From Bigelowiella natans CCMP2755 (taxonomy: Eukaryota; Protista; Cercozoa): DNA of 64,000 nt. The notes below the pieces were generated by a model that was given only the letters and a program-made list of their open reading frames with translations, searched no databases and was not told where the DNA came from. The translations under genes and the position numbers were made by a program. The stretch's first letter is position 1; each line of letters begins with the position of its first letter. This document shows, in pieces, positions 1 to 64,000 of the stretch. The stretch spans positions 124,001 through 188,000 of the forward strand of contig ADNK01001197.1 in the NCBI GenBank assembly GCA_000320545.1, in the 5' to 3' direction.

Positions 1-1176
1 CCTCCCTCCTCGTCTCCCTCATCCTCCTCGTCATCCTCGTCCACATCGTTGTCATTATCATCTGTACCATAGTCCTTTGGATTGTTTTCTTGGCGAAGAG
101 AAGCACTATCAGAATCATCTTCTCCCGCCTCCTCTTCCTCCTGCTCATCATCTTCCTTGCCCTTTCCACCGGCTTCTTCTTCATCTTCTTTTACTTCACC
201 CTCTTCCTCCTCCTCATCATCATCTTCCTCCTCCCCATCATCATCTTCACCATCTTCCTCCTCCTCCTCCTCCTCCTCCTCCTCCTCCTCGTCATCAACA
301 TCATCATCATCTTCTTCTTCTTCTCCTTCTTCATGCCTTCTCTTTTCGTCCTTATCCAGAGCTTCTGCCTCCATCATGTCCCTATTATCGTTCTCTTCCT
401 TTCCTTCGATACTTATTTCAATGTTGTCGCTGTAAAGGAGCTCTATCACCTTTTCCTCTCTCTTCTCTTCCTCGGTCAAATCCTCCTGGTGGGTAAGGAG
501 ATCAAAGACAGGGTTCAGAGAAACAAAAAGGTAGCCCGATTGCTGAGCTAACAGCTCAGTAATATACAGGTCTGGATAGGAAAAACGCTCTGAATGATGG
601 CATTATCATCTACCTTCCTCATTTCACCAGCGTTCATCAATAGGTACTGAATGAGAAGAAAAGGGTTAGGGGGAGAGGGAGAAAAGATAAGATAGGAGAG
701 AGGAAGGTCAATGCTTCGGTGTAATAGTGGCTAACGTGTGTGCCAGCACATGCCTCGTTACACCACTAACAGCGCATAGCAGTATAGTATAAATATCAAA
801 CAATTCGCAATATTTGTTCCTGTGCACAACACCATGTGTCATTGTATATAGTAGGTCGAGAGATTATTTGCATTTAATTTCTCCTATTATTATTTTTACT
901 ATTCCATCATCATCACAACATCACTTATCCATCCACCTGCCGATCCCCGTCATCGTTTCCCTCGAAGAATGCATCGTATACTTCATAGGGATCTCTGATG
1001 TGAAGGGTGAGTTTTTTTGGGGGGGGGGGGGGAGAAGGAGTGGGGAGATTGGCAAAATTAGCGGGATCGTTGCGTTGGACACACTCGTACACTACAGGCA
1101 CATGTGCACAAACACATTTAGACGCATAATTAGCATACAACTTTTGAACAGCCATTTTCATTCCATTCGATCCTTA

Positions 1177-1213
<37 letters not shown>

Positions 1214-1499
1214 TGTTTATTTCACTTTCTCTACTATTGTAGCCACCTGTCAAATACACTGCTCTCTTGGTAGTCTTCGCTTTCTTTGGTTTCTACAATA
1301 ATAATAATAATAATAATAATAGCGAGGCAGTTGCATGTCAGTCATGAGGAGGAGGAGGAGGAGGATAACAACTAATACTTCATACTTCCTACTTTCATAG
1401 CCATGAGTATCATAGATACGCTTAAGTTCGGCGTCCTAATCGGTAGTACCAAGATGCAAGTAGAAGCGATGAGTACTGTGATGATATGGTGGCAATGGT

Positions 1500-1531
<32 letters not shown>

Positions 1532-2650
1532 TGATGATGATGATGACGTTGATGGAACATGGGGCAGAGAAACGTGATTAAAGCTACCTTAATGTGATAA
1601 ATGTGACTCATTCGAATGAAATTAATGCGCAGTTAATACATTTATTGCATGCATCACAAACATAACAAACACGAATAACGAGAACTTCTACCTTTAGGAC
1701 TAGGTAGGCCACTGTTAGATCATAGAATAAAGCTTCCCTCCTCTTCATGTTTTGCTAAACAATTCAAATTTTATCCTCAGGTACTGCACAATTTCGTCGT
1801 TTCGGATTTGTGATATAGGTGCGCAGGAATAATATCACAGAGGAGATAACCAAGCCTTTTCACAGTTTTATTAGGTTTGTATCTACCAGAACTTGGGGAT
1901 TCTGCTCCTCTTCCATTTGGCCAACTTCATAGTTTGGACATGCGTAGACTACCCTCCTACATGCAACACATTACTGCTGTAAACCACCATCGTGCTACTG
2001 AATATAGGTGATTCTTATGATAATTCTTTTGCAGTAGTACTTGTGATATGCCGTCCTCACTCTGTCTGGATTTGCTCCTCCTGGTGATAAGCCAAGTACC
2101 TGGCAACCCAACAACCCTCAGGGAACAATAAATACACGACGATTGATTCTTGAAACAGGCCACATGAAGACGGAACGTGGTTCAACCTTATAGAGATCCT
2201 TCGAGTCATAACTCTGCACTGCCTCACGAATAACTTTACTTTCCAACTCTTTTTGCATATTTTCCCGGACTAATCAGCACAAAATAGAAGAAGGAAAGCA
2301 ACTGTGAATGAACAGCAACTCCGCAAGATTTAGAGAGGCGCACACCTGTTTGGACCAAAACTCGAAACCGGGCATCCTCTCTCCGAATCTCCTCGGGTGC
2401 ATCACTGTTGCCATTTTTGCCGTTTGATGTAGGTTTGCACTTCATCTGTGCAGCAATCATGTTTACTTGCAACCCACACCATGCATGCGTAAGCCCTAAA
2501 AGTTACCTTTCCAGCCAATCCAAGCTCACTCACAAATTTGTCAAATTCATCCATGGTGTCTCCTACTGTTCTAGTTTGCAGAGAGGGGGTTTGGTGAGAT
2601 GCGATGAAGTTGTTCAGTTTATGCCAGAGCACATCGCCTTCGAGTGACAA
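1..2650 (-). CDS. Multi-exon DnaJ/J-domain-like protein with acidic low-complexity C-terminal region (3' end runs off the window; 5' end unresolved)
   Basis: Hand-spliced GT-AG exons give SYDSKDLYK|VLGLSPGGANPDRVRTAYHK (exon 2041-2099), EALFYDLTVAYLVLK|DAELKRIYDTHGYE (about 1690-1760 and 1395-1440) and R|DPYEVYDAFFEG (about 940-990). These match J-domain helices and the following DPxxxFxxFF motif. Positions 1-470 read as E/D-rich on the minus strand. No HPD motif was found. Confidence 0.6.
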
Positions 2651-2759
2651 GTCTGTGTCGTCTGTTCCTGTTCAAATCTAGAGGTAGTAGTTTGGTTAGA
2701 CACAGCAGTACTAGTCACAGGTTTGGTAATATTCTGCTTGATTTTTTACCTATTTACTC

Positions 2760-4100
2760 AAATGCAATGATGACGACAACAACGACACTGACATCAGTGA
2801 ACATGTTGGAACAGTGCCTTCAAATCTTGGAAGAATTCCGCACACTGATGTTCCTTCCCATTGACGTGGAGTGGGGGGGACATGGAAATTGTTCTTGCCT
2901 TCTGCCATGGCTAGCTGGGGACCGAGCCCGACCCAATCGTGTGTGACCAAGCCCTGCATTCCGGGTTGACGGTGCGCATGCGTCACTTGCTTGCCCATCT
3001 GAGGCGCGCCCAACTTTTCGGCAGTGCCAGTGCACACACGCCTGAAACGAAGAGGAAAAAGAAAGACGTTCTTCCCTCGTGGTGCTGCGTGCTGACATGA
3101 TGTCCGACGTAGAGTTTCCACGTGTGTACGCAACACTGGAACAGCACATGGCGTCGAAACGTGAACGTTCACGTTCTCACGCATGGAACACTCCGATCCG
3201 GTGCCTTCCAGCTAGCCAGCCTTTTTCCGGGTCACGCGAGTCACCTTTGCAGGCTTCAAACAGCAGCCGAACGGCCGGTTCAAACGCACACAAGTGACTC
3301 TCCGCCACACTTTGAGTCGTGCACGCTGCTAGGCTGGCACGCAACTCCAGGCTAGCAGGATTGACGACCGACTGACCTGACCAACTTCAACGTGAAACAA
3401 TCCCTTGAATTTCATTTCCCACCATCGCATCCAGGGCACTTTGGCTCTGGAAACTTTTTGCAAGTAGCCATGCAGCTAGCCAGGCTGGTAGCAGTGTGCG
3501 TGTTCAGTTTGACCGTGCCATCACCCTCATCTAGCTAGCTAGTCATGCACGCACGCGCAACTGGTCGGAGTTCCAGCAGGCCTTGATGAGTGTGGGAAGT
3601 GCTTGGTGCATCAAGCTAGCAACAAGTTACAAAGTGAGTCACTTCAGCGGGACGATGCGCGCATCGCGTGCAACGCATTGATCATGTCAACCCTAACGCA
3701 GCTAGCCAGCCAGCCGCGTTGTTATGTCGAGATGTGTGGCAGATCTAGAGATGCAGCAGCTAGCTAGCTAGAGCAGTAGGCCGGTTCGCTGCGTGTGCCA
3801 TGCCGCCGCCATGCATCCATCTACAGGCCATGCATGGCTAAATGGTGAGCACGTGTCACATTATCATCTCTAGATCTGGTCAACATCATTCGCGATGCTC
3901 ACTGTTTTGTTTAATTTTGTTGCGCTATAGCACTTTTTTGCTCAACTGTTTGCTCTGCTCACAGCATCGCATTGCACGGTATGCTACGTGCGCACAGCGT
4001 GCTTACATCTTGTGTCGTGTGTAGTGTGCATTCGCGCTACCATGCTCTAGTGCTGACAATGACGACGTACTTGGTCCATCCACACACACGTGCATGTGTG
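2760..4100. other. TpA-depleted domain (2760-3460) with CTAG/CATG/TGCA-rich halo (3460-4100)
   Basis: Only a few TA remain in 2760-3460 (CTAG at about 2911, 3212, 3329, 3352; GTAG about 3109; GTAC about 3126). It is followed by GCTAGCTAG arrays and dense palindromic tetramers. Confidence 0.85.
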
Positions 4101-4233
4101 TAAACAATAACTCTGTAATTCTTGCTTCCGTGTAGAATCAGTCGTCTTCATTGCAGTACATTGTAGTTTTCTTTCATCCCTACAGCAGCTCAACAGAGCA
4201 GAAAATTTGGACACAAAATCTATACCTTGTGGG

Positions 4234-6090
4234 TCATGAACGCATTTTATTTACCGCATGCTGTATAACATCAATCGCAGCCATATCCTCGATGGTTCCT
4301 GGAATAGGAATATCAACACCATCAACTATTCCACGAATATTTTTCCGAAGTACTTTGCCGCTTCTTGTTTTCGGGAGCACATCAACATGGATAAGTTCCT
4401 TCAGAGTAGCAATTGGTCCCACTTCAGAACGTACTTTTTGCCTGATTTCAGCGAGAATTTCTTCTATCGAGTAGCCAGCTGTACCTTTGCCACCATCAAA
4501 TGGGTCGTCGGAAAGAACCACAAATGCGACTGGAACCTGCCCTTTAATTGGATCTGATGCTCCGATAACTGCCGCATCATTCACGGATGGATGAGCTTTT
4601 ATCACTGCCTCAATCTGTCCACTCGAAAGCCGATGGGCTGCAACATTTATCACATCATCTGTGCGCTCCAGGATGGTCACGTACCCATCCAGATCAATAA
4701 CACCAGCATCACCAGTCGAATAATATCCAGGAAATTCCTCGAAGTAGTTTAAGTATCTTTTTTCGTCGTTGTAAAGTCCAGAGAATGCTCCTGGGGGTAA
4801 AGGTAATTTGAGGGCAAGATGGCCTTCTGTCCCATTTTCTAATTTCTCTCCCTTATCGTTGAGGACTGTGACATCATAACCAGGAAGTGGAAGCGATGCT
4901 GAACCTGGGCGAGTACCGATATCATCATCTTGTAGACCACATATACACCATCCAGTTTCCGTTTGCCACCAATTGTCAACTACTCGTACTCCTAGGAGGT
5001 CTGCGAAATGCATGCTTGTACTTGGATCACACCGTTCACCTGCAACAAACAGGCTCGAAATATGTGACAAGTCATATTTCTTGCTCTCCTTTCCATGAGG
5101 GTCTTCTTTTCGAATGGCTCTTAGTGCTGTAGGAGCAGTAAACATGTTCCGGACATTGTACTGCTCTGCGATTCTCCAAAATGCACCTGCATCGGGCGTT
5201 CCCACAGGCTTTCCTTCGTACAAGACTGACGCGGAGCCATTCAAGAGTGGCCCGTAAACAATATAACTATGACCAACAACCCAACCTACGTCAGATGCCG
5301 CCCAATATACCTCCCCAGGGCGAGTTTCCATGAGATGTTCCATTGACCAACGAAGTGCCACACAATATCCACCAGTATCTCGAACGACACCTTTAGGTTG
5401 GCCTGTACTTCCGCTGGTATATAAGATATACAAAGGGTCATTACTATCGACAGGAACGGGGTCTGCTGGGGATACCGTAGACATCAGTTCATGCCAATCA
5501 TAATCTCTTCCTTGGATCAAATCGCATTCTCCTTGTGGCCTTTGCTTAATTATGCACTTCTCGGGTGGTGATGATGAAATCTTGATTGCTTCGTCAAGTA
5601 GAGGCTTATACTCGACAATCCGAGAACCTTCGATACCGCACGATGCACTTAATACTACCTTAGGGCTTGCGTCATTAATGCGAACCGCGAGTTCTTTTGG
5701 AGCAAAACCGCCGAACACAACAGAATGAATAGCCCCTAGTCGCGCACAAGCGAGCATCGCTATGACTGCTTCAGGAATCATAGGCATGTAAATGACAACC
5801 CTATCACCATGTTGCACCCCAATATCTTTTAGCATCCCTGCTGCTCGAGCCACCTCATCCCTGAGCTCACGAAAACTGTATGTGCATGCCGTGTTGCTGA
5901 CGGGCGAGTCATAAATCAGCGCAGTGTCGTCACCTCTGCCCCTATTTACGTGGACGTCTAGACAGTTGAAAGAAGCATTAAGCTTTCCTCCTGGGAACCA
6001 TTTGTAAAATGGTGGATTCGAGTCATCCAGCACCTTGGCTGGCTGCTCGAAAAACTCAATGTCCTTGCTCGCCTGATTCCAAAATTCCAT
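4234..6090 (-). CDS. Acetate/propionate-CoA ligase (AMP-forming acyl-CoA synthetase, PrpE/ACSS3-like); frame stays open about 100 nt further upstream, start uncertain
   Basis: 618-aa ORF with the AMP-binding motif YILYTSGSTGQPKGV, plus WWQTETG, YSTGDAG, RTDDVINVAAHRLS and LPKTRSGKVLR. The N-terminal DPMEFW...GGKLNASFNCLD is typical of acetyl-CoA synthetase-family enzymes. Confidence 0.95.
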   Translation of the reverse strand: MEFWNQASKDIEFFEQPAKVLDDSNPPFYKWFPGGKLNASFNCLDVHVNRGRGDDTALIYDSPVSNTACTYSFRELRDEVARAAGMLKDIGVQHGDRVVIYMPMIPEAVIAMLACARLGAIHSVVFGGFAPKELAVRINDASPKVVLSASCGIEGSRIVEYKPLLDEAIKISSSPPEKCIIKQRPQGECDLIQGRDYDWHELMSTVSPADPVPVDSNDPLYILYTSGSTGQPKGVVRDTGGYCVALRWSMEHLMETRPGEVYWAASDVGWVVGHSYIVYGPLLNGSASVLYEGKPVGTPDAGAFWRIAEQYNVRNMFTAPTALRAIRKEDPHGKESKKYDLSHISSLFVAGERCDPSTSMHFADLLGVRVVDNWWQTETGWCICGLQDDDIGTRPGSASLPLPGYDVTVLNDKGEKLENGTEGHLALKLPLPPGAFSGLYNDEKRYLNYFEEFPGYYSTGDAGVIDLDGYVTILERTDDVINVAAHRLSSGQIEAVIKAHPSVNDAAVIGASDPIKGQVPVAFVVLSDDPFDGGKGTAGYSIEEILAEIRQKVRSEVGPIATLKELIHVDVLPKTRSGKVLRKNIRGIVDGVDIPIPGTIEDMAAIDVIQHAVNKMRS

Positions 6091-7195
6091 TGGATCTGCT
6101 TTCCACTTTTTGTGTAGGCGCCGACTGACGGGTTCATTTGTTGCGCTCTCATATAAATTTCTTCTCCCAAACTTTCGTAGTATCCTAGTGATTTCACATT
6201 AAGAACGAACATGATTTTTAAGAGGATACCGTAAACATGTAGACTTTTACTACTTGAATTTGCAAGAATGAAGGAATCTAAAGAACCTTGATTGTGTATT
6301 AAAGGCTAATCCAAACACTCGTTGACAGCCTTGCAACCTTGAACGATTCATTTACGTGCAATGGACCGATCACCTGCATAAAGTAAAGCAATAGGTATTT
6401 GTCTCGTTCCGCGTGCGTGGGATTTTAACATGGCGCATAAACATCTGTACAGTAGATTGATGATGGGACAATAGCAAATCATTAAGTACACCTTCTGCTC
6501 CTGCAACGTGCGTAGTTCTAGTAAATTTTATCCTGTTTCGCGTGAATCGAATCTCGGCTCATCCGAAACAAAACCTTCACAAAGGCTCCTCCCGCAGGAC
6601 CTATGTGTAAAAAACATGGCGTTTTCATATTGCGTCAACCAACTATTTCATTCGGCTTACTCAACTTGGGATCCGATCTAGGCTTTGTCGGAACAGAGAA
6701 TGTAAGCTTCAGAAACTCCCGTGAGACTCTCTGAAAAATCACAACAAACATGTAAAAGAGGACGCTACTTTTCTGCGACATGAAATAAGAAAAAGAAATC
6801 TGAAATTACCTCGATGTTATTTTTTACATTATCTATGTACAGCCCGAAATAAACTTTTTATCCCCGAAAAAATCACCTTTATACATGTTACATGTATCTG
6901 AAGCAAATGACAAAAAGTCTATTATTTTGTACCATGAGGGGCTGTGTTTTGCTTCAGACCATAACATCTCAGACTTCCAAAAGGTACCCTAGCTTAAGAG
7001 ACAGAATCTCTCTTAGTTTTACATCATGCAACAACTGTTATTCAATTACCCATTCTACTTAGGCATAATCGACTAAAATTACACTATCATTTTAAACCAA
7101 GTCTTTTACACTTATTTCATTACCTAAGTGGCTACGGCTTCCATCTCCATTGCAGCCATTCTTTAAAGCCTTTCATCGAGGGGGGATCCTCAAAG

Positions 7196-8154
7196 ATGCG
7201 GTATCTCCCTACGCCGGAGCTCCAGGTGGAATAGAGAATAAAAACCTGAAATTCTGGAAATCATGTCAGCAATGGAAATTTAGAATTTAATGTTTTTGTA
7301 ATTAGCATTTCACATCAACTTGCTTATCGGACACAAGTCTTGGAGAACTCATAGTACAAGGATTCATAGAAGCTTATCAATGTAAGTGAAGTAATGTTTC
7401 TGCATAAACTTTGATCTCATTCCATTCATTTTTTATTTTAGGCAAGGCAGATAGAAGCGAGGTGAAACTCTTCAAATCAGTAAAGAAGAAAGTTGAAAAG
7501 CTGATTTCAAGTTCGCCGACTACTTTTACAAAGAGAATGGCATCCTCTCCTTTGGGTCCAATAAATCACGCATCGACGATACAGTTACTTGTACAATTGA
7601 TATCAACAATGAACTCGTCACTACCCGATCACGATTTCAGGTTCAATATTACTTTAATGTCAGTTTTCATCCTCACTAATTCATTCTTTTCCAACAGCAA
7701 TCTTCAGGCATCAGACTTCTTACGAGTCAACAATATAGATCTTGTTGTCAACAAAATTAATGACTACCTCCTAAACCATTCTCTGGAAGCAAAATACCAC
7801 GGAATACGAAAAAGATTTTGGGACATGCTGGATAGCGTCGTAAATTTGAAGAAATGCGATCTTTATTCGTTTGTCCCCGACGATGAATCAGAAGTTTTCG
7901 GTTCGGGTCAAGTTTGGACCATGAATTTTTTCTTTGTAAACAAATCTGCGAAGAAAATCGTGTTTTTTGCATGTTCTGCAAGTCGAAAATTCCGTTACAA
8001 TCCTGCGGAGGTTATCACAAAAACCTTAAAGAAAGAGGTGGAGAGTTTTGAAGAGGAAATCTTCAAAGTGGAGGTTGATACCCCCATGCTGACATCGATG
8101 CCAAAAGGACAAAAACCTACGGCCATGAGTCTCTCCGAAGCTTGGTTAGCTTGA
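7196..8154 (+). CDS. MAF1: MAF1, repressor of RNA polymerase III
   Basis: Exons 7196-7225 (MRYLPTPELQ), 7306-7381 (HFTSTCLSDTSLGELIVQGFIEAYQ), 7442-7640 (CKADRSEVKLFKS...LISTMNSSLPDHDF) and 7698-8154 (CDLYSFVPDDESEVFGSGQVWTMNFFFVNKSAKKIVFF). All introns are GT-AG and the frames join. The motifs match the Maf1 A/B/C boxes. Confidence 0.92.
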
Positions 8155-8175
8155 CAGTTAACCTATTTTAGCAGT

Positions 8176-8226
8176 AACAACGTTAAATAACACCTGGTTT
8201 TGTCGGTTCGACTCCGACCGTTGTTC
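8176..8226 (+). ncRNA. tRNA-like mini-element (acceptor stem + T arm, no D or anticodon arm) just after the MAF1 stop codon
   Basis: AACAACG (8176-82) pairs perfectly with CGTTGTT (8219-25). GTCGG-TTCGACT-CCGAC (8202-18) is a perfect 5-bp/7-nt T arm contiguous with the 3' acceptor strand and contains the B-box GGTTCGACTCC. The connector is only 19 nt. Confidence 0.5.
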
Positions 8227-8389
8227 AGTGAAAGATGACTTCGATTTGAATGCGGACTAGTGTCTCATTTCTGATAGTTTTGATTTCAAATTATCTTGCT
8301 TCGTTATGTCCGGTGTTTTCCTACCCGGATGAAGCCAATCTGTAAAAACATGTATCAATTTAATTTAGTACAGTCAATCTACTTAAAGA

Positions 8390-8900
8390 CACATGCATAC
8401 GTACTGTGTGCTACGTCTAGATGTGATCGACCGACGAGCTAAATCACCCATTCCCACTCTCTAGATTGATGTGGACATCTAGACTTCCCTAGCTAGCTAG
8501 ACCCGCCTAGCCGCGCACATGCATCTCTAGATCTGCTTGTCTAGTAGTGCATCTTGCGTGATGCTTGCTAGCTTATGAGTGGAGTATTCCATCGTAAATA
8601 GCCATGTGAAGCGCATCTAGGCGTGTGTAATGCAACAGCAGGATCTAGGCAAGCTAGCTAGTACGACGTTGTAACGTCATGACTATGGAATATATAACGT
8701 GGTGATCGATGTGTGTACGTCTAGCATGCTAGCTAGATCGATATATACACATATACGATACGATGCGATGCGCGCCTGTGCGTGCACATGCTAGCATGTC
8801 CTATAGCTAGCTAGATGTCTAGGCGTGCACAACAACGTGTGTCATCTAGTCATGCAGGCGCCCCGCTCCCGTCATCCGACTCTCTAGACACTTATTAATT
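8390..8900. other. CTAG/CATG/GATC-rich island with (GCTA)n arrays
   Basis: Repeated ctagctagctag, tctaga, gcatgc and atcgat. It lies between the 3' ends of MAF1 and the MFS gene. Confidence 0.8.
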
Positions 8901-9999
8901 ACAACAGCCAAGCAAGGCTAGAAGGTGTACGCACTCGCGCTGTTGGGTGATGCACAATGCACATACTGTGCCCTTCGTGTCCATGATGTATACATAGTCG
9001 GATTGGCAGGGTGCACGCTGCTGCCATGTGTCCCCCAGCAGAGCATAGCCCGAGGCCAAGCTGCAAGTAGTTGATGGCTTTGTGGAATGATGCACTCATG
9101 GTCCATGACCATGCTTACTATCGTTCTCCGATGAGTTGTACTTGCGATACTTGGCGTTTGCGCTTCTTTTGAGCAACAACCTAGCCAGTCCTTCACGATT
9201 AGCGCGTTGGAACATTTCGCTGCTTGATCTGCTGTGACTTCTCGAATCCATCAATTTATAGTAAGAATAGCCCTTCTGAGATGCAAAAGGAATTGTGAAA
9301 CAGCCACTTTAGCTGATTGATTGAGAAGAGAAATAGCTCAATAGTTAGATAGCGGTAAGGCTGTAGCACATGGAAATACTTTGACTCGACCCTAGAAAAA
9401 AAAGATTTTATAAGAAATTTACCCCACTCCTTTCAGACACGTTTGGCTGATCTGAGAACCGCAGCTGGGCTGATAACTCTTCCAAACTCTGTGGGTAGAC
9501 ATTACGAACCATTAACGTCACTGTCTGCTTCTTCGTGTCGTCCTCATATGAAGATACATCTACAACGCAATACTACCTCCAGTGTTTTAGCTTCGCCTTC
9601 GAACCTGCTACGTTGGTCAAAGAATACAAATATACAGATGCCAGACGCAGCAGCGCTACACAGTAGCAAGAACACCTTTGATATGAACGGAAAACAAAAA
9701 GAGAGTTAGAGTGAGTTCCACCAGCCGTTCAGAGAGACTTTAGTTTGTATGATACCGTTCCTGTTGAAAGGGAAGCAAACGTGGATGCACGACTCTGCAA
9801 CACGAACAATGTCCACCATAACACACCACCTAATCCGCATCCAACGGCACTACAAAGTAACACGAGGGAGGAGCAGTGAAACAGTTAGAGAGAGTTTAAA
9901 ACAACGTTATGGTGTAAATCGCCTTGATAAGCAGCCACACGATGATGATGGATCAACCATGCAGCAACACTACCATCACCATCAAACTATTTCTCTTCT

Positions 10000-10888
10000 C
10001 TATGATCCCCCCTTAGTTGTTACCCACCGTAAATTGTAAGGAAGCATCTCGGGCAAGTAAATCCACACCATCGGCCCAAGACTGCAAGATATCGCCGTTG
10101 CTAATACCAGCTGTAGGAACACATATTTTAACAGCATATATAGGAACACATACTAACATTCTTCCTAATTCCACACCATTGATGCGATTGCCACGTTCCA
10201 TGTAGAATTGGTTTGTGTGTGTGTGTGTGTGTGTGTCAGTGGTGTGTGACCTGGAGAAAGCTGAAGTTGGCCGTAGCTTGCTCTACTGCAATTGTAGTGG
10301 AGGTAGCACTTGAAGTAAACAGCCAACCATGGAAGCTGGCCCCATCACCGGCAATGAGAGAGAACGCTGACACGCCAGCAATGGTTGCCAGAGAAGTGAG
10401 AGATATGATCTTTCGCTTCCCTGGGGTATCCAGGAAGAACGACAACGGCACCAAGGCTAACACAATTCAAACACACAGTGCATCAAATTTGAATCCAATT
10501 TCTAGTTTTGAGTCAATTATGCACGACGATGAACGACTGACGAAGTACGACGTGTATCCTATTACCATTACTACTACTACTACTACTACTACTACTACCT
10601 ATAGATTGAATGATGCCGAACAAGAGGCACGGATTGTGATTCAAGACTTGACATAGGGAAGAAGGAATAGCATCTGACGCTGCTACTACTGGATCTTGAA
10701 AGCTGCCACCCTGGTGCTGCTTAGCATCTCTCCATCGCATGCCACCTTTGGGTACTACAACTACATCTGCTGCTCCTTCTCCGGGAAGCATTAATGATAT
10801 CGAGCAGACGAAAACGACGTGCTACCGATATAATTAATAATGTTTATTGGTCATTGTTTATGGAAAATTATAACTCTCCCATACCCTG

Positions 10889-10927
<39 letters not shown>

Positions 10928-11156
10928 GCTACCACCTGAAGGAGAATAAGAGCCAATCCCAAGATTATCGAGAAGGCAGCTGGCTGATTACCTAGTTCTG
11001 GTTGATGGCACGGTACCGAGTCAGAGAGGTATAAAGGCATGTGTTGGTGTGTTGGCTTACTCGTAGTGATATTGTTGATGTTCTTAATACTACCTTTAAC
11101 ATAAAACTGCTTCCATTTCAGGGCAACGTTCTGGATTTTCTCCATAGCAACTGCAC

Positions 11157-11191
<35 letters not shown>

Positions 11192-11594
11192 TATTATTAT
11201 AGGAGATAGGAAAGAAGCACAGGGCAAAAGGTCGGAATAACGACGATGGGGTGGAAGGTGATTGATTGTTAACACCAATAGTATCCTCTGTGACTCTTGC
11301 AGAACGATCCTCCAGGTATTCCAACACATCACCCACCCTTGTTGTTACAATCAACATCAGAGCGTTGGAACTACGACGAGCTCAAAGTCGCCATTTCATT
11401 CTCGTTGGAGATAGATGGTGAAAATGGTAAAAAAACACCACGTGTGAGATACAGTACAGCATGTTCCATTAGTTAGCACTACGTTTCTCTTCCGATTTTC
11501 TCATTCACAAATAGCCAGCGTGGAGATTCCGGTAACAAGGCTGCACACGAGAAAGGCAGCATTTTGTTACACGACAAAGACACGTGAAGATGAA

Positions 11595-11637
<43 letters not shown>

Positions 11638-12419
11638 GGAAGAGGAACTGTACTCCGACAATCCTTATTTTGTAGTACACAAGAAGTAGTAGTAACATGT
11701 GTGTCGTTGGAATAAGCAGGCAAGGTAGCAGTAACACTACGGATGGCACCAATGAAATGAAACCACCAGTGAATTACATATCATTGCACCACTATTCCTA
11801 CTGAAGCTACTATTACAACAACAACAACAACTACTACTACTACTACTACTAGCAACACACCGTTTCCTATGGTGCATAGAGTAGCAACAATGGCTAAGAT
11901 TCCAGACATAACCCTCCACGGGGCATATTGGATGATAATGCTGCTATCACCATTATTGTCCAAGTTGGGCAGATTCTCTGTCCCGGAGGAGTGGTGATCT
12001 GCACTATCTCCCCCCGCTCTAGCCCCTCCCCATCCTCCTCCTCTCGCCACCCCCAACGATGCCCACCAATGAGTGCGACCATCAGCACCGAATTCCCTCA
12101 AGTAAGCTGCGGAGCCGATTAGCAGCCAATTTGATAAGGCGTGCACGGTTATTACTCCCAATGCCAGAAACAACTTAGCAGCAGTGGAAGAAAGAAGAAG
12201 AAGAAAAAAAAATTTATCAATTTTTTTTAATCAGCAACGATAGAGGGGGGTGGGGATGTGTGATCGAGAGCAAACATGGGCATTGCAAGGATTGGTGTTA
12301 CTGTGAGAAGGGCCATCATTTTCCCCCTATGGTCTGGGCGAGATATCTCACTGACGTAGACTGGAACTGCAACACTTAAAAGCCCACTTCCAGCGCCAAT
12401 TATGATTCTTCCACGCATT

Positions 12420-12453
<34 letters not shown>

Positions 12454-13500
12454 GCAAGTGTTACTTTCAACAATCCCCAGAACAATAGTAATATATGACA
12501 TTATTGTGCGTATTCGGCTGCTGTATCATCACCAATGGGCTTGATGATCACCTCATTAATGATACTAACCCATTCCTACCTGGCTATACACACGTCCCAA
12601 ACACGTCCGGGTACGGCAAGAGAAGACCTTTGAACGCACATAAGCAAGTAAGCAACACATACAACTGTAAATAAAAGCTAGTGTTCAGATACGAGTTTTT
12701 GATGAATACTAATCAAATCCAACGAATGATGCCGAACCAAAGTGCTCCGATTGATATACAAACTGAACCAGCGACGAGCGGGGGCCTCCTGCCATACCTA
12801 CAATGTAAATATAGATATAAGTATAAGTATACTTTAAGATATCAGGCACCTCATTGTCCCCCCCTCCTCTTACTCACCAATCGCATAATGGCGCAGCTAT
12901 TAAGGCCCCTAATACAGCTGCTGGAGCTGCGGCCTCCTTGAAGAAGCCAAAACCAAAAGAACTTCGTAAATCATCTCCAGGGAACAAGGCATCGTTGCCT
13001 GCTTCCAGACTGCATAGCATGTAACAGTGTAAAAGCCACCATATCAGACATCCATCCTTTAATGATGATGTGCTTCAAAAACTCACCTTGACAGGGAGAG
13101 AGGAATTATCTCCATTGCGAATGCAATGCAAAACCAGCCAAGCGCTGCCCGCAATGCAGCACAAAGCACCCGGAGGTGAGAACGCCCCTATCGAGCAAAC
13201 GGTGCTCAGACAAAGAGAATTTATCAAAGCTACGAATGATACCTTTTGGATTCGCCGAAGAAGAGGCTTTAATTCCGTAGTCTCAGGTCTTATTGTTCGC
13301 CTCCTGTCGCGTCTATCGTGCTTGGAGTTGCTGACGGCAGCTAAACGTGGAGCTTCAATCGTGTGTACTTCTATCACTCGCTTCATCGGAGTAGAAGACG
13401 TGCAAACCATATTCGGTGTAAAATGTGTGTGCCTGTGAAGGAAGAGCTAATCATTTTGATGACGGGAAATGTTCGTTGTATGATCATCATCTTCATATAT

Positions 13501-13551
<51 letters not shown>

Positions 13552-13960
13552 GTAACTCGCATCCAAGCTGATGATGCATCACTAATGAGTTATAAATGCA
13601 AATGCTCATTTTCTTGTTGCCCTAGATGTAACTGGCATTATTTTCCTAAAGAATATGTGATCATACTTTTTATCCGCCTTAGATTGCTTGGTCTTAAACT
13701 TTAGTTTGCGTGGTGTGCTTTCCTCCCCAGCAGATTCAATGAGTGCTAGAGTCATTAACCCAGTAGTTTCATCGATCTTGTCGGCTTGACGAGATTTTAA
13801 TGGCTCGGGATCTCTAGTGACTTCTTTCAGCACGTCCGTAAGACGGATCTTGGTTTTAATTTTGTGCGATGGGGATACGGGCGTTCGGCGGCTGGAGTTC
13901 TCATGATGATGGAAGGTTCTACCAGTCGCTTTTTGAGGGGGAGTTTGGATTTCCATCATC
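10000..13960 (-). CDS. MFS sugar-porter family transporter, many exons; ends and exact structure unresolved, possibly degenerate
   Basis: Family motifs occur in the expected order on the minus strand: AVLGALIAAPLCDW|YGRR (about 12760-12910), GRIIIGAGSGLLSVAVPVYVSEISRPDHRGK (about 12325-12420), WRVMSGIL (about 11900), LLPESPRWL (about 11510-11540), FLDTPGKRK (about 10410-10440) and SLGPMVWIYLPEMLPYNLR (about 10028-10085). Confidence 0.8.
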
Positions 13961-14996
13961 GAGAGGGTGACCTCCTAAAGCAGAGGATAGATATTGCTGC
14001 CTTCTTCTAGCTCGTGCAGCACCGAGCGGAGAACAATCGACAACTCGGAGCAGGGGAGGGTCGTTGACGATGAGGAGCACAAAGTGACTGTTAGCTAATG
14101 ATATTTAAGATTTTTTGGTTATTCTATAGGGATTTCCGATATTAAAATAACTGCCATTTTATATCTACGACATTAATTTTTAACCTACTAACTAACTTAT
14201 AATGAATAAGCAGAGCTCCAACGGAACGTGGAAATTCGGAAGAATACCCTGAACGTGGTCGTCGTGTTCACGACAACGAACGAACGATGGCCGACAGACG
14301 GGGAAGGAGGCGGATGATCATGATGATGATGATGGCAACCCGCTCTTGAAGCGTTGGTCGAAATAGACAAAGTATCACCACCTAACGCCTGGGCATCAGA
14401 GCGTTCGTTGTCCATGGATCAAAATAATCCAAGACGAAAGCAACACCTCCACCGTTTGATGCGAGTCACGGTGCTATGCTGCACGCTCGTCACGTTTTGT
14501 AAACGTACATCTATTCCTCAGCATTCTGGGTAACTACGACTACTGATACACAATCTCAAGAAACCATGAGTGAGTGAGCTTACTACCAAGCAATTTTTTT
14601 TAGATCGACGAGAACCACATCCCGAGGCTGCAGCCGCTGCCGTGTCGAAATTGTAAATAGAATTCGCGGGGGGTGGGATGCTACTCCATATGGCCGGGGT
14701 GTATACCTCCACAATAACCCGCTACTGAACCACTCTGATTCAGAGCCTTTGGAACCACGAGAATACGGTTCTTAGCCTATGGTCCATAACGCCCTATGTT
14801 TGTGTATGCTCTGTGTACGGGTTTGTGTGAGGTGGCGAGATGCATGAACGTGTGTGTTAATTTGTGACAATCTAATTTCCAGTTAACGGGCGTCCAGTCT
14901 TCGATGATGATACTGACCAAAACGAGCCTGCTTCCCAGGAAGACAATCTGTACTTAAACACAAGCTAATACCGTACTCCTCCTCCTCCTCCTCCTC

Positions 14997-15034
<38 letters not shown>

Positions 15035-17215
15035 GCTATGCCCTCCCACTATCGTTGTCGATTTTTCCGTCATCCCTCACTACTACCACCACCAACTACA
15101 GCAAACTGCCTCCCTGCCTAGCTACTAGAGCTACTGCTGCTGCCGACATGGCATTATCGATAACACTGACAGAATACTCATACAACATCTATCACCAATA
15201 TGCTAGATCTGAAATCTCGACACTGACGAACAGCTCGCGCGACTGGGATCCTGATGCTCGGTAGAATCAAGTGGTCGTGCAAAGATATGGGGTGGTAGGA
15301 AGTAGTGGTAGTGGGAGGAGGAGTAATCCACATGCTAGCTATTTGTAGATAACAACCGTGGTACAATTTTGCCTACTACTAGCCGAAAACGACTGTGTTC
15401 GATAATTGACTTATTATTTCAGTGGACCTCCAATAAAAACACCAAACATGGAGTTACAGCACCACCTTGAGTCATGGGTATTGCAATTTCAGTCACACAA
15501 TCGTGTGGAATAGTGTAAGCGAATGTGTATATCGATGATGCTTTGGTGCTCACCACCACCACCACCACCAGGTTCAACAACTTGAAGCTATCAACGCTAC
15601 GAGAGACGATATGACCTTCTACAACTCTACCCGTTGGGTAATGACGATGATGATGATGATGATGATGATGATGATATACGACTAGCAGTGGACGATGAGT
15701 GAATGATAACACGGCACCATGTTCTATCAGCTGCTCGTACTTCAATTTGCCATTGCTTAATGGTTGTGTTGCTTAATGGCTGTGCTGATCAGGATCTGTG
15801 CTGGAAGTTCGTCAACTCAATAGCGCCAGAGGTGAAGATGATGATTATCATGCTCATTACACCAACACTTCCTCGCCATTATCGATGTTGCAGGACATCG
15901 AAAAGAAGGTGGATATGGAGGAAATGACAGAGATGTACGTTTTATCGATTTTGATCTTGAACCAAAGCGCACTATTTACACTATCGCTGTTTGGCACAAT
16001 TTCAAGGGTATGCAAGAGTAATGCAAAGGTGGATTATTTGTTGAAGAGCATTAGGCGATGTGCCACGTAATAATCTACAGTATACTATTACAATATAGTG
16101 TTACTACTATTGGACTACTGAATCTCAAACGACAAATCCATCAGAGGTCGGGGTGTGAAACAGCTTATCGACACGCACTTCAACTATGCAGGATTTGAAT
16201 TCTGGTAGTAAAGATTTGGTGCAATGAGCCTCTTCGTTGCCATAGCTTGTAACTTAATTGAGTCTGTTTCCATTTTTTGTCCAGGGAACATGTGGTGAAA
16301 AGCGGAGATTTCAAACCATCAACGAGCCGTGATGCTAGGTCTTCATTTCCAAACATCTTCGCTAATGACTCGTTGGCTCCTCCAGGATACTGTTTTTGTT
16401 TCTCCCCGTAGTCTTTATTCGTGGCGCTTGAGCATCATTTTGCTGCTACGCATCGGAGCTGCCTTGATAATTTTTGCCAGGAATGTATTCATTTTTGGCC
16501 GTCCTATCGATGCTCATTAGCAATTCGTGACTACAGACTGTGTTTTAAAAAATGTGCCTCCTCACGGTAGTCGTGTCTTTGTTCTTCTAGGTATGAAATG
16601 CACTTTGCATATCACAAGGTAGCAGTCGAAAATCGGTGCTAATTGCTAATATTGCATCATCTTAAATCAAATTCTATACACCTTGTAAGTTATCAGTAAG
16701 CATGATCATCCGTTTTGTTTTTTTCCCGTTTTTTCGGGTTGTAAGCTGCTACTTTCTGGCGTTATTATCGTGCACAGGGAAGGTGGAGGTTTCCAAGCAT
16801 TTCAGACCGCATGAAGGAGGGGTAATAATATAGTTTGAACGGGACTAAAGAGTCGCTGTGCTATAAGTTTCCTAGTGACTATGTGATATCTGGTTACATC
16901 CATTCAATCGTCCATTTATCAGATGGCTAAAGCCTAATGGAGAAGTCATGTTCAAACCTGGACATATTCTATACTCTACCAGAGAAAATGGATTAGGCGA
17001 CCCCGTCAGTAAGCAGTAAATTCTTATAGCCATCTTCTCGTCACATAATGTCGATCAGCCCTTAGTTTGGGGGGATTTGGCATATAACAGGTGTCTATTG
17101 ATTCCGATTACGAAATGTATCCAAAGCCAAAGCATGTTCCACAGGAACTATGGGACAAACACAAACATAGGTAAATAGTCATTTCTGCTGGCACACGCAC
17201 TACAGGCAGACAAAG

Positions 17216-17261
<46 letters not shown>

Positions 17262-17639
17262 CATGTGCTAGAAAGTAGACCCCTTGAAATTCATAAATGT
17301 TTGTAAAACATGTTTATTGATCAGGTTGGAGGACTCAGGTAGGACTAACAACACAGCTAAATCTAACAAACAAAAATTACGTTCAAAATTGAGGTTATAA
17401 ATGTTTTTGTTTTAAAGGTCCCGAACATTTTCCCCCATCGCCTAGTTATTCGTCGGCTGATTGCAGTGACATGGATGTCCCGAATTACTACACCTTGTAG
17501 TGAGGCTTCATGCTGTGTTGTACATATGCAAGTTGCTGTCGCTATTAATCCCCAGCCAATCCATGCATCAGCCTCATTGCTATCGTCAAAAACGTCCACT
17601 TAGCTTGCATTGTCGTCTGCAGTACTCTATGTGGTGTGT

Positions 17640-18250
17640 AGCTAGAGCCCACTAATGTGGTTCGATTCGGTCGATGTTAACGTTAGCAACAGCTAGCAGA
17701 CAGTTTCAATTGCACGCTGCGATCTTAGTTACTTACGCTAGCTAGCTAGCTAGTATGCATGCAGAGCGTAGCATGTGCAATATAAGAGACGCGATCGCAA
17801 TCTTGCATTTGTCGTATTTGCCACGGGACTCTCTAACTTTCCAAGCTGATAAGCTCATTTACCACGTGTAAACCACTAGTAGACTAGAATGTCATTTGAG
17901 TTTTATTGGCGCGAAAGCTATATAAAAGCCATGCTAGCATGCAAACTTAAGTTAGAAATCTAATCTAACTAGCATTGCGGCCGACGAATCTAGTCATCGA
18001 CAGTAGCAAAGCGACCAATCTAGCAAAGCAGCAAATCACGTTGCTTCTAGGTTATTAGTGCATCATCATCATATCTAGACATACCATAGTGTGCATGTTG
18101 CTGCACACTATCACAATGTTCCGCCTTGATTCCAACGACAGCCATGCATCCTTTGAAGCGATGTGATGATACAGCACAACCAGCGCAGTACGTACTATGT
18201 ATATATGCGCGACAGCGACGCACACAATTGTGCAATACATTTTCCAGTAC
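17640..18250. other. CTAG/CATG-rich island
   Basis: gctagctagctagtatgcatgc, atgctagcatgc and tctagac motifs, starting about 110 nt beyond the stop codon at 18360. Confidence 0.7.
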
Positions 18251-18359
18251 ATCTCGTCTCAGTTGCAATTGTTGTTTTCAAGGTAAAACAATGGTAATAA
18301 CAACAACTATCTTTAAGTTTCTTTGCTGCATCAAGAAACGTGACTATCCCAACTCTTTC

Positions 18360-21300
18360 TCATTTTATCTTTCCTCCTGTCTTCTTCCCTGCTTTTAGGC
18401 GTGCGGCGAGATCATCTTCTTGCTCCTTTTTACCCTGAATGCGATTCAAACATCATTATCTGAGCCTGTTTATCTATACTTTGGATATAATTCAAACAAC
18501 ACCACCTGCAATACTCTAGCTTTGATCCGTTCTCTAGCTTGTTGTAGCTTTTTCTTGAATCGAATTTGAAGCCTCACTATGCACCTAATTGTGTTCAGTG
18601 AAATTGTCCGCTTCTTCCCTGCTTTTAGGCGTGCGGCGAGATCATCTTCTTGCTCCTTTTTACCCTGAATGCGATTCAAACATCATTATCTGAGCCTGTT
18701 TATCTATACTTTGGATATAATTCAAACAACACCACCTGCAATACTCTAGCTTTGATCCGTTCTCTAGCTTGTTGTAGCTTTTTCTTGAATCGAATTTGAA
18801 GCCTCACTATGCACCTAATTGTGTTCAGTGAAATTGTCCGCTTCTTCCCTGCTTTTAGGCGTGCGGCGAGATCATCTTCTTGCTCCTTTTTACCCTGAAT
18901 GCGATTCAAACATCATTATCTGAGCCTGTTTATCTATACTTTGGATATAATTCAAACAACACCACCTGCAATACTCTAGCTTTGATCCGTTCTCTAGCTT
19001 GTTGTAGCTTTTTCTTGAATCGAATTTGAAGCCTCACTATGCACCTAATTGTGTTCAGTGAAACTACGGGTCTCTCTCTCTTTGCTGGAGCGGTCTCATC
19101 CCCAGGCATATGGATTCCTTCCGCTTTGTCACCTACACGTACCAGCCTATCTTGTCCATTTAAGGCGTCGAATTTAGCATGATCTACAGTACTAGCCTTT
19201 TTCTGGAAGGGATCGTCATTTTCTTGCTCCTTTCTTGTTTCCATGGACATCTTGATCATATCCGTTTTTTGGTCGTCACGAGCATCTTCATTGGCCATCT
19301 CCTCTGGTTTGCTCTCCCCATCGGCGACAGCGTCAGTATCTATCTCTTGTCTTGTGTTGAAATCATTGAAAGAGGCCTTGCGAGCGACGTTTGAATTCAT
19401 GCTGCCAAAGGATGTGGGAGAAGGACTGGAGAAATCACACGCACGACGATCTGCAGCCTCGTGCCATTTTTCTACACCCAGAAATCCATAGTGCTCTATA
19501 AATTCTGGCAATGAATATTTGTGCCCATCTTCGCCAATTCGCAGCTCCATGCGCCTATCTAAAGGGCCAGCTTCGATCCAAGGTTTAGCACTACCGTAGA
19601 ACTTAATGAAATCAAAAAGAGTGTACATGTTGTTGTCGCCATCCATACGCTTCTCTTTGCGGGAGAGTTCTGAGGGCATCATGCCTTTTCTCTTTGCTTC
19701 CACTTCAATCTTGAGCCTGGTTGGCACTGCCTCCGCATCACCCTGTTTACTAGCGTTCTTGCCCTCCGTACCTTGGGATGCTGTCTTCTTCAACCTTGGA
19801 GAAGAGCTATGGCCCTTTTGTTGAAGCTTTTTGTTACGTTCGTCATCATCTTGACTTGCCTCAGCAGCTATTTTCTCGTCACCTTCCTCCTCCCCCACTT
19901 CATCTATTGAATGCAGTTCATCGGTGGCAGTGGGCCTGATCACAGAGATAGTATTTGAGGCGACGCTAATGGCGCTAGTAAATTCAGAGGGGTGCCGATC
20001 CGCCGCAAGATGCCATTTCTCAATCGCCTCTACTGTTCCATAGTGCTCAATAAATTCTTCTACTGTGTAAGAGTGACCATCTTCCGCAAATCGCATTTCC
20101 AGTTGCATTTCCGGTGGCCCCGCTGCTATCCATTGCCGTACTTGCCCGTAAAATTGGTAGAACTCTTCTAGACTGTACAAATTCCCATCTTGGTCTTTTC
20201 GCTTCTCTTCGCGAGAAAGTTCTGAGGACAGTTTCCCCATAGCCTTGGCCTCTTCCTCCTTCTTGATCCTGATGATCTCAGCTTGATCTTCTGCTTTTTT
20301 TTGTGAAGCTTCAGCCTTGTGAGCAGCAGCTTCAGCTCCTGACTTTGCGTTGGCTTCTACATCAATTTTAGCTCTTGCCTTTTCCTCATCGTTCGCCTGT
20401 GCTTTTACTGCAGCTGCAGCTTCTGGCTTACCTTCAGTTTCTGTGGTGAAAGTTTCAGTTTGAACCCCGCTCATCTGGGCCGTGACAGCATCCTTCCCCT
20501 CCTTATTAGCAGTCGCGGTTGCGTCAATTTTAGCCTTCACTGCCTTGGCTTCAGCGTCAAGTTGCGCCATTTTCTCTTTTGCTTCTCCATTTACTGTCTC
20601 CTTGTCCTTGATTGCTTTCTTTAGAGCCTCTTCAACCTGTATCCTGCTTCTTCGCGCACGAGCGACCTCATCAGCCTCCTTTTCCTTGTTCAGGGAGGAC
20701 TCTGCTGCTGCTGTCTCGCTAGAGGCTGCACTTGTGAATTCCGAAGAACGGCGGTCAGCAGCCTCGTGCCACAACTCTACACCCTGTACCATATCATGCT
20801 GCACGAATTCTTCAAGCGAATACATGTGTCCGTCGTCTGCTAGCCGCATCTCAAGTCTCTTTTCAGCGGGTCCAGCTACAATCCACTGGTCCACGCCGCC
20901 ATAGAACTCGAAAAACTCGTTTAGTGTATAGTGCTGCCCGTTAGAGTCGCGTCGTCTCTCTGCGCGTGAAATCTCCGAAGGCAATCTACCGAGTGAGAAT
21001 GCAGTGTACTGCATAGTTTTCAGGCGAATGCTTTCAATCTCTGCCAAGCGTTTTTCCAGCTGTTTTAATGCACGAGTTTCTTTCTGTTTCTCCTCCTCGA
21101 GCTGGGTCTTCTTTTCATCTACCTTCACTCTTCTCATGGACTTTGTTTCGACTCCCCCTGAAGTAGCAGCACTTTCTTTACTTACGATACCATTATCATC
21201 ATCATCATCTTTGCCTTGAACGTTCACTGTACCACTCACTGTTTCAAGATTATTCTGCTGCGTCGCCTTTGCTGCCAATGCAGATGCTGCTTCTATTTTG

Positions 21301-22625
21301 CTGCTTCCACCTTCAAAGTTGCCTTGTTGTTGTTGTTGTTGTTGCATTTTTGCTTCCTTTCTTTCTCTTTCCGTATTCTTTCCTTGAGAAGAAGAATCCG
21401 CCCCTGATGCCACATTATATCCTGCTGCTACTTCACCTCCTACTTTCTTCTCCAACCGTTGTTTTTCCTCTTGTATATTTACAATTCTCTTCTCCTCAGT
21501 TTCAACACTTAATTCCTTTGGCGCTGCGAAATCTGTCAATTTTTCTCCCTTCGTTTCAACATTGGATTTTGTATCATTTAATGTAGCATCTATCTCTTCC
21601 TTCGTTCCATCCGTTGGGTTCTGCTTCATATCTTTTCCAGTGTCTGATACGAGCTTGACTGTATGCTTCTTCTCAGCCGCAACTGCTGTTGCATCCACTG
21701 TGGCGTCAGTGACCTCATTATTGGTTAGAGACTCTTTTGCATCGACATTGACTTTACCATTTTCCTGGTCTCTATCTAGCTTGATTTTATCTTGGTCTTT
21801 GGTATTATCCTCTGCCTGAAGCCTGTTGTCGTCCTTCTCTGGAGAATTAGTTTGTTCTCTTTCCAATACATGCCCTGCTTTAGCTTGGTTTGTCATCAGC
21901 GACGATTCAATGTCTTCTTCGCCCTGTTTTGCATCCGCCGCCTCAGCTTTACCTTTCGTTCCTGAACCCCCTTTCGCATTTCCCACAGCTTCTGCTTTCG
22001 CTGTTGCTGCTTTCTTCGTATTTGCATCTGACTCATCATCATCTACCTTAGTTACTACTCCAGGCTGCTGCTGGTTTTTATTTGCCGCATCATCATTCTG
22101 TGCTACATCTGCTGCTACCACTGCTGCCGTCACCTCAGTTTCTTCCTTGGACTGATACTTTGCTGCTTTGACATTCTTTGTGTCGGCCTCATCTTTCAAT
22201 TTCTGCTCGGCTGCAGCCTTCGCTGATGCTCTAGCTCGAGCTTCTTCCCTCTCCCGTGTTTCCTCCTCCGCCTTAGCCTTTGCTTCTTCCTTCTGCTTTG
22301 CCTCCTCAGCCTTAGCCCTTGCTGCTTCCTTCTTCTTTGCTTTCTCGGCCTTAGCCCTTGCTGCTTGCTTCTTCTTTGCTTTCTCGGCCTTAGCCCTTGC
22401 TTCTTCTTCCTTCTTTGCCTCCTCAGCCTTAGCCCTTGCTTCTTCCTTCTGCATTGCCTCCTCGGCCTTAGCCCTTGCTTCTTCTTTCTGCTTTGCCTCC
22501 TCAGCCTTAGCCCTTGCTTCTTCTTTCTTCTTTGCCTCCTCGGCCTTAGCCCTTGCTTCTTCCTTCTTCTTCTTTGCCTCTACAGCTGCGACTTCAGCTT
22601 CTAGCCTCGCTCTTTCTTCGGCCTG
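18360..22625 (-). CDS. 3' part of a large protein: charged helical repeats, six DGxxY(T/S)xxEFxxxYG..W modules, and three IQ-like C-terminal repeats. Further probable upstream exons extend to roughly 23-27.6 kb (not assembled).
   Basis: Long exon 18966-22625 (contains the 1174-aa ORF) with acceptor ttcacag at about 22626. Three 71-nt GT-AG introns (18895-18965, 18665-18735, 18435-18505) keep the frame, and the protein ends ...ARLKAGKKTGGKIK* at 18360-18362. Confidence 0.8.
18381..19063. repeat. 230-bp tandem repeat, about 3 identical copies (159-nt exon + 71-nt intron unit)
   Basis: cttcttccctgcttttaggc recurs at 18381, 18611 and 18841; identity continues to 19063. Confidence 0.97.
22270..22580 (-). 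repeat. 39-bp coding tandem repeat (EEARAKAEEAK[K/Q]K), about 8 copies
   Basis: Unit gcctcctcagccttagcccttgcttcttccttctgc is repeated in frame. Confidence 0.9.
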
Positions 22626-22935
22626 TGAAGAAAATATGTTTGTTAGTCTGGTACATTAGGAGGAGGGCCCCAATAAGCTTCTAAGTGGCCAGCAATGAAT
22701 GTATGGTATTACTTGTGAGAAATTCTGATTCTCATTCGCAACATAAAGATTAAGTATTACAGAACTTTTAACGTTAAAGAAGAAGCAGTACTAGTTCCTA
22801 CACATGGACACACCTCGGCTTTCGCCTTCGCTTCTGCTCGTGCCTTTCTCTCCAATTCAGCTTTTTTCTTAGCAGCTTCTATCCTCTTCATACGCTTCTC
22901 GTGCTTCAACTGAGGAGAGATGAAAATATGATTAG

Positions 22936-22979
<44 letters not shown>

Positions 22980-23777
22980 TTATCGAGAGATAGATAGAGA
23001 GATAACGCAATTTACTTGTTCACGAATTTTTGATCGCTGGCATCAATTTTAAATTTACAAGAACTCCATTTCGAAACCAAGTCTTTCCTTCACACTAATT
23101 CATAAACTCTCATACCCTTGCCCGCTCATTCTTCTTTCTTTTCTGTTCTGCAGCTTTGCGCTCCTCCTCTTCAATCCTTAACCTTTTCCTCTGCGAATCC
23201 ACCAACAAGAATACAAATTATAATTCATTTAAATGAGCGTTCTGGGTGTATTATAAGGTTGTTGTGTGTATTCTTCTAACTTCCTCTTCCTCCCGCTTGA
23301 GTTTCTCCTCCAGGGCCTATTCATAGTTGTATCAGGAGTTTTAAAAGAACGTGCGATGCATATTCGTATATGTATTATTTCATATATCTACCTTTTTCTC
23401 CGCTTCTTTTCGCTTTTGTTCCTCCTCCCGCCTCCTCTCCCTCTGATATATTTACATGATTTTGTTTCAAACAAAAGAAAATAAATGTGAGCAATGATAA
23501 TGTATGCGGGCGTACATGAACATATATATTACTATCACAAACAACCTCTGCTCGAGTCTTTTCCATATGATTTACTTGCTGTGTATTACATATATGGAGA
23601 GACAAAACAGCTCAGATTTAAAATCCAACAAAATGGTTTTTAATGGGGTAACCTGCTCGAAAGCATGAAGATCAAATGCCAATTTGAGAGCATTTCTACG
23701 AGATTCCAGAACGGTAATTTCGTCATTTAATCTCCTGATTTCCCTCTTGTCCGAATTAGAGAGAATCTGACAAAGAC

Positions 23778-23812
<35 letters not shown>

Positions 23813-25420
23813 AGATCACCGTGATTGATTAAAACCAGAAACAAAATAATCAAGAAAATTACAAACCTTTGGCACTTTTGGACGAGCTGTAGACTGCTGC
23901 TAATATTATTGCAAAAAAAATGTTCATTCATGTATATCATGAGATGAGACAGTATAATCTCATGGCGTACATCAACAAGTTAGTCATCATCATCATCTTT
24001 GTTTTATAGAACTGCTATTGGGCATTTTGTTGATTCAAAGTGCGTTCCTACCTTCTCAGACTTTGTAGCAGTAGGAGTAATACCTTCAATATTAAATATC
24101 TAATGAGGTGCGAGCACTCATGATATTGAATGAATCAAATACTGTGATAATGTGCGATTATTATGGCAAGCCTTAAACCTCCATTTTTTTTACAATATAC
24201 GACGTAGGTAGTAGATATAAAAGAACCTGAAGGGGAGAGAAGCTTTCCATCCAATACCCCGCCTTTAATATCGACGACAAGTTAGAAGCAGAAAGAAAAT
24301 ACAAGAAATAAAATTCTTCAAAATGTCTTTTTATCTCTTGTTAACGAAGGTGATAAACCTAAATCCGCTATCGCTTTGAGCATCCGTCTTGCCCTGTCCC
24401 GTTTTGACGCTGAGAGACGTTCTTTCAGTTTTTTATCCTTCTTGAGCGCGGATAGCTTTTCGTCTGAGGCAATTCTAGTAGAAAGGAGGAGGGAGGAGAT
24501 AAAAGCAACGAAAAACTAACGTGGGCGCTATTAATAAGGCCTGCAAGGCGCTTCTATCGATGGAAAGAGAGGGAGAAAGAGAGAGAGAGGGGGGGGAGGG
24601 GGGAAGAGTGGAGTGGATACTACTACTTGCGCATTCGATGTACCTCGACTGCTCATGGCTTCGCCGAAGATGAATACTCTCTGCTTTCAAGTTACAAAAT
24701 TCCTTGAGTAAAGCGGTGCGAGATCCACCTTTAAAACGCTACGGGTGGTTATATGAGAAACAAGCACATATAAGTTACAAGTAGTCAGTTGTACATTTTC
24801 CCTCCCTCCGAAATAATGCAAGGTTCCTTCTTCTTTTATTTTGTTCCACGTGCATGTTAAAACGTACCAATTCAGCCTGAATGCTAGCTCGAACTCTCTC
24901 GATTTCTTTTAATAGTAGTAGTAGTAGTAGTAGTAGTAGCAGTTGTTGTTGTTGTAAGTACAGTGTGTCATAGATAATGGGACTGCTGTCAACTTATTAT
25001 TCGAGGTCAGAAAATGAGGAGAGATAATCGTGAGAAGCGACATTTATACTTACATAAACACATACATGCACGCATCCAGGCCTGCACACCCACATATTCA
25101 ATACCCCGACGCACCACGCCTGTGCGCATGCATGTATGTGTGTCATCATCATCATAATCATCATCACTCATTACCCCGACGCATTTCAATTTCTTTCCTG
25201 AGCATCTTCTTACGGAGCTTCGCTTCCTCCGTACCTTGTTGTCTCTAGAGAGGGAGGAACGAAACATAACATCACAGAGGAGGAGGAGGAGGAGGAGGAC
25301 AAAGGGAAGTAATATATTCAACATAAGTGTTGTTGTTGTTGTTGTTGTTGCTGCTGCTGCTGCTGAAATCAAGGAGGAACAAATCAGGTAGATTAGTGAT
25401 CGATTGAGGACAAACTTGAC

Positions 25421-25520
25421 TAATATTATCACTATTATCCGTGCACCTCAACATCAGCAAGAAGTTTTTACTATTATTATCACTATTATCCGTGCACCTC
25501 AACATCAGCAAGAAGTTTTT
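25421..25520. repeat. Tandem duplication, period 54 bp
   Basis: attatcactattatccgtgcacctcaacatcagcaagaagtttt occurs twice, 54 nt apart. Confidence 0.9.
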
Positions 25521-26063
25521 CTCTGGTGAAAATAGCTTGCGCTCTTTCCACTTGCAGCTCCTTTGAATAGAAGAAGAAGAAGAGGTTGTTGCTATTTTGC
25601 GGTTCTAAACTTCCTTCCAAGAGTAGCAACGACAACAGCACGCATTATTACTGATACAAGTACTACTTCTACCTGGGCCCTCCTATCCATCTCTTGCCTC
25701 TGAACAGCTAGGCCTGCTTCGACGATCTTTGCTCCATCTAAATGTATTCAACAAACGAGTGATAAAGAATAAGATAATACGAAAACCTGCTATGCTGATG
25801 CTGCGGCAAATGCATACATATTTATACATATTACCTGGGGTACATGCTAGATTGTCGCGCACAAATCGGTGCAATCTTTTTAAATCCTTCCGACAATCCC
25901 TGCAAGTAAACAAAGAAAAAATATCAAGCAACATTCCTTCTTTACCTCTCACATTTTCTTCTCTCTTCTTTTTTGAGAATGTTATACATGCATCTATACA
26001 TCTCCTCCTCCGCCCCAACTCTCACACTGTGTAAATGCATCTATATGTTGCCTCCCCTTGGCA

Positions 26064-26103
<40 letters not shown>

Positions 26104-28393
26104 ACTCACAATTACTATTACTATCATCATCATCATCATCATCATCATCACCACACCCAACGAGCATAAAACTCGACCACCACCACCACCACCAACGTTT
26201 CTCACTTGAGGCTTCTAGACCCTGTTTTCTGTGTGCCCCTCCAAACTGCTGCCCTTGCCTGACGGTATTGTAACAAACATTTAGATACTATAGTGTATTC
26301 TATCTAATGTCATAAGTTCTGTTCATTTATCAACAAATCCAATAAACATTATCATCTTGCCTCTGCAAGCAAACGTTTTTCTTTCTCGAGGGCCTTCGAC
26401 GCTTTTGATTCTTCGGAGTAAAAAGATACCTGTAAAGATGAATGTCAACTTACTCAAACGCTGCAACAAGGGTAAATCTTCCTGAATTTCCCATCAGGTA
26501 CTCACTGTATGCACACGTTTAGCGAGGCTTTTCTCGGTATATATTCAATTTTCATACAGCTGTGATAATGCGGGCATAGGTAGACACGATAATAGAGCAG
26601 AAAGAAGCGCTCCAGTTCAACGATATATACTACTTGTAGTTTCTTTGTAAGCAGTAACTTCTCCATGCGACCAGAAGGATCACCTGATGAGCGGATCTGA
26701 AGCAGAAAGTAGAGGTATAGCAGACATAAAAGAGGTGAAAATAATGTTAACCTACTCGACAAGATTACACGTGAGCAAAATATGCACATGCATACCCTCA
26801 CACATAAATTTACATATCAGATTGAATCTCACAATGTGTCCAAGGACTGCTTGGGCCATCTTGTCTTTCCTTTTGAGTTCCCGCTTTACTTTGGCGATCT
26901 ACGAACAAGTTAGTAGTGCACACATAATACCGTATTATTGAGCAACATTTATTTTATTTGACCCTCCTGAGGAGTGCTTAGGGTGCTGTCCAAGGATTGT
27001 AATAATTGATAAGATGTAGACGCCAAAGAGAGATGGGGCGGGGGGGAGATTAAGAAGAGGGCATATATGTTTAAGACACCATTCAATCTGGCATCACCTT
27101 CTTTTGCATTGATGCTTTCTTCTTGAAAACGGTTCTGTATTCATTCTTCGCATTTTCAACTTCCTGATGCAACGTTTCCCTGAAAGAAAATGACATCATA
27201 TCATATTCCGAGATAAATGCCTTTCTTTCGTAGTTTCATTTTATGTGCGCTATGTTCAATATCTCACCGATCTTTCTCATCAGCGTACTTCCATTGCCGT
27301 TGCTTCCTTGCCTAATATTTTTGGCGACCACGAATATGTGCAAATGCTTGTCAGAAGATTTCTATGTTGCGAGTATAAAACATACCGTCCTCATGCGCTG
27401 AATCACTTTCGTTCTTGATGATACGATGATATTGTTTTTCTTCTTCCCAGAACCATGGAAGGTAGACTCTCCGAGTTCTTAACAATACAAATGTACGAAG
27501 GAAAGTGTTATACTTCGATGTTTCTCGATATTCAGTATTTTGGCGAATGGAATTGATACGTACTTTCCAGCCATCCCACTTCATTTTGCAGAGTCCCCTG
27601 TCTGTCCCTATTTATTTGAGATTCCATAGTGAATGCAACTGACAACGAAGCTAGGCTCTATAGCACAGATTTCAAATCATAATGGGTTCGTACCTGCGAA
27701 GATCCTTGAGAAGGGGATAAGGCGCCCTACCACCTGACATCTGAAACAGCAGACACGATGAAACGGTATTCGATTTCAAGGTTAGGGAGCAGTGGAGCGT
27801 CACTACCTTCACTGCGTTGCATTCCACCCAGAAACGGCAAAGTATTGGAAGCTGAACAGCACAGACATAGTAGTAGAAACAAGTAGTTTACAATCTCAAC
27901 ACTCTTCCTTTTTTTAAATTTTTTTCTTGAATGGGGGGGAACACACTGGAGACACTGGTAGTACCTAGTTACTATCTCATGGCGAACGCATGTAGGTTGT
28001 TGACATTCGCCTCCACGTTTCATCAACACCATGGATGCCATGGATCCTTGTTGTTGTTGTTGTTGTTGTTGTGGTTGTGTTTGTTGCTGACTATCGATGT
28101 TGTTGGCTACTTATTATTCCCCTGATGAGTCAACATATTCTGATCGTTCTCATCTCGTTCAGGATGATGATACGGAATTGTTAATGATATTACGAAAATT
28201 TTCTGATGTTTTCACGTTGAAAATGTTGATATTTTTCTCGTAGAGATATTATCTCAAAGAAACAACATCGACGACGTTTTCGGCATGTTGCAGAATGAGG
28301 AAGAGTAACGGCTGGAGGTTGGTGGTTATTGTCGTAACATCGAATATTTTCCACTTGCGACAACACTGAAATAGCAGCCTAATAATATTTCGA

Positions 28394-29460
28394 TTGCCAT
28401 TTGTCAATCAATCAATCCTTCTGCTTGATTATTACGGTGATGATGACAATGATGATAGCCTGTGGACCGCATCGACAATAATCGGAAAAAGCGTTAACTG
28501 TGACCTAGAGTGGATTCTTGTTGGCGCGGACGACGAATATCCATCTGTTATATCAATTAAATGGCATTTAGGAAGTCTGCGTGGACAACTCCGCGAGAAA
28601 CTGCTGTAGAGGATCCAACAGCTAACTCAGCCACATGTAGCAGCGATCGGAATACGGCGCCGCAACATGGAACCCGAAAAGTTAAGGACGAAATAGAGGA
28701 TGATGATGAATACAGGTTTGTGCATTACCTTTTATTTACATAATTTCGTACTTGTTGAAAAATTTACCATCATTGGTCATTAGTGATGACGACGACAGCA
28801 TAGAAAGATGGAGGGCGAAACGTGCTTTGCTGGAGGACAAGATAGTAAAAGTACAACATGCGGAAATTAATCCAAGGGTATTCCTGAAGGAAATGGTCGA
28901 TAAGGCAAAAGTAAAAAAGGCGTGGTCAAGTGCATCTTGTCTACCAAATGACGTGAAGAATGCTTCAGTCTACGTTGATCAAATGCTGTCACACGCAAAT
29001 GACATGAAGGTAAAAAAGTGTTACCAAATCTCAAGTTTTGTAACATAGTATGGTGTTATTAGAAAATAAACAAGAAACTGAGGAATTTTAAAACACCCAA
29101 GGTACGACAGGAATATTTCGATAAGAGAAAGACTAACTTTTGAATTGGTTTCAGTACACGTTCAATAGAACCCGAGGGGTCAGCAAGGTTTGCAACTGTA
29201 ACTATTCTGTGAGGCTACATTTAATTCTGTCAATACATTAGATCTGCAATGCTATTCGCAGTACACCGGAACCGAACTTAATCGACGTGCTTCCTAAAGA
29301 AACACAAAAAGTTGAATTTCTCAGTAACATACAATAATCTTGCAAGCTAATCTGTCACACATCCCTAATTACTAGGTGCTTCGAATGGCATTGTCTCCAG
29401 AAATGCGGAAGCTAATGGATGAACAGCAAGCTAAGAAGAAAGTAGTAAGAAAGAAAGCTA
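28394..29460 (+). CDS. Hypothetical multi-exon protein
   Basis: Successive charged ORF pieces (28561-28713, 28780-29009) are separated by GT-AG intron-like segments. No family was recognised. Confidence 0.3.
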
Positions 29461-29503
29461 GCCGTGCAAAGGTTAGGTCATCCCCACCGTATACATATGT
29501 ATA

Positions 29504-29547
<44 letters not shown>

Positions 29548-29859
29548 TATAGCATGCGTTTTCAACAATGCAAATGCTACAATTCGTTCCTACACAACAA
29601 TGACCATGACAATGATGCTAAATTAGAAGCTACCTCCGTCGACATTTGGCACTCGAAACCTCATTGGACGGCGTGGCATCAGAAGGTGATGCATACTCAT
29701 GCATTCTAGTATCCTCCATTCATCGGATTGCATGTTGGACCCTTGTCAGTGCCGCGATCATCATGCATGAAGTTCCATGCGACAACAGTAGTCATGTGCA
29801 TGCAAGGAAGGACTTTGAATCTAACAGTGTACATCTTCACGTACAATGCATGGCCTCCG

Positions 29860-30300
29860 GCATGATTAAATCTTTCAAATGGTCATGACTAGCTAATGCA
29901 TGTACGTAGCCATGCATGCGTGTCCATCTCGATCAAAATCGATCTAGATGCATCTAGACATGTGCATGATGAGCTAGACAGATCGATTTAATGACATGCT
30001 AGCATATGATTAAATCTTTCGTCAATTTGTCATTCTAGTAGCTTGCTAGCTACTTGCATGTGTAGCCACATGCATGCGTGTCCATCTTGAGATCTAGATT
30101 TGACTTATTAGATGTGTGTGCACGCACGTGTGAGACAGATCGATGCATTGATTGCGATGCATCATGCATCAATTCTTTTGAATGGTCATTGTTCTAGCTG
30201 CAATAATGCACATGTAGCTGTGTGCGCATGGCAGCATGCGTGTGTCAATCTCGATCAATGCAAGATGCACGACTAGCTAGCTAGACATCGACTGACTACA
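29860..30300. repeat. Degenerate tandem repeat of about 145-165 bp (3 copies) inside a CATG/CTAG-rich island (29640-30600)
   Basis: atgattaaatctttc...gtcat...catgcatgcgtgtccatct...gatctaga...agacagatcgat recurs at about 29862, 30006 and (more diverged) 30163. Confidence 0.7.
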
Positions 30301-30625
30301 CAACGTGTGGAGTGCATCTGCTGTGCGTCACCTCACTAGCCTATAGCTAGCTAGATCATGAAGTTCCTTGCTATATAGCTTGTACCGTGTGAGAGTATAT
30401 AGGTTGATCAGGAGGTGTTGCTTTAGAATTCTAGAATTGCTCTGCGCGAAAAGCACTAGCAGACAAGCAGGTTATTAGTTTACGGACCATATTCATAGAT
30501 CTTCATTATTAATTTTGCTGGTTACAGTTACCAGTGCAACATGTAAGCGCAGTGCGCGATTCACTGTATGTACTGTAGTGCATGCGGATGAATGTCATTA
30601 TATCATGTAAAGCGGCGTGCATGGG

Positions 30626-30673
<48 letters not shown>

Positions 30674-30792
30674 ACAAGAAATATGTAGAGTAGCTTAGTT
30701 TCAATATTTGTGCACACGTGTGCCTCCCGGCTTTGTCTTGAAAACCAATGTAATGGATTTTCTCACCAATAACATTTTACCATGAGATTAAA

Positions 30793-31940
30793 TTAAACAG
30801 TTGACATTTCCATCGGACTATTTCTTTCATTCATTCCGTTTGTGTTCAACTCGGACTTCTTCACTAACTGCACTGTATTTTTTCCTTCAGTGTCACGTGT
30901 AATTTTCACACTAGAGACTGCCCCATTTTGCCCTATGGCCTGAGTTATGTTAGGCTGCGATGTTTTCCTAGCTATTTGCAATTTCTTAGAAGCTGAACTA
31001 TCCAGCAATGAAGATTCAACAGTCACTCTATCGCCATCATTGTTCTGATCATTTTCTGGTGACTCAATCTTTTCCTTCTCTTGTAGCCTTTCCTGCTGAG
31101 CAACGTAGTTGGCCAACACTCTTTTCTTTAGAGGCAGTCTCTGCTCCAACAAATGTTCAAAGCCGGGCATATTTTTCGACAGCTGATCTTTTCTATACAG
31201 TCTCATTAACCACGCCTTTCTCCCCAGATACATCGGAGACAATGCTACTAATTTTCCCACGGGGACAGCTTCGTGCGCCTCCTCTGTTATGGTTCTAGTC
31301 CCGGTTTTCCTTTTCCCCACTCGCCTTGGCCTCCCCCGTTTCTTTTTATCACTCCCTATATCTTTCTTGTTATCAACACGCCTCTCTCTACGATCTGATT
31401 GAGACGATGACTTTCTCCGGGAGGACTTATCCTCCATTTTTCGAAATGACTCGAGTATACGTTCGAGCTTTTTTTGCTCACGCGATGATCGAGAAGAGCT
31501 CGCATCGAAGGTTTCCTTTGTAGACCGTGGTGTCTTCGGACGCTTCCCTGCGGTACGATGTCTTTTTTTACTTTTTCCCAAGCTTGAACTTGACCTATCT
31601 TTATCTGACCCAGTCCTCGCGCGTCGTTGCTACGTATTTATTACATTGTATACGATCATAATATGTCATGTGACGTGCAAATCTGTTTGTTTCTTACCCC
31701 TTTCATGATCCGAATTTGGCGAGCCTGTGTGACTTCGGACCGTCGCCTTCTGGCTTCTTGATGGATCTTATGTTGAGGTTTACATTGCTCACAAAAATAA
31801 TTTTTGGGCACTTTGCTCTCGTCAAATATTCCGACACAGTTTCCGTGCTGCCATACAAGACATCTGTCACACTGAATCATGAGGCCTTCGTCATCTTGAT
31901 TCTGGCCACAGGGACACTTTGTAATCCAGCCCGAAGACAT
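30793..31940 (-). CDS. PHD-finger protein (SET3/BYE1-type PHD followed by a basic low-complexity region)
   Basis: Exon 31698-31940: TKCPCGQNQDDEGLMIQCDRCLVWQHGNCVG...YFCEQCKP (C4HC3). A 68-nt GT-AG intron (31630-31697) joins in frame to exon 30793-31629. Confidence 0.9.
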
Positions 31941-32202
31941 TGAACGTTTGTTTACAGTTGAGAATTCAAGGCTTCTGGCACTTTGCTAGGATGTAGAATG
32001 GCTGGTAAGTGAGTGATGTCCTACGGGTTCAATCCTTCACGATATACGGTCTACTTGAAGTAAGTTGGCATCGTATGGATAAGAAGTGAAAACTCTCTGA
32101 TTTTTGGTGGATGATCCAATCGGCGAGCCACGCTAGTTAGTTAATATTTTTCATTAACGGACGCGCGCTTTCACTCTGCCCTCCGTTCTGTTGTATCATA
32201 CT

Positions 32203-32204
<2 letters not shown>

Positions 32205-32267
<63 letters not shown>

Positions 32268-32348
32268 TCTCTCTTACTCTATCTTTCTCTCTCTTTCTCT
32301 CTCTCTCTTACTCTCTCTTACTCTATCTTTCTCTCTCTTTCTCTCTCT
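32205..32348. repeat. (CT)n microsatellite
   Basis: Long, partly interrupted CT run. It is one of many SSRs in the window, e.g. (TA)n at 13505, 22940, 29505, 46270, 52015 and (AG)n at 11600, 17220, 30630. Confidence 0.95.
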
Positions 32349-33959
32349 ACAAGTGTGTTATTGTGAGGGGAAGCATTTCATCTTAACATTAAGTTTTGCT
32401 TTCAATTTGGTCATTTCTTTTTTTCTGAAAACTACATCTTCTGCATTCTAAATCTACCTTTTTAGATTGTTTTTCAGAATTTAACCAATTTAGTATGAAT
32501 ATGATTGAAATCTTATTTAGACTCATTTTCTCCGAAGGTCACTTTGACAAATTTGCCCACATTACTTAGTGAGCGACTTGGCCAAAGCGACAAATTATTG
32601 TTAGGTTTTGTCCGCTCCGTAATTATAATCGTCCGGGCAACAAATGAAAATGACACGGTGGGTGCAATCACCTATCAATGTACTGCTGTCTCCTCTCTTC
32701 TATGATGACTCCACACAACCCAGCTCGCTTCGAGTTTAACGATGAAGAAAGATGTGTTCTCACGTTATTTTGTCTGAAAAAATCCACGTGTAAACGTCTT
32801 ATCATCTAGATTGGATACCGTAGTCCTCACGAATGCTTTTTTTGTTTTGTTTTTGAAGGTGCTAGCGCATAGCATGCTCCGTTCTCTCCAATATAATAAT
32901 GTTAGTTTCTATTTGTAGAAATGCCACATTAAGTCAGTGACTCGGTTTGCCCATTGCCGAATCACGTTACAAATGTGGGATAACAAATTTGAGATCTAGG
33001 CGCTTGTTATAAGCGTTGTAGTACCTCATTCGCTTCCGAGAGTTGTGCATGGGATTTGTTTCCTCTCAGAGAAAACACAGTTGTGCCTTTGTACTTAGTT
33101 CAGGAGCACACAAATTTTGACAGTAGTGTAGAGGTTTGAACGTTTGCTGTGGAGACGGTCAAGCAGAGGTGTCGCCCACACCTCTGCTTAACATTACATT
33201 ATTTCACAGCTAGAAAAATAACGGGAGGAGAATTGTTTCGGGCATGTTACCCGTTTGCAGTGCATCATCCCTGACATATTAACAAGAAACAATTGGGCAC
33301 TAAATAGGATCTAAGATGTGGATGATTTGTATACATTCAGGAAGTAAGGATGAAAATTAAACTCTAGGAATGAAGATTCTACTCATGCTCCAACACCATG
33401 GACAATACGAGTACATAGCATGTACATCGTATATATCATCAATACACACTTAGTCATAAACCATGGAATTGTGAGGCGCACATGCTGTCTGTGGAGATGA
33501 AATCCAGTTACAATGTGAAGCGCAATTGCACATTCTATGTCTGATAGCAACAGAGCATCCTATCATCATTCTCTCTCTACTAGCTGGCACACGTGGTGTG
33601 ACAGGCTAGCAGGATTGAAATTTCATTGAACTGCACGCATACGAATGACAAGCTGCTAGCAAGGCCTACTATACTAGTATACGATATTAGGTTATATAAG
33701 GTTGCTAGCTAGCTAGACTAGCCTAGTCTAGTAGTACTAGCCACGTGCCTTCGATCTTGCCATAGAGTAGCCTAGCAAGAAGGCATGTGCTAGCTAGCAC
33801 GCAGTAGAGCACTAGAGCATCACACAATGTGTCCAACGCTGCATGACGACTGACCACGCTACTATGCGATGCATGTGTAGCACATGTAAGCACACATCTC
33901 AAACGGCCTAGTGACCGCTACGCTAGCTTCTTCTTCTCGCGCACATGCGCAACGCGAAG

Positions 33960-36900
33960 ACCTACGCTACGCGCAGCAAAACTAAGCTTTCAAACGATGA
34001 CGAAAACCCCACAGAAGTGACAACAAAGGAAGGAAACGCATGTTCAATTTGTGACTTCGATTCAAGCCTTCAAGATGAAGACACCATTGACAAAGGTGAG
34101 GACAGGAAGGACTTTGACTTCTCGCTCAATGCATCCGCAAAGCACTCGCAAATGCCACATCTGACATGAAGAACCAAAGTCGGGAAAAAGGAGCAAACAT
34201 GGAAAAATTCAACAGAATTCTCTCCACTGTTTTGGAAAAAATCATGGATGACCAAAAAATGATCATCGCGGAAAACGTGTTGCTGAAATCCAGACTGACC
34301 AAGGTTGAACAAGAGCTAACAACGCTCAAAAGGAACCAAGTCCCCCGAGGTTTGCGGCAACCAGACACCCCATCCCCGCAACAAGACGAAAAGTCCCACG
34401 CAACAATTGTTAGACGCTGCAACGATGAAACGGCAAAGTCCATGCAAGGACCCTCAACACCCCCAAGGCAGACAAGAAGGGAAACCTCACAAGGACAATG
34501 GCAGACCCCCAAGAAACAGATGAGAAAGAAAAACAAACACAACCGGAAATGCAAACAGAACGTGGTCATCTTGGAACTTGATGCGAACATGATGATCTCA
34601 GAGGGGTCCGCAGAACGCCAAGCCGCTGCACCAAGCAACCCGTGCACCGAGAAAAAATTGGCAACGTCAACCCCCGATGAAAAGGCAAAACCAACAACAA
34701 GAGATGTGGACAGACAAATTGATTTGAATGCACCAATGAACTCCGAGGAAGATGAGGAAAAAAAGGACACTGCTGAAACCCCACCTGAACCGATCTAGCG
34801 ATGGAGCCGGCAGAAACTGCACCAACAGACAAAACGTTCCCAAGTGTTGGGAAATCAAACTCAGAAACAACACCCGACATCATTGGAAAACTGGGCCTTG
34901 CTGAGTTCGCTGTGCACAAAGTTTTCGTGAAGAAACACGGAAACGTGTTCCAGGGCATCCAACACAAAACTGGGAAAAGAAACCATTCAAAAACACTTTT
35001 CAGGGGAAGCAAAGATCCCAACATGGATGCTCACATCGGAGACCTGCAAGCCGAGCACAAGAAGCTTTCAGCATCATTTTTCCCTTCTCTGTTTGGATTC
35101 GCAAGAACCATCCGCCCAGCCATGTCAAGACCAACCAACCATTCGGTGGTGATGAAAGGACCACGATTGGGACCTGATGAACAGAGCAAGGCAGTGCGCA
35201 ATTCAATGATCAAGCAGATTGTTGAAACAAGCACTGCAGACGTGAAAATCGAAGCAGCAGAACACACGGGGAAGGGCCCACTGGTGCAATTGTTCGCAAA
35301 TTCCCGGGATGAAGTCGACAAACTGCTGAACACTGAAATCACTCACCAAGGCAGATGGCTGCGGATCAGGGCACACGAGAACAGAAGAAGACCAAAGCGT
35401 GTTCAAAGCCTCACCACTCTGCTTCCAAAACACACGGAGCAAAAACGGGACGGACAAACAAGGGAGACAAAGAATCAATGGAAGACGTGACATGCTCAAA
35501 GAAACAATGACTGCAAACAACACGGAGCTTGCTTGGTTTGCAGAGGGTGGATTGAAAAGTGCTGAAAAATTGCATCCGCCACCTGGATGCGAGATCACAC
35601 GTGCCAATGGCCCTTCTGGGAGCTTCAGCCTGCGCCAGAAAAACACAGACATTGCACACATGACTGCAGACAATGACAAGTGTGACACGAGCTTCTTTGC
35701 ACATCGTGCAGAAAAGTGTGCAATGACGATGGTGCACTCACAACCTTGCGATGTGTGCCATCTTGAGGAAAGGCTTGACTTCATCACGGACACTGTGAAG
35801 AAACAAAAGTGGAAACATCACATCACGGTGGGCGACACCAATGCCAAGCACTCTGCCTTTGATGTCCGTCACCAAGAAGACAGGCGGGGCAAACTTTTGC
35901 ACCAATGGCTTGCAGACAATGATGTCATGATGCTCAACCCTGGTGAAGTGACCCATTTTCGAAAGGGACATGCGAGCACGATCGATCACGTCCTGTGTTC
36001 ATCAAACATGGTGCAAGAAATCGAATGTCAAACGACCACCACTGCAACAAGCGACCACTTCGGCATGCACTTTGGCAAACCTGTGCCCAACCAAATCGAA
36101 ACCAAGTCAATGATTTGCGACATTGACAAACTCAATGTGGACCTGTTTGACGAACACCTGGACTCGATCACAGCCCCTTCAAGACAACGAATGCTTCGCG
36201 TTGCATCTGAGGCGGATTCAAAGAACCTTGAATGATGGTTCTGGAATTCAGTTCAACAAGCACGCAGAATCAGCACGCCAAAAAAAGAGCAACGATGGAG
36301 CCCCATTGAACCACACGAAAACCAACCAGCATGCAAAAAAATCAAACTGCAACAAGTTGAACTCTTCAGATCTCTCAGACACGAGAGGAAGTGCAGCAAG
36401 AGGAAAAAATTGGAAGAAAAAATCAAAGAAATCAACTTCGAACTTGAATCCATCACAGAAACACTCAGACACGAAGCATGGCAAAAATTCCTTGCTCGCT
36501 TCGAAAAATGCAACAACGGAAACCACACCAGACTGTTGTGCAAACTGTTCCAAAAATCAAGAGGAAAAACCAAACATCGCACCCTCGACGGCGAGACTTC
36601 AGAAACGAAAAAATGCCACGTGTGTGTCAGGAGGTGGAAGGACGTGCACAAACCTCACCCTGCAGATGCAAAAAACAGAACGTTTCACCAAGAAACAGAA
36701 CAATGGAGACACACCTTCCGAAATTCGGAAAACAAACATGGCACCTTGCCTTGCAACAGGAAATTCACCCCAGAGGAAATCCAGAGAACATTGCACACCA
36801 CGTCACCATGCAAATCCCCAGGTGACGATGGCATCCATCCAAGTGTGTTGAAGAAAAGCAACAAGTTGCATCAACTCTGGGCTCTTGTTTTCAACACATC

Positions 36901-38895
36901 GTTTCAATGGGGTGCCCGTCACAAGTCACGAAAAGCGGCCGTCTTCTGCTTGATCCCCAAACCCGGGAAAGAATCAAACACTCCCCTCAACGGCAGAACA
37001 ATTTCACTTCTCCAAATTGCTTCGAAAGTCGAAGACAAATTGGTTGAACTGCGATCACGTGAAGCCATCCCACCAGAGACTTGCAGAGAAGCTGAGCAAA
37101 TGCCAATGCGCCTTCAGAAGAACAGGTCATGCGAGACAGCACTGACCAGAATGACTCAGCGGATCGAAGACGGCACACTTGATGGAAAACTGGTCGGCAT
37201 CGTGCTGTTCACTGACGCATCAAAAGCTTGCCCTGAAGCCTGGCATTCAGGAATGGTGCGGAAACTGAGTGAAAAATGCGGTGCAAGGGGATCCCTGCTT
37301 CTGTGGATCGATGATTGGTTGAGGGAGCGCACTGCCAGATTTGAACTTGGCAGGACGCCATCACAACACGTGCAACCACAAAGCGGCGTGCCTGAAGGAT
37401 CCTCCCTCAGCTGCTGCTTGTTCATCACCCACTGCGACACATGCGAGCACATCAAGTTTGCTGATCACCAGATGCATTGCGACGATGTCACCCCACACAA
37501 ACTGTTTGCGCCTTCCCGCTGGGGGGAAATGCAAACCAGGCTGCAAAAAGATTTGACAAACACGACAACCTGGTGCATGAAGTGGCGAATGAGATTCAAT
37601 GGGGACAAAAGTGGACACCTGCTCATGGACAGCTAGACAGGAGGAAGGATGCACAAAAAAAACAAGCCTCATGGAACACGACACTCAACCTGCAAGGCAA
37701 AGTGAAAAGAAAAGAATGTGGCAAGTGTTTGGGACTGTGGTTTGACGAAAGATCAACTTTCGAAAAACACGCCCTTGCTGCACACGTGAAGCTGCAGAAA
37801 AAGAGAAGATTCTCACTCAGGCTGTGTTCCACACGATCTCACATGCCATTCAATGTGAGATTGAAGTTTTGCAACACATGGTTCACAGCCACGAGCAGAC
37901 ACGTTGCGCCCACATGGAGGTCCAAGAAAAACCTCAAAACAAAGCAGCTGGATTCCATGGAATCCCAAACACTCAAAAGAGTTCTGGGATCACCAGGATC
38001 CATGTCCAACGACACACCCCATGTGTCAGCGGCAACATTGCCACCACGTTGTCGCACACAGGTTCAATGCACCAAGACGTGGTTGCGAACCAATGTGTGG
38101 GTGGAGGATGCTGCTGGCAACGGACGTGTGGTGGAAGAAGAAGTGCTCAATTGGAGCTCTTTCGGATGCCACATCGAATCCTCACTGGAACACAAATGGC
38201 ACAATGCAACTAGGTCGTGGAACAGAGTGTCCTTGCACCGCCGACTCAGTTTGATTGCGACCAAATTGCTTGGAGCGGAACACCCCACAACACGTGCCAC
38301 TGAGGAGACACTGAAAAGGAAACTGAAAGCACACAACAAAACAATCATGCGGAACGCCGAATCCAACTTCAAAACTGATTGGAACAAAGAGGGAACCAAG
38401 GCCATGCATTTGAAAAAACTTGACTTCATGCCTGGCTCTCGGACAACAGGAATCACATTGAAGCTGCCAAGCATTGCCACATCATGGATGCGCGCCATCT
38501 GTGGTGTTGGCAATCTTGGTGCATTCGTGCTGTCCAGAGGACAACGCACAAAACTGGAAGCAACGTGCGATGTGTGCAACTCATTGCAAGACATGGACCA
38601 CATTCTGCAGCTGCAGGAAATGCGGACCACAGCGACTCAGAATCAACAAACAACTGACAGCGATCATGGATCGCAATGACGATCGAGACCACGCGTCTCA
38701 CAACCGCAGAGAAAACAAGTCGAGAAGCTGCGCGCAAAGCGCGCCATGCTGGACCAAAACAGGATGCATTTTCATGCATGCGCCATGTGACCAAGGAAAC
38801 AAACAGATGCAATTTGAGCGCTGCAGCCGCTGCATTGCACAGCTGCATTGGGATGACCATTGAAACAATTTGAACATTTCATTGCATCCGTCTCA
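33960..38895 (+). mobile_element. Decayed non-LTR retrotransposon (LINE): ORF1-like region, APE endonuclease, reverse transcriptase, C-terminal CCHC-type knuckle; TpA-hypermutated
   Basis: Endonuclease: QRING, VGDTNAKH, RGKLL, THFRKG..STIDHVL, SDH (35460-36070). RT: SPGDDGI, LIPKPGK, RTISLL, RSCETAL, FTDASKA...WH, GVPEGSSLS, HCDD (for YADD), QKDL...W...W..RFNGDKS, KCLGLWFD (for KYLG). C-terminus: CDVCNSLQDMDHIL. There is a premature TGA at 36233 and there are frameshifts. Confidence 0.95.
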
Positions 38896-39020
38896 TGCAT
38901 GAGCACGATGCATTGTAGCCACACAGACGGTGCAGCGAATCCATGAATGTCAATGCGAATGACAACACGTGCATCATCATGTGCATGCGCATGACAGACA
39001 CAGCAACAGCACACACATTG

Positions 39021-39660
39021 TGAGACGGATGCAATGAACAATTGAATTTTTTCAATGGTCATCCTGATGCAGCTGTGCAATGCAGCGGCCACAGCGCCAA
39101 TGTTGTGTCTGTTGGTTTCTGCCACCACGTGCTTCATGCATTTGAAAGCGTCCTCAAGTGTCCGATGTTGTCGCGCGCTGCGCGCAACAGTTCTTGAATC
39201 CTTTTCAGCCTTTGTCAACCGGTCACGTTTGTCTCGTCGTTGCGATTCATGATTGCGCTCAATTGATTGCGCAATCTGATTTGTTGTCGACCATGTGTTG
39301 GAGCTTGCAGGAGATGATCCATGTCCTTCAGGATGCCACATGCATCGCATGCACGTGGCATCTGTCTCTGTGCATTGTCCACGAGAAAACATGAATTTTC
39401 CAAGATTGCCGACACCACAGATGGCGCGCATCCATGGCATGATGTAGCGACACTTGGAAGTTTTGGTTTGATGCCGGTGATCGAAGATGACGGAAGGAAT
39501 CCAAGATTCTTGAGATGCACAGCTCTCAGTGAATCATTGGACCATTCCTCCTCGAATTCGGCAAAAGCACAAGATTTCATCACTTTGTGATGTTTTTTTA
39601 AATCTTTTTTCAGCGCCTCTGTTGTCGTCAAAACAGTGGGAAGTTCGTCACCTGACAAGT
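39021..39660 (-). mobile_element. Second, diverged copy of the LINE 3' end, in inverted (tail-to-tail) orientation
   Basis: Minus-strand translation EALKKDLKKHHK...HLKNLGFLPSSSITGIKPKLPS and WMRAICGVGNLG...ETNRHNIGAVAAALHSC aligns to ETLKRKLKAHNK...HLKKLDFMPGSRTTGITLKLPS...WMRAICGVGNLG...ETNRCNLSAAAAALHSC of the plus copy (about 38290-38895). Confidence 0.92.
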
Positions 39661-39665
39661 CGTCG

Positions 39666-40058
39666 GAGTTGATGACGGATCAGCAGGCCCCATTTTTGCA
39701 GATGACGACTTTCCATGAAAAATCCAGCGCGTTCAATTTCTACTCTTTTTTCATGCGGACTTCGGCATTCGCTTGCTCTGCACCTGCTGATTGTCCATCT
39801 TTGTGGGACAACACAGGCTTTGAAAATTGAAAGAGCCAAGACAAATTGAATTTTCATGAAAGTGTGGCGGGAACTCTCGTTTCATGTGATGCAGCAATGC
39901 TTGCACAAGTCCCCCAAAACTTCACACTGCGCAGGCGCAGGAGAACGAATGTCGAAGTCCGCGTGAAAAAAAAATGAAAATTCGTGGTGCTGGCACATTG
40001 CAAAGTCGCTGTTGCTCAGGATCAGAGGGAATGGGGGCTGCTGATCCGTCATCAACTC
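39666..40058. repeat. Imperfect inverted repeat (arms about 125 bp, spacer about 145 bp); MITE/fold-back-like
   Basis: gagttgatgacggatcagcag...ttttttcatgcggacttcggcattcg...cacctgc (39666-39787) matches the reverse complement of 39931-40058. Confidence 0.8.
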
Positions 40059-40851
40059 TCGGTGATCGATTTCAGCCGGCGAAACAGAGATGCTTTGTTC
40101 CACGTGTTTGTGGACACATCAGTCCACGATGTGCCATCTGGTATTTTTCGATTTTCAATGATGAAGCCGTAACTGCTCCAATCATTTATTCCCTCATGCA
40201 TTTCAGGACCGCTGCCTGCACATGTTGTGTACATGGCATTACATGTCCACATGCTATGATAGCTACCCCCTTCTTCTATGCTTACAATAGACACAGTAAT
40301 AGCATGTATATTATTACATGTAATATTACATGTCTACAATGCGTGCGACATGTATGTCTGCTATGGATAGATCTAGCTGTAGCTCTAGCTAGCTAGCTCC
40401 AGTCTCCAGTCGTAGAGCTATCTAGCTAGCTACAGTCACATGCACATCAGAAGTTTTGCTCGTGTACGTACATGCATAGCACTAGAGCGTTACAAGCATG
40501 TCCACAGACACACAAGTCATTATCTATATGCATTCATGCTGCGTCAATCTAGCAATGCACACACTTTTCGTGCATGGTGTAGGTGTGTTTGCTGCTTAGA
40601 TTGTGTCCATAGCTATAGAAGATAAATCCACTATTTCACTTGTGGCATTCTCGTGGCACATTGCAAGACATCGCATTGTTGTTCATTGGTGCTCGGCATG
40701 TTTCAATGTTACTGCAATTTATTTAGATGTTGCACGCACAATCGCGTACTCTTAGTCACCGTCAAATGAAATTGCCATAGCTAACTCGGATGAACACGGC
40801 ACAAATTGGCCTTAGCATCGTAAAAATGAAACTAGGCATATTCTTTGAAAT

Positions 40852-41955
40852 TTATTGGCAGTTTTCACCTCCTTCGAAACAGTGCACCTGGTTATTTTTC
40901 TCTGGAGCAGTGTAATCCTTCACCTCAGCCCATGCGCACTGCTCTTCCACTTTAAGAGCACCGAAAGCGACACGAATGTATCCCATCTCGCCCCAGTACT
41001 CTCCCCAACTGTTGCGAACGATCCAATAAGATCCCTTGGTATCATCTTTGCCCCAGCCGACGACTGAAATAACATGGTCTACCATTTCTCCCCTCATATC
41101 AGCGATGCCAGAAGTGTAGTTGAGAATTGGTGCAGCGTCGATTCCGCAAGAAATAGGTCCACGTGCTGCAATTTCTTTCTGCATAGCTGTTTGACCAGAA
41201 ATAGTTCCGTAGGCGGAGATACTAGCCATAGGGAATTGCTTGATAGGAAGGCACTTGCCCTGGGGAGGGAAGGTGCTGCATGTACGAGCTTCGTTCATAG
41301 GTGTGCAACTCCAATCAGCATTTCCACAGATTCCTTCTTCAGACTCAGAAGAGCAAGCCAAGTATGGGTTACTAGTCTGAAATTTTCATTAATTAGCCTA
41401 CTTGCAGAAATGGGATAACTTTATTTAATTAAAGTTACCTCGTATGAGATTCCTGATCCCTTATCAGATTTTGACTTAATCCATTGGTACGGTCCAGCTA
41501 CGGATCCTCCGTGGCAGCTTCCGACACCACCACCTGTGAAACATGTTTAAAAATCAGTCGGATCTCACTTGAATCGTTAAAGCTTAGCTGGCCGTACAGT
41601 TCAGAATGTGCTGAACAGATAGATCGATGTCAGCCCCCTGAGCCTTACGAGCAATCTTGATACGATCTCCAAGGGCAGATACAGATCCATGTGCCCAGCA
41701 GCTTCCACAGTACTGAGGAATATGCTGGTTGCGGCTGCGGGTACAGTAGGAAACTCCGTCCATATCACACCAATTGAGCTCATCAGGAACGGAAGCAACA
41801 CCCCATTTGTGTGGAACTTCGTGAGGAGCAGATCCTAGAGGATAGTCGTTTAACTTAATGCCGTGTTGGATTTCCTGCTCACGAGACCACACCTCATTTG
41901 GGCGGGTGCGTGGGTAAGCGTGGGATGAGACTGCGAACAAGGCTAGGGCAAACAT
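40852..41955 (-). CDS. CTSZ: Cathepsin Z (cathepsin X), papain-family cysteine carboxypeptidase
   Basis: Exons 41598-41955, 41439-41533 and 40852-41376 are joined by GT-AG introns. There is a signal peptide, the diagnostic RNQHIPQYCGSCWAHG (HIP insertion, catalytic Cys), DHVISVVGWG (His) and YWIVRNSWG (Asn). Confidence 0.96.
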
Positions 41956-42239
41956 TGGGATGGACTTTGAGCACCTTCCAGCCTCCTAAGACATAATTCT
42001 CGCAAATGCAGTTCAGCTTTCCCATTAGGTTGCTCTTCATCTTCCATTTCGTTGACGTATCTGAAAAATGATGGTCATCTTTGGAATCATGAAACTAAAT
42101 CCGGTTGCCGACTTGGCGGCACAAATTCGGAACGTACTTGAAAAGGCATACCAACTAATTCTACGACACTGAAAAAACAGAGATTCTGGAGTAAAAAAAA
42201 AGTGAGGCACAAGTGCATCATCAAGTTTCGCTGGTTGCA

Positions 42240-43290
42240 TGTCGCGACCATCCTCACGCTGTTCTTGGGTTGTGACGGGCAGTGACAGCCGAAAAATTGA
42301 AAGAATGTCGGTTCGTTGGAATCCTTTTTGACTGCCTCACGCCTTCTAGCCTTGCTAGCTTGCAATGTTCAATTGGCAATGTTCGGAGACGTCCCAGAGC
42401 TCCAGATGTGCTCACATGTGCATTGTGTGCTTGCAAGCTAGCAAGTGTGGTGTGTCGAGATGCACGATCATGCCACATCCTGGCATGGACATCATCGATC
42501 TAGCGATCCTCAGTCATTCTGGCACTCAACAATTGCAATGCCAGAATGTCCAGGTAGGTCGTGCAAGCGCTAGCAAGTGGAAGCGTGCATGTCAGTGCGC
42601 AATGCACACTGCACACACTCCAGCACCAACCCCAGAACAGGCAAGCAGCTAGCAAGTGCAACCCATGCTGGCATGCCAGCTAGCTAGCTAGCAGCTAGAA
42701 GTGTCCAGCGACTTTTCGTTCCTTTCCAGCATTCAAATTGTCATCGTTCTTTCAACACACGTCTCGGTCTAGCGGTGCTCTGGTGCCACCAGGCCAGCAT
42801 GAGCCACGTTTGCTCTTTCCTTCCTGACGAGTCTGGCTAGCTTGCTAGCTAGCTAGCTAGTAGGAGTCTTGTGGAAAATGATCCAAAAACGAACTTGACA
42901 CACATCAAAGTCGTGCCGATGCCCCTGCGAACGTGCTAGCGTGCTGCATGCTGGCATGTACTGACCAAGTGGCATTGGCTGCAGTCACAACGTCTTGCTT
43001 CACACCTAGTTGGATCTGGGCAAAAACTTCTTTCTTCAACTGTAGCAACTGCACATTGACATGTGTGCGAGGTGAGTCATTCATCATTGGCCAGCTTGGC
43101 TAGTTGGGCGATGTCTCGTCCGAATCATCACGCAACATGCACATCTCAATCAATTCTTGTTCGCCAACCTTTTTGCTTCATCTTCATGAACAACACTACT
43201 TCCGTTTGCGTTGAATGTCTGTCTTTGTCTTTTCATCATGATTTCTTCGGGAACAACTGCTGAAAGGACCATCACCTGCATGTGTGCTAA
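42240..43290. other. TpA-depleted domain with (GCTA)n / GCCAGC / GCTGGC arrays
   Basis: Nearly all remaining TA are in CTAG or TAG. The domain overlaps the inferred last exon of the K+ channel gene. Confidence 0.85.
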
Positions 43291-46267
43291 ACCATCATGG
43301 TCGTTGTCATTTGACATCGATTCTGACATTGTCGTACCATGTCCGTGTTGGAGACGAGCATATTTGCTTTAGGGCTCGTCACACAGTATCGTTTCATCTA
43401 TCATGTCATATTAATCGTATTTGTGTTTTTGGAAAAAAATTAAAGTGCTACCTCATTTCCCTCTTTGTTCCTTCGCACACAATATCTGATGCATACATGC
43501 CACAGTGAAGATGGGAACAATGAAAGTAACATGATAATTATGTGATAATCAAAAATTTTATATCTTCTGATGCAAACATTATGCTTACTTACAAAGCAAC
43601 TGGAATAATTTTCTTTGGAATGAAGTAATTCCGCACGGATTTCCAGTCCCTATAACAATTCCAACCATTGGATGAAGTTATTCTTATCACACTACGAGGG
43701 TATATTAGTTTTACTTTCCAGAAGTCGCCATCGCCTTTATCCTGTAAATGAAATTATTAGTAGATGTCTACATTCTTGAGTTGCTTTTATTTCATTCCGA
43801 GTATTTCATTTGGTGTTTCACCGACCTGATTCCATATACTTGTGCATGGCCTGCTCTACTCGATGTGAGCATAAGAGCATTCATCACGTTGACAAGGTAG
43901 GGGTTATCTTGACTCTATAGACAAGCAAAACCAGAAGAAGAAAAAGAAACAAAAGAAAAAGGAAAATAAAAGAAGGAGAAGGAACAGAGGGGGAGCAAGA
44001 GGAGGAGGAGAGAGGGGTTATGCTAGCAACTTTCATATGGTCAATCGAATTAAAGATCAGAGCTATTTTACCTGCATTAGCAACAACTGAGCGATTCTTT
44101 TAGGCACAGCCCGACCCTGATGAACGTGGAAGCCTCAAATGAACATACGCAGCTGTTCTCTCTTTCTTTCGCCCCTTACCCTCCGCATTTTAAATATCAA
44201 TTCGTTCACCTCTGCAAGCAAAGGATTCGTAAACTCTCTCTCATCAGGCCAGTAATGTAAGTATCCTAGCTGAAAAGGACAACGGGAATACTTACAAAAG
44301 AACATAGCAATAGATAATACTCTATTCTTAGACGCTCCTCCTCCTCCTCCTCCTCCTCCTCCTCCTCCTCCTCCTCCCCATGAACATGAGTAACATTAAT
44401 ATGGAAATGCACTTTTGAGTAGAGAACCCCATACCGTATTCATGTCACTAAGCTCTGTTACAATCGGAACGTATCTATTTGGTCATAAATAAAGAGATTT
44501 CGTTCAAATGACAACGCAAATTTATAAAATACATATTTTTTCGGAACGCTGCTACCATCGTTCCCGCTAATTTTTACCTGCATCCTTGGTTTCGCATCAT
44601 CTCCAAATACGATGATAATCGCACAGCAAGAAACATAGCAGGTGCATCCTTTAGTAATGGGTTGAAGAAATATAATAAAAGTCACCACGTCATTAGAGAG
44701 AGAGCTTCCACCATTTTTTATAATAGGTGTTCATGAGTAGAATCTTTCGTCTAAAGCACCAACAGTGACTGTGAAGGTGAAACGCGAGGAGTATAATTAC
44801 TCTACAACAGAAATTGCCAATCTTACTACAACTAAGACTACATTATGACCTCTGGGAGTGAGAGCAAAAGGCTGTTCTCACCATCTTCAACTCGATGCTC
44901 GCATACGATCACTTGTCTGTTAATAACAGATTAGTACAAAGAACAGTGATGGAGATGATTATAGTGACAACCATGACGAAGACGACAACAACGACGATGG
45001 AGACCGTAAAAGTAAACTATAACAACCGATGAACAGACTGTAACTATTTTGTTTGCAAAGCCTACATCGATTTGGCTCTTGGGCAGTGACGACTGATCAT
45101 GGAGGGATACCACCTGCATCTCTCCAGCTTCAGCATGCGGAACAATCTTTTGTCCCGCACGTTGTTTTTAATCCAATAAACCTATTGATGACGATAACTA
45201 TATAGTTTTAAACGCTTAAGAGTGGCAAAACACCATAGAAATACAACAACACCTACAGCGAGAACAGCATACACGGTTCTGCTATGGTGATCCTACTTCC
45301 TTCTACCTCCTTGCATAGTGATAATGCTCTGATATCCGGATAAACCTTCGAGAGACTTATTTTTGTGTGATAAATAAAATTTTGTTCCCATTGATAACAT
45401 GAAATTAAGAAACCAAATTCTTTCGAATAGTGGGAATCGTTGCAATTTTTCTAAAACGATTCGGGGATGTACATTATCATTATTCCTCAGTGTTTGTAAT
45501 AGCGATTATCTCCTCTATTTCATACGGCTACTTTCTAAACTTTCTATTAGTACTTTTGCGAATGAACCACTACTACTTTGATCGATGACTTTTGCTGTGA
45601 AACCTAATATTTTGAAGCATAAGAGCTGTCAGACGCACGGATCTCCGGGAAATTAAGTTATACCTTCATGGCAGAATAAAAATAGAGTGTAGGACAATAT
45701 AATTACCCGAAATTAAGAGAAACTATTTACCTTCCATCGCCTTTTTATAGGACTTAATAAATAATGGAGATCCTCTGGCCTTGGGTCGAAGATAACAATA
45801 TGACCATGCCATTTATCACATAGTACCTGAAAAATTAGAAAGAGGAAGGGAAAAGAGAAAAGAGACAGCATTTCTGGATACATTTCTCTACTGTTCGTCC
45901 AAGTAAAATAGTAAATTGTATATCGTAAGAATGTTGCAAACCAGATTTATATAACAATCGAACTGAGTGTTTTCACTCAGATTGATTCAGGGATGCTATA
46001 TCGAACAAATTTGATGATGTATGAATACTACTGTAACACAATTGGCAGCAGCAGCAATTTCCTCCGTAGAAATTATTCAGGCTTCTAAATGAAGGTAGTT
46101 TTGTGCATGTAACTTTTGACTCATTAACTACCTCTGTATTGCTTTGTGCTCCATCAAAAACATGGGTTATATACACAGACATGCCGCTGGTGTAATATGT
46201 AAGTGTGAGTTCGATGAAGCTTACATCGTTCTACATTTTACATATCCACGCACACACACGCCCCCCC

Positions 46268-46310
<43 letters not shown>

Positions 46311-49300
46311 TAGTTAGATAAATATGTATGTGTGCAAACTTGCCGCCGTAATTTATCCCATGTTAATATTGGCCCTATGAGCAACTTGCACTACATTCCT
46401 CGCCTTTTGAAGAATCCATCACTTGTTTCCTCTTTTGCCACTTTTTCAGCTATTTCCTTTAGAGTCTACATGCAATAAAAGTAGAGGGGAGGAGAACGAA
46501 GAGGAAAAGGAGAAGGTCTTAATTATGGTTTTAAAAAGCAATTTTCCAATCGTGAGATCATATCAATGAATGTATGGCTATCCCATACCGTTGAATCGCT
46601 TTAAGATACCATAGTTTTGCTTTGATCTACCTAGTCTAGTATCTACTTAGTCTAGTACCTTCTTCCTTGCTTCATGCTTTAATTGCTTCAAGTCGCTCAG
46701 CTGCTGACGCACGGCTTTGTGGCGGTCTACAATTCTGTTTGCAACGACAATAACGACAACAGCACGAAGAACAGTGATTACGACAACGGTATAATTAGAT
46801 GCAATACATCGAAATTCCATGTACCCCGAGCAACCCTACAGTATGCTTTCGAGGTTATTTGGTAATAGACGGACGTAGTGTTAGAAAATCTTTACTACTC
46901 CCTCTCCTACTTTATGCTGTGCTTCTTTTTTGTCTTCTCAGCTGGAGAAATCTGAGGGCATATTTATAGTGAGCTGGATGATTGTAATCGTTCTTGTGAG
47001 ACAGTGACATTTCCTGTAATAGTATCGATTACTAGAAATATAGCATAGTGAGGTTGGAGAAGGGTAGAAGGAGAGATATCCATGACAATATCTTACCTCA
47101 AGTATTGCTCTTGCGGAATCTTTTCCAAAAACAATTTCTTGGGCTGGGGGAATGATTGATCCACTGGATGTTTTTTCATTATTGTCCCAAAAAGCACAAA
47201 TAAATGTTAGATCAATCTCCAATCATATCTACAGTGGGTAGAACGCCAAGATACAGAATATTATCAAAAGGATGGTGCTATCAACAACGATTAACCTTAT
47301 GAAAGTGCTTTTATTTTTCTCCTGAACACTGAGGTGATGCTTCCGATCGTTTGTTTCGAGACTGACATTCTGAGTAGAGGTGGTAACGCACATTAGTCGT
47401 GAGATATACTAGGAAGAGAAGGATGAAGAAGAATGGGGGAGAAGAGGAAGCGGGGCGAGTATCAATGTCTTGTTCGTACCACGTCTTCACATCCATAACT
47501 ATCACGTATAATGTGTTACATAATCATGAGATGATTCATACCACCTCGTTTTGTCGCTGAATAGAACCTCTGGTAAAAATGCGGGTAAGGAAGGTGGAAT
47601 TTTTACGATTTGGGGGCCTGATTATTTTTTCCTCATTTTCTTTTGCGACAAACGCGGATTTTCCTCCGTGATGTGTAATTCTCTCTTTTGTATTCACACG
47701 ATAAAATTCGGGCAACTTATCAAAGGTTTGGGAAGACAGTAGATGGTTTATGACAAGAGCCAAGGATTTCGAACAAGTTATTTCCATAGAATAATTGAGA
47801 AATAATTAATGATAATATTCCATCGATTATCAATGAAAACAAACTTTTTAGTCATGATTTTACAATCACGCGCAGTGATGATAGTCTATGTAATCTCGTG
47901 GTATGTGAAACTAATTCTGTTCTACCACATAGTAATTGTTCACGTATTAGAATCACTGGTATCACAACAGTATGATAACTTTAAATATAAACTACATACT
48001 ATCTAATGGCCCCGCTAGTTGTAATGTGTTGTAAACTAGCACAACCGTCTTTATCCTCGTTGGACTTTTGGACGGTGAGGCAGCAGCAGCCGCCCATTTC
48101 CTTTGGTTGGCAATATTCTCTAATGCCTGGTGAAAAACGCATAATGAAGGTGTAACGTCTAAAGACAGCATGTATTGGGTGTGCCATGCTACTCTTTGAC
48201 ATAGATAATTAGGATGACAGGCTCGCTATTTTATTCAGGTGATGTAGTTGTAGCTGTGATTGAAGGTAACATTAGCTCTTGTGTAATTGTATCAGTAGAA
48301 AATATCATATGTAGTGCTAGCTGTTAGTAGAAACCTCTTTAAACCCGAGGACGTCTATCTTCACGGAATCAATGAGCTCTACTCTCTCTGTATCTACGAT
48401 AGTGCAGTAATTAAAGGTGGCGATGCATGTATGTACAAATACGTAGAAATCAAATACTACAATGCAAGGTCATTTGTCAATGAGAGGGGAGGCACTGACA
48501 AAAAGCCCCCCTCCTCCTCCTAATCATCATTATCTCCTTAGTCCAGTGGTAACAACCTTCCTTTCCACCGTAGCATTCAACTACAAGGGGACAGTGGTCG
48601 TCGAGGCTAATGTACGTACGACCGTCATCATCATAATTTGGCCAATGGATGAAATAAAATTAAAGCAGCAGTCAACAGGAAACTGAGACACAGAGCTACC
48701 TTGAAAGCTCTATTGCAAAGGTAGAGAACTTGACTGATCTCGGTGTTTTATTAGCAGTACCCTACATTGAGAAATAACATAGTGGAAGATATGAGGATGG
48801 GAAAAATGTAACTTCTAGCTTGATGGCTACCTTGGCAGGTGTCGATTTCTTAGGTTTAGGTTGATTCTTGGCGTCCCCCAGCTGCCCTCATTTATGGGCA
48901 ATGGTTAGTAGTTAGTATGACGGAACGATGATAGATTATCATTATAATTATCATACTTCGTCAGTATTAATTTTGATTTCCTCATCCGCTTTTTCCGGAT
49001 TCTTTTTCTTAATATCGTTCTTGTCTTTATCGTACAAAGTGCGTGTCAGTTGTGTTGATCCAGGGATAGAAGCGTCCTCTTTAAGATCTGCTGTTCCCTC
49101 ACTCGCGTTATTCTCATCGAAACTCATTGTCGTTGTCACTTTGGTCGAGAAATCTGCCAAATCAGTCTGATGCAAAGTCCCAACCCTGTTGTTCATGTAC
49201 GGGGAGAAAGAGGGGAGAGGGGCACAAGTGCAAACTCTTTGTTAACATTGTTCCTGTGTCGTTCTTACATTGGTTTATTTCGTCTGTCCGCGGTGATTTC

Positions 49301-52008
49301 TACATTTCTTTATGATAATCCTTTTATATTTCACTTTATGTACTTCTCAATTCCATTCGTTGAAGAGGAGAATTTCGAATCTATGCCGGAAGATTGTACA
49401 GATATTGACGCTTTGCGCTCACTAAGGATTAGTCCGCATTAGTACATGTTGCCTTATCACTTTAGTTATTCGTCGCAAGCAGTAGCAGGATGACGAAATA
49501 ACTAAACTATGAAATATGAAGAACCTTTTTCCGAGTCCCAAGATTCCAGCGCTATACTTGGCAAGGAAGGATTGATTATCTAGGCGTTAGTAAGCAGGAA
49601 GCAACAATAGAACAATCAAGATCATATTTCTAACAGCATATTGACGATGGCCGCTCAATCGTAGAGTAGTTTATTATCTTTGAAGTAAGAAGGATGAATG
49701 ATAAGGAAGGGCAATTAGTTTCCGAATATTATATTAGCATGACCCTCTCTCCCCTCCCTATCTCAGAATAATCTAATATCCATAACCTCTGACGGGGCTG
49801 AAAAACCCATTAATGTTTGTTCTAGAATACGGTATATGAATCAAGGATTCTGAGTTCTGCAGTGTTTTGTTTTTCAGTTTCGATTTTTCGTATTTCTTAC
49901 TGTTCTGATGCACCACCAACCTAGAGTCAGAGTATTGTGGTTGTCGATGGAGTCCTGGCGAATGGTAATCTGCAAAATATGACATGATGAAGACAGTTTC
50001 GCATAAGAGAAGCATGGTGTAGTGATGATGATGAAGACGATAATGATGATTCTTAATAACATTATTATTATCATTATTAATATCATCATTATTATTACCA
50101 TCATTCTCATTATCATAGTAACGATTATTCTTTACGATGGTAAATTGTATTGCAAGTTAGATATATTGTACGACTGCTGCTACTTTGACTCGGTCGTAGC
50201 TTCTAAGTAATCCCTCATCTCGAAGTGTGAGACTGATAGGCACGGCGCCTTTTCTGCGCTTTCTGTGGTAGTAAATTCTGTGGGGACTTGCGATTTTTAT
50301 ATTTATTGAATATGGATGCACCGCCCACTAAATTCTGCAGCAAACCCATGACGTTCGCCTCATCCGCTACTTCTCTTTAAACATTTCTTGCTATAGTTAT
50401 TTTTGTTCTTGCTCTTCGTTCGTACCACCTCAGTCATTTTTTCCTACTGTAATAATTACCTTGCTTGTTCGTCAGTAATGTTTGGGTCCGTTAAATCTGG
50501 TGTTAAATAAAATTTTTGAGAGAATGGAACAGACGAAAATGAGATAGTGACACGCGTAATCATTCTGTTGCTTTTCATTCGACAAATCAAGGGTCACCTA
50601 GTAGATCTATAATTACCATCAATATCGTGCTGTGTACGTGATACTACAACAAGAAGAGCATCTTTTGGAATTTCACAATCCTATTTATCAAGAGATATTA
50701 GTGTTGTAAGGATATAAACATTTAACCATTGCTGCTGTTAAATCACAATACCGTCAGTGAATATCACAATACCGTCAGTGAATTAGTAATAAGTAATTGG
50801 ACCTTTCCGTAAGGGGCAAGGAAAACCCATCCATTTCTCCGAACGTATCCAAGAAGAAGCACACTAAGTTTGTGAGTCATCGCAGAATGTCAGGAACGGT
50901 AATAATGTACATGATGGATGGTTGATTTAGAGATTCTTAAAGATACGAGGATGATGATGATAACAGCGAGGCGATATCGACCTCGGCGATCACAATAACC
51001 ATGATGGCGATAATAATAAATATAGAGATATGGAGACTAGTGATGATGGCTGCCCGACATATTTTCATTGGACTATTTGATGATCGTTGTCATTACTCAT
51101 TCCTGTTTAATACTTCGTCAGCATAGTCCCAGAAATCCTTTCCCCATACCTCCGGAAGAGGGTCGATAACTCGCAGCTAAGAAGAGAGAAAAATTAGTAG
51201 AAGTGCTGCACAAAAGTAAAGGATTCATAGGAATATCATCCTATAATAATTTGCCTCAGAGTTGGAAGCAAATAGTAGAAATTTTATTTTAAGTAGTACA
51301 TATACAACTGGGAATGAGAAGGATATTATAGTCACCAGCTTCCCAATTTACAAAGTTAAAAGAGGATCGACAAGATGGATGTTGACAACTGATTTAGAAT
51401 AGATCTTAAAGTATATCGGTAGGTTACTTAGAGAGTCATTTAAAGGGGAGCGTTTCATCCCTCGTTAAAGCAGGAAAATATCTATCATTATTGCTGTGTT
51501 CTACTTTAGAGCAGCAGCTACGATAAGATGGTGAATCACATAAGTGTCTCAGAGTATAAATCGACATTTAATTTCGAAATTCCACACATCCAGTGATCAT
51601 CATCATTACCATCATCACCATCATCAGCAGTAACCTCATATGATGCGCCCGTCATATAGTCGTTAAGCCATTCCTCTTCGCCAGTCTAGCAGTACAACGA
51701 TGATCATTATTAAGTCTTTATTGTAATTATGGAATTGTGTCTGAGTCTTCCAGCCTCGAAATGTAGTTGAGTGTTTATGAACAACTTTCTCATTGAACTA
51801 CTACTGCTCAACCACCACCGTTAAACCACCATAATCGTCACCATCGATCTCATCCAATTATATGTTAACGCCCTACTGTTATCAATATCATCTTGACCTC
51901 TGGATTCATTTCAATATCTGCGTCGCCTATATTTGTCACCTTCCAAACCAAAACATCTTAGTCTCATGAAAGTAAGATGCTGAACTCAAAGAAATCACAT
52001 TTGTAAAG

Positions 52009-52081
<73 letters not shown>

Positions 52082-55000
52082 TGCGTGAGTGTGCGCATGC
52101 ACAATGTACAAGCATATTATTGTTTATACATTAATTCTTAAAATTTAAATCACATCATATATAATTCTGATAGTGTACATATTTATATGTATATTTGCAT
52201 GCATCTGTGTGCGCGCCAAGGATTACCAGATTCATCAAGAAAGTGAGGAAACCGGGAGCAAAACACGAAGATGCCAATAGACTAGCAATAAGCTGTACCA
52301 TAAATTAGGGAGGGTGTTAGATAACACAAAGAATGAAAGTAGCAGCGGATCCTGATAATCCTGATCATTTTTGCATAGAGTTGTCATTCTGTAGAAGTAC
52401 CTTATTATAGCAGATAACGTCCACATCTGCTGTAGCTTCTGTCAACAGTGGGTGTTGGTACCTTTGATACTTATTACTTTAAAAGGGAACAGCTAAGAAG
52501 TTTAAGAGGTATAAGAGTGAAATATCGTTGTGAACGAAAAAAAGATACGATACTTCTTTCGCCCTTCCCCTCACCATTGTGCGCCCTATACCTTTCATAG
52601 AATCTCTTTTGCGTCACTGTGACCTAGAAACGGCACATATGTGTAAAATACTTTATTTGTTGCACTGAACTATCACACATAATGGAACCCTCGGTGTTTA
52701 TTCTACCAAAACATCGATCATTACACATTGCTGCATGTTGCAATTGTTTTGAGAAGTAACAGCAAAGGTTTGGTAGTATTCGGTGTATTGTAGACTTTGA
52801 AGTGACTTTGTGGCAGTCGGTCGAGGATAGTAATTACTTTATTTCGTCAATATGAACTAATAGCACCGAAAGAAATTATGATGGTTTCTGCTGCTACTAC
52901 TTTAATGGGCACAGATCTACCGCCGACATCAGCACGTTTCACCTGCCGTGTAAATTTATATGCAAAGTATGGATATATTGATATAACCTTTCTCAAATAA
53001 GCAGTAAGAAAAGTGCTCCCATCATTGAATACTCCATTATCGTTGGAAATTTAGTAGATTAATGGTTGGCACCTTGAGATATCTCCGAATTGCAACAGCA
53101 GTGAATAGTTGCCGTAAATCCCGAGATTCCACATTTCTAATGTAAAAATGTATGCATATATAAACATGATGGCCAGGATGAATACAGTGAATGACGAAGT
53201 TATTCACTGCAAGCTGTAGATATCAAAACGTGGTAGTTCGAAAGATGTATTCCTATAAAAACATCGATGATTTTTCCATCAAGGACCAAGCGCTGTTGAT
53301 GGATAAAAACCGTCGGTGGTTTCAATACCATTAACATGTCTTAAATTTGTTACAACGGTTTGTATTTCAAAACAAAAATGGCGCAGATCGTACACATGAG
53401 CCTCAGGGCCAAGGATGTATACTCCTGCAGCCTTTTCAACCTGCCAGGGGATAGAATCGACTGACATTAAAATCAATACTAACGACAGTAATCCTCAATC
53501 ATCATTTATAATAGATTATTTTATTCTTTATCACATACCTGAAGTCGACTTAAGTCCTCTTCCTCTAAGGGATTTCCCACAAAAAGCTGGATATTTTTCT
53601 CCATTTCACTTGTGATGCTACCACCCTGTGTGCCATCCTATAAAGTGTATTAATATAAAATTCAGCCTACCACGTACCACATTGACAGCGATGGTAGAAA
53701 TTGTAATGAACAGCGATGGTAGAAATTGTAATGAATTTTATCATTCAATGGCTAACAGATGCCAATATAGACCATCATCACTGTATTTATTTGTATATAA
53801 CTGTACCACGATGCTCGCAATGAAAGATCGCAGCTCTGTGAGCTTTTCCGGGGTCGAAACTATTGTAACATTTCCTCCTCAGTTCTCACATCACTGGCTT
53901 TTCACATCGTATCGACGACGAGAAATCTGATAGAGTTCATCACCTAACACTGCGAGTTTCATATTGCCTACAAACCTAATTATCACCCCACCATTATCAC
54001 CACTACCAAAAAATAGCAGTATACTGTACAAAGACAGCTTGCTTTACACTCGCTCACTCTTTCGATCAAGACGATAAAATAAGCGAAGGTAGAAGCAAGC
54101 CATGAGAAGAGGACAGAGAACAGGGGAAAGTAGAATTTTTGCAATCGTGAAAGAGGCAGCAAACACCTATCAGGATGCAGCAACTGATTGCTCATAAGTC
54201 TGGTGATAAACAACAGTAACAAAAGAGCAGAAAGAAAAGTAAGGGGGGGGAGGAGGAATTTGTTTTGGATAAGCATCAACGCAAACACGTAGAATGGAAA
54301 AGTCTCGATATCGTTGTCAACAATAGCAACAAGGTATTCTGATCGTCTTTCTAGGTATTGTTGTCTATCATCAGCGCTACCACATATAATCATCATACTT
54401 ACTTAAGGATTTCCTCCGACACCTCTCCCACCAAAACTACAAATTGAGATTGTTCAGGGTTGTGAAACCTAATCGTTAGGAATGTGTGAAGGTGTAGAAT
54501 AAGACGTAGTATTTTAGAGATATGGATTTCTCAGAAAGAAGAGAAGAGAGATATAGAAGAATCCTATTTGCCCGACTTGATAATCACCACCATAATCATC
54601 ATCATCATCATTATCATATAGTTTATTCATAAAAAAATGTTTGAGGCTCCGAACCTCCCATAACCAGCATTGTCTGTACGATAGGCCTCGAACAACTGAG
54701 TGGTTTTTACCCCGAAAGCAACGATACCTTCATAATATAGTTGCATATTAATTCTCTGACGGTTTTAGCACCCAAATTGAAACTAGCAGTTATTCACGTT
54801 AAGGACGTAGATGTAGTTAAATGGTATATATTAATGGGTGAGTATGCATTTGCTTGATGATTATTTACCCAAAGCAATGCAGAGGATCATCAAAGCCCTC
54901 CCAATTAGAGTGGTAGCAAAAAAATCGCCATACCTATCACAACAACATATTGTATGGTGTATTTTAAAATACTTATCTACTTAATCAAACCCACGCATGA

Positions 55001-56420
55001 TTTATAATAACCCAACAGTTGAGAACGTAACGATCATGAAGTAGAAAGCATTGTAGACCGTCCATTCAGTCTGCCAATTAGTTAAAAAAAAAACAGTTGA
55101 TTCAGCTTCGTTTTGAGTTACATGTATAAATAACACGCGCGTAAGGGTGGATACTATAGGGATTCATATCAGAAAGAAAATTATTACGTACAGAGTCATA
55201 TATTATCCCTGGAGGGTCGCCTAAGCTCTCGAAGATGAATATTGCTCCGGCAAAGACGAATACGAAGGCTATAACTGTGAATGCTAAATTCCACAACTCC
55301 TGGGAACGAAACATTAAATTCAACTTTATCCAAAAGAAAATGGGATACTTTCGTTGCTAACGCACCCGTGTACTCCGGCTTATGTTGAATGGAAGCTTAT
55401 CAAGAATATTGCAAGAATATCAATTAAATCTCAAATTGGTAGTGAATCATTATTTCGGACCTTAGCTTTTTCGAAGTGATGCAATGCATTTATTGCACGC
55501 ACAAATTGAAGTCCAAGGAAAAAGTCATTAGATACCTGAAGATGGCTCAGAGTCATTGGTGAAGGCAAGAGTTTATAGAAGTTTTGAAACAGTACTGAGT
55601 ACACCGCTGAAGATACCCCAATAATATTCGTGATTGTTGTAAAATTCCTGTACATAAAATTGACCTAAATATTGAACGGCTAATGTAAGATTATGGAAGA
55701 AATAAAGCCCAAGGAAATAATAGCTTATTGTGTCTTACTTTCGTATAAGATGCCGCGAAATTCGCAGTCAGCTGAATGTGGCACACAAAGGTAAGTTTTC
55801 TCCGATACATGGGCTGTAATGAAATAATTTAGCGCTGTTTAACAGCTACCTGTATGCCGAATATAAGAGCTGCTACAGCTTCAATAGTTTTCATCCACGT
55901 AGGAAATGATTTCTCATTCGTTCTAAGAGAAGGAGGATACGCTATTACTACTTTTGTATGATGTTCAAAAGAGATGATCTGCGTGAAATGTTTTTTTTCT
56001 GTAAGACCTCACAACGAAGAACGCACACATTAAGATGTTTAGAAATAAGAACAAAATGTGTGCGACGCTGGAACGTATGAAGCGGGTGGCCTTTCTCGCC
56101 TATAAGTCGAAGTAATGTTTAGAGGAAACTTTTATCTGTGCATCTCATCAGATTGGCTCTTGCATGCACCTTTTGTACTGAGTAAAACGATCAAATCGGG
56201 GTTCATCATCGTCCTTTGCTCTTCGAGAAATCTCCATCAGAATGACGGCTGCATTAATTGATGTGAAATCATCAACATGATCTTTTAAGTCATCTGCAAT
56301 AATACCTGTTATGAATGCTGATGTGTAAGCAACTCCCGCGGTTAGCAGCTGGTAGCCAATCTCCGCCCTTTGATCAAGCATTCGAGTGATAAATAAACTT
56401 GACGTTTTCATGCCGATCTT
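43150..56420 (-). CDS. BK/Slo-family large-conductance K+ channel with RCK domains, more than 30 short exons. The 5' end may extend to about 57070, and apparent frameshifts are present.
   Basis: S4-like FLGLQFVRAINALH (about 55480-55530); S5 LAFTVIAFVFVFAGAIFIFE; pore FYFMIVTFSTVG|YGDFF (intron about 54934-55012). RCK motifs: VEKAAGVYIL, LASSCFAPGFLTFLMNL (about 52230-52300), EEEWLNDYMTGASYE (51634-51686), IIPVAL|Y and RYCVTSP...TDM|VMVL. Inferred stop at 43150-43152. Confidence 0.88.
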
Positions 56421-57296
56421 TCAACATTAATCACCATTGTTCGCTGGGGGAGAAATCGGATCCGGCGGTCATGATGACTCTCGTATGATATCCACCAAAT
56501 GATCTACTACTTCCCTATTCCTGTTTAGTAAGTTGTTTCTTTATTTGTTGCTTTCTTTCTTATCTCTATGTTGTTGGACTATGTAGTTATGGGTTGTGAG
56601 GCAGCTCTCTTTCTTCCATTCTGGTAGTCTTTGGTAGTACTCGTAGTCGGAGGAGACGTAACCAAGTCAGTCTCATCATCTATTTTATGTCAAACCCAGG
56701 TTAATTTCATCGGACGACCCAGTATGTGCCATGTAAACTTCTAAAGTTAAATTGGACCATACCAGAGCAAGCTAAAAGAAGTATTTTAGTAAATAAAATA
56801 TCGTCGATGTATCTGATGTTGGCTTGAATGCGAGTAATATCCGAGCAACAATGATCCTATGACTACCATCTCGATTACCAGGTGGTCGCATCATTGACTT
56901 CCCAGCTATGTTTTTTCACCGAGGTTAGTTCCTAGTAGTTACGATTAGTATTTCTTACCCAAGTTGTTCCGAAAGAACAGCAGCAACCAAGAACAACAAC
57001 TACAACAACAACAACAACAACAACAACAGCAGCTGCAGCAACATGCGAAGGGAAGGACCACCATGATCGCACAATCGAAGAAGAGATCTTCGCGATTGTT
57101 CTGCCTAGGCTAAGGGGTGATCTAACATCTAGCTGTGAGGGAGAAATACTTCCTTAGATTAGAGCTCTTATAATTGCTCTCTCTCTCCCTCCCTCCTTCC
57201 CTCCCTCCCTCCCTCCTTCTTTCTTTATCCCATTAGCGGTTCTAACTCAACATCTAATTAGCTTAATAAATGGGCTAAGTCGATACGGGAAAGATT

Positions 57297-60200
57297 ATGA
57301 ATACTTCGATCGAAGGTGGAAAAGCTAACGAGGCTCAGATCGCAAGCAACGATTCGACATTAGCCTTAGCCTCTGAAACGCTTCTTCTTGAACCGTCGCA
57401 TACTATACCTACTGAAGGTCACAGTCAAAAAATTGGATCAAATACCAGTGCCTCATCCTTGGCGGACTTCGAAGACAAAGAACATCATCGTTATCATCAA
57501 GAAGAACCAGGGAAACAACAGACAACTTTCAATACATCGCCATCAACGATGAGGGCGTCACAAATTTCCACATCCCACGGACATAGTCTTGATCAAGATA
57601 ATGATGTTTGTAATGCCGGGCAAGGAACCACAAATACAAAGCAAAATTGGGTGCGGCAAGGTGTTCGCAATGCCCACCCCGGAAGAAATACTAGCCATAT
57701 TCCAAGGTTTGACTGTATAGGAGAAGGCCGTGTGGGGTTGAAAGAGATCGAAGGGGGCAAAAATGAAGAAAGCAAAGAGGACGAAAACGAAGCTCCCTCG
57801 CCGGATATGGAAGAGAAACAACAGCAACAATGTGTAGATATACTTGAGGGTTCCACTGGCGAAGGGAAAGCAGCAATCATCGCACAAGGGGACAGGCAGG
57901 AACATAAGAAAGATAGAGAGCGGATATTATTTGCCGTGGAAAAAGAACAGATCGAACATAATAGAGCAGAAGAAAGAAGGGCCAAAAAAGTCTCTGGTGA
58001 GCAAATTTTGGGTGATGGCCATGACATGAAGGTAGATCAAGCGAAAAATACTGAACAAAAAATCGACAATCAGTTTGATGGCGCACACAAATCTAAAGCA
58101 ATGACACCTTCCATGGAGCACGTTTCTCGAGTTGATGATACAAAGGGATTGCGGGGTGAAGTAGCAACTAGCGTAAATGACATAAGTCGATCTCAGGAAA
58201 AGGAGCAACACTGTGCAGCTGTATTGATTGAGAAGAGCGGAAAATGTCTTGATTTACCGAGGAACGTGGCGGAAAATGTTGTACTCACAGTATCTAATCA
58301 GAACAGTGTGGCTCAGGGCGATGATAGTGCCAGTAGCAGTGCTATGCTACAAAATAACTGCGAAGAGGTGGAAGATGATACCGAGGGGGAGGAAAACGAG
58401 GACAATTATGATGAAAACGATAACAAGCTTTACTGTTTCTGCAGGGGTCCGTATATGAAGAAATATGCAATGGTACAATGTGGGAAGTGTAACGAATGGT
58501 ATCACACTGAGTGTGTCGGTTTAGAGGAAGATTCATTAGACACTGAATGGAAAGATAAAGAATGGTTCTGTCAACAGTGTTTGGGCAAAAAATTCCCTGA
58601 GCTTAAGCCTGGGAGTCGTTTCTATCACTTCAAGATCGATGCTGATAGAAGGACACGGAATATGTCCATCGCTCTAAAGAGAGAGATCAGGCAAGAACTC
58701 CGCAAAAAGAAGATGAGAGCATTAGGAATGGAAGTTTTGTCCTCCGACTCCGAGGAGGATTCATCTGACAGCGATCCTGACTTCGAACTTGATAGCATCA
58801 ACCCTGGAAATATGAGAGGAGGAAAAGGCGACCACATGATGATGATGATGATGTCAAAGGGGGGCAATAGCAGCAAGTCAAATCGAAGCAGCAGCAGCGT
58901 ACAGCCATTGTCTAATCGTCATGACATGATGAACGCGAGAAGAAAAGGAAGGAAGATGAGGAAGGAAAAGAAGCAGCACACAAAGGGCACCAGCAGCAAG
59001 AAGGTCGAGAGTAGACGAAAGCGTCAACGATATCGCTGCACTAAGGCTGAACGCATCGAAACAGGACGTAGGAAGATTACTAAAACCTTCACTGACGTGC
59101 TTGGAAACAAGACATTAGGCATTGCTTTAGAGTCAGACCTATTCCTCCACTTTGGGGGCTTCAACGAGAAGTACCAGGAACGCTACCGCATACTCATCGC
59201 TAACATCAGACACAACGGTAAGCTTTTGGCGAAGATCCTGAGGAAGGAAATACCAACAAAGCAGCTGATGGAGATGGATGTAGCGCAGCTTGCTCCCGAA
59301 GAAATAAACCAACAGCGTGAGGAATTGAGGAAGGCAGCGTGGAAAGACAAAGTAATTGCCGAGGAGGATCGCATGGATCACAAATTCACCTTCTTTAAGC
59401 GCTACAACCACGGCGTATCTAGCCTTAAGAACAAGCCCTCAATTGACGACATCCTCGAAAGCGTAGGAAAAATCGATGATGGTGATGATGATATACAACC
59501 TGGTGGTGCCGATGGTGACACGAGCAGTCATATGGGAAACAATGGCAATCGTCGCCGTCATCTCTGTCCGAATTGCGGGGAAGAGGATTTAACGCAGCGT
59601 GCAAGATTCTGTTCATCGTGCGGGACAAAATTACACACTGCTGCTACCCCCTCGCCTTCCAGAACAACAATTGCCGGCAATATCGTGAAGTCTGAGGCAC
59701 AGCTCATCGAAAGTGGTCACCATCAGATAGGAGGAGGGGGGGGAGGAGGAGGAGGAGGAGAAGGGGGAGGAACGGGGAAACTAACAACAGCCAACGAGGA
59801 TGATGATATCACAGGAAATAATGATGATGATGGTGAAAATAGGACTGATAAGAATAATAATACTAATGTGAAAGAGGAGGGGGACAAGAGAGGAGGGGTG
59901 GAGAAGAAGATAGCACAACGACCTTTAATAATCAAGCCCTTTGAGGAGGAGGAGGAAGAGGAGGAGGAGGAAGGTGAAGATTATAATGCGAGTAGTTGGG
60001 AGATGGGAGACAAAGACAAGGACGATGAGGCGGAAGAAGACAAAGAATACGATCCTTTCGCCGATGATATCGAAGACGTCGAAGGAGGAGGAGGAGGAGG
60101 AGAGCCTTCAGAGAGGAGAAAGGAGGAAGGGAGGGAGGGGGGAGGACCGACACTGAGCAGCAGCAGGAAGAGGGGTCGAGAAGAGAAGGGAAAGAAAAGA

Positions 60201-62208
60201 AAATATCGCCAAATGGAGAGAATTTCCTCACCAGCATCGTCATCGAAGAAGAAGTCTAAGAAAAGGAAGAGCAGTAGCCATTCTCAAAGAGAGAAGGCCC
60301 CACTTAAGTCGGGAGTGAATATCATGGTGTGGGAAGGTACAATTGGAAGGGAGTCGGGGAAAGCAGCGACCTTTCGGATGACTCAGACAAATGGGGATCC
60401 TTTTGGTACCCTACCATTCGCAGATAACATTGAGCATTCTGGATGGATGGATCTACGCAAAGCGCTCGTGTGGCTGTGGAAAGTACAGCGCAGCGTCCAC
60501 AAACAGCTCTCGGGGATTATAGTGCAGCCTCAAACTAAATTCGATATTGAGGCTGCGAGGAAATTTAGGGACTTCTACAACAAAAAGGACAAGGCGACGA
60601 TCCTCGATTATGATAAGAGCCATGGGATCAGTCTTTTGCTGATGCCAAACCACAACAAAAAGTTGATGAGGGAGAAGAGATTGTTCACTCATATATTCCC
60701 CGGTGCCGAAGTACGAAACCCAGTGCTTCTTGGTGTAGCGATAATCGATAAAAGGCGTTGGTCGCCGCAGCTGTTATCATCCATATCCTCACCCATCACC
60801 GCAACACCAACACCAACCGCCACCAAACCTACTTCTGCTACTACTTCTACTTCTGCCATCGCTGTCTCAGAGGGGCTGGTTTACAGTAAAGGTGTAGGAG
60901 GTGTAGTAGTAGTAAAAAGGGAGGACGAGGAGGAGAAGGAAAAGGTGGAAGCGGGTAATTACGACAACACAGGGGGAGTGACTGTGAAGAAGGAGAAGAA
61001 TAAAGAAGAATCAGTTGGTAATCTCGTCACAATTAAGAGAGAGGAGGGGATGAGCCCCCGTAGATTTCATCATCATCATGATCATCATCCCTTTTCTGCT
61101 ACCGTGAGCACCGTATTACAAAAGAGGGAAACTATGCCCCCTCCCCCTCACTCATTGTCGATATCATCTGCACCGACGACCAGTAACATCAAAAAGAAAA
61201 AACGAAGGCCGCCTCCACCCCCACCGAGACCCAGAGCTGTTTCAGATGATCCCAGCGCTGGTGTTAGTGTTTTGGAGAAATATAGAGGAGCTGTGGGAGT
61301 GGGGGGGGGGAGGCGTGCAGCATCAACAGCAACAGCAGCTCTCGAAAATCTCGGAAGAAACGAAAAATGGAAGTAATAGTAGTGCATCGTGGAAATCTGA
61401 GAGTGCTGGTTTGGGGGTGCTAGATACACGCACGAATCAGAGAAGTTCATCATTATATTTATCATCAGCATCAGCATCAGCATCGTCATCATCGGCATTA
61501 TCAGCATCATCGTCATCATCACGACCTTTACCATCACCATCTCAAGTTAATTTCAATAAGCGTTCTACCTCCACTCGGCCCATCCCTTCCTTTCACCATC
61601 CTCCTCACATGTTAGCTGGGAGTCTAGGATTGCAATCAGGAGTAGCAGCGCCACCACCACCACCACCAGGACGACGCTATCACCAAGCCACCTCAAGAAA
61701 ACAAAGGAATAGTAGTAGTAGTCACCTTGTAACTGCTGTCAAGGAAGAAGACCTTGGGCCGTCATTCCCACTTCGTCGAAGGATGCCACCTGCACCACCG
61801 CCACGGACATCTTCGTTGATAGGGAGGAGAATGTCCGCAATCAGTATCCCGCCTCCTCCCCCACGACGACGAGTTGGGGCTACCACTGCGGCATTGTCAT
61901 CATCATCACCATCATCATCATCCTTCTCGCCATCAAAAAGGATCCTGCCACCACCACCTCGTCGCAGCCTAGATGGTTCTGGTAGCATCACCATTCATCC
62001 AAGCCGCAGTCACCGATTTAGCAACAATAGCAACTCCCCACATTCACCATCATCAAATCGCCCCAACCACGTTAAGATGGCAGAGTTTAGGTCGAGAGAT
62101 CTACGAAATCGGGGGAACTTCAGCTCTTCCCCGCCTGTGTCTCCATGGAGAGCATCACAGATGAATCGCCAGAAATCAAACCGAAATCGTGTTCCGTGGC
62201 GTAGGTAG
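57297..62208 (+). CDS. PHD-TFIIS central domain-zinc ribbon-SPOC protein (DIDO1/PHF3/BYE1-like). It is probably one intronless CDS broken by a frameshift at the G run 61301-61310.
   Basis: PHD LYCFCRGP...VQCGKCNEWYHTECVG...WFCQQC (about 58430-58580); TFIIS-M ALESDLF...KYQERYRILIANI...MDVAQLAPEE; CPNCG...RFCSSCGT; SPOC-like VWEGTI...IEHSGWMDL...LLLMP. ORF 61246-62208 continues as an S/P/R-rich tail in another frame. Confidence 0.9.
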
Positions 62209-62239
62209 CTCAAATCTTGAGAAGTTTGGAGACTGGTTA

Positions 62240-64000
62240 ATTGGCCACAATGAGCTTCTGCTCAAATGGACAACCCAACAAATGTCAAACATTCTTGTTA
62301 ACCAAAACAAACACATCTAAACGCATGTGCATCAATGTTCACATTTGTGGCTGCGCGAAGCGTGACTTGGTCGACACGGTCGTCAGCAATCATGTTAACA
62401 ACACAGTGATTTGCACATCTAGCCAGCATGCTAGTATGCGCCATGCACAGTCGCGTGTAGTCGACCTCACATGATCAAAAAGCAGCATGGCTGGCTATAG
62501 CCAGGCTGGTCGGTCTAGCGATGCAATGTGTGGATGGCGACCGCTGTGCGACGATCTATCTATGTCCATGTAACCACATTAGCATTGCACAATTTGCAGC
62601 TTGCCGCAAAAAGCGCAGCGTCGCGTGCGTGCAAAAAAATGATTGCATTGAGCATGTGCGCACAGTCGCTTGCGCGTGCACAGCTGCGCGCACTTTTGCA
62701 TCGCGCGCATTTGCATTGCGCACGATGCACGTGTGCACACATCGTGCTGCGTGGACGTGCAGTTGTGGCGCACGTGCGCACGTGCGCACATGCACTGCAC
62801 GCTCGTGCGTTCCAAAGATGCATGCACGCACGTGTCTGCACGTTGTTTGTTGCGCAATTTTGCAATGCAACGCTCACGTTTTTCGATGAAAAAACGATCG
62901 TGCATTGCGTGCGATGCAACTGCACGAGTGCACGCACGCTAGCACGCGTGCACGTGTTCAACGTGCGCAGCCGTCACCAGTGCTTTGGCAGAGCCCGCTG
63001 CCTTGCTCTGTTTGCACTTTGAGCTGCCATGACAATTTGCTCGCCGTGCAGCGCGTGCAGTGCAAAAAGTGACGCTTTTCAGCGGTGCATGCGATGGCAT
63101 GTCAAAACGACAACTTGCAACAAGCAGCAGCAGCGACACTCCAGCATCAAATTTCAGACTCGTCGCTGCTGCTGCTAGAAAGCACCTTCTTCTCCCCGTC
63201 CCACACCGACTCTTCGAAAAAAAAAATGCCAATGTGCTGATTGGACTTGACCATTTCGCATTGCTCAATGGTGGTTCCATTCGGAACCCGCACATTGAAC
63301 TCGTGCTGGGAGGGAGGCAGTTTCAGTTTTTCAACGTTTCTTTGGCTCTGACTTGCTCAGAAGTCAGAGCCGCCACTTTCGTTGACAAAGCCACCACGTC
63401 AGCTTTTTCCTTTGGTGGCTTTGTTTTCATTGTCACCTGATGCGAACGAACACGCAAGGTGACATCGATTGTGACGAAGCTGCGCAGGGCTTCACATTGA
63501 GTTCCGCTGTGGAACTAGGTGCACCCATGTGAAAGCAAAAGTGAAATGGGAAAGCACCTTTGTCATCGAGTGGACTTTGTCCACCTCGAATTCATGTGAA
63601 GCCCTGCAGAGCTTGTTGATCAACATCCACGTCCCTGAGTCAAGCTCAACTTCAAAGGGCGTGGGGCCGCGGAGCAGCATCTGCTCCGCCAGGTCGCTCT
63701 CAGAGCGACCCATCTCCTCGTCTGCACTTGCGTCGGAGAGGTCATCACTGACCTCCGGATCGTGTTGCCGTGCTCTCTTTCGAGACGGCGTTGAGGAGGA
63801 GGAAAGGCTGCTAGCGGGTTCAAGTCCCAGGGTCCGCGCTCGGCGCTTCACCTGGTTCCCGTTGGCCTTCCCTCGGCCAGAACTGAAGCAAGTTTTCGAT
63901 GGATGAGCCCAGGGCCGGGCAAGCTTGTCAGGAGGGATCGTGCGGATCCACCCTTTCAATTTGCGGTCCATCTCGTCCGTCCACTTCAACCCCATTGGAC
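62240..64000. other. TpA-depleted domain (core 62600-64000) with an alternating purine-pyrimidine tract
   Basis: From 62600 to 64000 I find only four TA, all in CTAG (about 62940, 63176, 63517, 63812). Confidence 0.9.
63492..63995 (-). CDS. Myb/SANT-like N-terminal domain protein (host or transposon accessory gene), TpA-converted
   Basis: KWTDEMDRKLKGWI...PWAHPSKTCF...NQVKRRARTLGL resembles a Myb/SANT helix-turn-helix. It has no Tyr, and the ORF length is inflated by the loss of TAA/TAG. Confidence 0.4.
   Translation of the reverse strand: MGLKWTDEMDRKLKGWIRTIPPDKLARPWAHPSKTCFSSGRGKANGNQVKRRARTLGLEPASSLSSSSTPSRKRARQHDPEVSDDLSDASADEEMGRSESDLAEQMLLRGPTPFEVELDSGTWMLINKLCRASHEFEVDKVHSMTKVLSHFTFAFTWVHLVPQRNSM

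Follow-up and report, generated by a model that had tools for sequence, protein, structure and literature searches.

Introduction

Several systems are known that cripple mobile DNA by context-dependent transitions. Fungal RIP introduces dinucleotide-specific transitions that are confined to mobile or repeated DNA and affect both strands, inactivating transposons and leaving sharply bounded compositional islands, and in all these respects it resembles the locus described here. However, RIP turns CpA into TpA, lowers the GC content and creates stop codons, whereas the process at this locus destroys TpA and raises the GC content; the changes diagnostic of RIP (C>T at CpA or CpN that makes TpA, with lowered GC) were not found in the affected tract. 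APOBEC3 and ADAR proteins of animals provide a second parallel, namely deaminase-type, context-dependent transition hypermutation of retroelements. The substrates of these enzymes are single-stranded cDNA or double-stranded RNA, their signature (G>A or A>G) is confined to one strand and their neighbour preferences are looser, whereas at this locus both strands are equally affected and the TpA context is essentially absolute. To our knowledge, no natural DNA adenine deaminase of such a kind has been characterised.

In the literature searched, a natural process that targets TpA and changes A:T to G:C pairs is documented in one 2026 preprint only (10.64898/2026.01.13.699255). There, the de novo mutations described in integrated NCLDV and virophage DNA of Bigelowiella natans fell only on TpA, which became TpG or CpA (Mettrop et al., bioRxiv 10.64898/2026.01.13.699255). 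New mutations were measured only in two insertions, of an NCLDV and of a virophage, that are still TpA-rich (3.3% and 9.2% TpA), and older targets were inferred from composition alone; the preprint further lists 124 TpA-depleted clusters, with TpA-depleted coding sequences enriched for endonuclease-RT and RT domains (10.64898/2026.01.13.699255). Since one of its targets is single-copy, repetition is not required, unlike in RIP (10.64898/2026.01.13.699255).

The locus analysed here carries the identical signature, with both outcomes and a foreign or mobile target; it differs from those described in the preprint in that it is a retrotransposon pair, about 96% saturated, whose changes could be polarised against natural relatives that still bear TA (10.64898/2026.01.13.699255). 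The process at the locus thus matches the TpA>TpG/CpA hypermutation of B. natans and confirms, at single-base detail, the genome-defence-like process first reported in the preprint (10.64898/2026.01.13.699255). Strand symmetry, the absence of runs, tract edges at base level and nested conversions, which are described below, were not found in a search of the preprint's main text (10.64898/2026.01.13.699255). The locus represents the end state of the process on a retrotransposon: the changes are symmetric between strands, each arose as a single independent event, and they stay within sharp limits.

Two LINE copies share a TA-free tract

The window is a stretch of 64,000 nucleotides from B. natans CCMP2755 (contig ADNK01001197.1, positions 124,001 to 188,000); all coordinates refer to it. 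A TA-free tract extends from 33984 to 40141, with 9 TA in 6.16 kb, a TA observed/expected ratio of 0.01-0.04 and an enrichment of TG and CA, and normal TA density resumes directly outside (observed/expected 0.7-0.95 in the surrounding DNA). In 500-nt windows (1 kb in the preprint), the interval 33901-40300 had a mean TA observed/expected ratio of 0.03 and a TG+CA ratio of 1.57. In other parts of the window, ordinary (TA)n arrays were unaffected.

The left part of the tract is occupied by a full-length non-LTR (LINE) retrotransposon copy on the plus strand (33888-38895), recognised by homology to L004 (MDTE01204107.1), a relative with intact ORF1 and ORF2. Its 5' end is approximate (33888-33904) and was set by comparison with L006 and L007, and its 3' end reads ...CATCCGTCTCA. 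An ORF1 remnant (33945-35403, plus strand), traced by tblastn with L004 ORF1 and P0126, is broken near 34124 and near 34795-34804. The ORF2 remnant (35378-38870, plus strand) comprises an endonuclease (PF14529) and a reverse transcriptase (RVT_1) and is interrupted by a stop-containing gap at 36236-36409, a frameshift near 37570-37630 and another break between 38610 and 38685. It is free of tyrosine: all 38 tyrosines of L004 ORF2 are absent and correspond to Cys, His or other residues. The active-site box is HCDD in the window versus YCDD in relatives, and RVT_1 scores 24 bits, under the Pfam threshold, versus 60 bits in L004.

A second, 5'-truncated copy lies on the minus strand (39021-40222) and belongs to a sister subfamily, with 73-85% amino-acid identity to P0005, which is encoded by L002/L003. 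It contains a foldback or MITE-like insertion (39666-40058) with 29-nt terminal inverted repeats (97% complementary) and 1 TA, which is absent from L001 and L002. Self-BLAST detected no further copies of the element in the window, and an Rfam scan of the window gave no match. The assignment to LINEs with an APE endonuclease is based on the presence of ORF1 and ORF2, an N-terminal endonuclease followed by RT, a 5'-truncated copy and a simple-repeat tail, the latter seen as (TA)n after the element's 3' end in L001 and L006. The closest transposable-element proteins were jgi/Bigna1 models (76-92% identity), and for the propionyl-CoA synthetase encoded in the window the nearest named eukaryotic relative, its own entry aside, was that of the chlorarachniophyte Amorphochlora amoebiformis (66%).

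Some non-LTR retrotransposons insert into microsatellites, such as the R4-clade element Dong at (TAA)n and Waldo, Mino and Kibi at other simple repeats. The element described here resembles them in ending with its terminal motif followed by (TA)n and in being preceded, in relatives, by (TA)n or the tail of another copy. The Pfam domains confirmed were APE and RT, and the target preference is inferred from three junctions. Targeting of (TA)n would explain the tail-to-tail arrangement of the pair, because (TA)n is identical on both strands.

The edges of the tract fall inside the elements and may be informative on mechanism. The 5'-most part of the plus copy (33909-33983) is unconverted and has kept all six TA that it has in common with L004, so that in the full-length copy conversion stops about 95-160 nt short of the 5' end, with no leak into the flanks. 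In the truncated minus copy the unconverted stretch is 40142-40222; this right-hand inset, with conversion ending about 80 nt inside the copy, is suggestive only, resting on 2-3 TA sites after allowing for L002-type inheritance.

Reciprocal TG/CA columns and their polarity

The 3' parts of the two copies form an inverted repeat, with a plus arm at 38395-38897 (C-terminal ORF2 plus 3' UTR) and a minus arm at 39019-39529. Between the elements lies a spacer of 125 nt (38896-39020), composed of two abutting element tails, which is (TA)n in relatives and in the window consists mostly of TG/CA units with 1 TA left. An earlier note on this DNA had compared shorter arms enclosed in these (38780-38895 and 39021-39140; 88 of 116 columns identical) and had described four sites at which one arm reads TG and the other CA. 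All four were confirmed exactly: aga-TGC-aat versus aga-CAC-aac (plus 38808-9, minus 39106-7), GCA versus GTG (38824-5, 39090-1), catTGgg versus catCAgg (38849-50, 39065-6) and aattTGa versus aattCAa (38871-2, 39043-4).

When the whole arms were aligned (38395-38897 with 39529-39019; 72% identity across about 500 nt), there were 350 matches, 85 transitions, 52 transversions and 40 gap columns. Among the eight possible classes of double-transition dinucleotides, CA/TG occurred 14 times and each of the seven others 0-2 times, CG/TA not once. In 20,000 column shuffles the mean CA/TG count was 1.86 (sd 1.32) and the maximum 9, with no shuffle attaining the observed 14. The reciprocal excess is thus far beyond chance.

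Polarity was assigned by reference to TA-rich natural relatives from metagenomes, and a consensus or ancestral reconstruction was deemed unnecessary. The claim that both arms descend from TA and were resolved separately is borne out by L001, which has TA at all four of these sites (AGA-TAT-AAT with a Tyr codon, GCT-GTA-GCC, CATTAGG and a TAA stop). It covers 13 of the discordant columns and reads TA at 10, TG at 2, CA at 1 and CG at none, CG being a state that the earlier note had named as evidence against its reading; the tyrosine codons that it expected to reappear are present in the natural relatives. The polarity of conversions common to close relatives depends on a single distant outgroup, L001 (GC 37.5%). 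Native TA-poor composition or selection was rejected as an origin of the tract: the TA density of relatives is normal (L001 0.81, L007 0.78), and catalytic as well as other tyrosines are replaced.

Conversion spectrum, strand symmetry and saturation

The plus copy is 91.3% identical to L004 over 4966 nt, with 1.2% transversions, and 188 of the 431 differences are TA>TG or TA>CA. At the 204 L004 TA sites that could be aligned, the window has TG at 93, CA at 85, TA at 9, CG at 5 and other states at 12, a loss of 195 of 204; conversion at the locus is about 96% complete. With L001 as the reference none of 129 TA sites is kept, and 48 became CA and 47 TG. Both comparisons support the statement that mutation struck either strand. 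Within the tract, the fraction of sites changed was 0.497 for A>G preceded by T and 0.457 for T>C followed by A, and 0.013-0.083 in all other contexts. The GC content is 48%, versus 37-44% in relatives.

Strand-coordinated runs of TG or CA along the element were not detected (runs test, 93 runs versus 89.8 expected, z = 0.48), and strand-coordinated, processive editing was rejected on this basis. The flanking bases showed only a weak trend in their relation to the choice between TG and CA (41 TG and 29 CA at TAC). The two arms, which were concordant at 13 and discordant at 10 of the L001-TA sites compared, show no strong site determinism of this choice. No gradient of conversion was found along the plus copy; saturation extends throughout. 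The locus shows that TA changed to TG or CA, that the change is specific to TpA and symmetric between strands without strand-coordinated runs, that it is close to saturation and that the tract has sharp limits.

By the genetic code, conversion of TpA cannot yield an in-frame stop. Dead, Tyr-free elements consequently retain long open reading frames in all six frames and are liable to be mis-called as genes. Reciprocal TG/CA columns between paralogues also provide a simple internal detector of the process for use in other genomes.

Mechanism of TpA conversion

The locus is best explained by two tail-to-tail LINE copies that were both subjected to a process converting essentially only TpA, by one transition, a reading to which we assign a probability of roughly 0.8. 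TpA is its own reverse complement, and an event on one strand would thus be read as TpG and one on the opposite strand as CpA. Each site would be resolved once per lineage, at random, and would then be immune because no TpA remains, so that a TG/CA double mismatch would be expected at about half of the independently converted sites. The process would act in place on chromosomal DNA, in the way measured in mutation-accumulation lines of B. natans for integrated viral DNA, and it may have been ongoing through the history of the LINE family, with some conversions inherited within a subfamily and others private to one copy. As for the chemistry, adenine would be deaminated in a 5'-TpA context by a candidate ADAT2/TadA-like enzyme.

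An unlikely variant leaves the pattern as it is and places the chemistry on the thymine of TpA, by hydroxylation of the 5hmU or base-J type or by excision and error-prone repair. Because TpA is palindromic, an A>G change and a T>C change on the opposite strand look the same in the window sequence. Other protists are known to modify thymine in certain dinucleotide contexts; the literature searched contained no evidence for this in chlorarachniophytes. Adenine as the target is favoured by the ADAT2-like candidate named in the preprint (Bn78255, which has an ADAT3-like partner), whose residues follow a pattern associated with the editing of DNA (10.64898/2026.01.13.699255), and by the natural preference of tRNA adenosine deaminases for A34 following U33.

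We regard as improbable that editing took place during retrotransposition, with a TpA-specific deaminase acting on the LINE RNA (giving sense TG) and on the first-strand cDNA (giving CA) and copies arriving already mutated, as in APOBEC3 restriction. The unconverted stretches 33909-33983 and 40142-40222 are 5' ends, the last cDNA to be made, TA retention in L002 is higher in the 5' part than in the 3' part, and conversions are nested among relatives. Sparing of the 5' ends does not discriminate, however, because the tail-to-tail layout makes them the outer edges of the composite. The balance of TG and CA (93:85 and 48:47) would require finely matched efficiencies on RNA and cDNA, whereas a process acting on duplex DNA gives symmetry for free; moreover, the plus copy shows no gradient, and the foldback insert, absent from relatives, is likewise TA-free. 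The same signature also arises de novo in chromosomal viral DNA of B. natans that does not retrotranspose (10.64898/2026.01.13.699255). Action in place is thus favoured by the near-exact strand symmetry and the TA-free insert inside the minus copy; against it stand the spared parts, which are the 5' ends of both copies and are equally predicted by editing during retrotransposition.

With regard to what might direct conversion in place, it is a long shot that the tail-to-tail pair itself is the trigger. In that case read-through transcription would give a hairpin RNA, and small RNAs from it would direct a DNA adenine deaminase specific for TpA to homologous sequences both in cis and in trans. 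If true, this would represent a natural, RNA-guided A:T-to-G:C editor serving genome defence and would account for the patches with the same scars in the still-intact L004 and L002.

Origin of the inverted arms

The arms are, by subfamily assignment, the 3' ends of two LINE copies, one full-length and the other 5'-truncated and from a sister subfamily, which meet at their (TA)n tails. The minus arm has 535 matches and 39 transversions relative to L002, versus 374 matches and 127 transversions relative to the plus arm, and transversions amount to 10.7% between the arms versus 1.2% between the plus copy and L004. The earlier note had the arms diverge after a duplication, and this part was not supported. 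That the 3' end of one element was duplicated in place in inverted orientation, with all differences arising later, is very improbable: the arms are adjacent, inverted and 125 nt apart, but over about 500 nt they are separated by 52 transversions and 40 gap columns, each lies far nearer to a relative (the minus arm to L002, the plus arm to L004) than to the other, each has its own ...CATCCGTCTCA terminus and tail, and the minus copy reaches 1.2 kb, a typical 5' truncation. Local inverted duplication was accordingly rejected on subfamily assignment. Twin-priming inversion was likewise rejected, the arms being the same segment of the element and not adjacent segments.

The inverted repeat and the known preference of ADARs for a 5' U, also raised in the discussion of the preprint (10.64898/2026.01.13.699255), would fit hyper-editing of A to I in double-stranded RNA formed by the arms and fixation of the edits by retrotransposition. 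This can hardly be upheld, since the tract is uniform over 6.2 kb, about twelvefold longer than the arms, T>C and A>G are equally frequent on the sense strand, ApA, CpA and GpA are spared inside the tract (0.013-0.049), much more strictly than by the neighbour preferences of ADAR, and the arms are two separate insertions and not one transcript copied later; A>G on the transcribed strand only, within a region of double-stranded RNA, was not what the locus displayed. Least credible is CpG decay, the deamination of an ancestral methylated CG to TG in one arm and CA in the other, which was rejected: a TG/CA pair is formally equally parsimonious from CG or TA and the arms also contain 10 CG/TG and 5 CG/CA columns, but L001 has 10 TA and no CG at the 13 discordant columns, 176 of 196 L004 CG sites are retained in the window, the CG observed/expected ratio of the tract is 0.67-0.85 while that of TA is 0.01-0.04, and the 14 CG/CG and 15 CG versus TG/CA columns give a per-copy decay of about 0.35, predicting about 2 discordant columns, not 14.

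Timing of the conversions

The conversions had also been taken as mutations that followed insertion, which stands in part. Among the eight arm states at the four sites above, six prove lineage-specific when compared with L004 or L002, and the other two also occur in these relatives. At homologous TA-derived sites where both are converted, however, the minus copy has the same resolution as L002, which lies at other loci, in 30 of 34 cases, and most minus-arm conversions are for this reason probably older than the present insertion. Post-insertion timing is thus not clean, and this was counted against the in-place reading. L004 and the plus copy have 54 of 61 resolutions in common at L001-TA sites. 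These nested conversions suggest that the LINE family keeps propagating while gathering scars, and they make it a tractable system for the arms race between element and defence. The states of the B. natans paralogues (P0002, P0004 and P0127 from eukprot, and P0001) were read from protein only, at low power; on this protein-level basis, other B. natans copies would have most states in common with the plus copy, as suggested by P0004 with about 11 of 13.

Organization of the TA-free tract

Both inverted arms lie within a sharply bordered tract (33984-40141) that contains only 9 TA dinucleotides in 6.16 kb. Its TA observed/expected ratio is 0.01-0.04, compared with 0.7-0.95 across most of the window; TG and CA are enriched, and TA density is normal or high in the immediately flanking DNA. 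A full-length non-LTR retrotransposon (LINE) occupies about 33888-38895 on the plus strand, with its 5' end at about 33888-33904, and comprises remnants of ORF1 (33945-35403, plus strand) and ORF2 (35378-38870, plus strand), the latter with an endonuclease domain (PF14529) and an RVT_1 domain that has become weak. It is followed by a 125-nt spacer (38896-39020) and then, on the minus strand, by a related, 5'-truncated element (from 40222 down to 39021). This truncated copy is interrupted by a foldback or MITE-like insert (39666-40058) that has 29-nt terminal inverted repeats (28/29 complementary), additional inner arms and probably a 3-bp duplication.

Relatives retaining TA were identified among public metagenome contigs by protein and DNA-pattern searches. 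L001 (1734 nt) shows 56% amino-acid identity to the plus-copy ORF 37477-38679 and a TA observed/expected ratio of 0.81; its 136 TA correspond to about 8% of its 1734 positions. L004 (MDTE01204107.1, 5162 nt) shares 91.3% nucleotide identity with the plus copy across 4966 nt and has intact reading frames for ORF1 (483 aa) and ORF2 (1158 aa); L006, from a different sample, differs from it at 4 of 2459 nt. The contigs L002 and L003, with a TA observed/expected ratio of 0.31, closely resemble the minus copy. Among proteins, gene models of JGI Bigna1 (Bigelowiella natans) come nearest to the element, with 76-92% identity. Together with the affinity of a host gene (4234-6090, described below) to Amorphochlora, this marks the window as chlorarachniophyte DNA, most likely from B. 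natans.

Ancestral state of the reciprocal TG/CA columns

The earlier note had described four sites in the arms (38780-39140) carrying TG in one copy and CA in the other, and had derived both from an ancestral TA that changed separately in each. The sequences at these sites were as described, although the inverted repeat is longer, with 38395-38897 aligning to the reverse complement of 39019-39529 (350 matches, 85 transitions, 52 transversions and 40 gap columns; 72% identity). The alignment contains 14 CA/TG columns, whereas each of the other seven of the eight possible double-transition dinucleotide classes accounts for 0-2, and the CG/TA class for none. When alignment columns were shuffled 20,000 times, the CA/TG count averaged 1.86, peaked at 9 and never reached 14; the excess is thus real and non-random.

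At the four sites, L001 reads AGA-TAT-AAT, giving the predicted Tyr codon where the arms read TGC and CAC, GCT-GTA-GCC, CATTAGG and a TAA stop; GTA is also found at the second site in L002 and L004, and TA at the third in L004. L001 covers 13 discordant columns and carries TA at 10, TG at two and CA at one. The plus copy, in turn, reads TG at 93, CA at 85, TA at 9, CG at 5 and other dinucleotides at 12 of the 204 TA sites of L004. CpG decay, named in advance as the reading that would overturn the proposal, is excluded, because L001 has CG at 0 of the 13 columns and 176 of the 196 CG sites of L004 are unchanged in the plus copy. Judged from these relatives, the ancestral dinucleotide at the reciprocal columns was TA.

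Character and coding consequences of the conversion

Within the tract, A>G after T occurred at a rate of 0.497 and T>C before A at 0.457, compared with 0.013-0.083 in every other context; part of this residual arises because L004 carries conversions of its own, which account for 21 CA/TG discordances with the window. The process is strand-symmetric, with TG:CA ratios of 93:85 against L004 and 47:48 against L001, and a runs test gave no indication of strand-coordinated clustering along the plus copy (93 runs, 89.8 expected, z = 0.48). The outcomes look like numerous single hits, falling on one strand or the other. At L001-TA sites the arms were resolved alike in 13 cases and differently in 10, near the 50% that independent coin flips would give, and this comparison reveals no strong site determinism of TG versus CA. 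Since TpA is palindromic, adenine deamination and thymine-directed chemistry leave the same sequence.

None of the 38 tyrosines of L004 ORF2 is left in the window, 19 having become Cys, 13 His and the rest other residues. The reverse-transcriptase box reads HCDD instead of the YCDD of the L001 protein (P0003), and the RVT_1 score falls from 60.5 bits in L004 to 24.1 bits. By the genetic code, neither TA>TG nor TA>CA can create an in-frame stop; among existing stop codons, TAA can only become TGA or CAA, and TAG only TGG or CAG. Because TAA and TAG were erased and no stops could be created, 28 ORFs that reach 80 aa or more are found in the tract (33984-40141), spread over both strands and all frames. 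Gene callers are expected to over-predict coding sequences in such TA-free tracts, and the Bigna1 models P0001, P0002 and P0004 look like ORFs over-called in this way on sister copies.

Origin of the inverted arms

A local inverted duplication, implied by the earlier wording that the changes arose after duplication, was rejected. Between the arms, transversions amount to 10.7%, while L004 and the plus copy differ by 1.2%, and the minus arm is far closer to L002 (535 matches, 39 transversions) than to the plus arm (374 matches, 127 transversions). Moreover, each arm ends separately in its own terminus, ...CATCCGTCTCA. In L001, the terminus ...CATCCGTCTCA is followed by (TA)n; in L006 (1-60), the terminus of a preceding copy plus TATATA adjoins the 5' end of the next copy; and in L007 (1-70), another relative, (TA)n lies just upstream of the 5' end. 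From these junctions we infer that the LINE family terminates in (TA)n, and they suggest that it probably targets (TA)n microsatellites for insertion. As (TA)n is the same on both strands, a tail-to-tail pair would arise readily, and the spacer (38896-39020) would represent the two tails, converted. Ordinary unconverted (TA)n arrays are present elsewhere in the window, at 13505, 22941, 29490, 46270 and 52009.

Timing and extent of the conversions

L002 and L003 differ in their 3' flanks, which places L002 at loci other than that of the window. The minus copy shows the same resolution as L002 at 30 of the 34 homologous sites converted in both, so that most of the TA loss in the minus arm came down from a source lineage that was scarred already; L002 still has 7 TA in the region common to both, of which 4 are converted and 3 kept in the window. 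Of 61 L001-TA sites, 54 are resolved alike in L004 and the plus copy, the polarity of these common states resting on one distant outgroup (L001); conversions confined to the window lineage number another 31 within the 3' 1.7 kb and 178 across the element as a whole. The proposed independent resolution from TA stands. That the mutations followed duplication and insertion is supported in part only: at the four originally described sites, six of the eight arm states are specific to their lineage when compared with L004 or L002 and the other two are shared, but the minus arm largely repeats the resolution of L002. At the protein level, P0004, P0002 and P0001 have about 11/13, 10/14 and 6/12 states in common with the plus copy; by this low-power comparison many of its states, though not all, seem to be present in other B. 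natans copies.

The foldback insert (39666-40058) has no counterpart in L001 or L002 and contains 1 TA only, which indicates that it was converted together with its host LINE copy. At the 5' edge of the plus copy, 6 of 6 TA sites common to L004 are retained (33909-33983); the first TA>TG/CA conversion lies at 34050, with an atypical T>A at 34022, and past this spared segment 3 of 198 TA sites survive. At the right edge, TA survives at 40142, 40170 and 40187 within the minus copy, whose end lies near 40222, two of the three being informative after allowing for inheritance from an L002-type ancestor. With the two copies arranged tail to tail, their spared 5' ends coincide with the outer limits of the composite, and the sparing at this one locus fits both in-place, domain-limited targeting and editing during retrotransposition.

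Relatives with open reading frames (L004 and L002/L003) show patches of TA loss: L004 retains 3 of 54 TA across L001 positions 701-1400, and L002 retains TA mainly in its 5' part. The LINE family seems to be still propagating while bearing hypermutation scars.

Relation to known hypermutation systems

The underlying process is real and has already been reported, though only recently. According to a preprint on B. natans (10.64898/2026.01.13.699255), 231 of 302 new single-nucleotide mutations in mutation-accumulation lines fell into one integrated NCLDV and one virophage region, and 230 of these 231 were A>G or T>C, all on TpA (yielding TpG or CpA). The preprint also describes 124 genomic clusters depleted in TpA and enriched in CpA+TpG, an enrichment of DDE endonuclease, endonuclease-RT and RT domains among TpA-depleted coding sequences, and an ADAT2-like protein (Bn78255) as a candidate DNA adenine deaminase (10.64898/2026.01.13.699255). 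The tract in the window shows every sequence-level feature of the process as set out there. Its figures of 211 mutations, 3,132 generations and 6,169 TpA (10.64898/2026.01.13.699255) give a rough estimate of about 1.1e-5 conversions per TpA per generation, at which 96% conversion would take roughly 3e5 generations if the same average rate applied in the tract.

RIP is alike in outline, but the process in the tract runs in the opposite chemical direction; unlike APOBEC and ADAR hypermutation, it is strand-symmetric with a near-absolute context. The locus provides a new, saturated retrotransposon example of TpA hypermutation and adds base-level polarity, strand symmetry, the absence of runs, tract edges inside an element, the stop-free property and evidence of conversions building up over the history of a LINE family.

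Other features of the window

A second TA-poor tract (62581-64000), continuing past the window end, has a mean TA observed/expected ratio of 0.08 (4 TA in 1.4 kb). It starts abruptly after a PHD-TFIIS-SPOC gene, its first 400 nt being rich in TGCGCA/TGCACG, is unrelated to the LINE and contains a minus-strand open frame (63495-63998) without a Pfam match. Weaker TA-poor stretches (2701-3500, 42001-42600 and 42901-43400; TA observed/expected 0.27-0.35, TG+CA 1.4-1.7) may be old or partial tracts or simply GC-rich coding sequence.

A 1174-aa ORF (18930-22454, minus strand) without a Pfam match is strongly skewed in strand composition. Its end is overlapped by a perfect tandem array of three 230-nt units (18381-19063), and a 39-nt x7.9 repeat (22262-22571) is found at the opposite end. 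The propionyl-CoA synthetase gene (4234-6090, minus strand), which lacks introns and is not TA-depleted (0.76), has its nearest named eukaryotic relative in the chlorarachniophyte Amorphochlora amoebiformis (66%) and a large set of bacterial relatives at 57-60%, and is possibly of bacterial origin.
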